In this document: one piece after another, positions 1 through 64,000 of the stretch
Position numbering within the stretch: the stretch's first letter is position 1
Layout: every line of letters begins with the position of its first letter
Origin: a virus
Lineage: Duplodnaviria > Caudoviricetes
DNA: 64,000 bases
Virus record (IMG/VR): IMGVR_UViG_3300031088_000008
Span: 192,001 to 256,000 of that record
Reading direction: 5' to 3' (one strand)
The notes under the pieces: model-generated
Told to the model about the DNA's origin: nothing
Seen by the model: only the letters and a program-made list of their open reading frames with translations
Databases searched by the model: none
Program-made: the position numbers and the translations under genes

Positions 1-163
1 TGGTAAGAACCAACGCACCCAGCTTTAGATTGGTGATAGCGATCTTGTCGCGTTCCACGATGTTGTCACGAACCTGGAGTCCGCCCTTGATATACTGGTC
101 TTCCAGCAGGTAGAATGTACCACCACCTGCTGGAGCGAGATCAGAAGCAATCTGTAGTGCCAT
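1..163 (-). CDS. Partial virion structural protein (5' part; runs off window)
   Basis: ATG at 163 after an AAGGGG RBS; reads MALQIASDLAPAGGGTFYLLEDQYIKGG and stays open to the edge; follows 176..1558. Confidence 0.6.
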   Translation of the reverse strand, partial: MALQIASDLAPAGGGTFYLLEDQYIKGGLQVRDNIVERDKIAITNLKLGALVLT

Positions 164-175
164 GGTGCTTTCCCC

Positions 176-1558
176 TTATGCGCTGACGACCCAAGTCTCA
201 GCAAACGTACCGCTGGCAACCTTGTTGTCCGTGCGGTAGAGATAGAAGGGAGTTGCGACGCCATTGACGGTAACGCTGACTTCCAGTGGACCTTCGCCGC
301 TGGAATCGCCGTACCAAGCAACACCAGTCTTGCCGTTTGGAGCAAGAGCGGAATCCCAACCACCTGGGCCGGGCTGTCCATTGCCCTTGATCTTTGCTGT
401 TGGCATCAGACCATAGCTCTTGGGGTATGCGTACCAACCATACTGGTCAACGCCCTGTACGGTTGAGAAAGTGTTGACCTTGGAGGCATTCGTTCCTCGT
501 CCAGCCAGACCATTGACGAACTCGCTCCACTTGGTGTAGGTGCCGGGTTCAGTGGTGGTACCTGCTACGGGGTGAACGGCAACGCCATAGAATGGCTTGA
601 TACCCTCAGCTACTGGTGCAGCCAGGGAAACATTCGTTTGTCCGCTTACCGTTGTGGTGCCTTCAACGAATGTTGCCTTCACGATACCCGTGATGTTGCT
701 GGTCGTTGATGCTGCAACCTTCAAGCTGTTGCCAGTCAGGACACCAATGGAAGCATTGCTCAGCGTCCAAGTCGTACCACTCAGCGCAGTAACAACCTTG
801 CTGGTACCGTCTGTGTAATAAACAGTTGCCACATAAGTGGTAGTCGCACCGGCAGTCAGGACCGTTGGGCCACTCACGGCCAACGATGCAGGCTTCAGAG
901 CCTTGATCGTAACGTTGGTGCTTGCCGTGTACTTCTTGTTCTTGCTGTCCGTGTAGTTGGCAACAACCGTAACCGGCGTATCAATCTGCACATCAGCACC
1001 AGTCAGGACACCACTAGCCGTGATGGTTGCTGCACCGCTGGCGATCGACCAGATGGGAGTAACGATCGTGCTGGTGTTTGCCACACTGTCAACAAGTTCA
1101 ACCTGCAACGTAATGGACTTGGTGCCGAATACCGACGTGGGAGTTCCATTGACATACTTCAGACTCTTAAAGTTCAGCATATCGTCGAGCATTGACTGGA
1201 TCAAGTCCCTGAGCTTGTCATAGTCTACTTCACCGGGAGGACCGTCTGCGCCGTTATCACCCTTATCGCCCTTGTCTCCCTTATCACCCTTGGGTCCCTG
1301 ACCACCAGCCTCAACGGGGAGGTTGGTTTGGATCACGGGAACGGTTGTTTCGTTTCCTTTGGGCTTTGAAGAGATGAAGAGTTTGCCATCGTTGGCATTG
1401 GGATTGACTACGATCTCATTGCTGGTCGCAGCCGTTTCACTGGCCGATGTGTTCCTGGCGGCAATCTTAGCCGCGTTTGCCTCATCGGGCGTTGCGGTCG
1501 TTTGGCCAGGGATCGGAAGATAAGTTCCGGGATTTTCCGGAGTTGGTTTTTTAGCCAT
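176..1558 (-). CDS. Virion structural protein with collagen-like repeat and Ig-like domains
   Basis: GPKGDKGDKGDKGDNGADGPPG Gly-X-Y run, Thr/Val-rich Ig-like repeats, AAGGAG RBS, TAAATA upstream. Confidence 0.75.
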   Translation of the reverse strand: MAKKPTPENPGTYLPIPGQTTATPDEANAAKIAARNTSASETAATSNEIVVNPNANDGKLFISSKPKGNETTVPVIQTNLPVEAGGQGPKGDKGDKGDKGDNGADGPPGEVDYDKLRDLIQSMLDDMLNFKSLKYVNGTPTSVFGTKSITLQVELVDSVANTSTIVTPIWSIASGAATITASGVLTGADVQIDTPVTVVANYTDSKNKKYTASTNVTIKALKPASLAVSGPTVLTAGATTTYVATVYYTDGTSKVVTALSGTTWTLSNASIGVLTGNSLKVAASTTSNITGIVKATFVEGTTTVSGQTNVSLAAPVAEGIKPFYGVAVHPVAGTTTEPGTYTKWSEFVNGLAGRGTNASKVNTFSTVQGVDQYGWYAYPKSYGLMPTAKIKGNGQPGPGGWDSALAPNGKTGVAWYGDSSGEGPLEVSVTVNGVATPFYLYRTDNKVASGTFAETWVVSA

Positions 1559-1597
1559 AACGATCTCCTTGGAGAGGATTTCCGATATTTACCAACT

Positions 1598-1861
1598 CTA
1601 CTTTTTTGTGATTGCGGTTGAAAACGCGGGGTTGACAACCTTGTGGATTGCACCACATTTGGCGCAGTGAAAGTCTACCGATCTAAAAATCATGTTTTGC
1701 GAATCAAAGGAAACCTTGGTATCGCACTTGAAGCAAGTGTATTCCCACGGCCCTATTAGCATTGGATATGAACCGTCTTTGACTGTGGCCTTGGCCGGTT
1801 CTAGTGTCATTGCCCCGCGACTTGCCTGTACCGCGTTGGGAAAGTGAATGATATTGCTCAT
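1598..1861 (-). CDS. Small zinc-ribbon protein
   Basis: CFKC...CAKC pairs; TAAATA at 1901-1906 on minus strand. Confidence 0.65.
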   Translation of the reverse strand: MSNIIHFPNAVQASRGAMTLEPAKATVKDGSYPMLIGPWEYTCFKCDTKVSFDSQNMIFRSVDFHCAKCGAIHKVVNPAFSTAITKK

Positions 1862-2053
1862 AGCCTAACTCACTATTAACTCCTGCGGGCTGCTCGCTGA
1901 TATTTAGTACAAGGTATCAGGGCTTATCCACGTACTTTGTGGTTTCCGCCCTGGCATATATGCGGTTGACAAAGAGTGCCAATAGAGCATATACATATTG
2001 CTGCTTGGGAAGCTTCTGTAGTAGGGTTGTATTCTAGGAAAGGATACAACCCT

Positions 2054-2296
2054 ATGCACATTCTAAGTGTTATGTTCTTTGGTCTCCTGGGCCTCGCCCT
2101 CTCTGGCGTCAGCGTTATCATGGCTGCGATCACCATCTTGGCATTGATCCTCGCGTACAGCTATGTGATCTCCAAGGGCATCAGCATCAGGGAAAAGACC
2201 ATTCTTGTTGCCATCCTCTTGTTCATTGCTGGGTGGGGTGGATTCCTCACATATCTGGCTGGACATTTTGGTTTGCTCTACTTGACAATTCAGTAA
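2054..2296 (+). CDS. Small membrane protein
   Basis: Two to three hydrophobic segments; AGGA before ATG 2054. Confidence 0.6.
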   Translation: MHILSVMFFGLLGLALSGVSVIMAAITILALILAYSYVISKGISIREKTILVAILLFIAGWGGFLTYLAGHFGLLYLTIQ

Positions 2297-2326
2297 TCCA
2301 TCGTAAACTGTCATTCACATCATAAG

Positions 2327-2587
2327 GTGAGAAGTGTGGAAAGTCCCGTAAAGATGCTTAGCCAGGAACCGCATATCTTCCGCGTAACGCTGAGCTTTCT
2401 AGCAACCGGCGCTACCAAGATGGTTGTTGTCAGTTATGATGGCTCCATCGTGTACGTTATGGATGCCGATGATTCCTGGCTCCGGGAGTTCAAGTCCGGT
2501 GAGCACAAGATCTACGTGGACGGCCACTATGATCTGCTGGACTGCAATATCTATCTGGGCAAGCGACGGGAAGATCAGGATTGGTAG
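2327..2587 (+). CDS. Hypothetical protein
   Basis: 86 aa ORF overlapping the first array gene. Confidence 0.55.
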   Translation: MRSVESPVKMLSQEPHIFRVTLSFLATGATKMVVVSYDGSIVYVMDADDSWLREFKSGEHKIYVDGHYDLLDCNIYLGKRREDQDW

Positions 2588-2796
2588 AGCCCACCTTTGA
2601 ACAGCAATGGCCGCACCGTGTAGAACTGGCATGCTGTATTACCGACTACACGGATGCCTTTTCCTGGCTGTGGGCTCAGATCCTCAAGAACAATCTAGAG
2701 AGTCGAAAGGTCTTCACCACCTTTGGCCAGCGTAGCGTTGGCTTCAGCGACGAGCATCGACAACTGGCCATGCACTTCAAGCTACGATTTGGTTGA
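2581..2796 (+). CDS. FKLxW-family protein
   Basis: Ends AMHFKLRFG. Confidence 0.75.
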   Translation: MVEPTFEQQWPHRVELACCITDYTDAFSWLWAQILKNNLESRKVFTTFGQRSVGFSDEHRQLAMHFKLRFG

Positions 2797-2820
2797 CATA
2801 GAGTAGAGCGGTGCTAAGCC
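2791..2820 (+). promoter_or_regulatory. Host sigma70-type early promoter
   Basis: GGTTGACATAGAGTAGAGCGGTGCTAAG, same consensus as promoters at 34-60 kb. Confidence 0.65.
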
Positions 2821-2826
2821 AGTTCT

Positions 2827-3087
2827 ATGAAACAGATCGACAGCAAGTACCGCCAATTTCCCACCGCGCTGGAACTGCCTGATCTTCCCACTGATCGTCA
2901 GTTAGCCCGCAGCGAGGAAATGATTGCGTGGATCAAGGAAAGCAACCTAGTCTACCAAAAGGACTTTGTTTGCTTTGAGCACCAGACCGGCAAGCCCGGT
3001 CACAGCAAGAAGGTCACGATGGCCTGGGCCTTCCGCGATCGTGGCACCGCCCTTCACTTCAAACTAACCTTTGGTGGCTGGCGATGA
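2827..3087 (+). CDS. FKLxW-family protein
   Basis: Ends ALHFKLTFGGWR. Confidence 0.85.
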   Translation: MKQIDSKYRQFPTALELPDLPTDRQLARSEEMIAWIKESNLVYQKDFVCFEHQTGKPGHSKKVTMAWAFRDRGTALHFKLTFGGWR

Positions 3088-3584
3088 TGGTGGTCTGCAT
3101 TTCAATCCGCCAGTATTGCAGGGTTGACTACAATACACTCAAGATTCAGCTGGGCACTATGGTCAGTGGATGGATGGATGATTATCTGGTCTGGGAAGGT
3201 GTCGACCACGATTGGCCCGATGCTGATGCCGGGGAAGTTCGTCACCTTCAGACTTGGGTGGCCATTGATGACCACTGGGTAGCGTTCATTTGGAACAGCG
3301 ACGAAATCGGCACCATGTTCAAGAGTTATTTCACGGACTGGAATCCCTCGCACAAGCATCGAGTAATCATCGACGGTATCCGCTACACCGAGGGAACCCT
3401 CAACGGAACTGACATCTTCAAGTGGTTCAAGGAGCGCGACCTCGCCAACTCCGGAGACTACAGCTTTGCTCCTCACATAGATGATAGTACGACACTGGCC
3501 ACGGCCTTTGAGTTCAAGAATGCCCAGACTGCCATGTTGTTCAAGTTGACTTTCGGAGGTACTCATGTTCAAAGCCTTATCTAG
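3084..3584 (+). CDS. FKLxW-family protein, two-unit fusion
   Basis: Internal degenerate IGTMFKSYF plus terminal AMLFKLTFGG; ATGA overlap. Confidence 0.85.
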   Translation: MMVVCISIRQYCRVDYNTLKIQLGTMVSGWMDDYLVWEGVDHDWPDADAGEVRHLQTWVAIDDHWVAFIWNSDEIGTMFKSYFTDWNPSHKHRVIIDGIRYTEGTLNGTDIFKWFKERDLANSGDYSFAPHIDDSTTLATAFEFKNAQTAMLFKLTFGGTHVQSLI

Positions 3585-3897
3585 GGCCAACCGTGAGATG
3601 CAATTGGAAAGCTGGACACCCGTTACAATCACGATGGGAACCATGTTCCACTTGTTCGATCAGGAACGGGAAGACATGGCCACTCCTCTGGACGATCTAA
3701 AGTCCACGTCCGTTCTGTTGTTTCTGGAAACTTGGTGCAAGGCCCATATCAAACAGGGCTTCGCAGTCAAGAGGGAACCGGCATCACTGACCTCCTTTAC
3801 CCAAGTGGGGAAAGATGATAACACCGCATGTCTGATATTTTTGTTCAAATTGTCCAGCGAAGCCGTCCGCTTCAAGATGACGTGGGGCGGACGGTGA
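3565..3897 (+). CDS. FKLxW-family protein
   Basis: Ends AVRFKMTWGGR. Confidence 0.85.
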   Translation: MFKALSRANREMQLESWTPVTITMGTMFHLFDQEREDMATPLDDLKSTSVLLFLETWCKAHIKQGFAVKREPASLTSFTQVGKDDNTACLIFLFKLSSEAVRFKMTWGGR

Positions 3898-4139
3898 GTC
3901 ATACCTTTGTTAAATCCGATGACCACATCTGGGCATGGAACGACGAACCCTTTGTTATGCGAGCCAGCGACGAGGTGAAAAACTGGTTGTTGGCCCACGT
4001 GGGAAAGGAAATGACCTATAGCAGCAAGTGGGGCTGGAAAGGTTCCTGGCGGATACTCCGCATCGATGGCTGCGCTCACTTTGGCTTCGCGGATCCCAAG
4101 AAAGCCATGCTGTTCAAGTTGGCCTGGAGCGGCGTGTGA
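3894..4139 (+). CDS. FKLxW-family protein
   Basis: GTGA overlap start; ends AMLFKLAWSGV. Confidence 0.85.
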   Translation: MSHTFVKSDDHIWAWNDEPFVMRASDEVKNWLLAHVGKEMTYSSKWGWKGSWRILRIDGCAHFGFADPKKAMLFKLAWSGV

Positions 4140-4345
4140 GAAAGCAATTCATCTATGAGGTAAAGATCAGCTGGGCCAAGGATCCCTATGGTGACAATTC
4201 GATCGAGTGGCTGATTGAAAACAAGCTCAAGCCGGAACGTGACTGGCAGATTGACATGCACGGCGGAAAGCTGGACTATCTTAGCTTTTGGTTCCACGAC
4301 GCCAACAAAGCCCTGATCGTCAAGCTCACACTGGGTGGCATGTGA
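4136..4345 (+). CDS. FKLxW-family protein
   Basis: GTGA overlap; ends ALIVKLTLGGM. Confidence 0.8.
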   Translation: MRKQFIYEVKISWAKDPYGDNSIEWLIENKLKPERDWQIDMHGGKLDYLSFWFHDANKALIVKLTLGGM

Positions 4346-4566
4346 GTACCGAGTATCCATTCTGCAAGACGGTGGCGATCAGTACTCGTCAGGGTCGTGC
4401 CCGTTATCCTGAACTCGTAAAATGGCTTGAGGATCAAAACTGGTCCGAGGGCTTTGATTACTCCGTGGATCTCCTATACGGTGAGCCCATGGGTGATCCG
4501 GTTGCTTGGCAGTTTGCCTTTGATGATGCGCGGAAGGCTGTGGCCTTCAAGCTGGTATGGGGATGA
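4342..4566 (+). CDS. FKLxW-family protein
   Basis: GTGA overlap; ends AVAFKLVWG. Confidence 0.85.
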   Translation: MSTEYPFCKTVAISTRQGRARYPELVKWLEDQNWSEGFDYSVDLLYGEPMGDPVAWQFAFDDARKAVAFKLVWG

Positions 4567-4856
4567 AGAACGCCCAGCAGCGCCTGGCTGCTCTTCCCTA
4601 CCATATAATCGTGCCTGGGGTCTGGCATGAGGATCCCATATATGATCGTCTGATCGACGCCATCAACTGGTTGTATGATGATGGTCCGCAATCCACTGAT
4701 TGGTTTGTACACCAGTGTGAAGATGGTATCTTCATAGATAAGAAGAACAAGTACCAGATGTATCCAAGGAAAACAACTGCCTACACGTTCGCGTTCAGGA
4801 ATCGAAACGAAGCCGCGTTATTCAAATTGTTGTGGTTTTATAAATTGAAGTATTGA
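4563..4856 (+). CDS. FKLxW-family protein
   Basis: ATGA overlap; ends AALFKLLWFYKLKY. Confidence 0.85.
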   Translation: MKNAQQRLAALPYHIIVPGVWHEDPIYDRLIDAINWLYDDGPQSTDWFVHQCEDGIFIDKKNKYQMYPRKTTAYTFAFRNRNEAALFKLLWFYKLKY

Positions 4857-4890
4857 AAGTGCGCCTGCTACCTAGGAGGTAGGAGGAGCG

Positions 4891-5181
4891 ATGTTCAATT
4901 TGCCAGAAGAGTCCGATGGTGAGACCAACTATCACATCGTATATCTGAAATTGCCTGGTAGCGTCTGGTGTGAGAGTACCCAGGATCTCCGCGATGACAT
5001 TGATGCGTGGCTGGAAACCAATGATGTTGGTGACGACCAGTACAACAGCTTCTACTTCCGAGACCCAGAGAACGCACAAGAGGGTGACTGGTACCACAAT
5101 GCGGTGACCAGTAACAAATATATCTGTTACTGCTTCGCGGACCGCAACCACGCACTCCTATTCAAACTCACATTCAAGTAG
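4891..5181 (+). CDS. FKLxW-family protein (acidic)
   Basis: AGGAGG RBS; ends ALLFKLTFK. Confidence 0.85.
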   Translation: MFNLPEESDGETNYHIVYLKLPGSVWCESTQDLRDDIDAWLETNDVGDDQYNSFYFRDPENAQEGDWYHNAVTSNKYICYCFADRNHALLFKLTFK

Positions 5182-5183
5182 TC

Positions 5184-5213
5184 GCTTGACACTGGAAACC
5201 CTGGTGCTACAAA
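5184..5213 (+). promoter_or_regulatory. Host sigma70-type early promoter inside the array
   Basis: CTTGACACTGGAAACCCTGGTGCTACA. Confidence 0.65.
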
Positions 5214-5219
5214 GCTGGC

Positions 5220-5501
5220 ATGAAGCGTCTAGTTGATCCTCTCGTGGCAGAAGGCCATAAGGTATTCGTATCCTATGATAGCAGCGCCTTTGAGACTGTG
5301 AAGGTCTCCACTTCCAAGGGGTTCAGCTATACGAGGAGTCGTAGTCCAACAGCTGGATTCCAAGCGTGGCTACAGGACACTGCCGGTCCTCTTGGTATTC
5401 TCTGGACCACGACCAAGGATGAAGAGGGCAAGGGCTTGTTTATCTTTTTCTACAGGTCCAGTCACGCTATGCTATGCAAGCTCACTTGGGGAGGATCATG
5501 A
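5220..5501 (+). CDS. FKLxW-family protein
   Basis: Ends AMLCKLTWGGS. Confidence 0.85.
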   Translation: MKRLVDPLVAEGHKVFVSYDSSAFETVKVSTSKGFSYTRSRSPTAGFQAWLQDTAGPLGILWTTTKDEEGKGLFIFFYRSSHAMLCKLTWGGS

Positions 5502-5785
5502 CGCACGTCTGCATCAAGGTCAATGACGAGATTTGGGATGGCTACGGTCTCCGCCTCGTCATGCACGACTGGCTGGTGCAGAATGTAGGTCAACAGGCCA
5601 GCGACATGACGGATTATACATGGAGCCGGAAAGCTGCCTTTTATCTGAGGGCCAGCGAGAGTTCCATTGATCCCATGTATCTGGCAACCGGTGATCGCCA
5701 GAATGGTCCAGCAAAATTCCTTCACTTCAAGTTCAAAGACCCCGCGAAGGCTATGATGTTCAAACTTGCATGGGGTGGTCGATGA
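5498..5785 (+). CDS. FKLxW-family protein
   Basis: ATGA overlap; ends AMMFKLAWGGR. Confidence 0.85.
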   Translation: MTHVCIKVNDEIWDGYGLRLVMHDWLVQNVGQQASDMTDYTWSRKAAFYLRASESSIDPMYLATGDRQNGPAKFLHFKFKDPAKAMMFKLAWGGR

Positions 5786-6036
5786 CTATTCGGGATAATG
5801 TGATCATCACAACCATCTTCATACCCACGGACAGGTTTCCCTGGAAGCTAGTCAAGGACGATGATGGAGTGGAGCGAAAGCTCTATGATGTCACAGCCGA
5901 ACCTCTAGCAACTGTGGTGTCCATGAACACTGTGTGGGGATTCAACGACAGCACAGATAGCGTGATGATATCATTTCTAGAGGGTTGTGATCTGGATAAG
6001 GTCATGTTATTCAAACTGACTTGGGGAGGATTGTAG
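5782..6036 (+). CDS. FKLxW-family protein
   Basis: ATGA overlap; ends VMLFKLTWGGL. Confidence 0.85.
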   Translation: MTIRDNVIITTIFIPTDRFPWKLVKDDDGVERKLYDVTAEPLATVVSMNTVWGFNDSTDSVMISFLEGCDLDKVMLFKLTWGGL

Positions 6037-6299
6037 TGGCCGACCAGCGTGTGATGCGAAATCTCTTTTACGTCTCGATCATCAAGCGAGCGGAGCTCTT
6101 TCATCAGCTGGCCGACCAGGTCTGCGCTCGAATGGGCCCTCCGCCAGAAGGCATTGAAGCAATGCACCGTCATTTGGAAAAGAGTCACGAGGACGATCTC
6201 CGGTGGCTGGTGGACAACGACGTACAGGTCACCATGAAGATGATCGACCTTATCTCCCAGCGGACTGCGGAGATCAGGAGCAAGTTGATTGCAGACTAG
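6036..6299 (+). CDS. Hypothetical helical protein (non-family passenger in the array)
   Basis: TAGTG overlap after GGAGG; lacks the motif. Confidence 0.65.
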   Translation: MADQRVMRNLFYVSIIKRAELFHQLADQVCARMGPPPEGIEAMHRHLEKSHEDDLRWLVDNDVQVTMKMIDLISQRTAEIRSKLIAD

Positions 6300-6624
6300 C
6301 TATAAGATGGTCTGGGATCGGGGCAATCCACTCAAGGTGGTTGTCGAGGGTTGTGTTCCTGAGAACTCCTTTGTGTTGCGCGGACCTGAGACTCCCGAGG
6401 AACGGCTTGCACGAAAGGCTCAGGAAGCTGCCAACACTCATATGGAAAATCTAGCTCAGCTTTTCCGAAATCACTTTGACAGTCGGTGGCGTGCCAGTGA
6501 TCTCTATCCATGGATGGAAGAGAACGCACCCGGCTACAAAGTTGGAGTATCCAACAAGAGCGGTGCCATTTTGGTATTCCAAGAAAAGCATCACGCTATG
6601 ATGTTCAAGCTAGCCTGGTCATGA
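6289..6624 (+). CDS. FKLxW-family protein
   Basis: Ends AMMFKLAWS. Confidence 0.85.
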   Translation: MQTSYKMVWDRGNPLKVVVEGCVPENSFVLRGPETPEERLARKAQEAANTHMENLAQLFRNHFDSRWRASDLYPWMEENAPGYKVGVSNKSGAILVFQEKHHAMMFKLAWS

Positions 6625-6854
6625 GTGTCAACGTCGTCCTGCCTTTTAGTACCTGTGCTAGTTCTTCAAGCAATGGGTCGGTGAAAGTCCATCTCAACCC
6701 AGATATTTTGGATTGGCTCGCTGACAATGCGCCCCCAATCAGCCAGAAGGTAAACTGGATGTTGGGTCGCGATTACAGTCGATGGCAGGTAATGTTCAAC
6801 CTCCCCGATAAACACACCGCTGTCTTGTTCAAATTGACTTTTGGAGGCCGTTGA
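6621..6854 (+). CDS. FKLxW-family protein
   Basis: ATGA overlap; ends AVLFKLTFGGR. Confidence 0.85.
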   Translation: MSVNVVLPFSTCASSSSNGSVKVHLNPDILDWLADNAPPISQKVNWMLGRDYSRWQVMFNLPDKHTAVLFKLTFGGR

Positions 6855-6869
6855 CCCCATAATGGGTTA

Positions 6870-7307
6870 ATGCGTATCCTGGAACACTTCGACGTTAAAT
6901 TCTCTGGTCCGTTGAAAGCGACAACTCGTAGCCGCTTCACGCTCCAGAATGACGACGGTACAATCTTTGATGTCATGATCCCCGGTGAGGAAAAACTCCT
7001 CGCGGCATTTCGGTGGATGGGCGAGAATGATTGCCTTCGTCATCTGAGATCCGTCGAGCCTGAATACCATGATAATCTCAAGGATATCATGAAGATTGAG
7101 GAATACAACACCCAGGTTCGAGAACACGCTCATCTGGTTGGAAGTCTTCAAACAGGAATCAACTATAACAATTACTCGCCCCAACATTACTCCAGTAATG
7201 GATATCCAATACCGCAGCTTCAACCTGTTCCCTCTGCGGTCTATGAGTGTACGTGGACCTTCTACAGCAAGGAACACGCAGTGATGTTCAAGTTGGCGTG
7301 CGGCTGA
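6870..7307 (+). CDS. FKLxW-family protein with long insertion
   Basis: Ends AVMFKLACG. Confidence 0.8.
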   Translation: MRILEHFDVKFSGPLKATTRSRFTLQNDDGTIFDVMIPGEEKLLAAFRWMGENDCLRHLRSVEPEYHDNLKDIMKIEEYNTQVREHAHLVGSLQTGINYNNYSPQHYSSNGYPIPQLQPVPSAVYECTWTFYSKEHAVMFKLACG

Positions 7308-7672
7308 TGAAACTCATCGAGAAACATCATCAGTGGTATATTGTTCCCAGCGATGGAGAAATGTTCTTTGCCTGGGAAGCCATTGATGCTGAAGTGCCCA
7401 CGCATATTCGTGCCAATCCCCGCATCTTACCTTTTCTTGCCGAATGGATGGATAACACCTGTCCCGGTCGATGGGGAACGGCATGGATGGATAAAGGCAG
7501 GGCTATCTGGATTGAGGACCCCAGTGTCTTTCAATTGTTCAAGTTAGCCTGGCACGATCACGCCGATATCCAGATAGTAGTGATGCCGGAGATCACGGCC
7601 TTCTACTGCCCCTATATTCCACTGACGATCACGAGTGCAATTCCACAGGTGGGCGATGGCGAGGAGGCTTGA
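7307..7672 (+). CDS. FKLxW-family protein with C-terminal gp23-like peptide
   Basis: FQLFKLAWH followed by AFYCPYIPL. Confidence 0.8.
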   Translation: MKLIEKHHQWYIVPSDGEMFFAWEAIDAEVPTHIRANPRILPFLAEWMDNTCPGRWGTAWMDKGRAIWIEDPSVFQLFKLAWHDHADIQIVVMPEITAFYCPYIPLTITSAIPQVGDGEEA

Positions 7673-7904
7673 CGGCGTTCGGGTCGTGATACCCAAGAGC
7701 CGCGTCTGCATTATAGATGAACACGGCTTCGACGACAGTCTCTCGGACGAGTGCTGGGACTGGATCCAAGAAAACATTGGCGCATGGGGTGTGGACTGGG
7801 AACATGGCGAATGTTGGATGTTCGAAGATTATGGGATGACAAGTTTGGAATTTCACTTTAAGAGAGCTTCCGATGCAATGTTGTTCAAACTCACCTGGGC
7901 CTAG
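7656..7904 (+). CDS. FKLxW-family protein
   Basis: Ends AMLFKLTWA. Confidence 0.85.
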   Translation: MARRLDGVRVVIPKSRVCIIDEHGFDDSLSDECWDWIQENIGAWGVDWEHGECWMFEDYGMTSLEFHFKRASDAMLFKLTWA

Positions 7905-8157
7905 CTATTGGGATTTTCCGCTTCCCAATAAAAAGCTCTATCGGGATCTCAGTTGGCGGGCTGAGGATGATGCCAGTCGTTTATTCGATCAGGAAATGAA
8001 GGACTGGCTAGACCAGCACAACTTCTCCTACAATGGCAGGTTTGTTCATGCCTCCACGGATCTCAGCCAGTATGGCGAACAAGTCTATTCCTGGAGGCTT
8101 ATGATTCGACTCTATGATTCCAAAGCTGCCGTGCTATACAAGCTGACATGGATCTAG
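7873..8157 (+). CDS. FKLxW-family protein (start uncertain)
   Basis: Ends AVLYKLTWI. Confidence 0.75.
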   Translation: MQCCSNSPGPSYWDFPLPNKKLYRDLSWRAEDDASRLFDQEMKDWLDQHNFSYNGRFVHASTDLSQYGEQVYSWRLMIRLYDSKAAVLYKLTWI

Positions 8158-8438
8158 AAGCTACCATTCACACCATTGAGGTGCCAGTCAACGCCGAGTG
8201 CATTGATCGCGCTGGCCGATGGCTCGCAGAGCGTCTGGGTGAGCCCGGATGGAAAAGCAAGCCCCGCACCAACGAACATGGCGATGTGGCCTTTGATGCG
8301 TCTCGTATCTATATGGAAGACGTGCTTTGGGACGCATACGTCAACCCCAGCAGCTTTCGCGCTTTCTTTTTGATCAAAGAAAACGACAACCTTGCCATGT
8401 TGTTCAAGCTGACCTTTGGAGGACAGAATGCTGATTGA
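8148..8438 (+). CDS. FKLxW-family protein
   Basis: Ends AMLFKLTFGGQNAD. Confidence 0.85.
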   Translation: MDLEATIHTIEVPVNAECIDRAGRWLAERLGEPGWKSKPRTNEHGDVAFDASRIYMEDVLWDAYVNPSSFRAFFLIKENDNLAMLFKLTFGGQNAD

Positions 8439-8853
8439 GGAAGTCAAGTGGCGCAAATGGCTGGGACTTCCCTACATCAGTGTTCAGGGGGAATGGCTGG
8501 AAGAGTTCTATCAGCGAAAGCTCAATCAGGGAGATGTCTCGAGCGCACGATGGACTGGTGGCTTCGAGGAATACCGCTGGGCAAAACCCATAAGGGATTG
8601 GCTCCAGGAAAGTGGCGGACGTTACAAGCTAGAAAAGTGTGGGCAAGCCAGCGACTTCGCGGTTGGAAGGCAAGCTAAGATCTGGTTTCGTGATATGAAG
8701 AATGTCACGATGTTCAAGCTGGCTTGGGGTGGGGCAAAGAAGCCTGAGGATCCGCCAGTTGTGTTTGGTGTTACGAGAACTCTCGTCAAGGCCAAGAGTA
8801 GAAAGCTGAAGGGCACTTGGTCCCTTCAGCCTCCTGAAAAATCTACGAAGTAA
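8428..8853 (+). CDS. FKLxW-family protein with C-terminal gp23-like peptide
   Basis: VTMFKLAWGG followed by VTRTLVKAKSRKLKGTWSL. Confidence 0.8.
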   Translation: MLIEEVKWRKWLGLPYISVQGEWLEEFYQRKLNQGDVSSARWTGGFEEYRWAKPIRDWLQESGGRYKLEKCGQASDFAVGRQAKIWFRDMKNVTMFKLAWGGAKKPEDPPVVFGVTRTLVKAKSRKLKGTWSLQPPEKSTK

Positions 8854-9294
8854 TTACTTGACCAGACCAGGAAGGTAACGACCGCCTGCTGGTGGAAGAG
8901 TCAAGACCTGCTGACGGTGACTGATGCCTCCCTTGAGACCAAAGCCAATGTGGACCCAACGGCGCTTTTCGTGGATAAGCTGGTCGAACTTTAGACCACC
9001 CTTGATCAGTGCGGCACAAATCTCATAGGGAGTTCCAAAGTCAGGGCTTACAAAGTCAACACCAAAGCCAAAGCTGTGAGCGGAAGTTACCACGCCACCA
9101 ACGGCACGGTTTACCGCATCACAACGGAAGCCACTGTTGACGCTGATTGGTGTGCCAAGAATTGCACGGACCTTTTCCATCATCTGAGCAGTGTGGGTCA
9201 AGTTTGCCAATTGTGCGGCGTTGGGAACATTCTTGATACCCGTTCCGGTAACGGTCATCTCGGCCAAACTAAAATGCGGTGTAAGCTGGGTCAT
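8854..9294 (-). CDS. Peptidase M15A-family endolysin/peptidoglycan hydrolase
   Basis: LTPHFSLAEM, NSGFRC..VN..VGG...SAH..G..VD, DQLIHE..WVHIG zinc motifs; AAGGAG RBS; TAAATA upstream. Confidence 0.9.
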   Translation of the reverse strand: MTQLTPHFSLAEMTVTGTGIKNVPNAAQLANLTHTAQMMEKVRAILGTPISVNSGFRCDAVNRAVGGVVTSAHSFGFGVDFVSPDFGTPYEICAALIKGGLKFDQLIHEKRRWVHIGFGLKGGISHRQQVLTLPPAGGRYLPGLVK

Positions 9295-9320
9295 GATCGA
9301 TCTCCTTTTGGGGTACAGAA

Positions 9321-9350
9321 TATTTAAGGAGATTTTCCACCCATTAAATA
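9321..9350. promoter_or_regulatory. Back-to-back TAAATA late-promoter boxes
   Basis: TATTTA 9321-9326 and TAAATA 9345-9350. Confidence 0.6.
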
Positions 9351-9354
9351 GGCT

Positions 9355-9585
9355 GTGGATGACCTTTTTGAATATCCCCCGCAAACTAGATCGATCAGGG
9401 TTCAGTTGCCTATGGTCAAGAGTTCCATGCACCACTATGCGGTTCGCACCTGGCTATTGGAGCAGACTTGGCAGGAATATGAAGACTGGATAATTGGTCG
9501 AGAGAGTTTTCACACCGGCATTTATGAGGTGTGGTTTACAGATGTGGGCAAGGCAGTATATTTCAAACTATGTTTCAGTATCTAG
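9355..9585 (+). CDS. FKLxW-family protein (divergent)
   Basis: Ends AVYFKLCFSI. Confidence 0.75.
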   Translation: MDDLFEYPPQTRSIRVQLPMVKSSMHHYAVRTWLLEQTWQEYEDWIIGRESFHTGIYEVWFTDVGKAVYFKLCFSI

Positions 9586-9821
9586 ACCGCAGGCTTGAAT
9601 ACTACTTCAGCCACTACATGGAACTGCCCTACAGCTTTCGCGGTCACTTCTTCCACAACCTATCCCAACGAGACACCGTGGTAGATCAGCTGGAAGAGAT
9701 GCTGCTCTCTTATGGCATCCGTGGGTGGGATTATCTTCTAATAGTACAGCAGGATCGTTTCTGCGTGTATTTTCAAAAACACAGTGCCGCAGTGCGGTTT
9801 TATCTAAATTGGTATCTGTGA
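9570..9821 (+). CDS. FKLxW-family protein (degenerate motif)
   Basis: Ends AVRFYLNWYL. Confidence 0.7.
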   Translation: MFQYLDRRLEYYFSHYMELPYSFRGHFFHNLSQRDTVVDQLEEMLLSYGIRGWDYLLIVQQDRFCVYFQKHSAAVRFYLNWYL

Positions 9822-10097
9822 AGCTTCTTTGGGGCGTCCTGAAGCATTCCAACATAAAAGAAACAACTGGGCAGTGCGGCGCTCTCCGAACTGAAATATC
9901 CGCCCCACATGCTCCATACCCGCGTCGGGACCAAATTCTCCATAGGTAACATAGGGGCGATACCAATTTACCAGCCCCCAATCCCCGCCATGGGCATCCA
10001 GCCACTCCTGTACTTTTTCGGACAGGCAACGTGTTTTGGCGCGCTTGGCTCCAAAGACACCGTTGTTGGCAAAGTGGACTGCTACTTCGTAATTCAC
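9804..10097 (-). CDS. FKLxW-family protein (degenerate motif)
   Basis: GTGA overlap; AQLFLLCWN. Confidence 0.75.
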   Translation of the reverse strand: MNYEVAVHFANNGVFGAKRAKTRCLSEKVQEWLDAHGGDWGLVNWYRPYVTYGEFGPDAGMEHVGRIFQFGERRTAQLFLLCWNASGRPKEASQIPI

Positions 10098-10330
10098 GGG
10101 TTCGCCAAAGAGTCCAGGCCATAAAAGCTCAACTTGAACATGGTCGCCCATGAAGCCTCCCGAAAACAATAGACCCTGAGGTCGCCAACTTCCTGAAAAT
10201 AATCCATGTAATCAACGGCGTTCATGTGAAGCCAGGCATCCGCCCTTGCCTCGAGCGACATGTCATACTCTGGAAGACCAACCTCGTGGGGATAGTCGGC
10301 TTGGATCATGCGAATATAGGCATTGGGCAT
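10094..10330 (-). CDS. FKLxW-family protein
   Basis: ATMFKLSFYG. Confidence 0.8.
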   Translation of the reverse strand: MPNAYIRMIQADYPHEVGLPEYDMSLEARADAWLHMNAVDYMDYFQEVGDLRVYCFREASWATMFKLSFYGLDSLANP

Positions 10331-10614
10331 TAGATGCTCCCACACCAGCGAAGCTTGAACAGCATGGCCGCATTGGCATCCGAAAAGCCAATTATCCGAC
10401 CACGTGCTGGATCACCTTTGGGCAAATTGTTGTTCCACTGTCGCCAGTAGCCCTGCAGGTTTTCCTCGCACCAGTCCCACACTTCATCGCGGATTTCATA
10501 TCCATCGGGAAACTTTGTGGCGCTGTGGTTGGTCCTCAGGTACTCTTTCCATTCAATGTACCGACACACCCGGTCATTGCTGTATGGTACGCTGATTGTG
10601 ACCTCAAATTCCAT
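10330..10614 (-). CDS. FKLxW-family protein
   Basis: AMLFKLRWCGSI. Confidence 0.85.
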   Translation of the reverse strand: MEFEVTISVPYSNDRVCRYIEWKEYLRTNHSATKFPDGYEIRDEVWDWCEENLQGYWRQWNNNLPKGDPARGRIIGFSDANAAMLFKLRWCGSI

Positions 10615-10632
10615 GCCACGTCCTAGCAGTCT

Positions 10633-10917
10633 TTAGCCCCAAGTCAACTTGAACAAGAGTGCCTTGTTGGGATCCTTAAAGTAGAAGTTGGTATCGGTAA
10701 CCAACAATGGAATGTCGTTTCTCCACATTCCAATCTCCCTCATGGTGTTCTTGGGGCCAACGTGTTCTATGAGCCAGTTCAAGACGTCTTCCCTGAGATG
10801 CAGGGATTTGATACGAAAGCCGTTTTCATCCACGATGGACCACACGCATTGGTTGGCAATGTTGGCGCAAAACCATCCGTTCTCGTCTTCGTCATCAAAG
10901 ACGCCAGGATTATTCAC
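10633..10917 (-). CDS. FKLxW-family protein
   Basis: ALLFKLTWG. Confidence 0.85.
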   Translation of the reverse strand: MNNPGVFDDEDENGWFCANIANQCVWSIVDENGFRIKSLHLREDVLNWLIEHVGPKNTMREIGMWRNDIPLLVTDTNFYFKDPNKALLFKLTWG

Positions 10918-11185
10918 TGGCCCACCTCATCTTAAACAGCTGGGCGTCCCGCATCTCGGCAAAGAACCAAATGATGTGCTCGTCAATCGTCCTAAGACCC
11001 ATCTTGCTACCAGAGAGAACATCCTCTTTGGTCAGGATGGCGCCCGTTCGGACCAGCATTAGGTCGTAGTCGCCCTCGATGGTTGCAAGCCAGGCATAGA
11101 TCTCGTCAAGCCATGTCCCACGATGTTCCTGGCTATCTGGATTAGGAACAGGCATCATCACGCAATGGCCGGTAAAAACTGTCAT
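10910..11185 (-). CDS. FKLxW-family protein
   Basis: AQLFKMRWASE. Confidence 0.85.
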   Translation of the reverse strand: MTVFTGHCVMMPVPNPDSQEHRGTWLDEIYAWLATIEGDYDLMLVRTGAILTKEDVLSGSKMGLRTIDEHIIWFFAEMRDAQLFKMRWASE

Positions 11186-11472
11186 AGAAACTTCAACTTG
11201 AAAAGAGCCGCGCGGCCTCGATCACTAATGGACAAGTGCCAGTGATCATAGACATTACACCAGAGTTGATATGTACTCGATCCAATAACCAACAGGGCAT
11301 CATCACTTAAAAAGTACCAGGGAGCCAGGCCGATACTCTTAGGCTTCATAATTTGGGCACTGCTCACACATAGGCGGTCAGTTGGCGGATTGAAATGGTC
11401 GTGACTGTACCAGAGCCACCCATCTTTGTTTATGGTGTCAATGCGATGTGGTAGCATGAAGGTTGTGCTCAT
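11182..11472 (-). CDS. FKLxW-family protein
   Basis: AALFKLKFL. Confidence 0.8.
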   Translation of the reverse strand: MSTTFMLPHRIDTINKDGWLWYSHDHFNPPTDRLCVSSAQIMKPKSIGLAPWYFLSDDALLVIGSSTYQLWCNVYDHWHLSISDRGRAALFKLKFL

Positions 11473-11475
11473 AGC

Positions 11476-11739
11476 TCAGGCATTCTGTATGTGGTGATAC
11501 CATCGAAGCTTGAAAATCATACCATCGCTGTTCTTGTAGAAGAGGATGTGGGTCTCAAACACCTGTGCCTTTTGGTGCTTTCCCTCGGAAGCCTTTTCGT
11601 TGTGCTTCCACTCCAATCCATACTCCGTGATCCCGCTATCGTCGAGCCAATCCTGAACTTCATAGGGGAGACGAGGTGGTGCGAGTTCCTCGTTGCGGTT
11701 TCCCCACACGTGGTAATCTTTGATAATGAACTGAATCAT
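11476..11739 (-). CDS. FKLxW-family protein
   Basis: GMIFKLRWY. Confidence 0.85.
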   Translation of the reverse strand: MIQFIIKDYHVWGNRNEELAPPRLPYEVQDWLDDSGITEYGLEWKHNEKASEGKHQKAQVFETHILFYKNSDGMIFKLRWYHHIQNA

Positions 11740-11960
11740 CGATACCACGCCAGCTTGAACAACATGGCGTCCTTTCGATCTTTGAACAAGATGTCCTGCT
11801 GAAGGTGGTCAGGATCTGCGCTCTTGTGCTGATTGTCACCAAACTTCATCGTAACGCGCAGCTCATGCCCAGCCGCATGTAGCCAAGCCAAAAGAGCCTG
11901 AAACTCCAAGCGGTGAAGCCGGATGGTTACCTTGTTGGGAAAGTCTTTATTTCGCACCAT
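11736..11960 (-). CDS. FKLxW-family protein
   Basis: AMLFKLAWYR. Confidence 0.85.
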   Translation of the reverse strand: MVRNKDFPNKVTIRLHRLEFQALLAWLHAAGHELRVTMKFGDNQHKSADPDHLQQDILFKDRKDAMLFKLAWYR

Positions 11961-12255
11961 GGTCCCACCTCAACTTGAACAACATTAGGTCTCGACGAAA
12001 ACGAAAGTAGATGGGACGCATCCATCGTGGACCTGTGATGTCTATGAGACCAGTACCATCGGGACTTTCAACCCACCATCGACCACGAGGCAATTTGTCC
12101 AGCCACGCCCTAACATCTTCCCTCAGAGGATAGGCATCATAGTCGTCATATTGCTCGTCTTCAATTCGATCAAAGAATTCACTGGACCACTCGGCCACGG
12201 CACGCCATGCTCGCCCCTGGGCAATAAAGGATTTCCAGGAGTGGTGCGTTTCCAT
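11947..12255 (-). CDS. FKLxW-family protein
   Basis: LMLFKLRWDHGAK. Confidence 0.85.
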   Translation of the reverse strand: METHHSWKSFIAQGRAWRAVAEWSSEFFDRIEDEQYDDYDAYPLREDVRAWLDKLPRGRWWVESPDGTGLIDITGPRWMRPIYFRFRRDLMLFKLRWDHGAK

Positions 12256-12275
12256 ACCTGTACCGTAAAGCCAGG

Positions 12276-12494
12276 TTAGGCAAAAGTCAACTTGAACAAC
12301 ACGGCTGCCTGTGGATCGTCGAAGTGAAAGAGAATGGTATCCAGGCCAAAGGAAACGTCCCATCCATTATAGACCCTATTGGGATCCTTGCTCGCAAGGC
12401 AGAGCTCGGGAAAGTGGGCTATCAACCATTCAGCAGATTCCCTGTAGGTGCTCTGCCAATTTCCTCGATCAGAGATTTCCACCGTTACAGCCAT
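12276..12494 (-). CDS. FKLxW-family protein
   Basis: AVLFKLTFA. Confidence 0.85.
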   Translation of the reverse strand: MAVTVEISDRGNWQSTYRESAEWLIAHFPELCLASKDPNRVYNGWDVSFGLDTILFHFDDPQAAVLFKLTFA

Positions 12495-12721
12495 GAGAGT
12501 TTGAACAGCATGGCTGCCTCTCGGTCCTCGGTCTTAAAGCAGAAGTGACGCAGGAATGGAAATGGTGCGATACCCGAGGTGTCCACATTGGAACTCCAAA
12601 TGACATCAAGCGCCCGGTCGTCAAACCATTCGGCTATCTCAATCCAGTGATCATCGCTCTGATCCATTGGCATGCTGACGATTACGGGATGAGTTTGCAT
12701 GACCAGTGACATCAAGGGCAT
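12485..12721 (-). CDS. FKLxW-family protein
   Basis: AMLFKLSWL. Confidence 0.85.
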   Translation of the reverse strand: MPLMSLVMQTHPVIVSMPMDQSDDHWIEIAEWFDDRALDVIWSSNVDTSGIAPFPFLRHFCFKTEDREAAMLFKLSWL

Positions 12722-12954
12722 TATGCCCACCTCAATTTGAACATCATGGCATTTTGGGGCTCACGGAACTCAAACATGATCCCCACAAATTCCACATTGT
12801 TGTGGACGCCTGGCTTGCTCACCACGGTGCTAATAGGTCGTTCCTTGACATGTTCCACGGCCCATTCTACCAGATAGGTCTGAACAGCTTTTACCTTGTT
12901 GATCTCTTCATTGATCTCGCGAAGGCGCGCCAGAGATAGTTCAACTTCCCTCAT
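12721..12954 (-). CDS. FKLxW-family protein
   Basis: AMMFKLRWA. Confidence 0.85.
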   Translation of the reverse strand: MREVELSLARLREINEEINKVKAVQTYLVEWAVEHVKERPISTVVSKPGVHNNVEFVGIMFEFREPQNAMMFKLRWA

Positions 12955-13265
12955 GCCCACCTCAACTTGAATAGGACTGCTCTCGAGGGATCACGGAACA
13001 CAAAGAAGGCGTTATCGGTCCGTGTGGCGATCACCCAGCCCCAGTCCTCATGACCCACGCATTGTTCTCCCGAAGAGACGCAACCCGGTCCATCGTTCTC
13101 GCAGTGGTCAAGATGAAAGACCAATTCCACAATGTTGGTCCACCAACGGCTATCACCCAGGCCAACGTTTGCCCGGAGCCAGTCTAGGACTTCCGGCTTT
13201 AGGGTGATACCCATTTCCCAGTTGACCAGTCGCTCATAGGGCAGCTCAACAGTCGCGCTAGTCAT
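12951..13265 (-). CDS. FKLxW-family protein
   Basis: AVLFKLRWA. Confidence 0.85.
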   Translation of the reverse strand: MTSATVELPYERLVNWEMGITLKPEVLDWLRANVGLGDSRWWTNIVELVFHLDHCENDGPGCVSSGEQCVGHEDWGWVIATRTDNAFFVFRDPSRAVLFKLRWA

Positions 13266-13546
13266 CGACCACCAAATGTAAGTTTGAATAGAACAATGGT
13301 ATCAAGGTCCACTTCGTCACCAAAGTAAAAATGTAGATCCTTGCTTCCAAACTGCGCCAGCCATCCAGGAGTGAAGTCCCAGTTCTTGCCTCTGATATCC
13401 CCACCGTTGCCGTTGCTGGGTCCCAGACGCTCTCCCGCCCACATGACTGCATCGGCAATCTTCTCACCACTGGGATCGTGGAGTGTCACGACAGTAACCT
13501 TTGGGAGGTCTATATCGCTGGGAACCCAAAAGACTTGCTGCTTCAT
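13262..13546 (-). CDS. FKLxW-family protein
   Basis: IVLFKLTFGGR. Confidence 0.85.
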   Translation of the reverse strand: MKQQVFWVPSDIDLPKVTVVTLHDPSGEKIADAVMWAGERLGPSNGNGGDIRGKNWDFTPGWLAQFGSKDLHFYFGDEVDLDTIVLFKLTFGGR

Positions 13547-13842
13547 TGTCCACCCCAGCGAAGCTTGAACAACATGGCGTGTTTGGCATCCGCATCATTG
13601 AAGCAGATCATCCGGTGATTCCAGATGCCACCACTTCCCTCTCGACGCCTCTGGTCGTAATTGTAGCTCTTCACGCACCAATGCCCGGGAGGCAATTCCT
13701 TCAACGTGGATCCGCTGGGAATGTACTGGAGGTTCATCTCCTTGGCCCAGGTCTTTATCGCATCAAGGACCGCCACCCAGGGGTTTGAGGTGTCTTCAGA
13801 CAGGTTGTAGATCTGTTTGTCAGTGAGAGGAAAGGTGATCAT
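13543..13842 (-). CDS. FKLxW-family protein
   Basis: AMLFKLRWGGQ; GGAGG RBS. Confidence 0.85.
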   Translation of the reverse strand: MITFPLTDKQIYNLSEDTSNPWVAVLDAIKTWAKEMNLQYIPSGSTLKELPPGHWCVKSYNYDQRRREGSGGIWNHRMICFNDADAKHAMLFKLRWGGQ

Positions 13843-13862
13843 TAATCCTCCCTATAGAGTAT

Positions 13863-14123
13863 CTAGCCCCAAGTCAATTTGAACAGCATGGCAAAATCAG
13901 GATCGTTCTGAAAGTAAAAGACCCACTCATCACTGGTGCGACCAGAAGTCCAACCCCAGCCAACTCTGTCCTCACTATACAGTCGATCGTGCCCGCTCAG
14001 TCCCTTCTTTTCCACACACCAGGAAAGTGCATCATTCAAACTGGCTGTTGGAACGCGGACAAACGTGCAGGAATTGTACCACTCCATGCTCTTGCTCAGC
14101 GTGTCTCCCCAAAGGTCGCTCAC
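13863..14123 (-). CDS. FKLxW-family protein
   Basis: AMLFKLTWG. Confidence 0.85.
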   Translation of the reverse strand: MSDLWGDTLSKSMEWYNSCTFVRVPTASLNDALSWCVEKKGLSGHDRLYSEDRVGWGWTSGRTSDEWVFYFQNDPDFAMLFKLTWG

Positions 14124-14350
14124 TTTCCACCCCACGTTAGTTTGAACAACATGGCATCCCTGGCAAACTCATCAGGAAATACCACCGACCAGTCCTGCTC
14201 ACTGAGGCTGGCATTGGATCGAAAAGGAATTCCTCGACTATCCATAAAGTCAAGCACTTCGGGGCGAACTTTCCAATACCCACCCCGTCGATTTCTTGCC
14301 TCCAACCACTCGCAGGCTTTTGAAAGATCACAGTGAACACGAATACCCAT
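14120..14350 (-). CDS. FKLxW-family protein
   Basis: AMLFKLTWGGK. Confidence 0.85.
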   Translation of the reverse strand: MGIRVHCDLSKACEWLEARNRRGGYWKVRPEVLDFMDSRGIPFRSNASLSEQDWSVVFPDEFARDAMLFKLTWGGK

Positions 14351-14718
14351 CAGGGAATACTCAGCTTGAACAAGAGCGCATCGCTCTTCAATTCAAAGGC
14401 AATCTCACGGATGCTGCGGAACTTGTCGCGTATCTCATCAGTTACCATATTCAGTTTGCGGGCCAACCGCAACTCTTCCTGGTCATCACGGGTAACGGTT
14501 ATCTGTTCAATGGTGGTGAACCGACGATTGTTCACGTAGTACCAGCGACCCTTGCAGTTTGCCTCCAACCACTCAAATACATGGTCGGCAATGGGGACGC
14601 CATAGGTTGCCGGTCGACCATCAGGTCGCCAGCGATGGACCGGAGAAGTCTCCGAGTTGAAACCCTTACGGGAAAAGTACCGGACGCCATAGAGGGGCAC
14701 GAATGTCCACTCAATCAT
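14350..14718 (-). CDS. FKLxW-family protein
   Basis: ALLFKLSIP. Confidence 0.8.
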   Translation of the reverse strand: MIEWTFVPLYGVRYFSRKGFNSETSPVHRWRPDGRPATYGVPIADHVFEWLEANCKGRWYYVNNRRFTTIEQITVTRDDQEELRLARKLNMVTDEIRDKFRSIREIAFELKSDALLFKLSIP

Positions 14719-14948
14719 ATCCAGGTCAACTTGAACAAAAGTGCCACATCCTTGTCCTCTATGGTCACGATACAGTTCTGTGTGTCAAAGTCAATGTCGT
14801 GGTCCCACTTGTTGGGAGCCAGTCGGGCATCTAGCCAGTCGGCTATCTCGGGGTTGAATATCTGATAACTTCCCCAGGGGCTTTCCGTACAGTGGTGTTC
14901 CCTGTAGGCAACCTTATCACTGAGTATGATGCTGTACTCTACGCCCAT
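14715..14948 (-). CDS. FKLxW-family protein
   Basis: ALLFKLTWI. Confidence 0.85.
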   Translation of the reverse strand: MGVEYSIILSDKVAYREHHCTESPWGSYQIFNPEIADWLDARLAPNKWDHDIDFDTQNCIVTIEDKDVALLFKLTWI

Positions 14949-15193
14949 GTGAGTTTGAACAACATGGCAGCTTTGGGATCCTGGAAGGATATGGCATTGT
15001 TGGTGGGTTGCCCATCAACAAAGGCGTAGACCCATATCCACTCACACTCCCCGGACCAACCACCAGCTTGATTTCCTCGTCCCACAAAGGTGGTCAACCA
15101 CTGAAAAACATCCTGGCGAATCCACCATCCACTACTGTAGGGGTGAGTGTCCCTATATAGGATGCTGCTGGGAATGGGGACCACACTATCCAT
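14939..15193 (-). CDS. FKLxW-family protein
   Basis: AMLFKLTWA. Confidence 0.85.
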   Translation of the reverse strand: MDSVVPIPSSILYRDTHPYSSGWWIRQDVFQWLTTFVGRGNQAGGWSGECEWIWVYAFVDGQPTNNAISFQDPKAAMLFKLTWA

Positions 15194-15549
15194 TAGCCCC
15201 AAGCCAGCTTGAACATCATCACGTCTTTACGACGCCGGAAAAGGATCCCACACTCCTCACCAAACTCACTGGGATGCTCGGTGGTCCAGTCCATGTAGTT
15301 CAAGCTATCGTGGAGCCAGTTACGGATATCTGGACGAAGGTAATCGTAGTTGGGATGAAAATCGTAGTTGTGGTTGTGGTCTTCACTCTCGAGGGTAAAG
15401 AGCTCATTGTCATAGCCAAAAGCCGAGTTGCTCTGCCGACCGCGAACCAGCGAGGGAGCATCCACCTTGGGCTTTCCAATGGCGGTCACGCGATAGCGAT
15501 AGTTCCAGGGCCACCAGGGGATACCAATGTCATGAATCTGTATTTTCAT
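15193..15549 (-). CDS. FKLxW-family protein
   Basis: VMMFKLAWG. Confidence 0.85.
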   Translation of the reverse strand: MKIQIHDIGIPWWPWNYRYRVTAIGKPKVDAPSLVRGRQSNSAFGYDNELFTLESEDHNHNYDFHPNYDYLRPDIRNWLHDSLNYMDWTTEHPSEFGEECGILFRRRKDVMMFKLAWG

Positions 15550-15790
15550 CAGCCCTGCTTTCTACGAGAAGAAAAATCAGTTGGGCGGTCCGGCGGTCCT
15601 GAAATGCCAGGTCGTGACGGTAGGAGGGGTTCATAGCCATCCACCAATCACGTCGCCACTCAAGACCCAGTTCCTCAAACCACAGGTCGATCTCCCAATC
15701 GAGATCGCCATTCATATTGGCCCACGTACTTGGCATGATGCTGCTGGGAATGCTTACCAGCCAGGAAGTTTGAGGACGCCGTCTAGCCAT
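15530..15790 (-). CDS. FKLxW-family protein (degenerate motif)
   Basis: AFQDRRTAQLIFLL. Confidence 0.7.
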   Translation of the reverse strand: MARRRPQTSWLVSIPSSIMPSTWANMNGDLDWEIDLWFEELGLEWRRDWWMAMNPSYRHDLAFQDRRTAQLIFLLVESRADENTDS

Positions 15791-15811
15791 CTTCCTCTCT
15801 ATAGAGCAGAA

Positions 15812-16093
15812 CTATAACCAAGTCAACTTGAACAAGAGGGCATCAGAGGCTTCCCGGAAACCAAAGGAAACTCCAATGACTTCTCGGTGAGGCTCCCAAA
15901 CACTGGAGTTTCTATGAAGCAACTCAATGGTAGCGTGGCTACGGGTAAAAGAAGTAAGCCACTCGCATAGCTCATCAGTTGGAACTATCTGGTATCCCCG
16001 GGGCTTTCCCCACTCCAATCCCCGGGGAAGAGAAGTGTGTCGGCGATTGTAATTTCCAAGTGCTCCTGGGAGCATGATCGAGAGTTCATACAT
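15812..16093 (-). CDS. FKLxW-family protein
   Basis: ALLFKLTWL. Confidence 0.85.
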   Translation of the reverse strand: MYELSIMLPGALGNYNRRHTSLPRGLEWGKPRGYQIVPTDELCEWLTSFTRSHATIELLHRNSSVWEPHREVIGVSFGFREASDALLFKLTWL

Positions 16094-16114
16094 AAGCCCA
16101 CTATAGGAGTGGAC

Positions 16115-16459
16115 TTATCCCCACGTCAATTTAAAGAGCACTGCATCGCTCGGGTTAGGAATGTAAACTCCACACTTCGCAGCATAGGTTGCTAGACCCC
16201 AATCTTCATCAGATTCAGGAACCTTGTATATTGAACATAGTTCATAGGCTATGTTGTTAGCAATGAGCCAATTCTTTTCTCGACAAGTTTCGGTGCTATC
16301 CCACCAGAATAGAAATCCAAACTCTATAGAGCCTGCAGGATCCCCTACAAACATGGGTCTGAACTCAAAACTGTCACCGGTGATGTCAAGTAGCTCACGA
16401 TGACTATGCTTGATCGGAAAAATCTGATTGGGGTTCCACCCCGGATGAGGCCGCTTCAA
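16115..16459 (-). CDS. FKLxW-family protein
   Basis: AVLFKLTWG. Confidence 0.85.
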   Translation of the reverse strand: MKRPHPGWNPNQIFPIKHSHRELLDITGDSFEFRPMFVGDPAGSIEFGFLFWWDSTETCREKNWLIANNIAYELCSIYKVPESDEDWGLATYAAKCGVYIPNPSDAVLFKLTWG

Positions 16460-16935
16460 AACAGCGGCCTCATGGACCAGAGGAAGTCGATGGCATTGGA
16501 GATTGTCGAGACCGCGGTAATCTCATCAGAGTGACCTGCGAAACTCAAGTCCATACGGACCACTTTGTTTTTGGAATAAACTGATGCAGTCGATGCACCA
16601 ATCGCTTGTCGTATGGAGGAAGCCTTTGCGCTGGCAATCTGTGGATCTTCATAGAAGCGGTACAGACACACGCGAATAACACTGTTACTTGGGTCACCCT
16701 GAAAAGCGAGCGTGGGCTGTCCTAGCTGAGAAAGGATGGTCTCCCTACCAAGATCACCAGTGGTCTTGCGACACGCTCGAATCCGGTCGTAACCTTTGGC
16801 TTTATCTTGATCTGCCATTTTGTAGCTCTGACCGTTCAGCGTGATAAAGTCTCCCAAGGTCCCTGAGGAGATTCGCTGAAGCAGCGCAATGCTGGCATAT
16901 TCAGTGCATGAATTGATTAGGATTGATTTTGACAT
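16456..16935 (-). CDS. Hypothetical protein (non-family passenger with own promoter)
   Basis: 159 aa ORF; TTGACA-N17-TCTATA upstream at about 17038-17010. Confidence 0.65.
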   Translation of the reverse strand: MSKSILINSCTEYASIALLQRISSGTLGDFITLNGQSYKMADQDKAKGYDRIRACRKTTGDLGRETILSQLGQPTLAFQGDPSNSVIRVCLYRFYEDPQIASAKASSIRQAIGASTASVYSKNKVVRMDLSFAGHSDEITAVSTISNAIDFLWSMRPLF

Positions 16936-17056
16936 GGTGCGGTTCCCTATAAGAGAGGTTAGAGTTGAGTTAGAGTTTCCAACGCCGCACCATTGCGATC
17001 ATCTACCTCCTATAGAACACCGTTAACTCAGTATGTCAATTACGTTTTCTAATTGA

Positions 17057-17323
17057 CTAGCCCCACGTCAATTTAAAGAGCGTGGCAATCGCAGGGTCCT
17101 TGAAGGCGAAGACTACCTGACCAGGAACGACATCATTGCCATCGTCGTAGTCCTGAATGATATCCCACTCATCGACCTCAACGCGCTGCTGGTCTATCCA
17201 CTCCCAAAAGCCATCGGTTGCCCTATAGCCCTCATTGTAGTCGCTGGCCAGATTCCACCACACGACACCGGGTCCCGATGGATCGTAGTGGTCCTCTTTT
17301 ACTATGATGTGAACGTTGTGCAT
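17057..17323 (-). CDS. FKLxW-family protein (acidic)
   Basis: ATLFKLTWG. Confidence 0.85.
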   Translation of the reverse strand: MHNVHIIVKEDHYDPSGPGVVWWNLASDYNEGYRATDGFWEWIDQQRVEVDEWDIIQDYDDGNDVVPGQVVFAFKDPAIATLFKLTWG

Positions 17324-17562
17324 CAGTGGTTCCAAATCAGCTTGAACAACATGGCAGTTCTCCGATCTTCAAAGGTGAACTCATAGGATTCAACACCAAG
17401 GACGAGGTCCTTGGAGAACCCACCAGTCCACTGACCATAGGGATTCTGCTCGCTCAGGACCCGCCCAACGGTCGCCTCAAGCCAGTCCCAAATACCATTC
17501 CTCTCCCCATGGTATGACTCAAAGGGAATCAGTACACGGTATCTAAACTTTTTACGCCGCAT
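17323..17562 (-). CDS. FKLxW-family protein
   Basis: AMLFKLIWNH. Confidence 0.85.
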   Translation of the reverse strand: MRRKKFRYRVLIPFESYHGERNGIWDWLEATVGRVLSEQNPYGQWTGGFSKDLVLGVESYEFTFEDRRTAMLFKLIWNH

Positions 17563-17845
17563 CAATGACTCCATACCAAGTGAGCTTGAACAACATAGCG
17601 GCACGCTGATCGGGAATATCCACGTGACTGTCGCCGCTGATTAGGTCAATGTCCATTCCATAGAAGACATCTCGATCCTCAAGCCACTGATGCATGGTAT
17701 CCTGCAGAACATAGATGGTGCAGAGGTCATCCCACAATCGAACATAGGGGCGTCCACGATGGATACCACAACCCATGTCCAGTTCATAATAGTGGGGGTC
17801 GGACCTGATCTCAAAGAAGTCCGCGGACACAGCTATCTCACTCAC
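17552..17845 (-). CDS. FKLxW-family protein
   Basis: AMLFKLTWYG. Confidence 0.85.
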   Translation of the reverse strand: MSEIAVSADFFEIRSDPHYYELDMGCGIHRGRPYVRLWDDLCTIYVLQDTMHQWLEDRDVFYGMDIDLISGDSHVDIPDQRAAMLFKLTWYGVIDAA

Positions 17846-18093
17846 TGGAAATCATGCCACGTGAGCTTGAACAACATAGCGATGCCCTTGTCTTTGAAGC
17901 GAAAGCGAACGCTATTCAATCCCTCTACGGGGCGTTGACTTACCCAAGCATCCCAACCCAGGCCCTCACCAATCACTGGGAAACCCTCCTCCACTATAGG
18001 GACACCATTGGCTGCAAACCACCCCTTTAGAGCAGGTGCGAAGAGGCCCTTCTCAAGAGGAACGCTGGCCGCGAAGGTGTCACTATAGGTCAT
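17842..18093 (-). CDS. FKLxW-family protein
   Basis: AMLFKLTWHDFQ. Confidence 0.85.
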   Translation of the reverse strand: MTYSDTFAASVPLEKGLFAPALKGWFAANGVPIVEEGFPVIGEGLGWDAWVSQRPVEGLNSVRFRFKDKGIAMLFKLTWHDFQ

Positions 18094-18116
18094 CTTTTCT
18101 CTCTATAGAGGAAGAG

Positions 18117-18335
18117 TTAGCCCCAAGTCAACTTGTACAGCATGGCCTTCTGGGGGTCGCGAATACTGACTATCAAGCGGTCATCCAGTTCCTCAGGACG
18201 AACGTTTACGCGCCAAAACCACTCACCAGTAGTGTCCAGCTTGGATAGCGATTGAGCGCCCACATGCTCCAGTAGCCAGTTCTGCACCTCGATGTGAAGT
18301 TCCATCCCTATAGGGAAGTTGTGCCACTCTGTCAT
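18117..18335 (-). CDS. FKLxW-family protein
   Basis: AMLYKLTWG. Confidence 0.85.
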   Translation of the reverse strand: MTEWHNFPIGMELHIEVQNWLLEHVGAQSLSKLDTTGEWFWRVNVRPEELDDRLIVSIRDPQKAMLYKLTWG

Positions 18336-18344
18336 GTTTCCGCT

Positions 18345-18566
18345 CTATAGGGGAAAGGTACACCACGTCAAGTGAAACAGCTGAGCAATCCTCCGCTTCT
18401 CAAAGACAAGGGAATCCACCCCTATCCTGTTGAAATCAAAGTCAAACCACCAGTGAACACCCTCGTGAAAACGGTTTCTGATAAACCATTCCTCTATGTC
18501 GGGAAGCAACTCACTACTATAGGTGCCGATTACCATGTAGGCCTGAACAGGGATGCGGACTTCCAT
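18345..18566 (-). CDS. FKLxW-family protein
   Basis: AQLFHLTWC. Confidence 0.8.
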   Translation of the reverse strand: MEVRIPVQAYMVIGTYSSELLPDIEEWFIRNRFHEGVHWWFDFDFNRIGVDSLVFEKRRIAQLFHLTWCTFPL

Positions 18567-18588
18567 GTTTCTCTCTATAGAGGAAGAG

Positions 18589-18846
18589 TTAACCCCAAGT
18601 CAACTTGAACAAAAGAGCAGTGGATTGCTCCTGGAATTCGACCTCTAGGCCCTCCGGATAGAAGCTATAGTGGGCATCAAAGAACGTACTATAGGAGAAA
18701 GAACCACCATGCTCCTGTAACCACCGAGTCATACGTGGCCCCGGACCAAATCCCGTCACATAGCTTCCACTAGAAGGGTTGTGAACGGTCTGATAACACA
18801 GATCCTTACTGTCCTCACGATACTCTATAAAGACACTGGTAGTCAT
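18589..18846 (-). CDS. FKLxW-family protein (first gene of minus arm)
   Basis: ALLFKLTWG. Confidence 0.85.
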   Translation of the reverse strand: MTTSVFIEYREDSKDLCYQTVHNPSSGSYVTGFGPGPRMTRWLQEHGGSFSYSTFFDAHYSFYPEGLEVEFQEQSTALLFKLTWG

Positions 18847-18849
18847 CCG

Positions 18850-20140
18850 CCCTCTATAGAACACCCCTATAGAGAGTTCAACTATTTTGTCCCTAGTGGA
18901 GAGTTGAACTTTCCTCTCTATAGCGTAGACTCTGGTTTCCCACTATAGAGGACACTATAGTGGAACTCTGGTGATAGCTATGGCAAGGCACACTCTGGTG
19001 TACTCTGGGCTAACTCTGGTGACAGATATGCGTGATACGTGAAAGGCACAGTAAAAGGCTATTATGGCATAATAAAGCTGAATTACCGTGCTTTTATGAG
19101 CATTTATTGAACACTATAGGGTCTAAAAAGCCACGCAAATCTGCGACTTTTGAGCAAGTTTTGGCATAGTTAAGTACCATTAAATCAATAATAATTCTTT
19201 CGCCGCACATATAGATTTGACGTGATTTGACACCTTTTTCCACGCTCCTGGGAGCGTCCTCTAGGTGGACTCCTGACGTCCAGGGTCCTCACTAGAGTGG
19301 TCCTATAGTGGATCCATAGTGTCTGAACTCTGTCTATAGTACCTTCTACTATGGCTTCTACTATAGTCTTGGCTATATGAGTCACAGCTATAGTCTACAC
19401 TAGAGTCTATGCTATAGGGAACTTCATGGATTCTCTATAGAGCATTACTATAGGTGTTTCCACTACTGTGATTGGTAATGTGGGGGTGGCTATCTGATGG
19501 TGGATCAAAGATATGAAAAAGCGTACAGTGCCACTTTGAAGTCGCGCTCCGCGCCTAGCATTTTGCGCGGGCATGGTTGGAGGTTTTTCTAAGGTAGTGA
19601 GCATTCTATGAGCAGCTTTTCACTACTATAGAGGCACTATTGGGCACGTTCTCGCGGGCACTTTTGTTCCACTATACGGGAACTCTACTCAACTATAGAC
19701 CAACTCTGCGGGCGATTTGCGGGCGATCAGCCCAAATTTTTGCGCTACTCTGCTCAACTCTAGACCAGCTTTTGGGGCCACTCTCGCGGGCAAATTCCTT
19801 CCACTGCTCGCCCAGCCGTAGGCTTGCTCGCCCAAAATCACGGGCTGTTCGGCGGATTTCACGGGTAGTTTTGGGAAAATCACGGGCTCCTGGGATCAGG
19901 ACCCTCCACAATGGAAGCACCATGTCAACACTATAGCGGCACTATGGGAGAACTATTACTCCACTATAGAGGCACTATAGGTTGCTTGAAAAAACCTTAC
20001 AGGGAATGTCAAAAATTTGATACGCGTGATAAAGGCGATCTGAGGATTATGAAGTTTCTGGGATTCTATACCCTCGGCCCTTCACGTTTTTCAGAATCAT
20101 ATTCTTTCATTAACCCTTTTCATTTACTCAGTTTGGTTTA
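18850..20140. repeat. Non-coding locus with dense CTATAG palindromes, ACTCTGG repeats and AT-rich patches (candidate origin/packaging/leader site)
   Basis: About 18 CTATAG in 18854-19980; five ACTCTGG in 18929-19019; no credible ORF. Confidence 0.7.
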
Positions 20141-20899
20141 TCAAAGTTGGCTAACGGAAACTTGATCAACAAACATTGCTGGACTGTTCGTCTTCTGAGA
20201 GATCAACCTAACGAACATTTGATTGCCGGTAACAAAATTGAAATCATAAGGTTTCCACTCTGTGGTGAGATCTATTGTGGTGTTCACGGCATAGGCCAAG
20301 TTAGTATAGACCAGCAGGTGTAACTGTGTGGGTTGGCTTTCCGCGCGTGCCCACACCCTAACCCTATAGTTGGTACTGCCCGGCAATGCGTTGAAGTACC
20401 CAGTTGTTATGTCCGATGGGTTACCCGATGCTACCGGATCCAGCCTTAGCATCCTAGATCCCTGTAGAGCTAGGGGACTGGCCACTATAGTGGCCGCACC
20501 ATAGTTTACCACCCACACACCATTACCCTCGAATGCATCAGAGAAGACAGCGGTTCCGCTCTGAACAAGTACAGTCTTCACCGTGGAGTTCGTGCTCACT
20601 GTCTCGGTCCCAATGGTTGCTGTTACTCTGCATTGTAGGTTAGTGGCACTGCTAGGCCAATAGGTGTCTTTGTTTGGACTAAACTTGGCCTTGACTCCAT
20701 TGACCAGCCACTCATAGGTTACCGTATCGGGTACTCTATTGGTGGCCCAGTTGACTTTGAACTGCTCACCTATCCTCGTGCCAGTGATAGTTGGTATGGC
20801 AGTAAAGGCAAGTGGTGGGACAACAATCAGCTTGCTTGGTGCCTCGCGGCTGATCAGCTTTCCAATAGGTCGGAACGCTCCTGTGAACTTCATTGCCAT
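20141..20899 (-). CDS. Virion protein, Ig-like plus carbohydrate-binding-like domain
   Basis: TYEWLVNG...LQCRVTAT Ig signature; C-terminal YRVRVWAR...LTTEWK.Y.F.F. Confidence 0.65.
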   Translation of the reverse strand: MAMKFTGAFRPIGKLISREAPSKLIVVPPLAFTAIPTITGTRIGEQFKVNWATNRVPDTVTYEWLVNGVKAKFSPNKDTYWPSSATNLQCRVTATIGTETVSTNSTVKTVLVQSGTAVFSDAFEGNGVWVVNYGAATIVASPLALQGSRMLRLDPVASGNPSDITTGYFNALPGSTNYRVRVWARAESQPTQLHLLVYTNLAYAVNTTIDLTTEWKPYDFNFVTGNQMFVRLISQKTNSPAMFVDQVSVSQL

Positions 20900-20900
20900 C

Positions 20901-21275
20901 TTAGGTTACCTTCTGATACTGTGGGATTATCATGTGTCGTACCTCTTCAGCATAGAGGTCGTGGGTGACGATGTAGAAGCGGATCTCCTCACTCTGTCCA
21001 GCGGTGCTCTGCCTGAGTACGTCTTCCAGAGCTGGTACATAGTGTGCTCCATAGGCTTCTGGGTTCTCCCTGAAGTACTGGAGCGCAGTCCTGATAGCAC
21101 GACTACTGGGTGGGTGGCGATCTGCCCACGCTCGGTGGCCGCGCTGGATTGAGTTGGCATAGGTCAATACTTGACAGCGTTCCAACCTGAGGTGTACCTC
21201 TTTGTCCTGTTCCGCCATGGAAAGTGGTGCATCCTCACCGCTAAAGTTCAGCTCAAGTTGATTGGTGTCGCGCAT
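20901..21275 (-). CDS. Hypothetical protein
   Basis: ORF filling the gap between structural genes; start uncertain. Confidence 0.55.
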   Translation of the reverse strand: MRDTNQLELNFSGEDAPLSMAEQDKEVHLRLERCQVLTYANSIQRGHRAWADRHPPSSRAIRTALQYFRENPEAYGAHYVPALEDVLRQSTAGQSEEIRFYIVTHDLYAEEVRHMIIPQYQKVT

Positions 21276-21288
21276 GATTGGTAGCCTC

Positions 21289-22623
21289 TTATCTAAGGTA
21301 GGAGTTGCGTGTTGCCATAATATCATTCCAGCTTTGGTAGCCAGAGGGCACCCCGTATTTGAAGGGCTCTGCCCCTGCGTTAATGGACCACTCTCCCCTG
21401 ACAGTAACGTTGGGCTCAGTGATACAAAAGTAGTTTTCCAAGTTCATATTGCCGTATGGATCCCAGTCCAATCCCAGTGACGCGGGATCGCTGGCAACTG
21501 GTGTGCCCATCCAACCCTGCTCATCTCTGAGGTACCATTTGCTCTGAAAGTATTGAGGAGTATTCATTGCAAAGCCCCAAGTCTTCGTCCCACCAACGGG
21601 AGTTGCTCGTGCTCCACCTCTATTCAAAGACGCTGCATTGACTGTCAATGCTAGGCTGGTTGCCAGGATGCCGCTTTCCTGTGTGTCGCCGGCACCTCCC
21701 AACACGAAGGCATTCGTCCTTCTATAGTGTCTGGTACCAAATCGAGAACTAGCGGCACCAACTTTGTGGGCGGTTACCTCGAAATACATCTTGCTCATGT
21801 TGGGGATTGGAACGTTACTGTATGCGCTGGCAATGAACGATGTGGAAACTGTGCTATTGGTAAGTGAAACTCTAGTATCATTTACCTGCACTCCACCATA
21901 ACCGGCCATCAAGCGCACCTTGTGGTCGCGATAGCCAAGGAAATTGTAGTTGGCTGGAAGATAGGGTGTTGACAGTTGTCCTGCGTTCAGAGTAATATTC
22001 AAGCCTGTTGCTGCTAGAACTTGCACCATGGGAGTAATGGATCCAGCGATACCAGTGCTACTTGCCATGGAATAGCTGAGTGTTCCCATGTCCTGCGTGG
22101 TAACTGGTGAGCCTAAGGTAGCCCAAACACCATTGACATGAAAGGTCGTCTTGATAGTGTTGGTTCCAGCACCTGAGGCATCAACCACCATGCCCACAAT
22201 ATCACCGTTCTTTAGTTCTGGAAAATACTTTCCCAATACAGTGGTGCTACTGCCGGAAAAGACTGTACCATCCGTTCTAAGCCACACACCATTGAGTGTG
22301 TTAGCGGTAATCGCGCTTGTACTGCCCACTCCCCAAGCGTTGGTCCAACCCAGTCTGCTAAGTGCTCTGATGTCATTGATGCGCCACTCAACGTATCGTC
22401 GATCGTTGTAGATGTTGGTGTTGATTACCGCATGGGAAAGAGTGGTAACCTTCTTTTGAATCGTGAGACCATTGTCAAAAAAGTCATAGACATTTGACGC
22501 GGTATCATAGGTCGCACCTTGGAAACTTGGGTACATTCCATCAAATACTTGGGAAACCAGAGGAGGAGTGGTCACCTTAATAAATGGGATAGGCTTGAAG
22601 GCGCCAGTAAATTTCAAAGACAT
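21289..22623 (-). CDS. Virion protein with SPRY/ConA-like domains
   Basis: YVEW, GDIVGMVVD, YFEVT, NAGAEPFKYGVPSGY motifs; AAAGGAG RBS. Confidence 0.7.
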   Translation of the reverse strand: MSLKFTGAFKPIPFIKVTTPPLVSQVFDGMYPSFQGATYDTASNVYDFFDNGLTIQKKVTTLSHAVINTNIYNDRRYVEWRINDIRALSRLGWTNAWGVGSTSAITANTLNGVWLRTDGTVFSGSSTTVLGKYFPELKNGDIVGMVVDASGAGTNTIKTTFHVNGVWATLGSPVTTQDMGTLSYSMASSTGIAGSITPMVQVLAATGLNITLNAGQLSTPYLPANYNFLGYRDHKVRLMAGYGGVQVNDTRVSLTNSTVSTSFIASAYSNVPIPNMSKMYFEVTAHKVGAASSRFGTRHYRRTNAFVLGGAGDTQESGILATSLALTVNAASLNRGGARATPVGGTKTWGFAMNTPQYFQSKWYLRDEQGWMGTPVASDPASLGLDWDPYGNMNLENYFCITEPNVTVRGEWSINAGAEPFKYGVPSGYQSWNDIMATRNSYLR

Positions 22624-22659
22624 CAGGTAACTCCTTTAACAGGATACTTATTAGTCATG

Positions 22660-22690
22660 GAAAAGCCCGGAGGATTGCTTCTCCGGGCCC
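22660..22690 (-). terminator. Rho-independent terminator
   Basis: GCCCGGAG-loop-CTCCGGGC followed by TTTT on minus strand. Confidence 0.7.
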
Positions 22691-22696
22691 ATCCTC

Positions 22697-23857
22697 TTAG
22701 TTGTGGAGTACGACTACCAGCTTGTCCAGCTTGCTGTCCTGTACCGCGGGGCTTACGATCTCAAGATAGTCCGCAAGAACCAGTGCTCGATCGCTGCTCG
22801 TTGGCACCGCAATAGTTCCAACTGTCTCACCGGCCAAGAAGGTGATCGTACCAATATTGGTACCGTTCTTGGCGATGTTGAACACGGTGTCCGCATCTGG
22901 TGCAACCAAGACCTTGGCCTTGCTGTTTCCAACAACGATCGTGAAGTCATCTGTTACCACGTCGGCACGGCTGCGGGCATTAGCTGCCATGGTTGGTACG
23001 GCGTTCATGTAGAACTTTACCGCGTAGGTCTGAACACTTGTGGAACCACTACCGCCGGGCACTGCCCAAGTTCCATCTGCCCTCAGATACTTGGTTGTAC
23101 CGCCACCACTCTTTGGTACGATACCAGCGGTCGTGCTGGTGAACACGGGCTTGTCGGCGTCCGCAGTATTGTCCACGTTGGAGAGACCAACCGTTGTCTT
23201 GTCCACTACGACGAAAGCCTTGCTTCCATTGAGGAACTTGGTTGTTGGCGAGGTCGTGGGTGCAACCAGCTTGTCTTCCTTGCCATCCAGTGCCGCTTGT
23301 GCCAGGGTACTGATGGGCTTGGAGAGGTCGCTGGTGTTATCAACGAGTGCCAGACCAACTGCCGTCTTGTTCAAGTCCTGGAAGGTCTTGTCACCACGGT
23401 AATACTGTCCAACGCCACCACCGGTTACGGTTGGTTCCTTGGCATCAAGTGCAGTCTTGGTTGCCGTGCTGATTGGCTTGTTGGCATCACTGGTGTTGCT
23501 GACATTGTCGAGCAACAATAGTGTCTTGGCTTCCAGGGGATCCAAGTTCTCAATGGCACCTGTGTTGGCGCTCTTGCGTCCCAACAGGATTCCACTGTTG
23601 GTTGTCAGACCGCTGCTGGTGATGCCACCCTTGTTTACCTTGGTACCTAGGGTGTCCTGGAGATCCTCGTCATCAAGCAGGTTGCCCCAAGTCTTGTCAC
23701 CCTTAAAGTATTGGGCGGGCTGGGCAAAGGAAATAGAAGGTTCCTTGCCACTGTAAAGTTCGGTGAAGTTGGCGTTTGCTTTACTGAACGCCAAGTTCAG
23801 CTTGTCACCAGTGCCGTCGTTGGCCGTGGTTCCAACATTGATAGTCTGCTTTGCCAT
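22697..23857 (-). CDS. Tail fibre/baseplate protein
   Basis: N-terminal INVGTTANDGTGDKL (T4 gp9/gp10-type) and three NV(D/S)NT(S/A)DxxKP repeats. Confidence 0.8.
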   Translation of the reverse strand: MAKQTINVGTTANDGTGDKLNLAFSKANANFTELYSGKEPSISFAQPAQYFKGDKTWGNLLDDEDLQDTLGTKVNKGGITSSGLTTNSGILLGRKSANTGAIENLDPLEAKTLLLLDNVSNTSDANKPISTATKTALDAKEPTVTGGGVGQYYRGDKTFQDLNKTAVGLALVDNTSDLSKPISTLAQAALDGKEDKLVAPTTSPTTKFLNGSKAFVVVDKTTVGLSNVDNTADADKPVFTSTTAGIVPKSGGGTTKYLRADGTWAVPGGSGSTSVQTYAVKFYMNAVPTMAANARSRADVVTDDFTIVVGNSKAKVLVAPDADTVFNIAKNGTNIGTITFLAGETVGTIAVPTSSDRALVLADYLEIVSPAVQDSKLDKLVVVLHN

Positions 23858-23868
23858 GTTGTTTCTCC

Positions 23869-26289
23869 TTAGCCGTTGTCAACGGTAATGGTGTCGTCGT
23901 CTGCGGAAATCTGATCACTGTCAACGCGAGTAACTGGTGCGATGATGATGTTCTCATCCAAGTCTCCCGAGAGATCCCAGATGTTGTTTCCCACATAGAT
24001 AAGTTCAGCCCTGCTGTAACGTCGCCTCAATGCGTAACCATTGGGAGTATTGACAGTTACGTTGCCGGTTGGTGTAATGCTCGTTGGCCCAATACCAGTC
24101 TGTGCAATCCTGATTGTGGCACCTAGGTTAAACTCCACTTGCTCACTGTCAGGGATCATTACCTCATTGGGCACCGATACGTTGACCCTCAGGTACTTTC
24201 CAACATCGTTCAAGGTCAGCATCCTATCGGTGTCAACGGAAACGATTGGGATATTGTTGTCCAGCTTGCTCAGGAGACTGGTGATCAGTACCTCACCATC
24301 ATCGCTTAGGATCATCTCATTGACTGTGATGCCCCGAATGTCGCAATCCAGGAACTGTACTCGACCAGTTGTTGGTCCATACAATCCCAGGGCAACCTGC
24401 TGGCGATCTGCCTTCAAGAAGCCGCAGTTCTTGATCGTTCCCCTTACCAATCCACCGGACACGATCATCGCTGGTCCGGTATCACTGGCGCGGTCGCTGA
24501 TGTCCCAGGTGATGTTGCTCATATTGAACTCATCAACATTGGAACCAATCTGCAGATCACCCTTTACCACAGTATTGGTGGAGTCAAAGAAGCTCTCAAA
24601 AGAGATCCTGCGGAAGTTTTGAACAACCACATCCTCATTGTATAGGTTGCCCATTAGAACGATAGTCCAGTGGGCATTGGTGTTGGTTGGGATGGTTGTC
24701 AATGCCTTGTTGATGGTCAGGTATGGGTTAGTGAATGCACCATTTCCATCACCGTCCGTTCCATGTGGGGCAACGAATACTGTCTGGGCCAGCGTCTGTG
24801 CTTCAACCTCTTCCTCGGTGTACCAAGTCAAGCCCTGAACGCCCATGATCATAAACTGACCGGGCTGTCCGCGTGTGGTTGGCCACAGAGTATTGTTCAG
24901 TCGAAGTGTTGAGCCACCAATCTGAACCGTATCGTCGGATTGGATGTTCATTGGACCAGTGCCCTGGACTGTGATATCCGAGCCCCTTAGACCAATTGAT
25001 CCACCCTGATAGTCAAGTGCGGTTCCCTTTAGTGTCAGGGCTCCCTCGCTGGTGATACCAACGCTCTTACCATTTAGAGCCAGGGCACCAGTGCTGTTGA
25101 TGTTTACACCAACGCCACCCAACGTTACTGCGCCACTGCTTTGCAGATTCGTGGACGTGGACAGGACGGTAAGTGCCTTGCCCGTTAGGCCAATGTCACC
25201 GCTGCTCTGAAGCAGAAGCGACGTGCCGGTAACTGACACAGGACCGCCTTGTAGAACAATTGGCGTGCTGCCAGTGCCCTGAATGCTGATACCAGTCTGC
25301 GCTACCGTAATGGTGCTCGCTGGGTTGCTGGATCCACTCTTAAGGACCAAGCTACCAGTTGAACTCCGGATTGAATAGTTCTTTGTGTCCAGGTCACCGC
25401 CTAGGATTGGTGCAGTATCGCTCTCAATCTTTGCCAGTTGTGCCCGGAGATTTGCCACAGTGGTGTTCTTTGGCAAGTTGTCCCGGAGGTCGTGCCAGAC
25501 AATCAAGTCCTGGTCACGAATGTTGTCTTTTGCCTCAGTGTTTCCAATGTCCAGCTGAACCACTGGCGCCGAAGGATCAGGAGTTACCTTGATACCCAGT
25601 CCACCAATGACACCCTGGATTGTTCCCGCACCAACAGGCTGCCAGGAAACCGTGGGACCATTGGCCACCAGAGCATAGGCTGCACCGGAGGGAGGAGGAG
25701 CAAGTTCCTTGGAACTATTCGTGCTGTCACCGATCAACAGGGCACCGCTTGCCAGCTTGTGGCTGTTTAGACCATAGCTAACCGACCGCGTACCAGTTGC
25801 AATCAGGCGTCCAAGACCATTAAAGCGGTATGTGGGAAAGTGTACCGTTCCCGTACCAATACCCAGCGAGGAAGCATCCGTTCCAATCTCTTGGTTCTCA
25901 CCGCCAACCGCCCAAGAGATCGTGTGAGTCGTTGGTGTTACCTGAACGATTCGACCCTTGGCATCGATCTGTAGGTCAAAGTCCTGGCCCTTAGTGGAAA
26001 GTACCGCACCGGCGGGCAATACATTGGCTAGGGTAAAGTTTACTTCAAGATTGGGATCAGAGGTGTTGAACACCATCGCGTTACCAATGCGATCACTCTT
26101 ACCTGCCGCGTCACCAACAAAGCTGAAGCGAGTATTCTGAAACTTTGTTAGCTCATCACTTGCCTGCTGAAAGCCGGCCAAGACTGCCCTTGAGTTCTGA
26201 CGGAAGCCAGCTGAAGAGTTGTTTTGACCCGAAATCGGGAAATCAGTGTTGAGACCAATCTGGTTGACCTTTGTGAGAATGTCACTCAT
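23869..26289 (-). CDS. Large virion structural/tail protein
   Basis: 806 aa, Gly/Ser/Thr beta-solenoid-like repeats, VFVAPHGTDGDGNG..TNPYLTI.KA motif. Confidence 0.7.
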   Translation of the reverse strand: MSDILTKVNQIGLNTDFPISGQNNSSAGFRQNSRAVLAGFQQASDELTKFQNTRFSFVGDAAGKSDRIGNAMVFNTSDPNLEVNFTLANVLPAGAVLSTKGQDFDLQIDAKGRIVQVTPTTHTISWAVGGENQEIGTDASSLGIGTGTVHFPTYRFNGLGRLIATGTRSVSYGLNSHKLASGALLIGDSTNSSKELAPPPSGAAYALVANGPTVSWQPVGAGTIQGVIGGLGIKVTPDPSAPVVQLDIGNTEAKDNIRDQDLIVWHDLRDNLPKNTTVANLRAQLAKIESDTAPILGGDLDTKNYSIRSSTGSLVLKSGSSNPASTITVAQTGISIQGTGSTPIVLQGGPVSVTGTSLLLQSSGDIGLTGKALTVLSTSTNLQSSGAVTLGGVGVNINSTGALALNGKSVGITSEGALTLKGTALDYQGGSIGLRGSDITVQGTGPMNIQSDDTVQIGGSTLRLNNTLWPTTRGQPGQFMIMGVQGLTWYTEEEVEAQTLAQTVFVAPHGTDGDGNGAFTNPYLTINKALTTIPTNTNAHWTIVLMGNLYNEDVVVQNFRRISFESFFDSTNTVVKGDLQIGSNVDEFNMSNITWDISDRASDTGPAMIVSGGLVRGTIKNCGFLKADRQQVALGLYGPTTGRVQFLDCDIRGITVNEMILSDDGEVLITSLLSKLDNNIPIVSVDTDRMLTLNDVGKYLRVNVSVPNEVMIPDSEQVEFNLGATIRIAQTGIGPTSITPTGNVTVNTPNGYALRRRYSRAELIYVGNNIWDLSGDLDENIIIAPVTRVDSDQISADDDTITVDNG

Positions 26290-26297
26290 CGGTTCTC

Positions 26298-28304
26298 CTA
26301 TTTGTCACCTGGCGGAAACTTGTAGTATTTACTCTCAGACTGGAGTACCTTATCAAAGGAAGTCAGCTGAGTGGTACGGTTCTCCGCATTGTCGGGACCA
26401 TCAAAGGTTGTCAGCGCACCAGTATCTGGATCGAAATCAAAAGTAGTCGAGGTAAAGCCATCACTTAGGAGAAGGTACCTATCCACTGAGATAGTCGTAC
26501 CCTGTAAGTCCTCGTTGAATCCTGCTTGCTCCAAGGCTCTTACCAGTGCGGGACCCGATCCTGCCTTAACGTAAGCCAGCTCAATGACAGTTTGGTATCC
26601 AGGAATGGTTGCTGGCTTTCCAGCTTCCTGTTCACTCATCATCCAGAGTGGCAAACCCTCTCGACCAACCAGTCCATAGCCGCGCGTTCCAGCAGTCTGG
26701 GCCTGTTCTGCCCAGTCCTGTCGGTTGCGATTGCTCTGCATGTCCAGCCGCATGTTACGGATACTATTGGGAAAGTAATGGCTGTCTTCCTTGGATAGGT
26801 TCATCACAGGAATTGCCGTCTGCTTTTGCCCTGGCTGGTAACGAGATAGAGTTACCTCTTTGTTTCCAGCATCAAATCCACCAGCACCTGACATTGGATC
26901 AATAACCGTCAGGTAGAGTACATCATAGAGGTGGACACCCTCTGGACTCCTGGCGCGACTGCTGGCCAGCTTTCCAATCCTCCAAGTGGTTGGATGGTGA
27001 TAGTCCTTGAGTTTGTCCAAAAAGCTACCATCTTGAACATAATTCAAGCCGGCGGCTACCAAGATGTTGTATTCCTTTTTCTTACCAAACAATTGGTCGC
27101 TGGGTCGGAAGTTGTTGTCACGTCCCAACAAAGTTAGTTCATGCGGTGCCTTGGCCGATGGTTCTTTCAGCTCTGCGGTGTTGCCCCAAATCCACCGGAC
27201 AATCTTTCTCCGTGCATCGCCAGGAACATTTACCTGCAAGGTTGTCACACTATCGGAGGCAAAGATGCTGCGAATGGTCACGCTAAAGCTGCGCTCGCTT
27301 GCCACACTACTCTGGCGAACCTCACCAGTGATCTGGTTTTGAAAGACCACTCGGGCCTCAACCTTGAACTCAAAGGAAGTATTGGTTACCACATAGGGGC
27401 AACGTCCAAGTATCAGTCCAGTGTTGGGATCAAGGAGGAGACCATCGGGAAGTGGATTGCTCCTGCCGGTCAAAGTGTAGCGGATGATCTGCACTTCCAG
27501 GTTGTTGCTTCCGTTTACCTGATACTGTGGTACTGCCTTGACTGCAAAGTGACTGGGATAGGTCTCATAAGTGGATCCTAGGCTTCCCGCAGGAGTCTCC
27601 CACCTAACCGTATCGCTGAGTCGGGCATCCAGGACGATCTCTGAATTGAGTGTGATCCTGTAGGTTTTCTCTGAGGTACGGGGCGCACCCTCGCCATGAG
27701 GATTGCGAGCCACGTCATCGGGATCGCGGGCGTACACCTTAAAATAGTAGGCACCAGGTTGGTTGCCAGTAACCGTTGGTGATCCAATGATGCGAACAAT
27801 GTTGGGCTGCGCTTGCTCAACTGCCAGACCATTTGGAAGACCCTCGTGGGTACCTGGGATACCAGTACGAACACCCATTGCCTTGTAGGTCAGGTTGTCC
27901 ATGTCGGGGTTGATAATGTCCAGCTGGATGTTGACACTTGAGCCACGGTTTACCGCACCAAGATCCTGAAGACCAGCGGGCATTGCCCAGCTCTGTTCCT
28001 CATCCCTGGGGTCCACGATCCACTTGTAGGATCGATCAAAGGTCTTGGTTGGATCGGAAGCACTGACAGCACGAAAGACCACGGGATAGCTGTCCTGGTC
28101 TTTGGAGAGAGCCAAGATGGTTCCATAGATGCGTCGAGTAGCGCCATTGAAGTTTAGACCTGGGGGCAGGTCGCCGCCGATCAGGTCAATCCTCTGTGGA
28201 CTGTTGTTGAATTCGAGGAGAAGATCTACCACATCGCCACGGCGCCATGGTTGTCCACCATTCAAGAGCTTTCCACTTGCTGGAGACTTCCAAAGGTTTG
28301 CCAC
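26298..28304 (-). CDS. Putative Ig (He_PIG) domain baseplate/virion protein
   Basis: GDLPPGLNF, LPDGLLLDPNTGLILG, WETPAGSLG repeats. Confidence 0.75.
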   Translation of the reverse strand: MANLWKSPASGKLLNGGQPWRRGDVVDLLLEFNNSPQRIDLIGGDLPPGLNFNGATRRIYGTILALSKDQDSYPVVFRAVSASDPTKTFDRSYKWIVDPRDEEQSWAMPAGLQDLGAVNRGSSVNIQLDIINPDMDNLTYKAMGVRTGIPGTHEGLPNGLAVEQAQPNIVRIIGSPTVTGNQPGAYYFKVYARDPDDVARNPHGEGAPRTSEKTYRITLNSEIVLDARLSDTVRWETPAGSLGSTYETYPSHFAVKAVPQYQVNGSNNLEVQIIRYTLTGRSNPLPDGLLLDPNTGLILGRCPYVVTNTSFEFKVEARVVFQNQITGEVRQSSVASERSFSVTIRSIFASDSVTTLQVNVPGDARRKIVRWIWGNTAELKEPSAKAPHELTLLGRDNNFRPSDQLFGKKKEYNILVAAGLNYVQDGSFLDKLKDYHHPTTWRIGKLASSRARSPEGVHLYDVLYLTVIDPMSGAGGFDAGNKEVTLSRYQPGQKQTAIPVMNLSKEDSHYFPNSIRNMRLDMQSNRNRQDWAEQAQTAGTRGYGLVGREGLPLWMMSEQEAGKPATIPGYQTVIELAYVKAGSGPALVRALEQAGFNEDLQGTTISVDRYLLLSDGFTSTTFDFDPDTGALTTFDGPDNAENRTTQLTSFDKVLQSESKYYKFPPGDK

Positions 28305-28325
28305 TACGATACTCCCTAGTTTCTA

Positions 28326-28355
28326 TATTTACCTACGGGGCGGGAGCGGTAAATA
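28326..28355. promoter_or_regulatory. Back-to-back TAAATA late-promoter boxes
   Basis: TATTTA 28326-28331 and TAAATA 28350-28355 between divergent structural operons. Confidence 0.65.
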
Positions 28356-28376
28356 GGGCACTAGGTGGAGATGTTG

Positions 28377-28841
28377 ATGAGTATCAAATTGATTGGCCGT
28401 TACAAGCCCCACGGTAGAGTACACTTCAAGAGAATCTACCGAGCCCCAGCAGTTGCCAACCCTCCTGTTTGGGTTACCAGCAGTGGATTGATTGGTGCCT
28501 ACAAAGAAGGCGAAGCCATTGATCTGGCGTTGATTGCCAGCGATCCCAATGGTGACATTCAAAGCTATTCAGTACATGATGGTCTTCTTCCCGACGGTGT
28601 ATCACTGAATGCAATCTCTGGTCACCTTCTTGGTACCATTGGTCAGGTTGGACAGGACACCACGTTTACCTTTACGGCTCGCGTCACGGATCGGACTGGA
28701 CTCTTTGCAGACCAGCAGTTCAACCTTGTGGTAAAGGATCTGGGAACGCAAGTCAGCTGGGAAACACCAAGTGGTAGCTTGGGAGCCGGTGACAGTGGTA
28801 TGGATTACTCCAAGCAAGTAAAGGCAAACAGCAATGGCTAA
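28377..28841 (+). CDS. He_PIG Ig-domain adaptor, module 1 gene A
   Basis: One full PPVW...LPDGVSL...FTARVTD domain plus a C-terminal partial domain. Confidence 0.8.
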   Translation: MSIKLIGRYKPHGRVHFKRIYRAPAVANPPVWVTSSGLIGAYKEGEAIDLALIASDPNGDIQSYSVHDGLLPDGVSLNAISGHLLGTIGQVGQDTTFTFTARVTDRTGLFADQQFNLVVKDLGTQVSWETPSGSLGAGDSGMDYSKQVKANSNG

Positions 28842-29997
28842 AGGACAGATCCAATACACGATTGCTGGCGGTGATCTTCCCGTTGGCGTTAGAATGGAAC
28901 CCAACACTGGTGCCCTAATGGGCAACTTGAGTCCGGAGAATGTTGGTGCAGGTCCCGTTTGGAATGGACCTGACAATGGTGCCGTTCTAGGAAGTGCAAA
29001 CGTTGGTGACAATGTCAACTTCACGGCCATCAATGTTGCACCACGTGCAGGCAAGACGCTTGCAGGTGTTGCGGTTGTTGGTAGGCGTCCACTTCCCTGG
29101 GGTCTCAGAATGGAACCCAAGACTGGTGCCATCACAGGAAAGGTTGCAGAACTCAAAGGTGAACAGCTTAACCAAACAACCAATACCAATCCACCACTTT
29201 GGGTCACACAGTTTGGTACTCTGGCCAGCTTCTCGGAAAGTGCAACGGTAAGCCTAACGGTTGCCGCAACACCACAGGCAAACAAGACACACAGAAGTTA
29301 CACCGTTGCTTCTGGTGGTCTGCCCTGGGGATTGAGCTTGGATCCCCGCAGTGGTAAGATCACAGGAACTGCTCTGGAACTTAAGGCTCCTGGCTTTGAT
29401 CTTGGCCTGAGTCCATCGGTGTTGACACCTCCGGTGTGGACCACACTTCCTGGAACCCTTAAGGTGTTCAACGAAACCGATGTTCTAAGCACCGCTAACG
29501 CGAATACTATCACGTTGGCTGCATCTGGACAAGCCGGTAAGACAATGGCAAGTTACCGAGTAATTGGTGGCGCTCTGCCCTGGGGCTTTGGTATTGATCC
29601 AAGGACTGGTGTCATTTCAGGAACGGCCGCAGAAGTAAAGCTGGCAACCGATCCCGTCTATTATGATCGTACCAAGGATCCCGTGTTGTCCAACACCGTT
29701 ACGGTAAATGGTAGCTCAATGGTGTTGACCAGCGATGGTTCCAGCTTGGGATCATTTGCCAAAGGTGCCGCGGTATCTGCTCAGATGGTTGTTCAACCAT
29801 ACGCAGGTCGAACCGCCCGAGCACACTTGGTCAATGGAACTCTACCAATTGGTCTTACCTTTGACAGCACGGGCAAGATTCAGGGAACTATTGCGTCCAC
29901 TAAGTATGTGACTAGTGGAGTCTACAATTTTACCGTAAGGGTCGTGGATAATATTCAGGCTTACAGCCTCCGCGCCTATTCTATCACTGTTCAGTAA
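28834..29997 (+). CDS. Multi He_PIG Ig-repeat protein, module 1 gene B
   Basis: Five LP(W/V/I)G...G.I.G repeats. Confidence 0.85.
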   Translation: MAKGQIQYTIAGGDLPVGVRMEPNTGALMGNLSPENVGAGPVWNGPDNGAVLGSANVGDNVNFTAINVAPRAGKTLAGVAVVGRRPLPWGLRMEPKTGAITGKVAELKGEQLNQTTNTNPPLWVTQFGTLASFSESATVSLTVAATPQANKTHRSYTVASGGLPWGLSLDPRSGKITGTALELKAPGFDLGLSPSVLTPPVWTTLPGTLKVFNETDVLSTANANTITLAASGQAGKTMASYRVIGGALPWGFGIDPRTGVISGTAAEVKLATDPVYYDRTKDPVLSNTVTVNGSSMVLTSDGSSLGSFAKGAAVSAQMVVQPYAGRTARAHLVNGTLPIGLTFDSTGKIQGTIASTKYVTSGVYNFTVRVVDNIQAYSLRAYSITVQ

Positions 29998-30008
29998 AGG
30001 AACAAACA

Positions 30009-31283
30009 ATGGCAAACTTCAACTTTACCGTTCGCGCCACGGACAGTGACGGTGCATACGCTGATCGTAATTTTGCGATCACCATCAATAACACTCGTGT
30101 TGAGCGCTACATGGTTGTTGACAACATTCACGCTTATACCAGTCCCGATCTTGTCAACTGGACCACACGAAACAACCAGGGTGGTTGGGACGTTTCCTAT
30201 GGCAACAGCATGTGGTTGATTGCAACCACCAGCGCGACTCCAGCTGCGACTCCTCAGGGCCTAGCATCACTCGGCGGTAGCGCCTATTATGCCAAGAGCA
30301 CCTTTGTTGTTCGAAAGAGCCCCGATGGTGTTAACTTCAGCATCATCAATCAAGCAGACATGACCTTTCTAAAGCCTGATGGCACCGCCTTTGTGGTCCC
30401 CTCAGTGGCCACCAACTACATGGTCAACGGTCGCCTGTCCTTTTCCAATGGCTTCTTTTGGTATCCAATGAGCTGGGGAACAAATTACACCACGACCGCG
30501 GCCAACTATACTTCTTATATTGCACGAAGCCCCGATGGTATTACTTGGACGATGTTTGCTTCACCAAACAAAGGTGCTTTTTACTATGATAACAGCCAGT
30601 ATGGCCATTATTTTCGTTCCTTCCACAAGGTAACGGACAGTGGCGCCGATCTATTCCTCCCCAGCTATGGCACGGCAAATGGTCACGTTGGTGGTCTCTA
30701 TGGATGGAAGAGCAGCGATCTTGGTGCTACTTGGACACCAGTCATCGACAGCACAGGAAAGGTAAACAATTCAACCGCGTTTATCTCCACGTATCTGACC
30801 CGCATCAATGGTCTTTATCTGGCAGCCAACCCTTCTAGCACAAGTCAGCCAGTCATGGTAAGCAATGATGGATACAATTGGTCCCCTTGTAATGTGATGG
30901 CCAACTCCATTAATGGTCAGGTAGCTGACATTGTCTATGCAAATGGAACCTTGTATGCTCATAGTTTCTCGTCAACCAGTCTATCTGGTTCATATTCCAG
31001 CACCCTGACGAGCACCGATGGCATCAATTGGACCAACGTTACACCAGCTGGCATGCAGATGTCGGCCAATAGCCCAAGTACAAACAATGTGATGACACTG
31101 ATTTACAAGAACGGCTACGTGATTCACGGACAGAGTTCCGCTTCAACTTCCTCTCAGTATCCCATGTATTACCAGTTCGCTGGTTCGGCTGATGGATTCG
31201 TCAGACCGGCTACTCCCTTTGTTGGTTCTGGCACTCCGACGCCATTTACCTACACCAACGGTATTGCGGCAATGGGAAGCTAA
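30009..31283 (+). CDS. Asp-box/BNR beta-propeller protein (putative receptor-binding), module 1 gene C
   Basis: Repeated SPDG(I/V)xW, SSDLGATW, STDGINW; N-terminal FTVRATD. Confidence 0.8.
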   Translation: MANFNFTVRATDSDGAYADRNFAITINNTRVERYMVVDNIHAYTSPDLVNWTTRNNQGGWDVSYGNSMWLIATTSATPAATPQGLASLGGSAYYAKSTFVVRKSPDGVNFSIINQADMTFLKPDGTAFVVPSVATNYMVNGRLSFSNGFFWYPMSWGTNYTTTAANYTSYIARSPDGITWTMFASPNKGAFYYDNSQYGHYFRSFHKVTDSGADLFLPSYGTANGHVGGLYGWKSSDLGATWTPVIDSTGKVNNSTAFISTYLTRINGLYLAANPSSTSQPVMVSNDGYNWSPCNVMANSINGQVADIVYANGTLYAHSFSSTSLSGSYSSTLTSTDGINWTNVTPAGMQMSANSPSTNNVMTLIYKNGYVIHGQSSASTSSQYPMYYQFAGSADGFVRPATPFVGSGTPTPFTYTNGIAAMGS

Positions 31284-31296
31284 TCTATACGATACT

Positions 31297-31327
31297 TTGG
31301 GGAGAGTGGAAACGCTCTCCCCATTTC
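31297..31327 (+). terminator. Rho-independent terminator
   Basis: TGGGGAGAG-loop-CTCTCCCCA then TTT. Confidence 0.7.
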
Positions 31328-31364
31328 CATGAGTGGGTAAATAGACGACTAATGGAGGTAAACG

Positions 31365-32084
31365 ATGAGCATTCGCATCACAGGTCGGTACAAACCCCGT
31401 GGAATACTTCGATTTGCACCCCTGGTTACTGTTCCTTCCTTTGAGACACTTGCATCCATTACGCCAACAAGTGGTCAAATGGGCACCACATTCACAGGTG
31501 TGGATCCCATAGTCAGGAATGCAGTGATCATCAATCGAGCGTGGTTGTTGAATGGTGTAGTGGTTCCCAACCAGACTCTCAATACCTACCTTAGTGATGG
31601 TACGGGAAGTCTAGTCTACAGGGTCACGGCTAGGGGTCAGGGAGGAACGGTTGTTTCCTCATCCACCCCAGTAACCGTTACGGCCAATCCTGCCAAGCAG
31701 AACGCGCCACGATGGATAACTCAGCCAGGTCTTCTGGGAACCTTTGCGGAAGGTTCCAGTATCAGCATTCCACTACAGGCAAGCGATCAGGACAACAATA
31801 TTGCCAGCTATTCCATTACCGGCGGCACGCTGCCCAATGGTACATCGCTGAATATGTTCGATGGTCTATTATCGGGAACACTGGCCGAGGTTGCCTCCGA
31901 TACCGTCTATACTTTTGAGATCACGGTCACGGATCGTACCAACCTCAAATTGGTGGGAAGTTTCTCCATCAACGTTGCCAACGTCAAGACCACGGTTGTC
32001 TGGAACACCGACAATGATCAGTCACTGGCATCCCCGGCCCCTGGTGAGCCGGTGAGCGTTTCCTTGGGAGCATCGAGCAGCTAA
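31365..32084 (+). CDS. He_PIG Ig-domain adaptor, module 2 gene A
   Basis: Paralog of 28377..28841 with an extra Ig domain; TAAATA at 31338. Confidence 0.8.
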   Translation: MSIRITGRYKPRGILRFAPLVTVPSFETLASITPTSGQMGTTFTGVDPIVRNAVIINRAWLLNGVVVPNQTLNTYLSDGTGSLVYRVTARGQGGTVVSSSTPVTVTANPAKQNAPRWITQPGLLGTFAEGSSISIPLQASDQDNNIASYSITGGTLPNGTSLNMFDGLLSGTLAEVASDTVYTFEITVTDRTNLKLVGSFSINVANVKTTVVWNTDNDQSLASPAPGEPVSVSLGASSS

Positions 32085-33229
32085 TGGCAAAGACACTGAA
32101 GATCCGCTACACAGTTCAGTCGGGCCCTTTGCCCAATGGACTAACATTGAACCCCGATACAGGTCTTCTGGAAGGCAATGTGGGCTGGGACGCACTTGGG
32201 CTAGGGCCTCGATGGACAGGCCCCAAGGCGGGCTCCATTGGCGCCTACAATGAGAACGATCCATTCGATGCCGCAACCTTCTCGGCCACAACTGATAAGA
32301 CGCCGGTCAGATACAGTATCGTCGGTGGTGTGATCCCCTGGGGTCTGGTGTTTAACGCACAGAGTGGCATGTTGACTGGCACGATCTCCCCGCTAAAACA
32401 GAGAACCAACGAGACGGCATCCAACTATGATGGCCCGGCTTGGAACACTTCCTTTGGTACCCTGGCAAACTTTGATGAAGGTTCGACCTCATCGCTGGTT
32501 CTTTCCGCTACACCAATTGGCAACAGGACGATGCGTGGTTTCCAGATCGTTGATGGCTATCTTCCCTGGGGACTGAGGCTGGACTTGAACAGTGGTATTA
32601 TCTCTGGTAATACCGCGCCACTGAAGAACCCCGGTGCCTATGTGGATGTTCCCAAACTGCCCGTTCCAGTCTGGACCACACCCGGCGGCACGATGGGAAC
32701 TTTTGATGAGTTGGCAACCTTCAACCTAACTCTCGCGGCTACTCCAGCCTCTGGTCGTTCAATGGCAAAATACAACATCAACCGTGGTGCATTGCCATTT
32801 GGTTTGAGGCTAAACCAGAGAACAGGTGCTATCACTGGTGACTTCGCCAACATGTTCGTTGAAGAAGCTAGTTTTGTTGATCCGGCTAACAATCCAACGA
32901 TCTCCAACGCGATGGTAATTCAGAGTGGAAACGCTATCGTGGCAGATGGTGGGTCTCTGGGCTCCTATGCCAAAGGTACCGAGGTAAGTATTGGTTTGAT
33001 TGCAAGGGCGATCACAGGGCGCCAGATCAAGAGCTACCAGATAACCAGCGGTTATCTACCATTTGGTCTGAGGTTGAATCTTCAAAATGGTGTAATCTCT
33101 GGAACCGTTCTAAACAACATTAGAACACAGAGTGGAACCTATACTTTCACCGTTCAAGTTTACGACAAAGGCGATGCTCTGCTTCGTCAGAACTCGGTAA
33201 GCCGAACCTATTCTATCACTGTCCAGTAA
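32084..33229 (+). CDS. Multi He_PIG Ig-repeat protein, module 2 gene B
   Basis: Paralog of 28834..29997; both end YSITVQ. Confidence 0.85.
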   Translation: MAKTLKIRYTVQSGPLPNGLTLNPDTGLLEGNVGWDALGLGPRWTGPKAGSIGAYNENDPFDAATFSATTDKTPVRYSIVGGVIPWGLVFNAQSGMLTGTISPLKQRTNETASNYDGPAWNTSFGTLANFDEGSTSSLVLSATPIGNRTMRGFQIVDGYLPWGLRLDLNSGIISGNTAPLKNPGAYVDVPKLPVPVWTTPGGTMGTFDELATFNLTLAATPASGRSMAKYNINRGALPFGLRLNQRTGAITGDFANMFVEEASFVDPANNPTISNAMVIQSGNAIVADGGSLGSYAKGTEVSIGLIARAITGRQIKSYQITSGYLPFGLRLNLQNGVISGTVLNNIRTQSGTYTFTVQVYDKGDALLRQNSVSRTYSITVQ

Positions 33230-33241
33230 GAGGTAAACCAA

Positions 33242-34468
33242 ATGGCAGTATTTCCTTTCACCGTCCGTGCAACTGATAGCGAAGGTTCCTATGCGGATCG
33301 TCAGTTCTCCATTACGGTTCGCAACAGTCGCGTTGAACGCTTTATGCTTCTAAATGCTACCGATGCCTACACCAGCCCAGATGCAACCTCTTGGACCAAG
33401 AGGACCGGTCAGGGTGGTACAATGTGTGCCTATGGTAATGGTTTCTGGCTCACAGTATTGACAAATCAGACCAATCAGTTTGGCTCGTTCAGTGGTATCT
33501 CCATCCGTAAATCAACTGATGGTATCAACTACCAGTTCTCTCCTGGTACTTCTCTGACCTTTCTAAAAAGTGATGGTACACCCTGGTCCACTAATCTTAA
33601 CCTATTCTTTGGCATGGGTACTCCAACCAGCGGCTACAAGTTGACGTTTTGGAACGGTAAGTTTTGGTTCCTGTCTCCGGGAAATACATTGACCTCTGCT
33701 GTCATCGCAAACACAATGCTCTTGTGGTCGTCGCCGGATGGCCTGACGTGGACCTCGACGGTTCTCAATACGTCCACCAGTGCCACCAATGCCATTAGCA
33801 TGAACTCTGTTGGAAACATCTTTTCTGTCAGCGTTTCCGATGGTGTAATGATGGTTCCAAACTATGCTCTAGGTGGCACCACCTTCTGCATGGGTTGGGT
33901 AACCAGCGATGGCGTAAACTTTACCCAGCTTAAGAACAGTGCAAGTTCCGCGGCAACTAATCAATACAGTCACAGCCTGACGCGAATCAATGGTCTATAC
34001 CTGTCCATGTACAATCAGGTTACCGGTACTGGTACATCTTCCTATAACATCTATCAGTTTTCTACTGATGGTCTTAACTGGACAACCGCACCATTGCCCA
34101 CCACCCCAAGTGGATCAAACTACTCAGGTCCGTTCTTTTATATGAATGGCTTGGTTTATAGTTTCTACTCGTCCACTGTCGCCAACCAGCCTGCTTCATT
34201 CCTTTACTCCAGTGATGCAATCAATTGGACCATTGGCCAGTTTCAGAGTTCTACCAATGCCACTGGTAGCTTTCCCTACTCGGTTGTTGCGAAGAATGGC
34301 TTGCTGGTTGCAGCTTGTCAGAAACAGATGGCTACTGACCTGCCAAACTCTTCCCCCGGCACTCCCACCAATGGTATTAGGGTGTCGGTTGATGGCTTGA
34401 CCTTTACCAGTGTGAGTCTTCCAGGATTGCCAACTGACTTGGTTTCGGACTTGGCTGCAATGAGCTAA
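33242..34468 (+). CDS. Asp-box/BNR beta-propeller protein, module 2 gene C
   Basis: Paralog of 30009..31283; starts FPFTVRATDSEGSYADRQF. Confidence 0.8.
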   Translation: MAVFPFTVRATDSEGSYADRQFSITVRNSRVERFMLLNATDAYTSPDATSWTKRTGQGGTMCAYGNGFWLTVLTNQTNQFGSFSGISIRKSTDGINYQFSPGTSLTFLKSDGTPWSTNLNLFFGMGTPTSGYKLTFWNGKFWFLSPGNTLTSAVIANTMLLWSSPDGLTWTSTVLNTSTSATNAISMNSVGNIFSVSVSDGVMMVPNYALGGTTFCMGWVTSDGVNFTQLKNSASSAATNQYSHSLTRINGLYLSMYNQVTGTGTSSYNIYQFSTDGLNWTTAPLPTTPSGSNYSGPFFYMNGLVYSFYSSTVANQPASFLYSSDAINWTIGQFQSSTNATGSFPYSVVAKNGLLVAACQKQMATDLPNSSPGTPTNGIRVSVDGLTFTSVSLPGLPTDLVSDLAAMS

Positions 34469-34474
34469 GGGTGT

Positions 34475-34503
34475 GGCCCAGGGTTCCTTAAAACCCTGGG
34501 CCC
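34475..34503 (+). terminator. Hairpin terminator ending late operon
   Basis: GCCCAGGGTT-loop-AACCCTGGGC. Confidence 0.6.
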
Positions 34504-34622
34504 ATTAACTATACCTGTTAGGGTTAATAAAAAGAGTTGGAAAGTGGCTCTTATTCTGGTTGACTGGCTCTTTGTTGGTGCTAATTCTGGTACATCGGAA
34601 ACGCACACAGGAGTTTGGCAAA

Positions 34623-34919
34623 ATGAAGATCGGTAAAGTGTTCGAGACCCTGCAGGCAAACAAGAAGGTCGAGAAGATCGAGTTCGCTTTCGGCAAGTCC
34701 AAAGTAACGCTCAAGCAGGGCTTCAAGACTGGCGACGAACGTGTTGCCCTTTGTGCAAACGCCCGGGAAGCAAACGCTTTCGTCCGCGCTGCCAAGCCCG
34801 TCGCTGTGGTGCCGGAAATGAAGACCGTTACGAACATGATGAGCGGCAAGCCCATCCAGATCGCTGCTGATACTCCTCGTTGCTGCGATCCGTCGACCGA
34901 ACTTTACTGGAGCATGTAA
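34623..34919 (+). CDS. Hypothetical early protein
   Basis: Promoter, AGGAG RBS, followed by GGGGC-TTCG-GCCCC terminator. Confidence 0.75.
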   Translation: MKIGKVFETLQANKKVEKIEFAFGKSKVTLKQGFKTGDERVALCANAREANAFVRAAKPVAVVPEMKTVTNMMSGKPIQIAADTPRCCDPSTELYWSM

Positions 34920-34922
34920 AAC

Positions 34923-34948
34923 TGGGGGCTTCGGCCCCCAACTCATTT
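34923..34948 (+). terminator. Terminator hairpin
   Basis: TGGGGGC TTCG GCCCCCA. Confidence 0.7.
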
Positions 34949-34968
34949 CAATCACAGGGAGAAACCTC

Positions 34969-35445
34969 TTGAATAAGATCGTGAAGTATAGCCTGGTTGG
35001 CTTCGGTTCGTTCGTAGCACTTGGTACACTCGGGAATCTGCTACCTGATCAGCCAGTCCAGAATACCACAGTTGCTTCATCGACTGCCGCGCCGGAAAAG
35101 GTAACTGAAGTTACTGAAAAGAAAGAGGTCAAGGCCCCAATCGACAATACCAAACAAATCGCAAAGGTAGAGTCCGAACTCAAGCGTGAGGCCAAAATCA
35201 AAGACCTCTTCCACGATTCATCCCTTGCAGTTCAGTGGACCGTTGGAGTTCTGGATGACGGCTCACGCCGGTTCGGATATGCTGGATATGTTTGCCAAGT
35301 CATCACCGATGGAGGTGCGCTGGAAAACGACGGCAGCACCTATGTTCGAGTAGTCGACGTGGTAAAGGTTGCGAACGGCGAATCTCCTCGTTCTGCAAGT
35401 CTCGGACAGGTTCGTTGCAATGATCAGGAGGTTATCGAAAGATAA
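34969..35445 (+). CDS. Membrane-anchored hypothetical protein
   Basis: N-terminal hydrophobic segment. Confidence 0.7.
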   Translation: MNKIVKYSLVGFGSFVALGTLGNLLPDQPVQNTTVASSTAAPEKVTEVTEKKEVKAPIDNTKQIAKVESELKREAKIKDLFHDSSLAVQWTVGVLDDGSRRFGYAGYVCQVITDGGALENDGSTYVRVVDVVKVANGESPRSASLGQVRCNDQEVIER

Positions 35446-35593
35446 TGAGCAAAAGCAAATTCGGATCCTACCTGGGGCTGGCACTTGTGCTGGCCCTTCT
35501 CGTCCTCATGGTTTCTTTGATGTTTCTGTGAACTCTTTGGTTGCAAGCTGGTAACCAGGTTGTAAAAAGAGAACAACAGCAAGGAGATCAAAG

Positions 35594-35809
35594 ATGGCCG
35601 GCAAGCGCAGCTTGGAAGTAGTTCTCAAAAACTGGAACGCAGGTGATCGAGTAGCAGCCGTTGGCGCGCTCGAGGACGCGGGCATCCAGATCGCTGAAGC
35701 GCGTCAGAATTGGATCCAGGTTCGCAACACGACGCCAACCGAAATCCGCCGTCTCGTCAAGCCCACGGGCATCAAGATTCACAACATTGGCGAGGGCTTT
35801 CGTCGCTGA
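35594..35809 (+). CDS. Hypothetical protein
   Basis: AAGGAG RBS. Confidence 0.7.
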   Translation: MAGKRSLEVVLKNWNAGDRVAAVGALEDAGIQIAEARQNWIQVRNTTPTEIRRLVKPTGIKIHNIGEGFRR

Positions 35810-35866
35810 TCCTGGTTGACACCAGAAACCCAGAGTGCTAGGGCTGTGGCAACAAAGGAGCAAACG

Positions 35867-36154
35867 ATGATCGAACAAGCAAAGGCCCGCCTGCTGGAAA
35901 GCAACCTCTCGGCACAGGAACTGGCCGACATTGCGTCCTGCTCCTCAACGTCGGGCTCGTACAGCTGGGCAGAGATTGCGGCGGCCGCTGAGCTGTCCAT
36001 CAAGCCGGGTTCGATGGTTCGAATGGAGTTCGCAGAGGGGCTCTATGAGCTGGTTCACGTGGAGGCCATTGAAGATGGTGTCGTTTATGGAACTGGTGAA
36101 GATGGCGAGCCATTTTGCTCGCCGGTCAACAACTGTGAAGTGGAATCCACTTAA
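35867..36154 (+). CDS. Hypothetical protein
   Basis: Promoter plus AAGGAG RBS. Confidence 0.7.
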   Translation: MIEQAKARLLESNLSAQELADIASCSSTSGSYSWAEIAAAAELSIKPGSMVRMEFAEGLYELVHVEAIEDGVVYGTGEDGEPFCSPVNNCEVEST

Positions 36155-36357
36155 TGGACTTGATCTTTCAAGTCATCGCCCTCGCCTATATTGCCACAGG
36201 TACCTGGCTTGCCTGTGATACCATGGATGCCTGCGCGAAGAACGATCCCAAGTACACCCTGTTCCAGAACTTCGTCGGCCAATACATCATCGTCATGCTG
36301 GTGGTCGTTGGCTGGGGGTTTGTCTTTTTGTGGGTTTTCTTCCGCGAGAAGCGATAA
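36154..36357 (+). CDS. Small membrane protein
   Basis: TAATG overlap; two hydrophobic segments. Confidence 0.65.
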   Translation: MDLIFQVIALAYIATGTWLACDTMDACAKNDPKYTLFQNFVGQYIIVMLVVVGWGFVFLWVFFREKR

Positions 36358-36420
36358 ACTGGTTGCGCTCCTCACCAGTCCTGCTAGTGTCTGTTTATCG
36401 GAACAAACAGGAGTGAGCAA

Positions 36421-36708
36421 ATGCAGATCATCGCAACGCCAAACAGCCCGTATGGTAACGCCAGCGATCGCAGCTTCAAGACCGTTGGTAGCGCGCTGAC
36501 CTTTATCCTGCGCTCCTACTTTGTCAAAGGCGGTGTTGCCCGCCACGTCGCAGTCTACAACATGACTGCTCCTCTTGTGCGCTTCGACTTTACTGAAGAC
36601 ATGGAAATTATCCTGACGAGCGGGTCGGTTGACGATTGGAATGTTGGTGACGTCAAGACGCTCACGCAGGCTCTGAAGCTTGTGAAAACTTATCACCACG
36701 AGGGCTAA
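36421..36708 (+). CDS. Hypothetical protein
   Basis: Promoter cassette plus AGGAG. Confidence 0.7.
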   Translation: MQIIATPNSPYGNASDRSFKTVGSALTFILRSYFVKGGVARHVAVYNMTAPLVRFDFTEDMEIILTSGSVDDWNVGDVKTLTQALKLVKTYHHEG

Positions 36709-36767
36709 AAAGCGGTTGATCCCCTGTCCAGTTCTGCTATTCAGGATTGGACAGCAGGGAGATCGAG

Positions 36768-37199
36768 ATGCTCATTTACAGGATCGAAAGCGACGAAGGC
36801 AAGGGCATTTACAGTGCTGGCTTTGGTCATCGCTTTACCCGCGCAGTCCTGGAGGGAAATGAGGATCGGCTCTGCCATCCCAGCCCCGAAGAGGAAGAGG
36901 AACTCCGCGTCTTTTGGCTGGGCCTGAAAATGAGCCGGGCCAAGCAACGCGACTGGGAGCTCAATGGCCGGCGTGAGTGGTTTTGCGGCTTTGACAGCAT
37001 GGAGCAGCTTCTCGCCTGGTGGTCACGCGATGGTCTAAAGCTGATGTGGATGACGATGCTCAAGCATGGTCGCACGGCGCGGATCGTCACTTACAAGATC
37101 AACGCCAATCAGACAAAGCGTGGCACCAAGCAAACGGTGTTCCGCAAGGCCAAAGCTGAACAGATTGCAAGCCAGCCCTTGGAGCGTTTTGTTCCATAA
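36768..37199 (+). CDS. Hypothetical protein
   Basis: Promoter plus GGGAG. Confidence 0.7.
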   Translation: MLIYRIESDEGKGIYSAGFGHRFTRAVLEGNEDRLCHPSPEEEEELRVFWLGLKMSRAKQRDWELNGRREWFCGFDSMEQLLAWWSRDGLKLMWMTMLKHGRTARIVTYKINANQTKRGTKQTVFRKAKAEQIASQPLERFVP

Positions 37200-37234
37200 G
37201 ACGGTTGACAGTAGAGTTTTAGAAGCTAAGTTGG

Positions 37235-37450
37235 TTGAACAAGTTTGGTGCCCCCGATTTCAAAAAGTCCGAACGTCTTGGGCTTGGAGGCTCCAGCTGC
37301 CAAAGGTGACGATCTCGTTGTAGACAAAAATCATTGTCGTCCCGGGAGGTAAACGCGGTCGGGTAAGGGTGCTCAAGACGGGGTGTGCCGCGAAGCTGGA
37401 GAAAGACAAAGATCGTGGGGTGGATTGTTAGCGCAGTCCACCCCATTTTC
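37235..37450 (+). ncRNA. Candidate structured ncRNA
   Basis: Own promoter at 37203, several long-range complementary pairs, terminal GGGGTGGA/TCCACCCC hairpin plus TTTT. Confidence 0.45.
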
Positions 37451-37510
37451 TTGGTTGACAAGGATTGTTCTGGGATTAATACCAGAACATAGGCAACGAG
37501 GAGACAGTGG

Positions 37511-37669
37511 ATGCAGATCGAACGGGCGTTTAAGGCAGAGGATGTAAAAGATCTTCCGCGCTTCAAACAAAGCCAGGGCGCTCTGAACGATCAGCTGGCC
37601 CGTCTTTACGATGTCGCCAACCAGCTTGGGCTGTATGATGCAGCCAGCTTTATCTCGCGGAGTTTCTGA
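37511..37669 (+). CDS. Small hypothetical protein
   Basis: Promoter cassette plus GAGGAG; 52 aa. Confidence 0.6.
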   Translation: MQIERAFKAEDVKDLPRFKQSQGALNDQLARLYDVANQLGLYDAASFISRSF

Positions 37670-37671
37670 AC

Positions 37672-38178
37672 ATGGACGACGAAATGAAGGCAGCCTATAA
37701 CGCTTGCTGCGACGCAATCATCGAATCGCAGATGAAGGATGCTGGGATGACCATTCCGCCTTCCGCTCCGCTTACCCTGTCGTCAGCGGCCTGGGATGGC
37801 GTCACTCTCCTGATGGGTCCCCACATCAGCGATTTTCCTGCTCTGCAGCACGATATGCGGGATGCTCCGCTGGTTCTGGCAATCGTTGGCGAGCCTGGCC
37901 TGGGCAAAAGCTACCACTTCAATCCCTTCACGCATGAGAGCGCAGCAGAGCGCGAGAGCCGCGAGGAAGGCCCAATGTGGCGCGAGCAACTGGTTGAGCG
38001 AAAGCTGACCATCAACTATCTGGGCTTCGATGAATATTTTCCCAACATCGACTATCAGAACTATCGACTGCTCGACGAGGACAAAAAGGCTCCTGAGTGG
38101 CAAAAGCGGCGCAACCGCAGCGCGTCGGCCAAACAGGATCTGATCGACAAGCTGAAGGCCAAGCGCAATGCTCGTTGA
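37672..38178 (+). CDS. Hypothetical protein with isolated Walker A-like motif
   Basis: LAIVGEPGLGKS. Confidence 0.6.
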   Translation: MDDEMKAAYNACCDAIIESQMKDAGMTIPPSAPLTLSSAAWDGVTLLMGPHISDFPALQHDMRDAPLVLAIVGEPGLGKSYHFNPFTHESAAERESREEGPMWREQLVERKLTINYLGFDEYFPNIDYQNYRLLDEDKKAPEWQKRRNRSASAKQDLIDKLKAKRNAR

Positions 38179-38767
38179 TATCACGTTCCGCCCCTTTGCG
38201 GACGATCATCAGGCACGATACAGGGCGCTGGCCGAGGAGCACAACGCCAAGAATCCTGATGATCTCCTGCCCCTGGAGCTCAGCCATCCGCCCCGCATGG
38301 CCAAGGGCATGTACGTGGCAAATGGCAACTTCAACGTTCGTGACATCGTTCAGACAGTGGTCGAGGATGTTCCTCCCTATTATGAGCTGATGCGAAAGGA
38401 CAACTGGGAGGGCTATCACGAGGCCCGGAGCGCCTACAAGCGGAAGATGAACAAACTGTACTCGGAAAAGTACAAGAAGGGGCCGTACCGCGGCGTGGAA
38501 GGTCTGGGTGCATACGGGCTTTGCGATTCGCCTGAACAGTTCCTTGAATGCTTTCCGCACATCGCTGATGACGAGATTCCCCGCTTTCTAACCTTTTATG
38601 GCATCAAGCGAGAGCACCAGAGTCCGCAGGGTGGTTTCCGCTACCACAAGAACGGAACCTACTATGGCAAACAGAAGCCGCGTTGCGAGTATCTGTACGA
38701 TGACACCCACATCGACATGATCTGCGGCTTCCACATTTATAGGGTGGAGGATGTGATCAGCGCATGA
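38168..38767 (+). CDS. Hypothetical phage protein
   Basis: YGLCDSPEQF...GGFRYHKNGTYYG. Confidence 0.7.
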   Translation: MLVDITFRPFADDHQARYRALAEEHNAKNPDDLLPLELSHPPRMAKGMYVANGNFNVRDIVQTVVEDVPPYYELMRKDNWEGYHEARSAYKRKMNKLYSEKYKKGPYRGVEGLGAYGLCDSPEQFLECFPHIADDEIPRFLTFYGIKREHQSPQGGFRYHKNGTYYGKQKPRCEYLYDDTHIDMICGFHIYRVEDVISA

Positions 38768-38976
38768 AACTATATCTGGCCAATGTAACGCTCCACGTCA
38801 GCCCCTACATGGAAAAGAGCTACCAGGAAAAGGTCCAGACGCTGGTCTGGGGCACCGACTACGAGGATGCGGAAAACAAGATTCGCGAACATTATACCAA
38901 CGACGACCAGTATGGTCTGGACAAAAGCGTCTGGGAGGTTGAACTAATTGCAGCCTTGGGTGATTTTCCCGGTTGA
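38764..38976 (+). CDS. Hypothetical protein
   Basis: ATGA overlap. Confidence 0.65.
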   Translation: MKLYLANVTLHVSPYMEKSYQEKVQTLVWGTDYEDAENKIREHYTNDDQYGLDKSVWEVELIAALGDFPG

Positions 38977-39033
38977 CGCACCTGACTCTGGTGTTAAAAC
39001 CAGAACATAGGCAAGCAACACGGAGATCGGTCG

Positions 39034-39468
39034 ATGGCAAACTGGAACGAGATGAGCAAGGGCGCGCAGAAGGCAGCAAGCACGGCAGCGCACGTTCTCA
39101 ACGAGCTGGAAATCCAGGGCAAGGCGCGCTTTACGATGACCGAGGCCACGACGGCGATCTGGGGCACGTCGGGCACTGGCAACCCCAACGCGGTCCGGCT
39201 GATCGAGGCAACTGCGGCGCTAGGCTTTCTCAAGATCGTGCCCCACGGCAAGCGGACGCGCTACGTTGAAGCAGGTGCGAAGCCGGTCCCCAGCGAGGCG
39301 ATGTCGCAGGAGGACAAGGACTTTGCAAAGCGGATGCACCAGGAAACGATCCAGATCGAGGCAGACGCCATGGAGCGTCGGGTCAGGGACGCAATCCAGA
39401 ATGATCCCAAGAATGCCAGTAAGGTGTTTATGAGCGAGCTGGGCAACTTCCTCGGAGGTCGTCGCTGA
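39034..39468 (+). CDS. Hypothetical protein, possible winged helix
   Basis: Promoter cassette plus GGAG. Confidence 0.65.
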   Translation: MANWNEMSKGAQKAASTAAHVLNELEIQGKARFTMTEATTAIWGTSGTGNPNAVRLIEATAALGFLKIVPHGKRTRYVEAGAKPVPSEAMSQEDKDFAKRMHQETIQIEADAMERRVRDAIQNDPKNASKVFMSELGNFLGGRR

Positions 39469-39805
39469 TGGCACAGGAAATCATGCCCAAGGCTCTCGAG
39501 GGAGAGATCGTGGCCGACCTCGCGCTCACTGGTCTGGAGACTCCAGAGGAGATCTACGATATGCTGGAGCGTCTGCATTCCGTTCTCCTCAAGCCGGTTG
39601 AGGCGGCGTGATGCGGCGCCTTCCCCTGATCCTCTTTTGGGTCCTGCTCGCTGGTGCGGTGCTCTTTGCGTTCGATCGCATGATGAAGCACGATGAACAG
39701 GTGCTTTGCAAGCGCGGCGTGGAAAGATTCTGCGACGTCTAAAAAGTGGTTGCAACTGTCTGTTCTGGTGTTAGATCCAGAACATCGGCAACGAGGAGAT
39801 CGAAA

Positions 39806-40255
39806 ATGAACGCAGAGCAGCAGGCACGTTTTGACGCAGTAGCGCCCATTGTGGCAGCACACGGCCGCGCACTCGTTGAGCTGGCCGCCGACAAGACGGT
39901 CGCAGTGGTGGGCAAGACGCGCAAGCGTTATGGTCAGGTCTATCCTGGTCAGGACAGCGGCCTCAAGGCAACTGTCGGCAAGCGCGAAGGTGTCAAGTTC
40001 ATCCGACTGTTTGGCACTTACAATAACAAGGCCGTGGATCGGACTTTCAAGGTCGGCGAAACTGTCGAGTACGACAGCTACAATCTTCGTTACTTGGGCG
40101 TGATCACCAACATCACCGACAAGCGCGTAACGGTCCAGCCACGTTATGGTGCAGGCGCCAAGTCGATGGATCTTTACGGATTCGCCTGGCGCAACTACAA
40201 TTTCAATCTTGAGCAGGCTGTCGAAGAAAATCACCAGACCAGCTATTATATCTGA
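39806..40255 (+). CDS. Hypothetical protein
   Basis: Promoter cassette plus GAGGAG. Confidence 0.75.
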   Translation: MNAEQQARFDAVAPIVAAHGRALVELAADKTVAVVGKTRKRYGQVYPGQDSGLKATVGKREGVKFIRLFGTYNNKAVDRTFKVGETVEYDSYNLRYLGVITNITDKRVTVQPRYGAGAKSMDLYGFAWRNYNFNLEQAVEENHQTSYYI

Positions 40256-40436
40256 GGGAGTAAACCATGTTCATCGGTATCGCAATCGGGCTCATTCTCT
40301 GGACGATCTTTTTCGTCGCCAATCTCCTGACGCTGAAGAACTATGAGAACATCAACGTCAAGATGACCTTCTGCTGGTTCGTGGTCTTCGTGAGCTTCTT
40401 CGGCGCAGCGGGCTATCTGATCTCACTGTTCTTCTG

Positions 40437-40688
40437 ATGCAACTGGCGATCATCGAGGCAGTAATCGACAACTATGGTCGACTCAGCCGGGTCATCGAGG
40501 AGATCGCCAGAAAGCACGTGGAGGCCGAGAAGTCTGAAAAGGACTTTCAGGTCTTCAAGACCAACGCCCATATGGAGTCCTTCTACGTTGAGGAGGACTC
40601 CACCATCACAGTCTATTTTGATTACAGCCATCCCTACGAGGGCGACGAGACGATCTCCTTTGATGTCTCGGAGATTGAGCACTTTTAG
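40437..40688 (+). CDS. Acidic hypothetical protein
   Basis: TGATG overlap. Confidence 0.65.
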   Translation: MQLAIIEAVIDNYGRLSRVIEEIARKHVEAEKSEKDFQVFKTNAHMESFYVEEDSTITVYFDYSHPYEGDETISFDVSEIEHF

Positions 40689-40727
40689 TTTCTTGCGGCG
40701 AGGTGCTCCCTAGCGTAACATTCCGCT

Positions 40728-41162
40728 ATGAATGTTCTCATTGTAGGCGATCGGCCTGGACCCAACACGGATCCCAAAGATCCACTGTTCATCCACACGA
40801 CCACTGGCGCGGCTGCGCGGCTTGCCAAGATGATGGCTCTGGACAGTGATGCCTATCACGCAATCCGCCGCATCAACGCTCGTCACGATGGTGAAAAGCT
40901 TCTGGAACTCGATGAAGCGCGAACCCGCCTCCGCAAGACGCTGATGGATCTTGAGGGTCCCTGGCTAACGATCCTCGTGGGAGCCGAGGCAGCGCGCGTC
41001 TATGGCGGTTCCCTGATAGCAGGAAACCCCGTTAGCAGTGGCGATCTCCGTGCCCTCTACATTCCCCACACAAGTGGGATGAATCGTTTCTGGAACGTCC
41101 CCGAAAACGTCCAGTTCTATGAGATGCTCCTAAAAGCGGAACTGGCTAAGATAACTGGTTGA
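40728..41162 (+). CDS. Uracil-DNA glycosylase superfamily-like protein
   Basis: VLIVGDRPG, ILVGAEA, IPHTSGMNRFWN resemble UDG motifs A and B. Confidence 0.6.
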   Translation: MNVLIVGDRPGPNTDPKDPLFIHTTTGAAARLAKMMALDSDAYHAIRRINARHDGEKLLELDEARTRLRKTLMDLEGPWLTILVGAEAARVYGGSLIAGNPVSSGDLRALYIPHTSGMNRFWNVPENVQFYEMLLKAELAKITG

Positions 41163-41220
41163 CGTGCTCAACTCTGGTGCTATTCCTGGTACATAGGAAA
41201 CGCACACAGGGAGACAGCAG

Positions 41221-41592
41221 ATGGCCGTTGTGATCAAGATCAAGGCGACGAAGATTTCGGCAAAGAGCAAGCAGGATATCATCCGCAAGCTCGAAGGTGA
41301 TTTCCGCACTGGTTTCCAGCGCCATTACGGCTACGGTCTGGTCGGTCGACGGGATGGCCGTTACGATGGCATCGTCCGCCTTTACAGCCTCGAGAAGCAC
41401 AATCGGAAGGTGCAGGTCACCAAGAAGCTGATCACTCGCGGCAAGGACAAGGGCAAGCTCGCAGAGACGCGGACGGTGCTTCGTGAGAGCGGCTGGATCG
41501 CCCACTACTACGATATCCCCGAGGATATGGTCGAGACGGCGGGTACTTCGCAGGGTACTCGGACGTTCAAGCTCAAGCTGAAGGGCGCGTAA
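41221..41592 (+). CDS. Basic hypothetical protein
   Basis: Promoter cassette; Lys/Arg rich. Confidence 0.7.
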   Translation: MAVVIKIKATKISAKSKQDIIRKLEGDFRTGFQRHYGYGLVGRRDGRYDGIVRLYSLEKHNRKVQVTKKLITRGKDKGKLAETRTVLRESGWIAHYYDIPEDMVETAGTSQGTRTFKLKLKGA

Positions 41593-41828
41593 TGGACTGT
41601 GGTCATCAGTGCCATGAGATCGGGGGTCCCTGGATAGCAGAGGACCCCAACTGCCCCATTCATGGCACCAACGGCGTTGGGGAAGATCTTGAGCGTATGG
41701 TTGACATGCGTGAGGTCATCCGTCTTCTGGTCGAGGCACTGGAACTTCATGAGCGGAACGCCCACTGCTCGCTTTCCCTGGATAGTGAGGACAAGGCGTT
41801 GATCGAGAGGGCCAACTCTTTTCTGTAA
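41592..41828 (+). CDS. Hypothetical protein
   Basis: TAATG overlap; CGHQC..CPIH. Confidence 0.65.
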   Translation: MDCGHQCHEIGGPWIAEDPNCPIHGTNGVGEDLERMVDMREVIRLLVEALELHERNAHCSLSLDSEDKALIERANSFL

Positions 41829-41892
41829 AACTGGTTGACAGCCCTGTCCAGTTTGCTAGGACAGGGGTGTAGGCAACGTAGGGAGAAACAAG

Positions 41893-42069
41893 ATGAGCAA
41901 CACGACGGGAAAGCGGGGCGTTCGCAACATGCAGCGCCGCCAGGTGCGACGTGTTCTCAACGGCTCCCCTGAGTTCTTCACCCGCGCTGGCTCGGCCATC
42001 ACCATCCGCAAGGGCTGGGGCGGCGGCATCGGAAAGAACAATCTCCTCGACCGCAGCGTGGAGGCATAA
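41893..42069 (+). CDS. Small basic protein
   Basis: Promoter plus GGGAG; 58 aa. Confidence 0.55.
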   Translation: MSNTTGKRGVRNMQRRQVRRVLNGSPEFFTRAGSAITIRKGWGGGIGKNNLLDRSVEA

Positions 42070-42070
42070 A

Positions 42071-42373
42071 ATGGGCTACGCGGATCTTCTGAGCGGCTCC
42101 AGTATTGCTGGCATGCTGGCACAGGCCATCGCCGAAATGAGCACCCAGACCGAGGACACTCCTCACTGGGAAGAGGGTCGGCAGATCGACATGGATGCGT
42201 TCGATCGTCTCCCACGTCAGGTTCGCGACCACATCAACGAGCATGGCAGCTTTTACCCCATCGAGGACGTCCTCTGGGAACATCAGAACGATCATCGCGG
42301 TGACTGGGAGCTCACGCTGGTCTGGCTGCTGGAATGTGAGGACTTGGAGCGCGAACTCGCGACCGTCCACTGA
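42071..42373 (+). CDS. Acidic hypothetical protein
   Basis: GGAGG RBS. Confidence 0.65.
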   Translation: MGYADLLSGSSIAGMLAQAIAEMSTQTEDTPHWEEGRQIDMDAFDRLPRQVRDHINEHGSFYPIEDVLWEHQNDHRGDWELTLVWLLECEDLERELATVH

Positions 42374-42822
42374 TGAGCAGCCGTCCCAAAGCCCCTGTTG
42401 GTCTCTTTATTGGCGGACCACGTTGCAAGCGGTGCGATGTTCCGTTTGCCTCTGGCATAATGAGCGATGGTATTGGCTACTGCCGAAACTGTCAATGGGA
42501 ACAAGGCTATGAGGGACCGCAGCGTGAGAGCCAGTGCCTTTCCTGTTTCAACAACATTGGGCTTGACAAAAAGGGTCACGTTCAATGCGCGGCGCTGATG
42601 TATCAGATGCGCGATGGCACCTGGAGGGATCGAACCAACCAAGCGGAACGTTGTCACTTCATTGAAATGGGCATGAAGAAGATCTGTCAGCCCATTGTTC
42701 CAGATACTCGCAAGAAGCCTGAGTTCATGTGCGAATGTTATGAGGACTTAAAGGGCAAGAGCCGGAACTGTGTTCAGGTAATGGATCCAGAAAACTTCTT
42801 CTCGCGCAAGAGATTCTGGTAG
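42373..42822 (+). CDS. Cys-rich hypothetical protein
   Basis: Multiple CxxC. Confidence 0.65.
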   Translation: MSSRPKAPVGLFIGGPRCKRCDVPFASGIMSDGIGYCRNCQWEQGYEGPQRESQCLSCFNNIGLDKKGHVQCAALMYQMRDGTWRDRTNQAERCHFIEMGMKKICQPIVPDTRKKPEFMCECYEDLKGKSRNCVQVMDPENFFSRKRFW

Positions 42823-42873
42823 ACAACCAGGATGGGTCTGCTATCCAGAATGCAGACAACGAGGAGAAACGCG

Positions 42874-43530
42874 GTGGCGAAGACGATCGAACAACTGACG
42901 GCAGATCTTGATCGAGCCCGCAATGCTCTCAAGAGGGCCCAGGACAACTTCCACATCGCCCACAACGCTTTCACCACCGCCCAGCTGGCCGAAGAGGCCA
43001 AGGAAGCGATGACGCTGGAAAAGGCGCTGGAAACCAACGTGGCCAGCGGCTGGAACAAGCGCGGCGATGCGTATCTCTCGCAGCTTTCCTGGAAGGGCGC
43101 ATGGGCCGGCACTGGTCTGCGGAACGGTGGCGGTCACTGGTGCCGGACGGATCAGAACTGCCTCACGGTCGCGGTCAACCACAAGTGGGATGACGACAAG
43201 CTGGTGACCCTGAGCCAGCTGATCGAAAGCGTCCTGCCCGTGATCCGCCCCGGAATGTTCGAGGGAACGCTCAAGCTGACCAGCAAGGGAGCAGCGGTCA
43301 AGACTGACCTGATGCGCGGATTTAACATTGCGGAGCACACTCTTTCCCGCTATAGCGACTGGAAGTTGGCGTGGATCCAGGGTGACGAGTGGGCGATCTT
43401 TGATCACCGTGACATCGATCGCAGCTGGGGCAGGGCTCGGGTTACTGGTTCGCTTTTGGAATGCTTGAAGGAAATCAGGCAGTACCTCTGGAGCGAGGGT
43501 GGGACTTATTCGGAAGAGGATGACAACTGA
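42874..43530 (+). CDS. Hypothetical protein with N-terminal coiled coil
   Basis: GAGGAG plus GTG. Confidence 0.7.
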   Translation: MAKTIEQLTADLDRARNALKRAQDNFHIAHNAFTTAQLAEEAKEAMTLEKALETNVASGWNKRGDAYLSQLSWKGAWAGTGLRNGGGHWCRTDQNCLTVAVNHKWDDDKLVTLSQLIESVLPVIRPGMFEGTLKLTSKGAAVKTDLMRGFNIAEHTLSRYSDWKLAWIQGDEWAIFDHRDIDRSWGRARVTGSLLECLKEIRQYLWSEGGTYSEEDDN

Positions 43531-44399
43531 TGTCGTGGTACCATTTGCACAACAATCCTGACACGATGGTTGAGATAGGAAATCTCAAGGGCGACATCTA
43601 CCGGGGACGGTACGCTGACCAGTCCGACGAGACGATCGAGAATGTGATCGCCAATCGCCAGCTTCTCATCCAGGGCATGGCCAAGATGGTCGAGGACTTC
43701 AAGGCTGGTCGGCCCATCTATGCCAAGATCCACAGTGGTGCAAGGGCCGGCAGCATCGCAAAGATCGAGCGCGACTGTCTTCAACTCCGCAACATAAGTT
43801 CAGTTCCCAAGGGCCCCGCTTATAATATCATCCGCCAAGGAACGTTGCCAACGGATCCCAACATCTTCATCCGCGAAAGCAAGTCGGGTTTCATGGGTAT
43901 CAGGGAGCCCAACCTGCTGGAAATCTACATGATGGAGTGGATTGAGCAGGACGGCTCAAAGACGCTTCGTTACGAGTTCGATGGTCGAAAGCCCGTTGCT
44001 ACTAACTGGGGCGACCAAACCGGCCTGGAGATCCTTCCCAATCACGTGGGACCAACGGTTTATCTGTTTGCCAAAAAGCCTCCCAAGACCGAGGAGGAAA
44101 AGGCCAAGAAGGTTGATCTCCTGCCCTGCGTTCCCCTGGATATGTTCGGCAACGAGCTGGCAATCGGTGACATGTTCATCTATTCGCGCCGCGATGAGCT
44201 GGTGATCGCACGTCTGAAAAGAACCCACGCCAGCGGTTTCATCACCGCAGAGACCATCCTTGACAAAAAGGAAGTGCGGCTGCAGGGAGAAGTCAGCAGC
44301 CACGCGACCAAGACTGGTCAGCACAATCCGGCGCTGATGAAGTTTGACAAAAACGAGGTGCTCAGCACCAAACTGATGATGGAGAAATTGAAGCGGTGA
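43530..44399 (+). CDS. Hypothetical protein
   Basis: 289 aa; TGATG overlap. Confidence 0.75.
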   Translation: MSWYHLHNNPDTMVEIGNLKGDIYRGRYADQSDETIENVIANRQLLIQGMAKMVEDFKAGRPIYAKIHSGARAGSIAKIERDCLQLRNISSVPKGPAYNIIRQGTLPTDPNIFIRESKSGFMGIREPNLLEIYMMEWIEQDGSKTLRYEFDGRKPVATNWGDQTGLEILPNHVGPTVYLFAKKPPKTEEEKAKKVDLLPCVPLDMFGNELAIGDMFIYSRRDELVIARLKRTHASGFITAETILDKKEVRLQGEVSSHATKTGQHNPALMKFDKNEVLSTKLMMEKLKR

Positions 44400-44725
44400 G
44401 TGACCTTTTAGCCAGAGCCCAAGCGGCGTTGAAGAAGGCTGAGCAGGACACACTCAACTGGCCCGGTCCCTGTCATCAGTGCAAATACTGGAAAAGCTGG
44501 CTGGGAGGTGTGTCCAATTTCGACTACTGCACCAACGAGCTGGCGCGTCTCGAGACATTCACTCCTCATGGTGGCTACGATGTCAAGCTGCCAGAGTGTG
44601 CCAACGTTCGCTCCCAAAAGGGAATGTGCGGCCCAGAGGGAAAACTCTTTGAGCCCAAGGCCACCGCGGTCATCGCCAAAAACATCGCCAAAAAGGGTTT
44701 CTGGGCCTGGCTTCGAGGCAAATAA
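44396..44725 (+). CDS. Cys-rich hypothetical protein
   Basis: CxxC..C..C..R...CGPEGKLF. Confidence 0.7.
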   Translation: MSDLLARAQAALKKAEQDTLNWPGPCHQCKYWKSWLGGVSNFDYCTNELARLETFTPHGGYDVKLPECANVRSQKGMCGPEGKLFEPKATAVIAKNIAKKGFWAWLRGK

Positions 44726-44785
44726 CTGGTTGCATAGCCAAACTCTGGTGCTAGTGTCTGTTTATCGGACGCACAGGAGATAGAC

Positions 44786-45088
44786 ATGCTGCTCATTTAC
44801 ACCCACAATACGCGCATGAAGACCGGTTGGATCATCACCGAGGATCTGATCGCGCCGGGTGGCGGCAAGTATATCCCCGCAAAGCTCAAGCATCCGCAAG
44901 CGCAAAATGCCCAGCTGATGTGCGAGGCGCTCTCGCGTTACTTCCGCGAAGACACTAACATGCGTGTGCGGCCAACGCTCCGCGCTGCATACGAAGGTGC
45001 CCTCAAGTATCTCGCAAACGCAACCGACTACAAGTATTTGCCCGCAACTGCTCTCGCTGCAGAGCGTATTCTCGTAAAGGGGAACTGA
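44786..45088 (+). CDS. Hypothetical protein
   Basis: Promoter cassette plus AGGAG. Confidence 0.7.
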   Translation: MLLIYTHNTRMKTGWIITEDLIAPGGGKYIPAKLKHPQAQNAQLMCEALSRYFREDTNMRVRPTLRAAYEGALKYLANATDYKYLPATALAAERILVKGN

Positions 45089-45089
45089 T

Positions 45090-45665
45090 ATGCCGTGGAA
45101 CAAGGTCGAGGACATTGCTCCTCCCACCGATCGCGTGGTCGAGGTAACAAGCGGCGGAGCGTGGACCTACGAGGACAGCTTTCTCGACTCCACGCATCGC
45201 CATCGTCCCAACACAACCGCTCGCCACTGGACATATCAGGGCGATGTTGCCCTTGTGCTCTGGTACAGCGCCGAGGCACTTGGTACCAAGCAAGGTTCCT
45301 TTCTGTCCACCAAGGGAGGCATGATGCCTCCGTTTACCTTCTGGCGGGAGTATGAGAATCCACTCGCCGGCCTTGAGGGCTACATCACGGACACCACGCC
45401 ACCTCGTCCAATCAACGAGCGGTTCGATGGCGATGCTCGCCTCCGACTGTATCCTGATATCGAGGCAGCAGCCAACAAAAACATCGCCTGGCTGCAGGAC
45501 GTGATCGGTCGCGATGTGGCCGCTGGTCGTCCACCCCTTCCATCGTCGGAGCGTGGTCTGCGACTGGGTATCGAGCATGCCAACAAGGTCACCGCCGACC
45601 GCGCAGCGGCGTATGACCCCTATGAGCTTCCAGAAAACGTCCGAGGAAAAGCAAAAAGCGGTTGA
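45090..45665 (+). CDS. Hypothetical protein
   Basis: 191 aa ORF. Confidence 0.7.
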   Translation: MPWNKVEDIAPPTDRVVEVTSGGAWTYEDSFLDSTHRHRPNTTARHWTYQGDVALVLWYSAEALGTKQGSFLSTKGGMMPPFTFWREYENPLAGLEGYITDTTPPRPINERFDGDARLRLYPDIEAAANKNIAWLQDVIGRDVAAGRPPLPSSERGLRLGIEHANKVTADRAAAYDPYELPENVRGKAKSG

Positions 45666-45986
45666 TCACCAGGATCCTGGTGTTACCCCTCTTTTATAGA
45701 AAACACCAGGAGGTCAACTATGGGTGGTAAAATTCGTACCGGTTGGTTCATCGAGATCCTCGCCAAGCTACACCGCAGCAACAAAAACGGTGGCATGGAC
45801 GGCGGCGACCATCGAAAGGACATGAGCTACCGTGCCACCAGCGCGCGGAAGCGTCGCCGTGAGGGCAAAAAGATCGACCTCGATGATTGATCAAATTATC
45901 TGAACAAAACCAGAACAAAACTGGTTGACGTTCCATTTCCTGGTGTTAGAGCTTGTTTATCGGAAACGCAAACAAAGGAACACAAG

Positions 45987-46352
45987 ATGGGCAAGCTGGT
46001 AAACCTGAACAAGAACGCTTCGGCACTGATCGGCACTTCGGCTAAGGTTCGCGTCCGCGTCCTCGGCGGCATGTTGCAGATTCTCCCCACGAATCGTGTC
46101 AAGTCCATCAACTTGCCCAAGGGCGAAATGCTTGCTGAACTGAAGGTTCGCGCAGATCGCGGTACGGTTCGCTTCCAGATGCCCGACGTGGCCGGTCTCA
46201 ACGAACTCGACGGCGCAGAGGGCGCAAAGTTCAACATCGTCCAGGGCAAGCATGGCTGGCTCACGATGGTCAACGTGACCGAGGCCGCAGAGCTGCTGAA
46301 GACCCCGATCGGTCAGGCTGCCCCAGCTGGCGCAAGCATCACCGCAAAGTAA
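45987..46352 (+). CDS. Hypothetical protein, paralog A
   Basis: LQILPTNRVKSINLPKGE shared with next gene. Confidence 0.8.
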   Translation: MGKLVNLNKNASALIGTSAKVRVRVLGGMLQILPTNRVKSINLPKGEMLAELKVRADRGTVRFQMPDVAGLNELDGAEGAKFNIVQGKHGWLTMVNVTEAAELLKTPIGQAAPAGASITAK

Positions 46353-46455
46353 AAGACTTTGCAACTCTGGTGAGAAAGTGGTTGACGCCCTCTCACCAGA
46401 GTGTAGATCCAGAACATGGACGGGGCGATGGTCGCCCACAGCGAGGAGATCGAAA

Positions 46456-46812
46456 ATGGCTACTGTGAACCTGAACAAGCTGGCATCGGCAATGATCGGC
46501 GAAAACACCAAGGTCCGGATTCGACTGGTCGATGGTGCGCTCCAGATGCTGCCGACCAACCGGGTCAAGTCCATCAATCTCCCCAAGGGTGAGACGCTGG
46601 TCGATCTCCGAGTCAAGAAGGGCGCAGTCAACACGTTCCGCTTCACGCTTCCCAAGGAAATGGAACTGCAGGTCTCGATGATGCATCGTGCGGTTCGCGG
46701 AAAGCACGGCTGGATTGCCCTGGAAGCGATGTCGGCCGAGGAGCGCGCAGCGGCGCTGATCGTCAACGGCGCAGGCCCCAAGCCAGCCCACGCTTCGGTG
46801 TCGGAAAAGTAA
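46456..46812 (+). CDS. Hypothetical protein, paralog B
   Basis: LQMLPTNRVKSINLPKGE, GKHGW. Confidence 0.8.
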   Translation: MATVNLNKLASAMIGENTKVRIRLVDGALQMLPTNRVKSINLPKGETLVDLRVKKGAVNTFRFTLPKEMELQVSMMHRAVRGKHGWIALEAMSAEERAAALIVNGAGPKPAHASVSEK

Positions 46813-46814
46813 AA

Positions 46815-47200
46815 TAACGGTTGACGCTCAGGATGTTGGCACTAACGTCCTGAGTGTTACTACGGACTTACAACGGATCAACGCTAACTGAAAGGAGGTA
46901 CGTATGCGCTAAGGAACATGGCGTCGCCCCATAGCGCCGAGGGGCTTTAGAGAAAAGATAGGATCGGGATTACTGCTGCCATGGAAGTTGGCGCGGAATC
47001 CAATGGACTCCAGCCCAACGGCGCCCTCAGGGGCGCTGTTGTCGTATCCGGCGTCCAGCGCGGCACCCAATTGGAAGACTTCTCCTTTAGCGGATGGTAA
47101 AGCGAGGAAGTCGCGCCTTTGTGTTGCTTCTTAATTGAGATATTCTGAAATCCATGCTATTCCGGGTCAGCCCGCTGGAAGGGGCTGGGTCGTAATATCG
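46815..47200 (+). ncRNA. Candidate structured RNA with strong SD-ATG-CGC-TAA minigene
   Basis: Promoter at 46819, AAAGGAGGT at 46891, several hairpins, no long ORF. Confidence 0.4.
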
Positions 47201-47256
47201 TGTATCTCATATCTAATTTAGTTGCAAGCCAAAGTAGCTTATAATATGGGTCAAAG

Positions 47257-47733
47257 ATGATGAAGACACTCTGGCTATACCGACCCCTATTGAACACCAG
47301 CGATGTGGTGCAGTGGGCCTATGAGACTGGGATCAAGAAGATCATGCCAGTCCATGAGCTGCACTTGACACTGGCAACCTGTCGAGAACCCGTTGACTGG
47401 AGTGGCATCACCCTTCAGACCAATCAGCTGGTTATCCCCGAAGGTTACAAGACCATTCAGATCTTCGGCTACATCGCGAAAGCTATCAGCTTCGGCCATC
47501 CCGCAGTCAAGGAACGCCACGAGGCGCTCGCAGCACTCCTGCCCACGATGGATCATTCAAACATCCTACGGCCCCACGTCACGCTGATGCGTGGTGGAAA
47601 GATGCCCCGCGAGGGCTATCCCGGCAAGCTGGTCTTTGGTCCTGAGGTACTCGAGGAGTTCAACGAAACTGCGGTGAAGAATATCAAGCACGTTCTGGTC
47701 AAGGACTTGATGCCCGAGGAACCCACTGAATAA
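47257..47733 (+). CDS. acb1: Acb1-like 2H phosphoesterase (putative anti-CBASS nuclease)
   Basis: Two HxT motifs (LHLTLA, PHVTL) with TLW.YR.LLN...W...G and R.PVDW context; C-terminal L.FGPE. Confidence 0.75.
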   Translation: MMKTLWLYRPLLNTSDVVQWAYETGIKKIMPVHELHLTLATCREPVDWSGITLQTNQLVIPEGYKTIQIFGYIAKAISFGHPAVKERHEALAALLPTMDHSNILRPHVTLMRGGKMPREGYPGKLVFGPEVLEEFNETAVKNIKHVLVKDLMPEEPTE

Positions 47734-47793
47734 TCTGGTTGCCCTGTGAGTTCCTGGTGTTAATTCCAGGACAACAGATGCAGGAGACAGGCA

Positions 47794-48396
47794 GTGATTG
47801 ACCAGGAACAGATCGAACTAGTCCGCAAGATGTGCAAGCGTCCGGCAAGTGGTTCGCCCATCGTGATCGGCATCTGGGGCGATGATCGGACGTCCACCGT
47901 GGAGTCGATCATGGGCCCCGACATCAAGTATCGGATGCTGGGTGCCAAGGCCCTGGACGCGATCAACGACAAGGAGATCACCGTCCTGGTCGACTTCTGG
48001 CCCGAGCATGAAACGGAATGGACGCGCCACTTCGATCAGCTTCGCTTCCGCAACCAGATCATCATCATGCTCGACCCTGGTCAGCCCTATGGCGAGCGTT
48101 TTCTCTCGCGCATCGCGCTGGTCGGCGAGCGTGAGCCCAAGCCAACCCCGCCGGTCAACTTCCGCAAGTCGCTCAACGCCTATACGTCGATGCAGACCAA
48201 TCACCGTGATGCGCGGAACTTTGTCCTGGACATTGAGGCAAAGTACGACCTGGAACCTCGCAGCACTTTCAGCGGTGGTGGTCTGGAGAGCGTGACGTTT
48301 TACAAGGCCGATGGTGAAAAGGATAACCGCTTTATCGTTTGCTTTCTCTTCCAAGATGCTGCACAGGTCGATATCCTCTTTGGAGAGCTAGTGTGA
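47794..48396 (+). CDS. Hypothetical protein
   Basis: Promoter plus AGGAG. Confidence 0.7.
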   Translation: MIDQEQIELVRKMCKRPASGSPIVIGIWGDDRTSTVESIMGPDIKYRMLGAKALDAINDKEITVLVDFWPEHETEWTRHFDQLRFRNQIIIMLDPGQPYGERFLSRIALVGEREPKPTPPVNFRKSLNAYTSMQTNHRDARNFVLDIEAKYDLEPRSTFSGGGLESVTFYKADGEKDNRFIVCFLFQDAAQVDILFGELV

Positions 48397-48818
48397 TCGA
48401 GGCAACGGCCAGGGCAATATTCGACAAGCTCAGCGAGGGTACGCCCAAACGTACCCCTGACTGGGACAAACAGCCCGAGCATCTAAAGGATGTCTTCCGT
48501 CGAAAGGTCGTGGCCGGCAATCGGTGGTACCACTATGGCGCCAACCTCGCTTTCATTGTCCGTGGCGACCTGACACTGGCAACCTACACGCCCTTTACCG
48601 AGCGCCTGGCCATGAAGCAGTTCAATGGTCCGCCTCCCGCTCCTCGCTTTGGTGCCCAGATCCAACTCGACAAAGAGATCGCGGTCGCCCGCAAGGAAGC
48701 CCATGAGGCCGAGGAAAAGGTAAAGCTCAATCCTGGTTCGCTGGGTCATCAACAGATGGCGCAGGTGTCTCAGGACAAACTGGCAGAACTCCTGCATAGA
48801 AAGGAACTGATATCGTGA
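48393..48818 (+). CDS. Hypothetical protein
   Basis: GTGA overlap. Confidence 0.65.
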   Translation: MIEATARAIFDKLSEGTPKRTPDWDKQPEHLKDVFRRKVVAGNRWYHYGANLAFIVRGDLTLATYTPFTERLAMKQFNGPPPAPRFGAQIQLDKEIAVARKEAHEAEEKVKLNPGSLGHQQMAQVSQDKLAELLHRKELIS

Positions 48819-49000
48819 CCCGTGCAACCAAGCTGGACTTCAGTGCCAACGAGGAAGCGGAATTCCTAAAGGAAACTGGCTTTCAAAAGCTGGAGGGCAA
48901 GGGTGTCCTGGCAATCATCGACCTGATCCTGATCAAGCGGGTTGCCCGTATGCGTGAAGACGAGGAGCATCGTCGCTGGGAAGCACAGGGCGGCTATTAA
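48815..49000 (+). CDS. Small hypothetical protein
   Basis: GTGA overlap. Confidence 0.55.
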   Translation: MTRATKLDFSANEEAEFLKETGFQKLEGKGVLAIIDLILIKRVARMREDEEHRRWEAQGGY

Positions 49001-49059
49001 ACTGGTTGACAGCTTCCACTCTTGGCTCCATAGTTGGACACACACAACGGGAGGTAGCA

Positions 49060-49410
49060 GTGGCATCAACGGCAACATATTCGTGCAAGCGGTGCCAGCA
49101 GCCTTTTACGGCTAGGACGGCAGATCGCGCACGTGGATGGGCACAGTTTTGCAGCAAGTCCTGCAAGGCCATCAAACAGGTTCAGAGCGGCGGCGCATCA
49201 GGCCCCGGTCACGTGGGTAACAGCAAGCCCAGCAAAAAGTATCCGCGCCACGATGGTCGTTCGCCCATGAAGTACAAGTTCTGCGATACGTGTGGCGAGC
49301 CCGCGATCAATGGCGCGATCGGGGCCGGTGGTATCGAATGGTATTGCCAGCGACATGAGCATGAGGCTCGTACTCATCCCTTCTCCAGTGAGGCACACGG
49401 GCAGTGGTAG
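49060..49410 (+). CDS. Zinc-binding hypothetical protein
   Basis: CKRC...RGWAQFCSKSCKA; CDTC. Confidence 0.7.
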   Translation: MASTATYSCKRCQQPFTARTADRARGWAQFCSKSCKAIKQVQSGGASGPGHVGNSKPSKKYPRHDGRSPMKYKFCDTCGEPAINGAIGAGGIEWYCQRHEHEARTHPFSSEAHGQW

Positions 49411-49709
49411 ACAACCTGTTTCCCAAAACGCCCCACAAGTGGCGTGCTAGTCAGATGGGTTACGATCCATCGAGCTATTGCGACCACTGTGGTGCCAACA
49501 ATTACGCAAGTTTTGGCACTGAGTATTGCGAAGACTATGTTCAGGCCAAGCTGGAAGAAGAGCAGAAGAAAACTCACACTCATCCACCAACCGAGGCAGC
49601 TTTCGCCAAGGCCAGGACGCTTTTGACGGAAGAGGAGTGGAAGCTTCTTGGTCTCGACCGCTATCCAAACGGTCGTGAGTACCGTCCCAAGGATTATATT
49701 CGGGTATGA
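49404..49709 (+). CDS. Hypothetical protein
   Basis: CDHC motif. Confidence 0.65.
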   Translation: MVDNLFPKTPHKWRASQMGYDPSSYCDHCGANNYASFGTEYCEDYVQAKLEEEQKKTHTHPPTEAAFAKARTLLTEEEWKLLGLDRYPNGREYRPKDYIRV

Positions 49710-49826
49710 CACATGATCACTGGATTGGCGTCATAATAGGATTGGGAGGTTTTCTCTTGATCCTCGTCCTAATCGTGCTATTCACACCAAGTGGAAAAGC
49801 CCCAGGGGGCTGGTAGGAGATCGAAC

Positions 49827-50522
49827 GTGGCAAAACTATCGGAAGATGAACTCAACAAGATTCGGCAGGATGTCAAGAACATTGCCCTGGGCATCGCAGT
49901 GCAGATGACTCCCGAGGAAGAGGAAGCTGCCCATCAGAATCGGATGACTCCGGCGGGCGGTGAGGAGGCCGAATATGCGATGGATCGTTTTGCCATCGCA
50001 CAGGACAGCTTGTTCGCCAATCATCCCATGTTCAGCAATCCAGTCTCGATCTATCGACAGGCGCTGACCACCTATCCCATCGTGCCCACGTATGGTTCGG
50101 GATCAATCAGCTTCGACGGCGACAAGATCTACGTATCGCCCGAGTGGTATTCGGAACGTCCGCTCGAGGAACTCAAGTTCACGACCGCCTGGATGGCCTT
50201 TCTGATCGCACGTGGTCATCACAAGACCGGGCAGGATCGAAAGGACGAGGAGGGCTTTTCCTTTTATCACTGGAACACGGCCGCCAATCTCCTGATCAAT
50301 CGCGTGATGGTCGACGCCAAGACGGGAACTCTGCCGCAGGTCGGTGTCTTCCTCACCGGCATCGGCAACGAACTCAACGCCGAGACGACCATCGAGGAAG
50401 TCTACGAGCTGATTCGTGAAAAGTCGGAGCGTGAGCTGAACAAGCTGTTCTGGCCGCTGTTGGCTGGCAAGTGGATCGACTACGATGAACTCGACGTTCT
50501 GGATGTGGACTTTCCCGAATGA
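49827..50522 (+). CDS. DUF2201-like metallopeptidase-fold protein lacking HExxH
   Basis: FDG..IYV.P.W...ELKF...H...R...WNTAANLLIN pattern. Confidence 0.5.
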   Translation: MAKLSEDELNKIRQDVKNIALGIAVQMTPEEEEAAHQNRMTPAGGEEAEYAMDRFAIAQDSLFANHPMFSNPVSIYRQALTTYPIVPTYGSGSISFDGDKIYVSPEWYSERPLEELKFTTAWMAFLIARGHHKTGQDRKDEEGFSFYHWNTAANLLINRVMVDAKTGTLPQVGVFLTGIGNELNAETTIEEVYELIREKSERELNKLFWPLLAGKWIDYDELDVLDVDFPE

Positions 50523-51538
50523 GCACAATCGTTTCCGGAGTTCAGACCACCGGCTCACTGCATCTGGGAAACTACCTAGGTGCAGTGAAAAACTGGGTTG
50601 AACTTGCTCGGCAGGGTCATACCAGTTACCTGATGCTGGCCGACCTCCACGCCATCACGGTCTATCAGAAGCCCTCGGACCTCGCAGCCAGTGTGAAGAA
50701 CATCGCACGACTGCTGATGGCCTGTGGTCTGGCCGATGATGATCTGATGTGGCCCAACGGCTCCACGTATCTGTTCCGTCAGTCATCGGTTTCCCAGCAC
50801 ACCGAACTTCAGTGGCTTCTAATGGGCACAGCACGAATGGGCTGGCTCAACAGGATGACGCAGTTCAAGGACAAGGGTGGAGCAGGCACCAGCGTGAGCG
50901 CCGGGCTGTTCGCATACCCAGTGCTTCAGGCCGCTGATATTCTGCTCTACGGTGCTGATCTGGTGCCCGTTGGTGATGATCAGAGCCAGCACTTGCAACT
51001 GACACGGGACATTGCCGAAAAGTTCAACGCGGACTTTGGTCAGACGTTCAAGCTGCCTCAGGCTCTGGTTCCGCCGATCAACGCGCGGGTGATGAGCCTT
51101 CAGGATCCAATGAAGAAGATGAGCAAGAGCGAGCCCAATGATAGCTCGCGCATCAACCTTCTGGACACCGACGTGATGATCAGCAAAAAGTACCGAGCAG
51201 CGGTCGCCGACAGCGTCACAACTCTGCCCAGCGAACCTGAGGGGCTTGAGGGCCGGGTAGCGGTGGGCAATCTCGTGTCGCTTCTTGCGGGCATTCAAGA
51301 CCGGAAGGTCGAGGAAGTCCTGCGGGATCTGGGCGGAAAGGGCAACGGAGCTCTCAAGTCGGCACTGACTGACGCGACGATCTCGCTTCTGGAACCCATC
51401 AAGGAAGCATTCTCGCAGCTGAGCGATCGTCAGGTCGAGGATCATCTGGAGTTCTCGACCAGTTCCTTTGGTGGACCTAGACTGGTTGCCCTAGACACCA
51501 TGAACAATGTAAAAGCAGCAATGGGATTGTGGGACTGA
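50519..51538 (+). CDS. trpS: Tryptophanyl-tRNA synthetase
   Basis: SGVQTTGSLHLGNYLGA (HIGH), ADLHAIT, YPVLQAADIL, VPVGDDQ.QH, KMSKS. Confidence 0.95.
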   Translation: MSTIVSGVQTTGSLHLGNYLGAVKNWVELARQGHTSYLMLADLHAITVYQKPSDLAASVKNIARLLMACGLADDDLMWPNGSTYLFRQSSVSQHTELQWLLMGTARMGWLNRMTQFKDKGGAGTSVSAGLFAYPVLQAADILLYGADLVPVGDDQSQHLQLTRDIAEKFNADFGQTFKLPQALVPPINARVMSLQDPMKKMSKSEPNDSSRINLLDTDVMISKKYRAAVADSVTTLPSEPEGLEGRVAVGNLVSLLAGIQDRKVEEVLRDLGGKGNGALKSALTDATISLLEPIKEAFSQLSDRQVEDHLEFSTSSFGGPRLVALDTMNNVKAAMGLWD

Positions 51539-51539
51539 T

Positions 51540-51896
51540 ATGGCAGACGGATACACAGACGAAAACATCGCCTCCAAGGTGGAGATGACCCAGTTCCGCT
51601 GGGGCATGAGCGCACTGATCGTGGGCATCGTGACGGTCCTGGGCTGTCTCACATTCTCCTGTGCCGACAGTCGGATGAAGGATGCGGATCAGAAGCGAGC
51701 CGACACTCAGATCACCGCTGGTCAAAAGGTGGAGTGCGTGAAGGCCGGTGGCTCGTGGATTCCCGTTCAGGGTGTGAAGATGAGCAACGGTGCGCCCTAT
51801 CCTGACTACGATATGGGTTGCGTCAGCCAGAGCGCCCAGGGGGCGATCATCGCGCAGAACTCCAAAGTCATCGAAACATTCAAGCCCAAAGATTAA
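51540..51896 (+). CDS. Membrane-anchored protein
   Basis: One TM segment; CVKAGGSW. Confidence 0.65.
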   Translation: MADGYTDENIASKVEMTQFRWGMSALIVGIVTVLGCLTFSCADSRMKDADQKRADTQITAGQKVECVKAGGSWIPVQGVKMSNGAPYPDYDMGCVSQSAQGAIIAQNSKVIETFKPKD

Positions 51897-51964
51897 CTCC
51901 TTTGTGGTTGCAACTCTGGACAACCCTGCTAGTGTCTCTTTATAGGAACTAGCAGGAGTTTGGC

Positions 51965-52189
51965 ATGCGGTACGTTGCATACACCACCGAGGGAATGTTC
52001 GAAGAGCGCGACAGCAAAGAGGGCGCTCTCAAGGTCTGCAAGCATGAGTTCGTCAATGAACCGGGCTGCATCATCTATCTTCTCGAAATCAACGCTCGCG
52101 ACCTGGTGGAAAACACCTGGATCCTGACCGACGTTGACACGCTGGTCATGGACAGCACGTTCAACGGTGACGACGTCGATTCGCTGTAA
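51965..52189 (+). CDS. Hypothetical protein
   Basis: Promoter plus AGGAG. Confidence 0.65.
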   Translation: MRYVAYTTEGMFEERDSKEGALKVCKHEFVNEPGCIIYLLEINARDLVENTWILTDVDTLVMDSTFNGDDVDSL

Positions 52190-52251
52190 AAAGTGGTTGC
52201 AGGCTCCTGTTCTGGTGTTAGGAACAGGAGCAACAACTAGGGAGATCGAGC

Positions 52252-52752
52252 ATGGCGTTGAAGCCGGAAACTATCGCGAGGATCCAAGGCATCCTTGATG
52301 GCACAATCAAGGTAGAACCCGCTCCGCCGCCCGATCTTTCCAAGCTGAGTGAAGGAACTCGAGCCCGCATTCAGGAGATACTCGACAGGCCACGTGAGCC
52401 TGCTGCCGCTCCCCTCACATCCATCGAGGAAACTGACGTGACAGACGAACAACCAGACGCAGGTTCGCTCCGCGATGCCGACAGTCTGATGGAAATGCTC
52501 GACGATCGCGGGTATGGCGACTACAGGGCGTTCCGAAATGAGATTGCCCTAGACATTTACGACAAGGGTCACTACTCGGGTCACGACACGGCGCACTTCA
52601 ACCCCGAAGAGTATGACGAAACGTCCACGCTACAGGGCTTCTACGTGATCCAGGAAGATCACTACGACCAGCACATGGACGACGATCCCGACAAGCCCTC
52701 CTGGGAAAGCATGGTAGCTGAAGTGCCCAACGGTTATCTCTGGATGAATTAA
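52252..52752 (+). CDS. Acidic hypothetical protein
   Basis: Short duplicated T.ARIQ.ILD N-terminus; Asp/Glu-rich C-terminus. Confidence 0.65.
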   Translation: MALKPETIARIQGILDGTIKVEPAPPPDLSKLSEGTRARIQEILDRPREPAAAPLTSIEETDVTDEQPDAGSLRDADSLMEMLDDRGYGDYRAFRNEIALDIYDKGHYSGHDTAHFNPEEYDETSTLQGFYVIQEDHYDQHMDDDPDKPSWESMVAEVPNGYLWMN

Positions 52753-52814
52753 CTGGTTGACGCGCACCTGTGTGGTGCTATTCCTGGTTTATCGGAACAA
52801 AAAGGAGATCGAGC

Positions 52815-53390
52815 GTGGGCTACAAGATGAAAGCACCCAAGTCCTTCAAGGCACTTCGCGAGCAGTCGGACACTCGGAAGGAAGCGCGTCGCCAGATGGG
52901 CGCGCTCTCGCGTCGGATGGATGGCCTTCGACAGAGCTTTGAGAGCGTTGAGGATCTTCGCGCAGCCAAGGCGGTCGCAGAGTCCACCCCAGCGCATTCC
53001 TATTACGATCTCCCCTCGCGGAGCGATCAGGCCGGCGACGCGATCGTCGAGGCGATGAATCGCGCAAGGGCTCGCGACAATGAGCGCCACAAGGTCAACG
53101 GCTACACGCTGCCCAAGTATATGAGCCAGGCATACGTGGACAACCTGGAGACCAACAAGGCCGAACTCGAGGGCAAGGGCGAAAAAGGCCAGCGTTGCAA
53201 TCGGACGGCCTGCCAGGCTCCTGGTGCGTACTGGTTCAACCACAGCACTCGGAAGTATTACTGCGGCACGTGCGCTGACATCATCAACGATGACAGCACC
53301 AAGTTCCGCGACACGTATCTGGAGTCCCTGGGGCATCCACTCCTCACGATCGACCCCGACTTCGCCGACAAAATAAACGAGCGGATGTGA
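52815..53390 (+). CDS. Zinc-finger hypothetical protein
   Basis: CNRTAC...YYCGTCA. Confidence 0.7.
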   Translation: MGYKMKAPKSFKALREQSDTRKEARRQMGALSRRMDGLRQSFESVEDLRAAKAVAESTPAHSYYDLPSRSDQAGDAIVEAMNRARARDNERHKVNGYTLPKYMSQAYVDNLETNKAELEGKGEKGQRCNRTACQAPGAYWFNHSTRKYYCGTCADIINDDSTKFRDTYLESLGHPLLTIDPDFADKINERM

Positions 53391-53671
53391 AAACTCTGGT
53401 TGCAAACACTCTGGATACTGCTATCCAGATGTGGTGCGCAGGCGTTGCGCTGGGTGGTCCGCTGATCACCCTCGCAGCGGCCCTTCTTTGTTTTGCACCG
53501 GGAGATTATCTGATGGGCATCGTTGTCGTGATCGCACTTGCGAGTTTCTTCTTTGGGCTTTACATTGCTCCAAAGATGGTCATGAAGCGGCTGCTCTCCA
53601 GGCTCCGTACGCGCACGTTCTACCACAAGCTGGATGACGGACGCTTTCTGATCGAGGAAGTCAGAGGGTAA
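53387..53671 (+). CDS. Membrane protein
   Basis: Two TM segments. Confidence 0.6.
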   Translation: MKTLVANTLDTAIQMWCAGVALGGPLITLAAALLCFAPGDYLMGIVVVIALASFFFGLYIAPKMVMKRLLSRLRTRTFYHKLDDGRFLIEEVRG

Positions 53672-53673
53672 TA

Positions 53674-54039
53674 GTGAGCGTAAGGTTTGGTCATCGGTGC
53701 AAGAACTTCTTCACTACCCTGAGTTTCGGGGCGGTGAGGGAGGACGTCATGCTGATTGTTCGCCTGCTGGAAATAAACAAGGATTGGCAAAAGACCCAAT
53801 ACGTCTGGTATCATCCCAGCGGCGTGTCGCTCTGGGTCGCAAATCTGAACATTGGTATCTCGGTCAAGTGGAATACCAATAGTCTGCAGGACTACCATGC
53901 CATCTATCAGGCAGGAAAGTGGCGCCTCAATCGGCCAGAGGTCCGGCTTGTCAAGCGGGCAATGACAGAGCATCATGTCAGCGAGGATGAGCAAAAGGTT
54001 CGCGACGTGGCGGCCAAGATCCTAAAAATGTACGGCTAG
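53674..54039 (+). CDS. Hypothetical protein
   Basis: ORF in operon. Confidence 0.6.
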   Translation: MSVRFGHRCKNFFTTLSFGAVREDVMLIVRLLEINKDWQKTQYVWYHPSGVSLWVANLNIGISVKWNTNSLQDYHAIYQAGKWRLNRPEVRLVKRAMTEHHVSEDEQKVRDVAAKILKMYG

Positions 54040-54107
54040 ACATCCTGAGTGGTTGACTGCCAGGATTGGGCTGCTAAATCCTGGTGTAACGGTAACGGAG
54101 ACACTAG

Positions 54108-54620
54108 ATGAAACTTTTCCTCGCAGCAATGGCACTCTCGATGGCACCCCTGGTCGCAAGCGCGCAGGACATCACTGGCGTCAAAGAGGTCTCCGATGTT
54201 TCCATTCTTCGAGCCGGCCAGTTTTACTGGAGCGACGATGCAATGGTCGATGGCGCCGTTTACGTTCGGGTAAATCTCGCCACGCAGATGGCGCAAGTCT
54301 ATCGCGGCGATATGCTGATCGGACTGTCCACGATCTCGTCGGGAAAGCCGGGCAAGGAAACGCCCACTGGGGTGTTCAACATCCTGCAAAAGGCGGCCAC
54401 GCATCGGAGCAACAAATACGCCAACGCTCCCATGCCATTCATGCAGCGGCTGACCTGGGACGGCATCGCCCTTCACGCAGGACACCTTCCCGGCTATCCT
54501 GCAAGCCACGGCTGCATCCGCTTGCCCAAGGCGTTTGCGGCACTTCTCTTCGCTGCCACGCAAAAGGGTGATCGCGTGGAGGTGGTCGACGATGAGCCCT
54601 ACATCGAAGGCATCTACTAA
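54108..54620 (+). CDS. Secreted L,D-transpeptidase (YkuD family)
   Basis: Signal peptide; ISSGKPGKETPTGVF; IALHAG..PGYPASHGCIRL catalytic motif. Confidence 0.92.
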   Translation: MKLFLAAMALSMAPLVASAQDITGVKEVSDVSILRAGQFYWSDDAMVDGAVYVRVNLATQMAQVYRGDMLIGLSTISSGKPGKETPTGVFNILQKAATHRSNKYANAPMPFMQRLTWDGIALHAGHLPGYPASHGCIRLPKAFAALLFAATQKGDRVEVVDDEPYIEGIY

Positions 54621-54677
54621 ACTGGTTGACACTGGGGGCGTTGGTGCTAACTCTGGTGTAACAGCAGGAGACACTAA

Positions 54678-54953
54678 GTGATCATCAACGCAAACCTTCA
54701 TAGCAAGGTAGACGCAATCGTTTCTCGCGTTCGTCAGCTTGGTCAGCACTCGCGACCAGTGCTCAGCAGCACTGATACGTGGGAATACTGCGGGATCAGG
54801 GTTATGGTAAGCGATGGTGGCTACAGTCAAAAGCTGGTCACCGACAAGGTGAATGTTTGGGTCGAGCATGGCTCCGGCAACAGCGGCTGGTCACTTGGTG
54901 GTCCACAGCAGATCGATCGTCTCCTCTATGAACTGGGGATCGCAGCACAATGA
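54678..54953 (+). CDS. Hypothetical protein
   Basis: Promoter plus AGGAG. Confidence 0.65.
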   Translation: MIINANLHSKVDAIVSRVRQLGQHSRPVLSSTDTWEYCGIRVMVSDGGYSQKLVTDKVNVWVEHGSGNSGWSLGGPQQIDRLLYELGIAAQ

Positions 54954-55147
54954 GCGCGGACATAATCTATCGCAACTATGCGATCCGCTACATAAAGCGA
55001 TCGGATACCTGGGCGGTTCTGGAGCCACACAGCGATATCCTGATCAAGTGTGGCGGGTTCGCCCACTCCGAGGACGCGGCCAAGTTCATCGACGCGGATA
55101 TCGAGCGTATCCGCCTTGCCAATGAGGACGAAGGAGAATACGATTGA
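54950..55147 (+). CDS. Hypothetical protein
   Basis: ATGA overlap. Confidence 0.6.
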   Translation: MSADIIYRNYAIRYIKRSDTWAVLEPHSDILIKCGGFAHSEDAAKFIDADIERIRLANEDEGEYD

Positions 55148-55286
55148 TTCGCTCAGTTCGTTACCTGATCGGCCTCACCGCTATTCTAGCAGCCGAGACC
55201 TCGGCGGGCACGCCAACCATTCACACAGGGTCGGAAATCTGCATTGTGATCGGTGATCAATTCTCCTGCACGAAGGAACGTTTTTG

Positions 55287-55586
55287 ATGGCACATGCCAG
55301 CAACATTGTGCTCTGCACTGGTCCCGAGGACCCATACGCGCTGTTCAACATATCACTGGTACCACGCAATGGTGCCCTGGATGCTAGGTGCCCAGTGTGT
55401 CATGGCCACGGTCAATGGAACGCGGAAATCGACCTCGTGAGCATGAGAAGCAAGCGGGCAATCTGCGACAACTGCTATGGTGCAGGCTGGGTCGAGACGG
55501 GCAACGATGCCAGGGCAGTCCCCGACATTGTAATGACTCCCGAGGGCTACCCCAAGTGGATTATCCGCTACATTCCCTGCAGGTAG
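55287..55586 (+). CDS. DnaJ-type zinc-finger protein
   Basis: CPVCHGHG and CDNCYGAG. Confidence 0.7.
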   Translation: MAHASNIVLCTGPEDPYALFNISLVPRNGALDARCPVCHGHGQWNAEIDLVSMRSKRAICDNCYGAGWVETGNDARAVPDIVMTPEGYPKWIIRYIPCR

Positions 55587-55650
55587 ATATTGACGCACAG
55601 GAACTAGGCGCTATGGTGTCCAGTACCAATAGTTGGTCTAGGAGTTTTAT

Positions 55651-55812
55651 ATGAAGAAGATTGTTCTCGTCGCTGGTCTGGTTTCGGCTCTCGCACTCGC
55701 AGCTTGCGATGGTCGCGATGACGCGGTCACCAACAACTCGACCTCGACGACCCAGGTTCTGGACAACGGCACGGTCGCCACGACCAACACCACGACGACC
55801 GCCAAGCACTAA
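55651..55812 (+). CDS. Small lipoprotein
   Basis: MKKIVLVAGLVSALALAAC lipobox; AGGAG RBS. Confidence 0.7.
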   Translation: MKKIVLVAGLVSALALAACDGRDDAVTNNSTSTTQVLDNGTVATTNTTTTAKH

Positions 55813-55902
55813 GAGAAACTGGCGCGAGGGTAAAACTTCGCGCCATTTCTTTGGTTGATTTCCATGTCCAGAGTGCTAACTGGGGTGGGAAGGAGATCGA
55901 CC

Positions 55903-56232
55903 GTGGATAAGAACGTCATCAATATCAAGGGCGTCTCGTGGGCCAAACTGCCCGCCAAGGACAAACTGTTCATCATCAATCACGAGGTTCTCCATCGCGT
56001 CTGGTACAACACCAAGGCCGCAGAGATGGGCGAAGAACTCCAGCCGCTTCCAACCAACCATGTTCTCCTGATGGAGCCCGGCGAGCGGCAGATCGAACTT
56101 TCTCGCGCACTGGACAACTACCTGGCCCGCATGGCCGATCAGGAAGCGGTCTTTGAACTGATGGAGCGCGCCGACTGGTCCATGGAAGCAATGGTCGACA
56201 CCCTGGCCCGATATCAGTTGATGCGAGGCTAA
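55903..56232 (+). CDS. Hypothetical protein with HExxH
   Basis: FIINHEVLH. Confidence 0.6.
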   Translation: MDKNVINIKGVSWAKLPAKDKLFIINHEVLHRVWYNTKAAEMGEELQPLPTNHVLLMEPGERQIELSRALDNYLARMADQEAVFELMERADWSMEAMVDTLARYQLMRG

Positions 56233-56524
56233 AAAGCGGTTGATCTCCTCACCAGTTCTGCTAGGACTGGTACATCGGAAACGAGGAGATTGAACGTGAA
56301 GAAGATGCTGCAGACTCGGTCGCGCAATTCCAGCAACGAAGCTGATTGGCGGAACGAAAAAGTCTTCAAGTTCAACAAGTTCAACGAGCTCAGCGACGGG
56401 GGCGAAAAGTTCCTGAGGTCGATTGATCGTGATCGCCACGAGATTCGGTGGGTGGCCGCATAAAGCGGTTGCCCTACCAAACTCTGGTGTTAGATCCAGA
56501 ACATCGGCAACGAGGAGATCTAGA

Positions 56525-56986
56525 ATGGCACACGGCGGAACGTTCAGCAACATGGCAGCTTTTCGTAAGTTCGCTCTGGCGGGCAACGCCGTGTTCACTG
56601 TGGTCAGCAAGCGGACGGGAACTCGCTTCACCTATCGGGTGCGAAAGCCCCGCGCAGAGGGCGCCAAGAACCCATATTTCGTCCAGCTTCTCAACGGCCC
56701 CGACAACACCAACAGCTACGCCTATTTTGGCATCATGTTCGGCAAGGGCGCTGATACGGACTTTGCCAGCTATCGTTACGGCGGGGCCAAGGCCAAAGTT
56801 TCCCAGACGGCTCCCAGTGTTCAGGGGCTCGAATGGCTGTTCAGCAACATCATGAACGAGAAGGTGCTGGAGCGCGTTGAGATCTGGCACCAGGGAAAGT
56901 GCGGAAAGTGCCGCAAGGCATTGACTGTGCCGGAAAGCATTGCTAGCGGGTTGGGACCAGTTTGTGCAAAGGGTGGTCGAGACTAA
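56525..56986 (+). CDS. DUF6011-like zinc-finger protein
   Basis: CGKCRKALTVPESIASGLGPVC. Confidence 0.7.
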   Translation: MAHGGTFSNMAAFRKFALAGNAVFTVVSKRTGTRFTYRVRKPRAEGAKNPYFVQLLNGPDNTNSYAYFGIMFGKGADTDFASYRYGGAKAKVSQTAPSVQGLEWLFSNIMNEKVLERVEIWHQGKCGKCRKALTVPESIASGLGPVCAKGGRD

Positions 56987-57174
56987 TGGCAACGAGTACT
57001 GCGGCATTCATCGTCGGCCAGCTGGAGCCTGAGGGCGGCTGGTGGACTTCCGCCACGCAAGAGATCCTGCTGGAAATCTCCGATGACATGCTGGCTGGTG
57101 GCGCTGACCCCGAGGATATCAGGGACGTGCTGAGCCGCCTGATCTCGGCCATCCGTGCTGAGTATGGTGAGTGA
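56986..57174 (+). CDS. Hypothetical protein
   Basis: TAATG overlap. Confidence 0.6.
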   Translation: MATSTAAFIVGQLEPEGGWWTSATQEILLEISDDMLAGGADPEDIRDVLSRLISAIRAEYGE

Positions 57175-57389
57175 ATCGCTGGATTATTGAATACTACGAC
57201 AACCTGTGGTATCGTCGCGGCTCCAAGGTAAAGCGGGGATCCTGGACTGCCAAGGACTCGGTGGACCGTATGGAGGCCGCTGACACGTTTGAAACGCTCG
57301 CGGAAGCGCAAAAGGCCAAGGTTGCACGCCTGGTGCGCCGTTACGTTGAAGTAGTCGTGACCATGCAGGAAACCGGCAACGCCGTTTAG
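57171..57389 (+). CDS. Hypothetical protein
   Basis: GTGA overlap. Confidence 0.6.
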   Translation: MNRWIIEYYDNLWYRRGSKVKRGSWTAKDSVDRMEAADTFETLAEAQKAKVARLVRRYVEVVVTMQETGNAV

Positions 57390-57727
57390 TCCATGACTCC
57401 GGACAGCTTGGCTGCCACGATGTTGCCACCCTTCAGAAATACTTCCTGAAGCTTTTTCAGCTCTTCGATCCGAGTGGCAGCAGTGTCGGCCTTTTCCCTG
57501 ATCTTGGATCCATCGTCACAGATATAGGGGATAACCTTTAGCCAGCCCTCCATTTCCGCTGTGAATACATGGTTGTGGTCGACATCAGCCAAGTTGGTCT
57601 TGGTCCACTGATCCATTCGAGTAACGGTCTTTTTCAGGACTTCCATTACCACGAGGCTATTTTCCAGCCGTCGGAGTTCATCCGAGATTGTGATAAAGGC
57701 TCGTTCATTGGGAGTCATCTCTGCCAT
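57386..57727 (-). CDS. Helical hypothetical protein
   Basis: Minus-strand ORF with AGAAGG RBS. Confidence 0.6.
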   Translation of the reverse strand: MAEMTPNERAFITISDELRRLENSLVVMEVLKKTVTRMDQWTKTNLADVDHNHVFTAEMEGWLKVIPYICDDGSKIREKADTAATRIEELKKLQEVFLKGGNIVAAKLSGVMD

Positions 57728-57816
57728 CCTTCTCTTATAGCAGGTTTCCACTACGTTTCAATAACTGGTTGCCCTGGCGCCCAGTCCTGCTATTGTGGAG
57801 ATCAGAGGAGATCACG

Positions 57817-57978
57817 ATGGCACTTGGACCCCGGCACCCTGCAGACACGATGACCTACGAGGACTGGGTTGAGCGCTGCGCCGACTATCGGACCCGAGAG
57901 CTGTGGGAAATGCTCAAGTATGCCGAGGGCAAGCGTGATGCAGCCCTCAAGGCCAAACGATTCAGAAAGGTTGCCTAA
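57817..57978 (+). CDS. Small hypothetical protein
   Basis: Promoter plus GAGGAG. Confidence 0.6.
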   Translation: MALGPRHPADTMTYEDWVERCADYRTRELWEMLKYAEGKRDAALKAKRFRKVA

Positions 57979-58304
57979 TGGACACCAACAATCCCATTGA
58001 TATCGTGCGGCATTTTGCCCGCGAGATCAACAACGGCCGGACTCTCTTCGACATTCATGCCCACGGCGAGCGTGAGATGGTTGAGCTCAAGGATGAGCTG
58101 ATCGCAGACGTGGACCAGAGTGATCATGGTTCCGATGGTGTGGTCGGCGAAGCCATCGACGTAATCGCTTGTATGCTGGACGCTATCTTTGTATATCGTC
58201 CGGAGACAACCGACGAGGAAATCACAACTATCCTGCTTGCCAAGTGCCAGAAGTGGTCACGACGTTACCGGGATAGTGTGGAAGGAGACCGATCCATTGA
58301 CTGA
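57978..58304 (+). CDS. MazG-like nucleotide pyrophosphohydrolase
   Basis: E..EL.DE...GEAIDVIAC.LD...KCQKW. Confidence 0.65.
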   Translation: MDTNNPIDIVRHFAREINNGRTLFDIHAHGEREMVELKDELIADVDQSDHGSDGVVGEAIDVIACMLDAIFVYRPETTDEEITTILLAKCQKWSRRYRDSVEGDRSID

Positions 58305-58554
58305 GAAGCTTCCACCCTTTTGGGCAGTCCGTCAGGCACTTGGGCTCAGCAGCAACGATGTTCGCATCATCAGCCACGATACCGGCGTTGATACGGATGC
58401 CATCGACCATGAGCCCATCGAGGCCTTGGGTGTTCTGGCCGACACCATGAACAACTATCATGGTCAGATGCGGTTGACAATCCTCAATCCAGACAACAGT
58501 GTGTTCAAGCAGTGGAATGTTACCACTGATGGATACTTGCAGGAGATCGAATAA
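58297..58554 (+). CDS. Hypothetical protein
   Basis: AAGGAG plus TTG. Confidence 0.6.
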   Translation: MTEKLPPFWAVRQALGLSSNDVRIISHDTGVDTDAIDHEPIEALGVLADTMNNYHGQMRLTILNPDNSVFKQWNVTTDGYLQEIE

Positions 58555-58871
58555 TGGCCGTTGACATGGCTACCCTGAAGGCAGTCACGTTCGGCGATCC
58601 CGAATCGAGCCTGACCGTCAAGCGAAAGTGGCTGGGAGAAGTCTACAAACTTCTGGTCGAAGGCGCGCAAGCCAAAGCTGATCTGGCCCATCTGAAGGCC
58701 AAGGTCGCTGAGCACAACAAGATGCTGGAAGCCCACAACGCTGGTCTTCGTCGTCCCAGTGATCGCGACATGGACGAGGGCTTCGCGCAGATGGACGAGG
58801 GAATGGGCAAGATCTTCGGCGAGGGCGGTGCCTTTGACACGATCTTTGGCAAGGGTCGGAAGCGACGCTGA
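58554..58871 (+). CDS. Hypothetical protein
   Basis: AGGAG; TAATG overlap. Confidence 0.65.
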   Translation: MAVDMATLKAVTFGDPESSLTVKRKWLGEVYKLLVEGAQAKADLAHLKAKVAEHNKMLEAHNAGLRRPSDRDMDEGFAQMDEGMGKIFGEGGAFDTIFGKGRKRR

Positions 58872-59053
58872 TGTCAAGGCAATCCGACATCATAGATCGG
58901 ATGACAGAGAAGATGCGAGAGGAGGCCGAGACTGGTCTTCCTGATCGCATCTTCCGTCACATCAATTTCAGAGCCCTTGCCCTCTCGGCATACCTGGCAA
59001 TACGAACAGACTTAAAGGAGATCGATGATGGCGATCAATCTGTGGCACCATGA
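58871..59053 (+). CDS. Small hypothetical protein
   Basis: TGATG overlap. Confidence 0.55.
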   Translation: MSRQSDIIDRMTEKMREEAETGLPDRIFRHINFRALALSAYLAIRTDLKEIDDGDQSVAP

Positions 59054-59261
59054 AGAAGAGCCGGGCTACGACAAGAACAAAAGCACAACCGCTTTTACCA
59101 AGTGGCGCGTTCTCGTAATGGAACGTCTGGGTCAGCTCAACCAGCAGGGTAACGATGCGGCGGTTCAGACCATGCACGCCTATGGTCTGGAAGCTCTGGG
59201 CACCTCGTATGAGGATGGCACCACGGCCGAGGAACTGGCTCAGAAGCTGAACAGCAAGTGA
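59025..59261 (+). CDS. Hypothetical protein
   Basis: AAAGGAG RBS. Confidence 0.65.
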   Translation: MMAINLWHHEEEPGYDKNKSTTAFTKWRVLVMERLGQLNQQGNDAAVQTMHAYGLEALGTSYEDGTTAEELAQKLNSK

Positions 59262-59421
59262 TCGGCTGGATCAAAGGCCTATTCAGGAGGTCGCGGAGCA
59301 TTCCACTTCGTGTGGGCGATGTTGCTCCCGACAGCTTGCTGAATCGCGAACCAGGTACAAATATCGGGGCCTTTGTTTCCATCGACCCCGACACCAAAAT
59401 CATCACCGCGATCTTTATACC

Positions 59422-59805
59422 TTAGTAGGTCAGTTCCTCCTGCCCCTCAAGCTGCCCATACTGCATTACCAGCAACGTTAGCTCGATGACCAGCATCGCG
59501 CGCTCCTCGATCTCGACCGGGCCCCAAACGTCCCCAAAGTCCTTCCGATCCAAATACCAGCCGTTGTCGCCAGTTTTCTTAATTGCCATCGTGCCATCTT
59601 TTAGCACGTTTACCAGCTGCTCGCCGTATGCAAGACCAACAGCGTACCAGCTGCCCGGCTTCGCACCATAGCTGTTCGTGATCATGCGCTTTCGCTGTAT
59701 CATGTAGCGCGTCGTCGAACCCTGCCCCAAAGTGATCCGCAGACCAAAAGCCTTCAAAGTCTTGTTAATTGCCTTCTTTGCTTTTGCGTCGATCTCTAAG
59801 TGCAT
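59422..59805 (-). CDS. Hypothetical early protein
   Basis: Promoter cassette on minus strand plus GGAG. Confidence 0.7.
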   Translation of the reverse strand: MHLEIDAKAKKAINKTLKAFGLRITLGQGSTTRYMIQRKRMITNSYGAKPGSWYAVGLAYGEQLVNVLKDGTMAIKKTGDNGWYLDRKDFGDVWGPVEIEERAMLVIELTLLVMQYGQLEGQEELTY

Positions 59806-59827
59806 TTTGTTACTCCGCTTTGTGCGT

Positions 59828-59984
59828 TTCCGATAAACAGACATTAGCATAAACCAGAGTTACTGCAACCAGTTTTACGCAAAAAGGGCAATTTTGCGCG
59901 CATTTTTTAGTTCAATTATTTTTGAAACTGAGTACTTTTTTGCTTGCGCGTTTCCAGTTTTATGCTAATGTCTGTTTATCGGAA
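59828..59984. repeat. 26 bp perfect inverted repeat forming divergent promoter-leader pair
   Basis: TTTATGCTAATGTCTGTTTATCGGAA at 59959-59984 and its reverse complement at 59828-59853. Confidence 0.85.
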
Positions 59985-60007
59985 GCAAACAAACAAAGGA
60001 CTACAAA

Positions 60008-60355
60008 ATGAGCAAGATCGAAAACACGCTTGTTGTGCGCGCTGCAATCCAGACTGCAAACACTTTCAATGACGACACGCTGTACAACTGGGCATCAGAC
60101 TTGACGCTGCACAACAACAATGAGCACGCAAGCGTTGACGTAACAAACGATGAGCTTGACGACACGTTTGAAGCAGACATGAAAGCACTGGGACATGATA
60201 CTGACGCAGTGTACAACATGACTGACAATGAGTTGCAGTTGACTGGGCGCGCTTTTGTTTATGAAGCGATGGAACTTAAGGGCAACAACAGCAAAGTTAT
60301 TGCAGCTTACAAAAAAGCAATTAAGCAGCGCACAAAGTGGCTTAAGACGCGTTAA
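60008..60355 (+). CDS. Hypothetical protein with acidic core and atypical CC-poor DNA
   Basis: AAAGGA RBS; followed by AGCGCGCT hairpin plus T-run. Confidence 0.75.
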   Translation: MSKIENTLVVRAAIQTANTFNDDTLYNWASDLTLHNNNEHASVDVTNDELDDTFEADMKALGHDTDAVYNMTDNELQLTGRAFVYEAMELKGNNSKVIAAYKKAIKQRTKWLKTR

Positions 60356-60364
60356 GCAAAAGAG

Positions 60365-60394
60365 AGCGCGCTGGGAAACTAGCGCGCTTTTTTG
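60365..60394 (+). terminator. Rho-independent terminator
   Basis: AGCGCGCT-GGGAAACT-AGCGCGCT-TTTTT. Confidence 0.75.
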
Positions 60395-60458
60395 TGACTA
60401 AACTGGTTGACGCGTTCCAGTCTGGCACTATGTTGAATGGAACAACAGGAGATCGAAA

Positions 60459-61487
60459 TTGGAAATTCGTAACGAAAAGACCAACATGGTCATGGAGCCC
60501 GCGCTCAAGAGGGCACTGGAAATTGTCCGCGAGGCACGGAACTTCGTGGTCGAGGACTACATCGAACGAAAGACCATTCTCCTCAACGACTACTATCGTC
60601 AGGCAGGGCTCAAGTCCGCCGTTGTCGCAGTGTCGGGCGGCATCGACAGCGCAGTCGTCCTCGGCCTCGTGGAAATGGCTGCTCGGGCCGACAACAGCCC
60701 CATCGAGCGCATCGTGGCAATCACAATGCCCGACAACGTCAACCCAGGGGTCACGGGCCAGAAGCAGGCCACGCGGCTCGCACAGGAAGTCTGCGAGGCT
60801 TTTGGTGTCAAGGCCGCAGTGATCAATATGAGCCGAATCACTGGTCCACTGATCGCAGAGGTCGAGAGCGCAGTCGGGTATCCCAGCGACGAAAAGGAAC
60901 TGTGGTGCGCTGGTCAGGCAACCAGCTACGCACGGACGCCCGCTTACTATTACGTGACCAGCATCCTGGCAGCACAGGGTCAGCCTGGCCTGATGATCGG
61001 CACGACCAATCTTTCGGAGGGCGGCTATCTGGGATACTTCGGCAAGGCCAGCGATGGCATGGTCGACGTTCAGCTGATCAGCGATGCGTACAAGAGTGAG
61101 ATCTACGATCTGGGTCGTTTCCTGGGTGTGCCCGAGGAGGTCCTGAATCGCGCCCCAACTGGCGATATGTATGACGCGACGACCGACGAGGTTGTGTTCG
61201 GCGCTCCATATGATTTCGTGGAGCTCTACATGGAGTTCAAGCGCGCTGGTGCTCGACAGCTTGCCTATGGTGGCGTCGACAGTGTGGTCTATGATGTCAC
61301 GCGCTGCCTGAGCATCGGCAACAATCTCCCAGCAGCCCAGGCACAGTGGGAGGAATATTCGGAAAACCTGGAGCGTATGCACAAGTACAACTCCCACAAA
61401 TATCTGGGTAGGTCGCCTGCTGTCCACCTTGACATCCTGGATTGTGGTGTTACTGGTGGCTGGAACAACACTCCCTGGAGGGCATGA
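60459..61487 (+). CDS. nadE: NH3-dependent NAD+ synthetase
   Basis: VVAVSGGIDSAVV PP-loop, GTTNLSE..LGYFGK.SDG, I.DAYKSEIY.LG..LGVP, PTGDM. Confidence 0.9.
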   Translation: MEIRNEKTNMVMEPALKRALEIVREARNFVVEDYIERKTILLNDYYRQAGLKSAVVAVSGGIDSAVVLGLVEMAARADNSPIERIVAITMPDNVNPGVTGQKQATRLAQEVCEAFGVKAAVINMSRITGPLIAEVESAVGYPSDEKELWCAGQATSYARTPAYYYVTSILAAQGQPGLMIGTTNLSEGGYLGYFGKASDGMVDVQLISDAYKSEIYDLGRFLGVPEEVLNRAPTGDMYDATTDEVVFGAPYDFVELYMEFKRAGARQLAYGGVDSVVYDVTRCLSIGNNLPAAQAQWEEYSENLERMHKYNSHKYLGRSPAVHLDILDCGVTGGWNNTPWRA

Positions 61488-61645
61488 TGAGCCATTACGG
61501 ACAGGTTATCGCAGAGATCGAAATGCGCGAAGCGGCACGAAAGGTAGAGGCCCAGAAGGCCGCTGATGCCGCGGCTGCCAAGAACCATCGCGCATGGCTT
61601 CGGCTTTGCGGTATGATGGATCCAATCGGTCGTCTCCAGGACTGA
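61484..61645 (+). CDS. Small hypothetical protein
   Basis: ATGA overlap. Confidence 0.5.
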   Translation: MMSHYGQVIAEIEMREAARKVEAQKAADAAAAKNHRAWLRLCGMMDPIGRLQD

Positions 61646-61646
61646 T

Positions 61647-62417
61647 GTGATGGTTGACAAGTCCAACTTTGTAAACCACTTCGAACTCGATGATGCTGCA
61701 CAGGCTTCCATCGACGATAGCTGGGGCGTTCTGCCCGGTCGGACCTTCGAGAATGTTCCCGGCACCCCACACAGCGTGGAAGTGATCGACAATCTGTTGG
61801 GCTGGCAGATCACCGCGACGCTCCGGGAGCAGCTGGACAAGAACAAGTGGCTGGCAGTGGGACTGGATGGCAAAGCCGACCATACCTACAATGAGATCGG
61901 AAACTACAGGCTTTCCAACTGGAACCCCGCGCTGGCGGAACGCATCTGGGAACGCCTGCGGCCCTTCTATGGTGACCGGATGCTCTGTGAAGCAACCTCG
62001 CCCACCGATCACGACGGCTACCCCGTATGGCGCCCCATTGGCGTATCTCCGCTATTCCGTTACATTCGGTACGCAGAAGGCGGAAAGCTGGTTGCCCACT
62101 ATGACGAGACGTTTCGTCAAAGCCGTGAGATCAGGACCCTGGAAACGCTGGTCATTTACTTGACCACTAACGAGCATGGCGCGACACGATTCATCCACGA
62201 CGAGCAAGTAGGAAAGCCCATGTGGGAATACAACTTCTCGGACTGGGATCGCAGTGCTCGAGAGGATGAGGTAGCCCTTCGCGTGGCACCACAGGAAGGT
62301 TCCGCGCTATTGTTCCCGCATCGTATGCTCCACGACAGCGAGCCACTGGCAGTCGGTGATCCTGAGAAGATCATCATCCGCACCGACATTTTGTTTGAAA
62401 GGGTTCCCCTTGCCTGA
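61647..62417 (+). CDS. 2OG-Fe(II) oxygenase (prolyl-4-hydroxylase-like)
   Basis: FRYIRY..GG..VAHYD, LVIYL, GATRF, P..G.ALLF.H...H, IIRTDI. Confidence 0.85.
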   Translation: MMVDKSNFVNHFELDDAAQASIDDSWGVLPGRTFENVPGTPHSVEVIDNLLGWQITATLREQLDKNKWLAVGLDGKADHTYNEIGNYRLSNWNPALAERIWERLRPFYGDRMLCEATSPTDHDGYPVWRPIGVSPLFRYIRYAEGGKLVAHYDETFRQSREIRTLETLVIYLTTNEHGATRFIHDEQVGKPMWEYNFSDWDRSAREDEVALRVAPQEGSALLFPHRMLHDSEPLAVGDPEKIIIRTDILFERVPLA

Positions 62418-62418
62418 G

Positions 62419-62577
62419 ATGTTTCTCATCTTCCTCGGCGTCATTGCCAGCATCGTCGTAACAGCAATCAAGGCGCTTTTCGCCATCACGGCCTTTGGTT
62501 GGCTCGCCTGTTGGATTCCGCTTCTCATCGCAGTGGTGATCGTTCTGCTCATGAACGGCATCGACTTTTGGGATTAA
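62419..62577 (+). CDS. Small membrane protein
   Basis: Two hydrophobic segments. Confidence 0.6.
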   Translation: MFLIFLGVIASIVVTAIKALFAITAFGWLACWIPLLIAVVIVLLMNGIDFWD

Positions 62578-62694
62578 CCAAGGCGTAGGTTGTAATTAAC
62601 CTGCACTCCAGTTTAACATCCTTAATATATCGCAACACTTTTTAATCAAAAACGTTGCGATTTTTGTTTGACAGCCCTGCAGAATTGTCGCAGC

Positions 62695-62710
62695 TTAACT
62701 ACAGCTTAAC
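62695..62710 (+). promoter_or_regulatory. CtrA-binding box
   Basis: TTAA-CTACAGC-TTAAC matches TTAA-N7-TTAAC. Confidence 0.65.
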
Positions 62711-62734
62711 GCTTTGTTAGGCCTTAGGAGATCG

Positions 62735-63385
62735 ATGATGAAGCACATCTTTATGGGCGCCGTTGCGGCGCTGGCACTGACGGTTGCGGGCGCGGCTTCG
62801 GCACAGTCCAACACACAGTCGAACAGCAACAGCGCATCGCAGAGCGGTTCGCAGGCCTCGACGACGACCATCAACAATGGTCAGAACGCCTTCAGCACGA
62901 TGGGCTTCTCCAATCAGGGCGGCACCAACAACGCCGGCCAGTCGGCCAACATCAACGGCACGTTCAACGGCAACGGCAACACGATCGGTTCGTCCGCATC
63001 AGGTTTCAACACCACGTTGGGCGGTTCGGCCAATGATGCGTTCGCGCGCTTCGAGAGCAATGGCACGGCATACAGCCAGACCAGCGTGACGCCGTTCGAG
63101 ACCACAACGACCAGCAACCACTCGGGCTTCGCAACGGGCACCGTTGACAATGGCGGCGCGTTCCAGGCTTCGGTCCAGACGTTCGGTCAGAGCAATGGCG
63201 GTTCGGCCTTCTCGGTTCGCGTCGACGGTGGCTACACTGCCTACGAAAACACCACGGGGTATGCCAACCAGGCTTCCAACTACTCCAACTACCAGGCCGC
63301 CCAGTCGTCCTTCCAGGACTTCTCGGCCAGCAACAGCAACTCCAACAGCGCCAGCAACTCGCATAGCGACGAGTCGAACAACTGA
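62735..63385 (+). CDS. Secreted Ser/Asn/Gln/Gly-rich low-complexity protein
   Basis: Signal peptide ending ASA-Q; AGGAG RBS. Confidence 0.75.
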   Translation: MMKHIFMGAVAALALTVAGAASAQSNTQSNSNSASQSGSQASTTTINNGQNAFSTMGFSNQGGTNNAGQSANINGTFNGNGNTIGSSASGFNTTLGGSANDAFARFESNGTAYSQTSVTPFETTTTSNHSGFATGTVDNGGAFQASVQTFGQSNGGSAFSVRVDGGYTAYENTTGYANQASNYSNYQAAQSSFQDFSASNSNSNSASNSHSDESNN

Positions 63386-63395
63386 GCCAACTCCC

Positions 63396-63426
63396 TGGGA
63401 GGGGCCTAAAACCCCTCCCAACTTTT
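63396..63426 (+). terminator. Terminator hairpin
   Basis: TGGGAGGGG-loop-CCCCTCCCA then TTTT. Confidence 0.65.
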
Positions 63427-63451
63427 AATCCGTGAAACTAAGGGGAGAGAG

Positions 63452-64000
63452 ATGCGTAAACTCATTCTATTGTTGAGCATGTTGCTCAGCGGTCCGGCTC
63501 TGGCACAGACCACAGACGGAAACGCCAATGGTTCCACACCGGGTACCAACAGCACAACTGGTACCAGTCAAGCAACGAACGTAGTGAACGTTCAAGCAAT
63601 CACAGGTCCCCAGACCAATGTCCCGCAAAAGCAGGATGTCAACTATAGCGGCCACACCTACACGACTCCGAGTGTTAGTGGCAGTTACTTTGCTGGTGCT
63701 AACCCATGCTTGGTTGGTACTGGTGTGGGGGGCGCAGGTGGTCCCATCGGCTTCAACATCAACATCGGCAAGAATGACCAGGACTGTACGCGGAGAAGTG
63801 ACGCAGCAGCGTGGTTTGCGCTTGGACTCTCGGGCGTCGCAGTCACACGCCTCTGCCAAGATCGAGACAGCCGCAACCCAATGAACGCCGACGCCTTCTA
63901 CAGCGCAACTGGCTTCGCATGTCCGGGCAGCAACACCAAGGGCCGGTACAAGCTGGCAGATGGTACGCTGGCTCCCTATGCCATGCTGGGCAATGCGATG
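63452..64000 (+). CDS. Secreted protein, partial (runs off window)
   Basis: MRKLILLLSMLLSGPALAQ signal peptide; open frame to the end. Confidence 0.7.
   Translation, partial: MRKLILLLSMLLSGPALAQTTDGNANGSTPGTNSTTGTSQATNVVNVQAITGPQTNVPQKQDVNYSGHTYTTPSVSGSYFAGANPCLVGTGVGGAGGPIGFNINIGKNDQDCTRRSDAAAWFALGLSGVAVTRLCQDRDSRNPMNADAFYSATGFACPGSNTKGRYKLADGTLAPYAMLGNAM

Follow-up and report, generated by a model that had tools for sequence, protein, structure and literature searches.

A small-gene family in a giant leaf-surface phage

The window, which is the whole stretch of 64,000 nt analysed here, comes from a giant leaf-surface phage, whose 416,714-bp record is estimated to be 90% complete. Two gene arrays and an endolysin gene form the frame of the locus:

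10094-18864, minus strand: Array A-, about 30 back-to-back small LFKLTW genes
2533-9585, plus strand: Array A+, 16 family genes, divergent from Array A-
8854-9435, minus strand: M15 endolysin gene, near the end of Array A+

Many genes of Array A- are translationally coupled, with overlapping stop and start codons. In the whole record, at least 76 diverged paralogues of this ~90-aa protein are found, with the shared protein ending A-(M/L)-L-F-K-L-T-W-G. The LFKLTW domain has a length of ~70-110 aa and closes with the terminal helix A-x-L-F-K-L-x-W, features that are present in 76 members of the genome. The gene bodies between the repeated endings had been called unrelated, which is wrong. They belong to homologous, diverged paralogues (about 15-30% amino-acid identity), with a common N-terminal Pro, a (D/E)-V-x-x-W-L helix, a middle Trp and an F-x-F-x-D strand.

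A profile search with the family retrieved 2229 representative proteins at E≤0.001, including fused two-domain forms, in which the motif, the last helix of the domain, is internal and not terminal. Pfam, PHROGs and PADLOC returned only weak sub-threshold rows and no family for the LFKLTW members, and the same holds for the two non-family proteins described below (a 159-aa protein in the window and the product of an insert in contig L001). Neither megablast of 9800-19000 nor tblastn of gene m54 gave a match in the phage collection, from which the nearest records may be excluded, and of four pattern matches among viral contigs queried with gene m36, none was confirmed. A narrow literature search, supplementary files aside, did not meet the family, and we do not claim that it is absent from print. 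An AlphaFold model of m54, based on a 37-row alignment, has a mean pLDDT of 70.9 and the order beta-beta-alpha-beta-beta-alpha. It had no Foldseek match in the PDB at E≤0.001, and the ESM Atlas returned viral hypothetical clusters only (scores 0.89-0.90). The best structural alignments from VIA-align (wide; Z 4.2) were to ACT/RRM/KH-type alpha/beta sandwiches, too common a shape to be distinctive, and no fold was assigned.

Repeats at the gene ends and an empty site

The codons of the shared ending form direct repeats. As originally noted, 16119-16139 and 17061-17081 are identical at 21/21 bases, and so are 17580-17600 and 17861-17881; the blocks at 18096-18139 and 18568-18611 differ by 2 mismatches in 44 bp, and in each of the pairs 12723/12953 and 10345/13555 a single mismatch interrupts ~20-24 nt of otherwise identical sequence. 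Also confirmed was the peculiar codon usage of the first pair, to which TTT-AAA at the Phe-Lys positions is confined among the 76 members; TTT as such is the Phe codon in 5 of the 74 members having Phe at this motif position.

The expectation that neighbours should be most alike did not survive. At synonymous sites, adjacent motifs are not more similar than unlinked ones (0.478, 130/272, against 0.459, 5385/11735; permutation p=0.19), and the identity of motif DNA at synonymous codons amounts to just about 46%. Nor are identical runs special to neighbours, as four of the six motif runs of at least 21 nt link members 17-69 ranks apart, and the longest, of 25 nt, is shared by members 140 kb apart. 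Chance, on the other side, does not fully explain the motif identities. When codons were shuffled within columns (2850 pairs), 1.56 ± 1.41 in-register exact runs of at least 21 nt were expected against 6 observed, and 19.2 of at least 17 nt against 46. Two of the 59 adjacent pairs have runs of at least 21 nt, a number reached by none of 200 shuffles. The motif codons are furthermore skewed, with TTC for 69 of 74 Phe codons (long ORFs use it for 62%, the bodies of family genes for 43%), and TTG for 22/48 and 26/72 Leu codons at two positions, compared with 14-18%.

The first pair of repeats brackets a module of 942 nt:

16119-16139, minus strand: right copy of the 21-nt direct repeat, in the 3' motif codons of m53 (16115-16459)
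17061-17081, minus strand: left copy of the 21-nt direct repeat, in the 3' motif codons of m54 (17057-17335)
16119-17060, minus strand: 942-nt module, present in the window, absent from relatives

The module holds a promoter-like spacer (16936-17056), a gene for a 159-aa protein (16456-16935), the body of m53 and one copy of the repeat. The gene for the 159-aa protein occurs once in the genome and does not belong to the family, as had been noted before. Variation among relatives was followed in contigs and in four of 11 runs, all of which consist of assembled contigs, with uncovered stretches taken as evidence only where a contig bridges them. In the contig sets X4 and X11, which come from two different studies, the module is cleanly missing between the two 21-mers. 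X11 record 4 runs from 15187-16118 directly into 17061-17965, with zero letters between and 9 and 26 differing letters in the two pieces, and X4 record 16 joins 16116 to 17059, the same joint, with one side of 255. The bin 16444-17107 is almost uncovered in all 4 runs compared with the window. On this reading, the 21-nt repeat would be the scar of a short-homology recombination around a two-gene module that others precisely lack.

The contig L002, ~92% identical to the window, has another family gene (X1) at this site and, close by, two additional members of the family. The motif of m53 and the spacer downstream of it are identical to the end of X1. The motif of m54 matches its L002 orthologue at just 18/27 positions, though the body is 89% identical, while in the window it is identical to the motif of m53 and X1, which places the break within the ORF, at the motif's 5' edge. 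Altogether, the interval 15.8-17.1 kb exists in at least four alleles, namely those of the window and of L002, the empty one and that of run X7, in which 15836-17083 is replaced by 760 nt.

The 44-bp repeat has a different character. It belongs to a composite element, which stands near a similar promoter-like element:

18096-18139, minus strand: composite element after m58, with TTGACT-containing motif codons, stop, spacer, CTCTATAGAG and the next gene start
18568-18611, minus strand: second copy, after m60 (42/44 match to the first)
18855-18881, minus strand: promoter-like element at the array head (TTGAAC, 17 nt, TATAGA), just upstream of m60

We considered the block as a recent duplication scar and rejected this, because the more distant contig L003 has copies 85-88% identical, despite an endolysin region only 68.6% identical to the window. 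Judged by its sequence, the 44-bp block is a conserved motif plus a promoter-like, regulatory-looking element, present in distant relatives. The pattern TTGAC(T/G), 16-18 nt, TATAG(A/G) is found at 4 in-array junctions, with its like at the array head, and recurs in L003 and L004; its function as a promoter is a prediction. Junctions of the TTGAC...TATAGA kind lie at 15826, 16129, 18131, 18371, 18603 and 18881. A generic promoter scan, in which position 6 of the -10 box has to be T, listed only 16129-16100 here (7 sites found against 9.4 expected from shuffles). A scan for terminator-like sites gave 14 (7.7 expected), of which only 16151-16136 overlaps a motif. Joints occur within the composite element as well. 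The X2 contigs join 18115 to 18876, and the X11 contigs join 18587 to 18876, at the same offset within the element. Position 18876, at the array head, is the right-hand joint common to three variants.

Gene-by-gene variation among related strains

Further sites of Array A- differ between the window and its relatives, or hold identical runs:

15812-15844, minus strand: m52 motif interval; extra family gene of 208 nt in L002
15187-15225, minus strand: m51 motif, stop and next gene start; extra family gene of 249 nt in L002, 268 nt in X11 and X7
14939-14971, minus strand: m50 motif interval; body of m50 (14970-15186) swapped for 241 other letters in X4
10626-10634, minus strand: spacer right after the m35 stop; L001 has a 518-nt insert with a non-family ORF
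17580-17600, minus strand: m56 motif, 21-nt run identical to that of m57
17861-17881, minus strand: m57 motif, 21-nt run, partner of the preceding

Gene content differs between the window and L002 at three places, and each time homology breaks off in the motif or at its edge, in two cases within the ORF, before the stop codon is reached, and in one at the 3' edge of the motif, at the next start codon. At the m52 site, the window motif matches that of the extra gene in L002 and not that of the m52 orthologue, which differs from the window in the stop codon and in 3 synonymous positions of the Leu-Trp codons. The joints vary in place, from the 5' edge of the motif to its 3' edge or the spacer. 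The prediction that breaks in relatives would gather at the motif was borne out by 18 of 30 compiled positions, which lie at most 7 nt from a motif interval (these intervals, with 5 nt on either side, make up 13% of the array), with the qualification that "at the motif" and "at a gene boundary" coincide by coordinates for most events, since whole-gene indels end near gene ends, where the motif is. Six joints (3556>4096, 3556>5464, 5502>14130, 5785>14979, 7309>5754, 10687>11745) were set aside as probable motif cross-matches, with sides of 21-32 nt.

Divergence also follows the genes. Taken gene by gene, the bodies in the window and in L002 are between 0.62 and 0.995 identical, and identity steps average 0.090 across gene junctions (n=40) versus 0.039 within genes (n=43; Mann-Whitney p=0.009), a difference that gene-specific selection could also raise. 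Some mosaic edges lie within gene bodies, for example in m22, m27/m28 and m51. In the more distant L003 and L004, the core block m39-m35 is kept and the other members are reshuffled gene by gene; both contigs are too distant and rearranged to serve as outgroups for insertion versus deletion.

Not every event involves the motif. The L001 insert adjoins a motif at one edge only, its right edge being in the spacer, and a 444-aa gene outside the array (21289-22623) is cleanly missing in L002, with intergenic edges and no motif repeat. For the 17580/17861 pair, no indel between the repeats was seen among the relatives compared, and the L002 orthologues of m56 and m57 share a 14-nt run only. As evidence for a crossover, this pair appears equivocal. 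The claim that the motif acts as a crossover site is supported for the 16119/17061 locus, with its 942-nt loss and the breaks in L002, and fails as a general rule, given the outcome for adjacent motifs.

Probable recombination at the motif and comparable systems

We consider it probable that ordinary short-homology recombination at motif repeats shapes these arrays, in a manner closest to the PeSL shuffling of T4-type phages. Selection at the protein level would keep the last ~9 codons of each tandem paralogue alike and thereby scatter 20-30-nt near-repeats, in one orientation, across the arrays. The repeat reaches ~45 nt at some junctions, because the motif codons run into the conserved promoter-like spacer. 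General short-homology recombination could then make use of such repeats, both inside a single genome and between strains that co-infect, and would produce deletions, insertions and replacements in motif-to-motif units of one gene body and one motif. It might be carried out by the phage's own RecA/UvsX-type machinery or arise through replication slippage; the record contains a RecA-family gene (52 bits, above the Pfam cut-off), with a RecA/UvsX-like gene at record coordinates C1:9613-10374.

A plainer account would be chance and shared descent, with illegitimate recombination striking anywhere and selection keeping whole-gene events, so that breaks end up at gene ends, where the motif sits. 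The missing general link between adjacency and synonymous identity agrees with it, as do the four of six long runs between distant members, the out-of-array indel and the L001 insert, which need no motif repeat, and the 17580/17861 identity that is missing in L002. We nevertheless regard it as unlikely, because it does not foresee a 942-nt loss exactly between perfect 21-nt repeats, a replacement of the m54 motif inside the ORF, or long runs, including adjacent ones, above the codon-shuffle expectation. Even less likely is short-tract gene conversion between neighbouring motifs, a concerted evolution independent of cassette gain and loss. It could explain why m56 and m57 are identical over 21 nt in the window and over 14 nt in the L002 orthologues, yet two point changes, at ~92-95% strain identity, explain this equally well. 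The codon skew towards TTC and TTG, beyond the need of the protein, would also fit conversion, but could reflect a function at the DNA level, such as the promoter-like TTGAC, and neighbours have no overall excess of synonymous identity.

A dedicated, integron-like system, whose recombinase would recognise the motif DNA as the site for inserting or excising circles of one gene, is disfavoured and in our view highly improbable. The co-oriented repeats at each gene end and the one precise empty site are what such a system would leave, and the commonest codon choice, CAAGT-TG-ACTTG, forms a weak 5-bp inverted repeat. Against it, the 416,714-bp record gave 0 matches to tyrosine recombinases (PF00589, E≤0.001; 14 of 14 control genomes matched) and 0 to serine recombinases (PF00239), within its estimated 90% completeness. 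Moreover, the motif DNA is variable, the joints lie at differing offsets, and the motif is the last helix of a domain in 2229 representative proteins, internal in the fused forms. Any circular intermediate, in this or in the favoured account, is hypothetical.

Modular shuffling at promoter-early stem-loops (PeSLs) was described in T4-type phages, with ORF192 as an example of an occupied versus a single-repeat empty allele, in RB49 versus phi1 (Arbiol et al. 2010, PMC2839356). The points of likeness are hyperplastic regions in which short repeats are dispersed among small accessory genes, repeat-flanked genes that differ between close strains, occupied and empty alleles, and no site-specific recombinase invoked. 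In our phage, too, a single-repeat empty allele exists and the differential genes are flanked by the motif repeat. Some repeats here also have a predicted sigma-70-like -35 and a -10-like box. The differences are that the repeat here is mostly protein-coding, as the last codons of the upstream gene, and that the genes shuffled are mostly paralogues of one family. PeSL shuffling in T4-type phages is reportedly also treated by Comeau et al. 2014 (PMC4122927).

Integrons and CRISPR arrays had been suggested as parallels. Like an integron, the array consists of co-oriented single genes, with a repeat at each 3' end and units that come and go singly. The parallel ends there, as the record yielded no integrase, the repeat varies and lies in coding sequence, the position of the joint is not fixed, and the cassettes are mostly homologous to each other. 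Integrons work through IntI, attI and attC, and gain and lose co-oriented single-gene cassettes, each with a 3' repeat; attC is a non-coding imperfect inverted repeat at the cassette 3' end, with one fixed recombination position. CRISPR arrays have near-identical, fixed-length, non-coding repeats and unrelated, fixed-length spacers. Here, the repeats are coding, with ~46% synonymous identity, and the "spacers" are homologous genes of 200-350 nt.

In the orphan cassettes of polymorphic toxin, Rhs and CDI systems, the motif stands before a C-terminal toxin that varies, and what an exchange changes is one large gene. The resemblance is that a conserved coding motif beside variable sequence provides the homology for cassette swaps by general recombination, with the difference that here the motif closes every small gene and the exchange concerns genes as a whole. 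Polymorphic toxin systems are said to be covered by Zhang et al. 2012 (PMC3482391). No toxin or immunity signal was found here with Pfam, PHROGs or PADLOC. Finally, unequal crossing-over or deletion between direct repeats in tandem gene families leaves a hybrid repeat at the joint. Our arrays are similar in this hybrid repeat and in copy-number changes in register with the repeat unit, whereas the homology is only ~20-45 nt, because the gene bodies have diverged so far.

It is conceivable, and we put it forward tentatively, that the motif codons have a triple role. They would encode the closing helix, provide, as Lys-Leu-Thr, the -35 of the next promoter at some junctions, and serve as the joint for gene exchange between co-infecting giant phages. 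The motif could then be an in-frame coding counterpart of the PeSL, with the codon skew keeping the joint recombinogenic.

The turnover of the many small genes of giant phages, whose functions are unknown, is poorly documented. Here, natural strains reveal that single genes are gained, lost and replaced, with joints that fall in a motif coding for protein, which would extend the PeSL idea from T4-type phages to another phage group and to coding repeats. If true, selection on a protein ending can generate its own recombination hot spots, and this would offer giant phages a simple route, without a dedicated recombinase, to the fast diversification of a library of accessory genes.

A paralogue family with a shared ending

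The record holding the window (bases 192001-256000) is a single record of 416,714 bp, with a CheckV completeness estimate of 90%. Runs containing this DNA carry the labels phyllosphere, plant and straw metagenome. Across the whole genome, GTATAC is missing, and ACTAGT (8 copies) and CTTAAG (14) are rare compared with 22-135 copies for palindromes of similar composition, which suggests restriction-site avoidance. A motif scan of the record (ORFs of at least 60 codons, [FY][KH][LM]x[WF] at most 12 residues from the stop) returned 76 ORFs with this ending. The count is a lower bound, with at least two more degenerate members at 14350-14718 and 15530-15790. Both are on the minus strand and have lost the terminal Trp, ending in ...ALLFKLSIP and ...AQLIFLLV..., respectively; the latter is kept in the same form in the related locus L002. 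The window also encodes an M15 endolysin, and several long ORFs adjoin the array.

Arrays found by the motif scan (remaining members are scattered)
2533-9585, plus strand: 16 family members
10094-18864, minus strand: 28 family members
about 212-216 kb downstream: third array, 11 family members

Aligned family proteins have in common an N-terminal Pro, a (D/E)-V-x-x-W-L-x-E helix, a middle Trp, an F-x-F-x-D strand and the closing A-(M/L)-L-F-K-L-T-W-G helix. Body identity to member m54 is 14-37%. As the shared features go beyond the ending, the bodies are diverged paralogues, and the original description of the genes between repeats as unrelated does not hold. The motif is conserved because it belongs to a protein domain. 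A family profile matched 2229 representative proteins at E<=0.001, mostly of 70-110 aa, among them fusions of two domains that carry the motif internally. P0012 and P0015, from other phages, carry two domain copies per protein with an internal LFKLTFG, and presumably arose when a stop codon was lost or neighbouring genes were joined in frame. P0010, P0011, P0013 and others (1349-4073 aa) hold 5-14 family-profile stretches each, mostly at profile positions ~10-60, where the W-L helix lies; they may represent a repeat domain or match by chance. Pfam, PHROG and PADLOC gave no family match for the LFKLTW-type proteins, and none of the solved structures compared with the fold stands out.

Gene content among relatives

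Searches of a phage collection and IMG/VR returned no relatives. A metagenome scan yielded four related loci, and contigs of four sequencing runs (X2, X4, X7 and X11), from four studies, were aligned to window 2500-22400.

Related loci
L001: 3,022 nt, ~94% identical to the window
L002: 20,264 nt compared, from a 463,849-bp contig, ~92% identical to the window
L003, L004: 54% protein identity to the query

Variants in the run contigs
14970-15186 (m50 body): replaced by 241 nt in X4
15187/15193: 268 extra nt in X11 and X7
15836-17083: replaced by 760 nt in X7
18620-18875: replaced by 291 nt in X7
18115 to 18876: joint in X2
18587 to 18876: joint in X11

The m39-m35 block and the surroundings of the endolysin gene are retained in both L003 and L004, where the other members are reshuffled gene by gene. 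In-array gene content of L002 differs from the window at three places, all at 15.1-17.1 kb. After m52, L002 has an extra 83-aa family gene whose motif matches the window's m52 motif; its own m52 orthologue has three synonymous differences in Leu-Trp codons plus the stop codon. After m51 it has an extra 93-aa family gene, joined within the TGGGG/stop/ATG overlap and thus indistinguishable from a gene boundary. Inside m51, X4 and X7 have 47 nt in place of a 92-nt segment (15354-15447), and m51 is shorter in L002 too; the variable loop of this member differs in length between strains. L001 carries a 518-nt insert with a non-family ORF directly 3' of the m35 stop, its right edge in the spacer. The ORF (L001:1529-2044, ~150 aa) has no homologue in the window's genome and no PADLOC match, and has the appearance of a second moron-type insertion within the array.

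A gene beyond the array served as a control: this 444-aa gene (21289-22623, minus strand) is missing from L002, and the edges of the gap are cleanly intergenic and lack a long repeat. An aligned X7 piece likewise ends at 21275. The N-terminus of this gene, M-x-x-K-F-T-G-A-F, is similar to that of the 252-aa ORF at 20141-20899, so it may be an exchangeable cassette made up of related neighbours.

Recombination, chance and function at the repeats

The third place is the 16140-17060 site. L002 has a 73-aa family gene, X1, instead of window 17060-16141 (spacer, 159-aa non-family gene and m53 body). On the right, the sequences agree perfectly from the opening motif codons of m53/X1 onward. On the left, identity is 89% between the m54 bodies, yet the motif matches at only 18/27 positions, and window m54 carries the m53/X1-type motif. 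Both breaks therefore fall at the motif 5' edge, inside an ORF. Furthermore, in X11 record 4, 15187-16118 continues gaplessly at 17061-17965, and this joint recurs in X4 record 16 (16116>17059, side 255). The 16118|17061 joint is precisely the empty site that recombination between the two 21-mers should leave. Because Logan contigs are assembled from 31-mers, a 21-nt repeat should not produce a false join. Bin 16444-17107 has hardly any coverage in any of the four runs, consistent with a strain-specific module. Recombination is well supported for the 16119/17061 pair.

All three repeat pairs (16119/17061, 17580/17861 and the 44-bp block) were found as first described, and among the 76 members only m53 and m54 have the TTT-AAA codon pair. 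Comparisons with chance had mixed outcomes. In column-wise codon shuffling, six pairs have in-register runs of at least 21 nt (1.56 +/- 1.41 expected), and so do 2/59 adjacent pairs (0.05 expected; 0/200 shuffles reached 2). The broader expectation that neighbouring motifs resemble each other at synonymous sites was not borne out (adjacent 130/272, 0.478; unlinked 5385/11735, 0.459; permutation p=0.19), with 111/260 identical codons at distance 2. The longest identical run (25 nt) has partners 140 kb apart, and other runs pair members of opposite strands. The 17580/17861 pair is equivocal as a recombination product, since its L002 orthologues share only 14 nt.

The 44-bp block consists of motif codons with TTGACT, the stop codon, a spacer, CTCTATAGAG and the next start codon. 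The arrangement TTGA(C/A)N, 16-18 nt, TATAG(A/G) is present at the array head and at four junctions within the array, with four occurrences in L003. Block copies in L003 are 85-88% identical to the window's, compared with 68.6% for the L003 endolysin region. The block therefore looks functional and promoter-like, with a putative promoter role, and is not a recent scar. A generic sigma-70 scan gave no excess of promoter matches over shuffles. The block also serves as deletion endpoint in X2 and X11, both joints at the same offset in its two copies. Its conservation is mainly functional. CTATAG has 52 copies in the 416.7-kb genome, 36 at window 13-23 kb and 29 at 18-23 kb. It is densest at 18860-19980, mostly in the ORF-poor stretch upstream of the minus-strand array and often as CTATAGT, a pattern suggestive of iterons or of clustered promoters or operators.

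Crossover positions and probable mechanism

The motif had been proposed as a crossover site. In relatives, 18/30 compiled breaks are no more than 7 nt away from a motif interval; such intervals +/-5 nt make up 13% of the array. The other 12 breaks lie elsewhere. Ten of these are edges of diverged or internal blocks in bodies (m19, m22, the 5135/5499 block across the m24-m25 junction, m41, m51), the others being the array-head element at 18876 and a contig-piece end at 18407. Body identity to L002 ranges from 0.62 (m19) to 0.995 (m17, m29), and identity steps are larger across gene junctions (mean 0.090, n=40) than within genes (0.039, n=43; p=0.009). In fine-scale identity tracks, the m19 divergent block stops at m19's own motif; at m22 and m27/m28, block edges fall within bodies. 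Junctions are thus preferred crossover sites, though not the only ones.

No tyrosine or serine recombinase was found in the 416,714-bp record (estimated 90% complete). Together with a RecA-family gene in the record, variable motif DNA and joints at differing offsets, this fits general short-homology recombination, which would act on repeats maintained incidentally by selection at the protein level. Codon choice in the motif is skewed beyond the protein's needs, with TTC at 69/74 Phe positions (43-62% in two backgrounds) and TTG at 22/48 and 26/72 Leu positions (14-18% background). This leaves room for DNA-level selection or homogenisation by conversion.

The repeats are thus confirmed, and their interpretation as cassette recombination at the 3' motif is partly supported. 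On the features tested, the array is neither an integron nor a CRISPR array, to which it had been likened. The closest described system is modular shuffling by promoter-early stem-loops (PeSL) in T4-type phages. There, strain-specific ORFans lie between promoter-plus-stem-loop repeats, and alleles are found both occupied and empty (PMC2839356). In contrast, the window's repeat is mostly coding, and its shuffled genes are paralogues.

What the first reader, a model, noticed from the sequence alone, without database searches (positions are those of the whole stretch)
28377..34468. Split Ig domains: a three-gene adhesin module that may assemble by beta-strand complementation
Seen: a full He_PIG unit in gene A reads PxW.T..G....A / Y....G.LP.G..L...SG...G / FTF..RVTD......F...V. 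Gene A then ends with only the first part (VSWETPSGSLG...VKANS), gene B starts with only the middle part (IQYTIAGGDLPVGVRMEPNTGALMG), and gene C starts with only the last part (FNFTVRATDSDGAYADRNFAITIN) before a beta-propeller. Gene B's three internal repeats also lack the last hairpin, and only its final repeat is complete. The same breakpoints recur in the second module. Inference: several copies of the propeller C plug their N-terminal hairpin into incomplete Ig folds of B, making a branched multivalent fibre, analogous to pilus donor-strand exchange.
Basis: partly seen in the sequence, partly recalled or inferred. Interest (0 to 1): 0.85.

Follow-up and report, generated by a model that had tools for sequence, protein, structure and literature searches.

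The report
Phage fibre joined by split Ig domains
Three neighbouring genes of a giant phage each encode different strands of the same immunoglobulin-like fold, so a stalk protein with four unfinished domains is probably completed, and loaded with propeller-shaped heads, by a two-strand plug at the start of the head protein.

Summary
In both modules (28377-31283 and 31365-34468) gene A ends with strands A-B of a He_PIG Ig domain. Gene B starts with the middle strands, has three internal repeats without the last hairpin, and ends with one complete domain. Gene C starts with exactly that hairpin and continues as a seven-bladed propeller.

- **Pfam placement:** the pieces fall on complementary parts of the 96-position profile: B head 35-70, internal repeats 12-69, C start 72-96.
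- **Conservation:** the same cuts occur in Agrobacterium phage Atu_ph07, Sinorhizobium phage Phosso and 7 uncultured large-phage loci.
- **Separate genes:** every gene has its own start codon, and the frame relations vary, so this is not one frameshifted protein.
- **Plug conservation:** the hairpin is 70% identical across the C family; the propeller is 29%.
- **Docking model:** A1 + B1 + four C1 hairpins put one hairpin in each of the four sockets (ipSAE 0.65, best control 0.02). This is a prediction, not a measurement.

Stoichiometry, virion location and adhesin function were not tested. The closest known systems are pilus donor-strand complementation, the Tuc2009 BppU-BppA hairpin joint and KP32-type docking peptides. 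This scan had already noted the same layout on other DNA.

The parts
28377..28841 (+). Gene A1 (154 aa), the anchor protein. It has an N-terminal peptide shared with three other proteins of the locus (residues 1-17, 28377-28427), one complete He_PIG domain (residues 25-120, 28449-28736) and a C-terminal tail holding only strands A, A' and B (residues 121-154, 28737-28838).
   Evidence: In the complex model the tail residues 121-152 touch a C hairpin.
28834..28944 (+). B1 head (residues 1-37): only the middle strands (C, C', D/E) of a He_PIG domain. With the A1 tail it forms the 'junction socket'.
   Evidence: Pfam profile positions 35-70 of 96. Socket-HMM positions 37-63. The start overlaps the A1 stop by 8 nt.
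28945..29673 (+). B1 internal sockets 1-3 (residues 38-120, 121-197, 198-280): He_PIG repeats with strands A to E but no F-G hairpin, joined by low-confidence linkers.
   Evidence: Pfam profile 13-64, 12-65 and 15-69 of 96. Socket HMM positions 1-69 three times. Block pLDDT 38-85 when folded alone. Each socket takes one hairpin copy in the complex model.
29674..29997 (+). B1 last domain (residues 281-387): a complete He_PIG domain with its own F-G hairpin, followed by the stop codon.
   Evidence: Pfam profile 9-95 of 96, E 1.2e-11. Block pLDDT 89-94. No hairpin touches it in the complex model.
30009..30098 (+). C1 plug (residues 1-30): a free F-G beta-hairpin of a He_PIG domain at the very N-terminus.
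   Evidence: Pfam profile 72-96 of 96. Strands 2-11 and 17-26 in the AlphaFold2 model. Mean pairwise identity is 70% for the plug and 29% for the rest of C. Residues 4-29 of all four copies are buried in sockets.
30099..31283 (+). C1 head (residues 31-424): a seven-bladed beta-propeller with Asp-box-like SxDGxxW turns.
   Evidence: AlphaFold2 pTM 0.84. VIA-align best Z 19.1 (rmsd 3.9, 308 aligned), with GH74, sialidase-type and other propellers at Z 15.5-18.6. The aligned range starts at model residue 21 or later in all 50 rows and at 26 or later in 47. Foldseek result.
31299..31322 (+). An 8-bp G+C-rich inverted repeat in the C1-A2 spacer, possibly a transcript end or processing site between the two modules.
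   Evidence: Read directly. The terminator scan did not call it because there is no T run.
31365..32084 (+). Gene A2 (239 aa): the same N-terminal peptide, one extra ~85-aa beta domain, one complete He_PIG domain, and a tail with strands A-B only (residues 207-239, 31983-32081).
32084..33229 (+). Gene B2 (381 aa): head (residues 1-38), three sockets and one complete last domain. It is 39% identical to B1.
   Evidence: TAATG stop-start overlap with A2.
33242..34468 (+). Gene C2 (408 aa): plug (residues 1-30, 33242-33331) followed by a propeller. It is 31% identical to C1 overall, but the plug is about 75% identical.

Best explanation
A, B and C are three separately translated structural proteins that assemble by rebuilding He_PIG Ig domains across chains.

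- B is a stalk of four unfinished domains ('sockets') followed by one complete domain. Three sockets lie wholly within B. The fourth is built from the A tail (strands A, A', B) and the B head (strands C to E).
- Each socket lacks the F-G hairpin. The first ~28 residues of C are that hairpin.
- Inserting the hairpin pairs its F strand with the socket's C strand and its G strand with the A/A' strands. This closes the beta-sandwich and hangs a seven-bladed propeller on the stalk.
- The junction socket needs all three proteins, so it also fastens B to A.
- A carries an N-terminal peptide shared with two other proteins of this tail-fibre locus. It probably ties the whole assembly to the virion.

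The result would be a branched appendage with several heads, up to four C per B here and more where B is longer.

Shown: the split, its conservation, and that the genes are separate. Predicted by a model with controls: the docking geometry. Inferred: stoichiometry, virion location and binding of host glycans by the propeller.
For: - **Complementary pieces.** The pieces fall on complementary parts of one Pfam profile and of a home-made socket HMM.
- **Ordinary arrays keep the hairpin.** In 27 longer He_PIG proteins, 202 of 243 socket-HMM hits are followed within 30 residues by a loose F-G motif. The C-family profile matches 11 of these 27 (E <= 0.001), and in all 11 essentially only at its positions 2-31 (one stray hit at 193-225, i-E 2). 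So the C start is homologous to the He_PIG hairpin.
- **Conserved cuts.** 45 of 45 C homologues start with the hairpin within 5 residues. In the profile search, 40 of 42 further short representatives start with it by a strict pattern and the other 2 do so by eye. 0 of 96 long hits carry it. 14 of 14 B proteins start at the same strand. 10 of 10 A proteins stop after strand B.
- **Plug under stronger constraint than head.** Mean pairwise identity is 70% (minimum 46%) for the plug and 29% (minimum 19%) for the propeller, over 351 pairs.
- **Gene order varies in the expected way**. L008 has one 667-aa B (head + 7 sockets + 1 complete domain) followed by two C genes. L005 and L006 have A-B-C-B-C.
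- **Complex model.** A1 + B1 + 4 x C1(1-36) scored ipSAE 0.65 (runs 0.65, 0.59, 0.68), best of 3 controls 0.02. That mark was reached by 58 of 80 solved complexes and 2 of 110 mismatched pairs. The runs agree in at least 81% of contacts and the partner pLDDT is at least 63.
- **Contacts in the model.** They cover A 121-152 and B 4-268 but not the complete last domain. The lowest-error pairs join hairpin residues 6-10 to B 156-160 (strand C) and B 121/123 (strand A), the canonical Ig pairing.
- **B alone.** The internal repeats fold with low confidence.
- **C alone.** The hairpin lies outside the propeller; aligned ranges start at about residue 29-31.
- **Neighbours.** Nearby genes match tail-fibre and baseplate families.
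Against: - Nothing here is experimental.
- The complex model may simply be restoring a fold it knows. Its pass therefore repeats the sequence pattern rather than testing it independently. The tool also warns that this job (own alignments, six chains) differs from its calibration.
- Only 36 residues of C were used, so four full propellers may not fit side by side.
- The A tail has no significant match on its own (i-E 0.023-5.1).
- L005 and L006 have a second B without its own A, so a junction socket is not always paired one to one with an A gene.
- Gene numbers (one or two C per B) say nothing about protein ratios.
- No PHROG or Pfam family links B or C to virions.
Confidence: 0.6

Rival explanations
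1. A linear 1:1:1 fibre. Only the junction socket (A tail + B head) takes a C hairpin. The three internal repeats of B are self-sufficient shortened Ig variants, or are closed in some other way such as by pairing between B chains in an oligomer.
For: - There is one C gene per B gene in most modules.
- Internal repeats reach block pLDDT up to 85 when B is folded alone, so they have some local structure.
- Steric fit of four full-length propellers was not tested (one search used residues 1-36 only).
Against: - Internal repeats and the junction socket match the same HMM and lack the same profile positions 70-96.
- B contains no spare F-G sequence besides that of its last domain.
- The complex model fills all four sockets, and its lowest-error contacts are in an internal socket.
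- L008 has a B with seven internal sockets and two C genes.
Confidence: 0.22
2. The three genes give one polypeptide through programmed frameshifting or stop read-through, or the breaks are sequencing errors, so the Ig domains are not really split.
For: - B2 and C2 are in the same frame, separated by one TAA and four codons.
- 7 of 13 B-C junctions examined are in frame.
- 11 of 12 A-B junctions put B in the same relative frame (+2).
Against: - The breaks are conserved at 25-70% protein identity in independent isolates and metagenomes, which excludes sequencing error.
- Every B and C starts with ATG or GTG at the same residue.
- B-C offsets are 0, +1 or +2, and two in-frame cases have a second stop.
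- A-B overlaps are the ordinary ATGA or TAATG coupling types. The B frame is open for only 0-12 codons upstream, and I saw no slippery heptamer in the junctions printed.
- A1-B1 needs +1 while all the others need -1.
- In L005 and L006 a B gene follows a C gene directly.
- Even read through, the internal B repeats would still lack hairpins.
Confidence: 0.02
3. There is no strand complementation. The partial segments are flexible leftovers of domain decay or linkers, and A, B and C either associate by other surfaces or do not associate at all.
For: - There is no experimental evidence of binding.
- The model could be completing a familiar fold by habit (caveats).
Against: - The free hairpin is the most conserved part of C: 70% against 29%.
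- It is kept at residue 3-5 in every family member seen, which decay would not do.
- The missing parts are exactly complementary.
- The controls in the complex job scored 0.00-0.02.
Confidence: 0.1

Closest known systems
Donor-strand complementation and exchange in chaperone-usher pili (Fim, Pap, Caf1). Established knowledge, recalled; no paper was read here.
   Same: An Ig-like fold is encoded without its last strand element and is completed by an N-terminal segment of another subunit. Folding and assembly are thus the same event, and the fibre is held together by shared beta-sheets.
   Different: - Here two strands (the F-G hairpin) are missing, not one.
- The donor sits on a different protein that carries a propeller head, so the product is branched rather than a linear polymer of like subunits.
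- One socket is itself made from two chains.
- No chaperone, usher or exchange step is evident.
- The setting is a phage particle and the domain family is He_PIG.
Lactococcus phage Tuc2009 baseplate tripod: the BppU C-terminal hairpin and BppA domain 2 (PMC4742702; passages of the results section read).
   Same: [quoted passage not shown]
   Different: - It is a single joint between two proteins.
- The hairpin is C-terminal and sits on the scaffold, not on the head.
- There is no tandem array of sockets and no three-chain domain.
- Pfam found nothing but He_PIG-type families in A and B.
[quoted passage not shown]
   Same: A conserved N-terminal peptide of about 29 residues on the secondary head protein is the docking element. 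In that paper, deleting it prevents incorporation while the rest of the protein still folds. The logic is modular plug and socket.
   Different: - The socket there is a T4 gp10-like branching domain of a trimeric tailspike. Here it is a row of incomplete Ig domains.
- That system has one docking site per RBP1. Here there are four or more per B.
- The passages read do not describe strand sharing ('strand' occurs 0 times in the text).
Ordinary tandem He_PIG arrays in large surface proteins (for example P0199, 1308 aa).
   Same: It is the same domain family. Their F-G hairpins match the C-family profile at positions 2-29, and their first two thirds match the socket HMM.
   Different: In those proteins the hairpin follows its own domain in the same chain (202 of 243 hits by a loose motif). 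In B it is absent from the head and from all three internal repeats.

Membership tests
He_PIG (Pfam PF05345) Ig-like domain | Match to the profile above the gathering score | tested here: met
   A1 41.8 bits, B1 98.1, A2 50.5 and B2 93.7 against a cut-off of 24. The C1 plug alone scores 16.5 bits (E 0.012), below the cut-off, on profile positions 72-96.
He_PIG (Pfam PF05345) Ig-like domain | The whole ~96-position domain lies in one polypeptide | tested here: not met
   B1 head covers 35-70, the internal repeats 12-69 and the C1 start 72-96. Only the A1 domain (14-95) and the last B1 domain (9-95) are whole.
Chaperone-usher donor-strand assembly | Ig-like subunit lacking its C-terminal strand, completed by an N-terminal extension of the next subunit | tested here: inconclusive
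   The same principle appears in the model. But two strands are missing, and the donor is a different, head-bearing protein. No structure or binding data exist.
Chaperone-usher donor-strand assembly | A dedicated periplasmic chaperone and an outer-membrane usher encoded with the subunits | tested here: not met
   The neighbouring ORFs are phage tail-fibre-type or unknown proteins. No chaperone or usher family appeared in the Pfam or PHROG scans of the 11 proteins tested. Other small ORFs of the window were not scanned.
Tuc2009-type hairpin joint (BppU-BppA) | A beta-hairpin of one virion protein completes a beta-sheet of a partner's beta-sandwich | tested here: inconclusive
   Predicted for all four sockets: ipSAE 0.65, best control 0.02. 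The mark was reached by 58 of 80 solved complexes and 2 of 110 mismatched pairs, with contact agreement at least 81% and partner pLDDT at least 63. It has not been measured.
Tuc2009-type hairpin joint (BppU-BppA) | Sequence relationship to BppU or BppA | not tested
   No direct comparison was run. Pfam scans of A, B and C listed only Ig-type families.
Branched RBP system with docking peptide (KP32 type) | A conserved N-terminal peptide of ~29 residues on the secondary head protein | tested here: met
   Residues 3-30 of C are 70% identical across 27 family members, against 29% for the rest. The peptide is present at the N-terminus in 45 of 45 homologues.
Branched RBP system with docking peptide (KP32 type) | A T4 gp10-like branching domain on the primary protein as the socket | tested here: not met
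   B holds only He_PIG matches. A weak T4_gp9_10_N match (19.3 bits, cut-off 25) lies in a different protein of the locus, the 386-aa ORF at 22697-23857.
Asp-box (BNR-type) seven-bladed beta-propeller, for C | Propeller fold | tested here: met
   pTM 0.84. The best VIA-align row has Z 19.1, rmsd 3.9 and 308 aligned residues. GH74 xyloglucanases have Z 16.4-18.6 and sialidase-type chains Z 15.6-16.9. Foldseek probability is 1.00.
Asp-box (BNR-type) seven-bladed beta-propeller, for C | Pfam BNR or sialidase family match and catalytic residues | tested here: inconclusive
   C1 and C2 have no family above cut-off. PF13088 is precomputed for 4 of 45 homologues. SxDGxxW-like turns are visible in the sequence. 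Catalytic residues were not examined.

The most novel reading that the evidence does not exclude
B is a general loading rail and the 28-residue hairpin a universal connector.

- Heads from either module (C1, C2, and the two C genes after the long B of L008) could fill any socket. One phage would then display mixed, combinatorial sets of propeller heads on one stalk.
- The three-chain junction domain would act as an assembly check that forms only when anchor, rail and head are all present.
- The thin 'hairy whiskers' seen on Atu_ph07-like giant phages would be these single-chain Ig stalks, not classical trimeric fibres.
Probability: 0.25. Interest if true: 0.85.

Novelty: new variant of a known kind. 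Interest (0 to 1): 0.75.

Why it matters
- It would be a second, independent use in nature of the pilus principle of folding by borrowing strands. Here it would build a branched phage appendage with several heads from three gene products.
- It includes a domain that exists only when three chains meet.
- It gives a testable structural role to a widespread set of 'hypothetical' proteins of giant phages. At least 54 C-type clusters at 50% identity are among the best 150 hits.
- It offers a candidate for the unexplained whiskers of Atu_ph07-like phages.
- It describes a small natural peptide-and-socket pair that could serve as a non-covalent connector in protein engineering.

Tried and rejected
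- **DNA similarity:** only a 100-nt match to Atu_ph07, so DNA-level relatives were of no use.
- **Solved structures:** a sequence profile of B found no solved structure (0 hits at E <= 0.01), so the strand names follow the general Ig/He_PIG pattern and the model, not a solved relative.
- **Fused forms:**
  - The profile search with the C family had no length limit. It gave 96 long proteins among the best 150. All matched from profile position 31 or later in their best stretch, and 0 of 96 carried the hairpin motif.
  - The 'longer' search with B1 gave 27 proteins, all ordinary He_PIG arrays and none with a C-type propeller match.
  - The tool itself calls a blank in this search weak evidence.
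- **Loose motif counts:**
  - My 'core' regex under-counted domains.
  - My F-G regex gave at least two doubtful positives (L005) and two misses (L003_B1, Atu_B) on B proteins.
  - I therefore rely on the HMM and Pfam coordinates instead.
- **Promoter and terminator scan of 28200-34700:** no more sites than in shuffles, and the inverted repeat between the modules was not called.
- **Literature:**
  - Five searches found no paper describing a He_PIG or Ig domain split between phage genes, or donor-strand-type assembly of phage fibres. In the listed rows, 'donor strand', 'strand complementation', 'strand exchange' and 'split domain' each had 0 occurrences.
  - This covers only the open-access library searched.
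  - For PMC9700779 and PMC10253068 (hyperbranched fibres of phiKp24 and RaK2) I saw only the search listing.
- **Atu_ph07 paper (PMC6102473, passages):** I could not tell whether the A, B and C homologues are virion proteins.
- **Not done on principle:** I considered reading B2-C2 through the single in-frame TAA to fold a fusion. That would have used a genetic code to make a sequence rather than to test how the organism reads its DNA.
- **Not attempted:** covariation between plug and socket residues, because there are too few paired modules.

Full report
**Where and what.** The window is bases 192001-256000 of a single 416,714-bp contig. By protein similarity its nearest named relatives are two giant phages. 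They are Sinorhizobium phage Phosso (469 kb; C1 29.4% identical over 96%) and Agrobacterium phage Atu_ph07 (490 kb; 29.1% over 69%). DNA similarity is negligible.

On the + strand lie two tandem three-gene modules:

| Gene | Coordinates | Length |
|---|---|---|
| A1 | 28377-28841 | 154 aa |
| B1 | 28834-29997 | 387 aa |
| C1 | 30009-31283 | 424 aa |
| A2 | 31365-32084 | 239 aa |
| B2 | 32084-33229 | 381 aa |
| C2 | 33242-34468 | 408 aa |

Upstream on the minus strand are four further genes:
- a 668-aa He_PIG protein;
- an 806-aa protein matching a PHROG 'tail protein' family;
- a 386-aa protein matching tail-fibre and baseplate-connector PHROGs, with a weak match to the T4 gp9/gp10 N-terminus;
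- two further proteins of 444 and 252 aa.

The setting is therefore a tail-fibre or appendage locus.

Whole-protein Pfam scans find He_PIG in A and B but nothing in C. Scanning the pieces separately places them on complementary parts of the 96-position profile:

| Piece | Profile positions |
|---|---|
| B1 residues 1-40 | 35-70 |
| B1 internal repeat 1 | 13-64 |
| B1 internal repeat 2 | 12-65 |
| B1 internal repeat 3 | 15-69 |
| B1 last domain | 9-95 |
| C1 residues 1-36 | 72-96 |

The A1 tail is too short and too weakly conserved for Pfam. I therefore built a 70-position HMM from 42 internal repeats of 14 B proteins.
- It puts the last ~25 residues of 9 of 10 A proteins on its positions 3-29. 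Each hit is weak alone (i-E 0.023-5.1).
- It puts the first 42 residues of 14 of 14 B proteins on positions 32/37-61/64 (E down to 1.5e-10).
- It finds nothing meaningful in 27 C proteins.

The converse test also works. A profile of the C family matches 11 of 27 ordinary long He_PIG arrays (E <= 0.001). In all 11 the matches lie at its positions 2-31, directly after each socket-type match, apart from one stray hit of no weight. So the start of C is a He_PIG F-G hairpin. Ordinary arrays keep it in the same chain: 202 of 243 hits by a loose motif. B's head and three internal repeats lack it. In the whole genome the free hairpin stands at the start of an ORF only in C1 and C2.

**Not an artefact and not one protein.** The same gene borders are present in several places:
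- in Atu_ph07 and Phosso;
- in 7 uncultured viral loci;
- in 15 B homologues;
- in 45 of 45 C homologues.

A profile search of 1.84 billion representatives gave the following among its best 150 hits:
- 54 short C-type proteins, all aligned from their first residue;
- 96 long propeller-repeat proteins, none with the hairpin.

The junctions look like ordinary gene boundaries.
- 12 of 12 A-B junctions are ordinary overlapping stop-starts of 1, 4 or 8 nt. The B frame is open for only 0-12 codons upstream.
- A1-B1 would need a +1 shift, and the other eleven a -1 shift.
- 13 B-C junctions have offsets 0 (7), +2 (5) and +1 (1), with purine-rich spacers. Two of the in-frame ones have a second stop.

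Gene order also varies: A-B-C twice, A-B-C-B-C, and A-B(667 aa)-C-C. A search for longer relatives of B found only ordinary He_PIG arrays and no A-B or B-C fusion. The tool notes that a blank there is weak evidence.

**Structure predictions.**
- *B1 alone* (14-row alignment) folds with block pLDDT 89-94 in its complete last domain. The head and internal repeats reach only 38-85 and have few strands. The linkers are below 50.
- *C1 alone* (27 rows) gives pTM 0.84. It has a hairpin (strands 2-11 and 17-26) and then a propeller.
- *Structural alignments of C1* to solved seven-bladed propellers give Z 19.1 to 15.5. They include GH74 xyloglucanases and sialidase-type enzymes. They begin at model residue 26 or later in 47 of 50 rows and at 21 in the other three (Foldseek). 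So the hairpin is not part of the propeller.

**The docking test.** I gave the single complex job A1 (whole), B1 (whole) and four copies of C1 residues 1-36, each with its alignment.
- *Score:* the model supports binding; it does not show it. The score was 0.65 (runs 0.65, 0.59, 0.68) and the best of 3 controls was 0.02.
- *Calibration:* the mark was reached by 58 of 80 solved complexes and 2 of 110 mismatched pairs. The runs agree in at least 81% of contacts, and the partner's pLDDT is at least 63.
- *Contacts:* all four copies are buried through residues 4-29. Confident contacts cover A1 121-152 and B1 4-268, and none of the complete last domain.
- *Which copy sits where:* the named low-error pairs put copy 1 at B 41-43 and 79-81 (socket 1), copy 3 at B 121-123, 156-160 and 169 (socket 2) and copy 2 at A 150 (junction socket). 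That copy 4 fills socket 3, and that the B head shares copy 2 with the A tail, I infer by elimination from the interface list.
- *Geometry:* hairpin residues 6-10 pair with strand C of the socket, and the second hairpin strand lies by strands A/A'. This is the normal Ig arrangement.
- *Effect on A and B:* their pLDDT was 72-74 with the hairpins and 54-55 with unrelated peptides.

Caveats on this test:
- The tool states that this job differs from its calibration.
- A model that knows the He_PIG fold may restore it from memory.
- Full-length heads were not included.

**Conservation.** Across 27 C proteins the plug (residues 3-30) is on average 70% identical (minimum 46%). The propeller is 29% identical (minimum 19%). 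That is what one expects if the plug must fit several sockets while the heads diversify.

The number of sockets varies. It is a head plus three internal repeats in most B proteins and a head plus seven in the 667-aa B of L008, which is followed by two C genes.

**The anchor.** A proteins share an N-terminal peptide (M-x-I-R/K-F/I-x-G-R-Y-x-P-x-G). After it come 0-3 extra beta domains, one whole He_PIG domain and then the tail. In this genome that peptide opens only four ORFs: A1, A2 and the 252-aa and 444-aa proteins of the same locus. This suggests a common docking site on the particle for four different appendage proteins. I did not pursue it further.

**Comparison with what is known.**
- *Pili.* The principle of an incomplete Ig fold completed by a neighbour's N-terminal segment is that of chaperone-usher pili (recalled, not read here). 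This system donates two strands from a head-bearing protein to a tandem rail. It has one socket made of two chains and shows no chaperone or usher.
- *Tuc2009.* Among phages, the Tuc2009 tripod structure shows a 25-residue hairpin of BppU completing a beta-sheet of BppA (PMC4742702, passages).
- *KP32 type.* KP32-type podophages attach a second tailspike through a ~29-residue N-terminal conserved peptide and a T4 gp10-like branching domain (PMC13352976, abstract and passages).
- *Literature.* Five searches found no description of Ig domains split between phage genes, within the open library only.
- *This scan.* It has recorded the same layout before in other genomes. I did not test those records.

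**Verdict.**
- The split and its conservation are facts of the sequence.
- Assembly by hairpin insertion, with several heads per stalk, is the best-supported reading (about 0.6). It is backed by one controlled prediction but by no experiment.
- The main rival is a 1:1:1 linear fibre in which only the junction socket is used (about 0.2).
- A single recoded polypeptide is effectively excluded.
- I file it as a new variant of a known kind of assembly.

Noticed in passing
window 20141-20899 (-), 21289-22623 (-), 28377-28427 (+), 31365-31415 (+): Four proteins share an N-terminal peptide (M-x-[ILM]-[KR]-[FLI]-x-G-x-[FY]-x-P): the 252-aa, the 444-aa, A1 and A2. A pattern scan of the whole 416,714-bp genome found it at the start of ORFs of 100 aa or more only in these four. 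It may be a common docking peptide for four different appendage proteins.
   Followed up: partly
window 26298-28304 (-): A 668-aa protein has three He_PIG stretches. One is an unsplit domain whose strands read much like the A tail, B head and C plug joined in one chain. Its C-terminal ~330 residues have no family match.
   Followed up: no
window 22697-23857 (-): A 386-aa protein has a weak T4 gp9/gp10 N-terminal match (19.3 bits, below the cut-off of 25) and many PHROG tail-fibre or baseplate-connector matches. It carries repeated 'KPIST'-type motifs. It is a candidate hub for the proteins that carry the shared N-terminal peptide.
   Followed up: no
window 31299-31322: An 8-bp G+C-rich inverted repeat (loop of 8) lies in the 81-nt spacer between C1 and A2. 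It has no T run and was not called by the terminator scan.
   Followed up: partly
L005 6734-7888 and L006 3986-5131: In two related viral loci the second module is B-C only, with no A gene of its own. Its B still starts with the partial head. One A may therefore serve two different B proteins, or that head may stay open.
   Followed up: no
L008 3980-5983, 5980-7203, 7214-8428: A relative has one long B (667 aa: head, seven internal sockets, one complete domain) followed by two different C genes.
   Followed up: partly
protein P0199 (1308 aa): It has eleven complete He_PIG domains and ends with a partial segment resembling the A tail (strands A-B only). This looks like a long A-type anchor from another large contig.
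   Followed up: no
window about 36000: G+C content rises from about 0.50 (1-36000) to about 0.55-0.56 (36000-64000), just downstream of the two modules.
   Followed up: no
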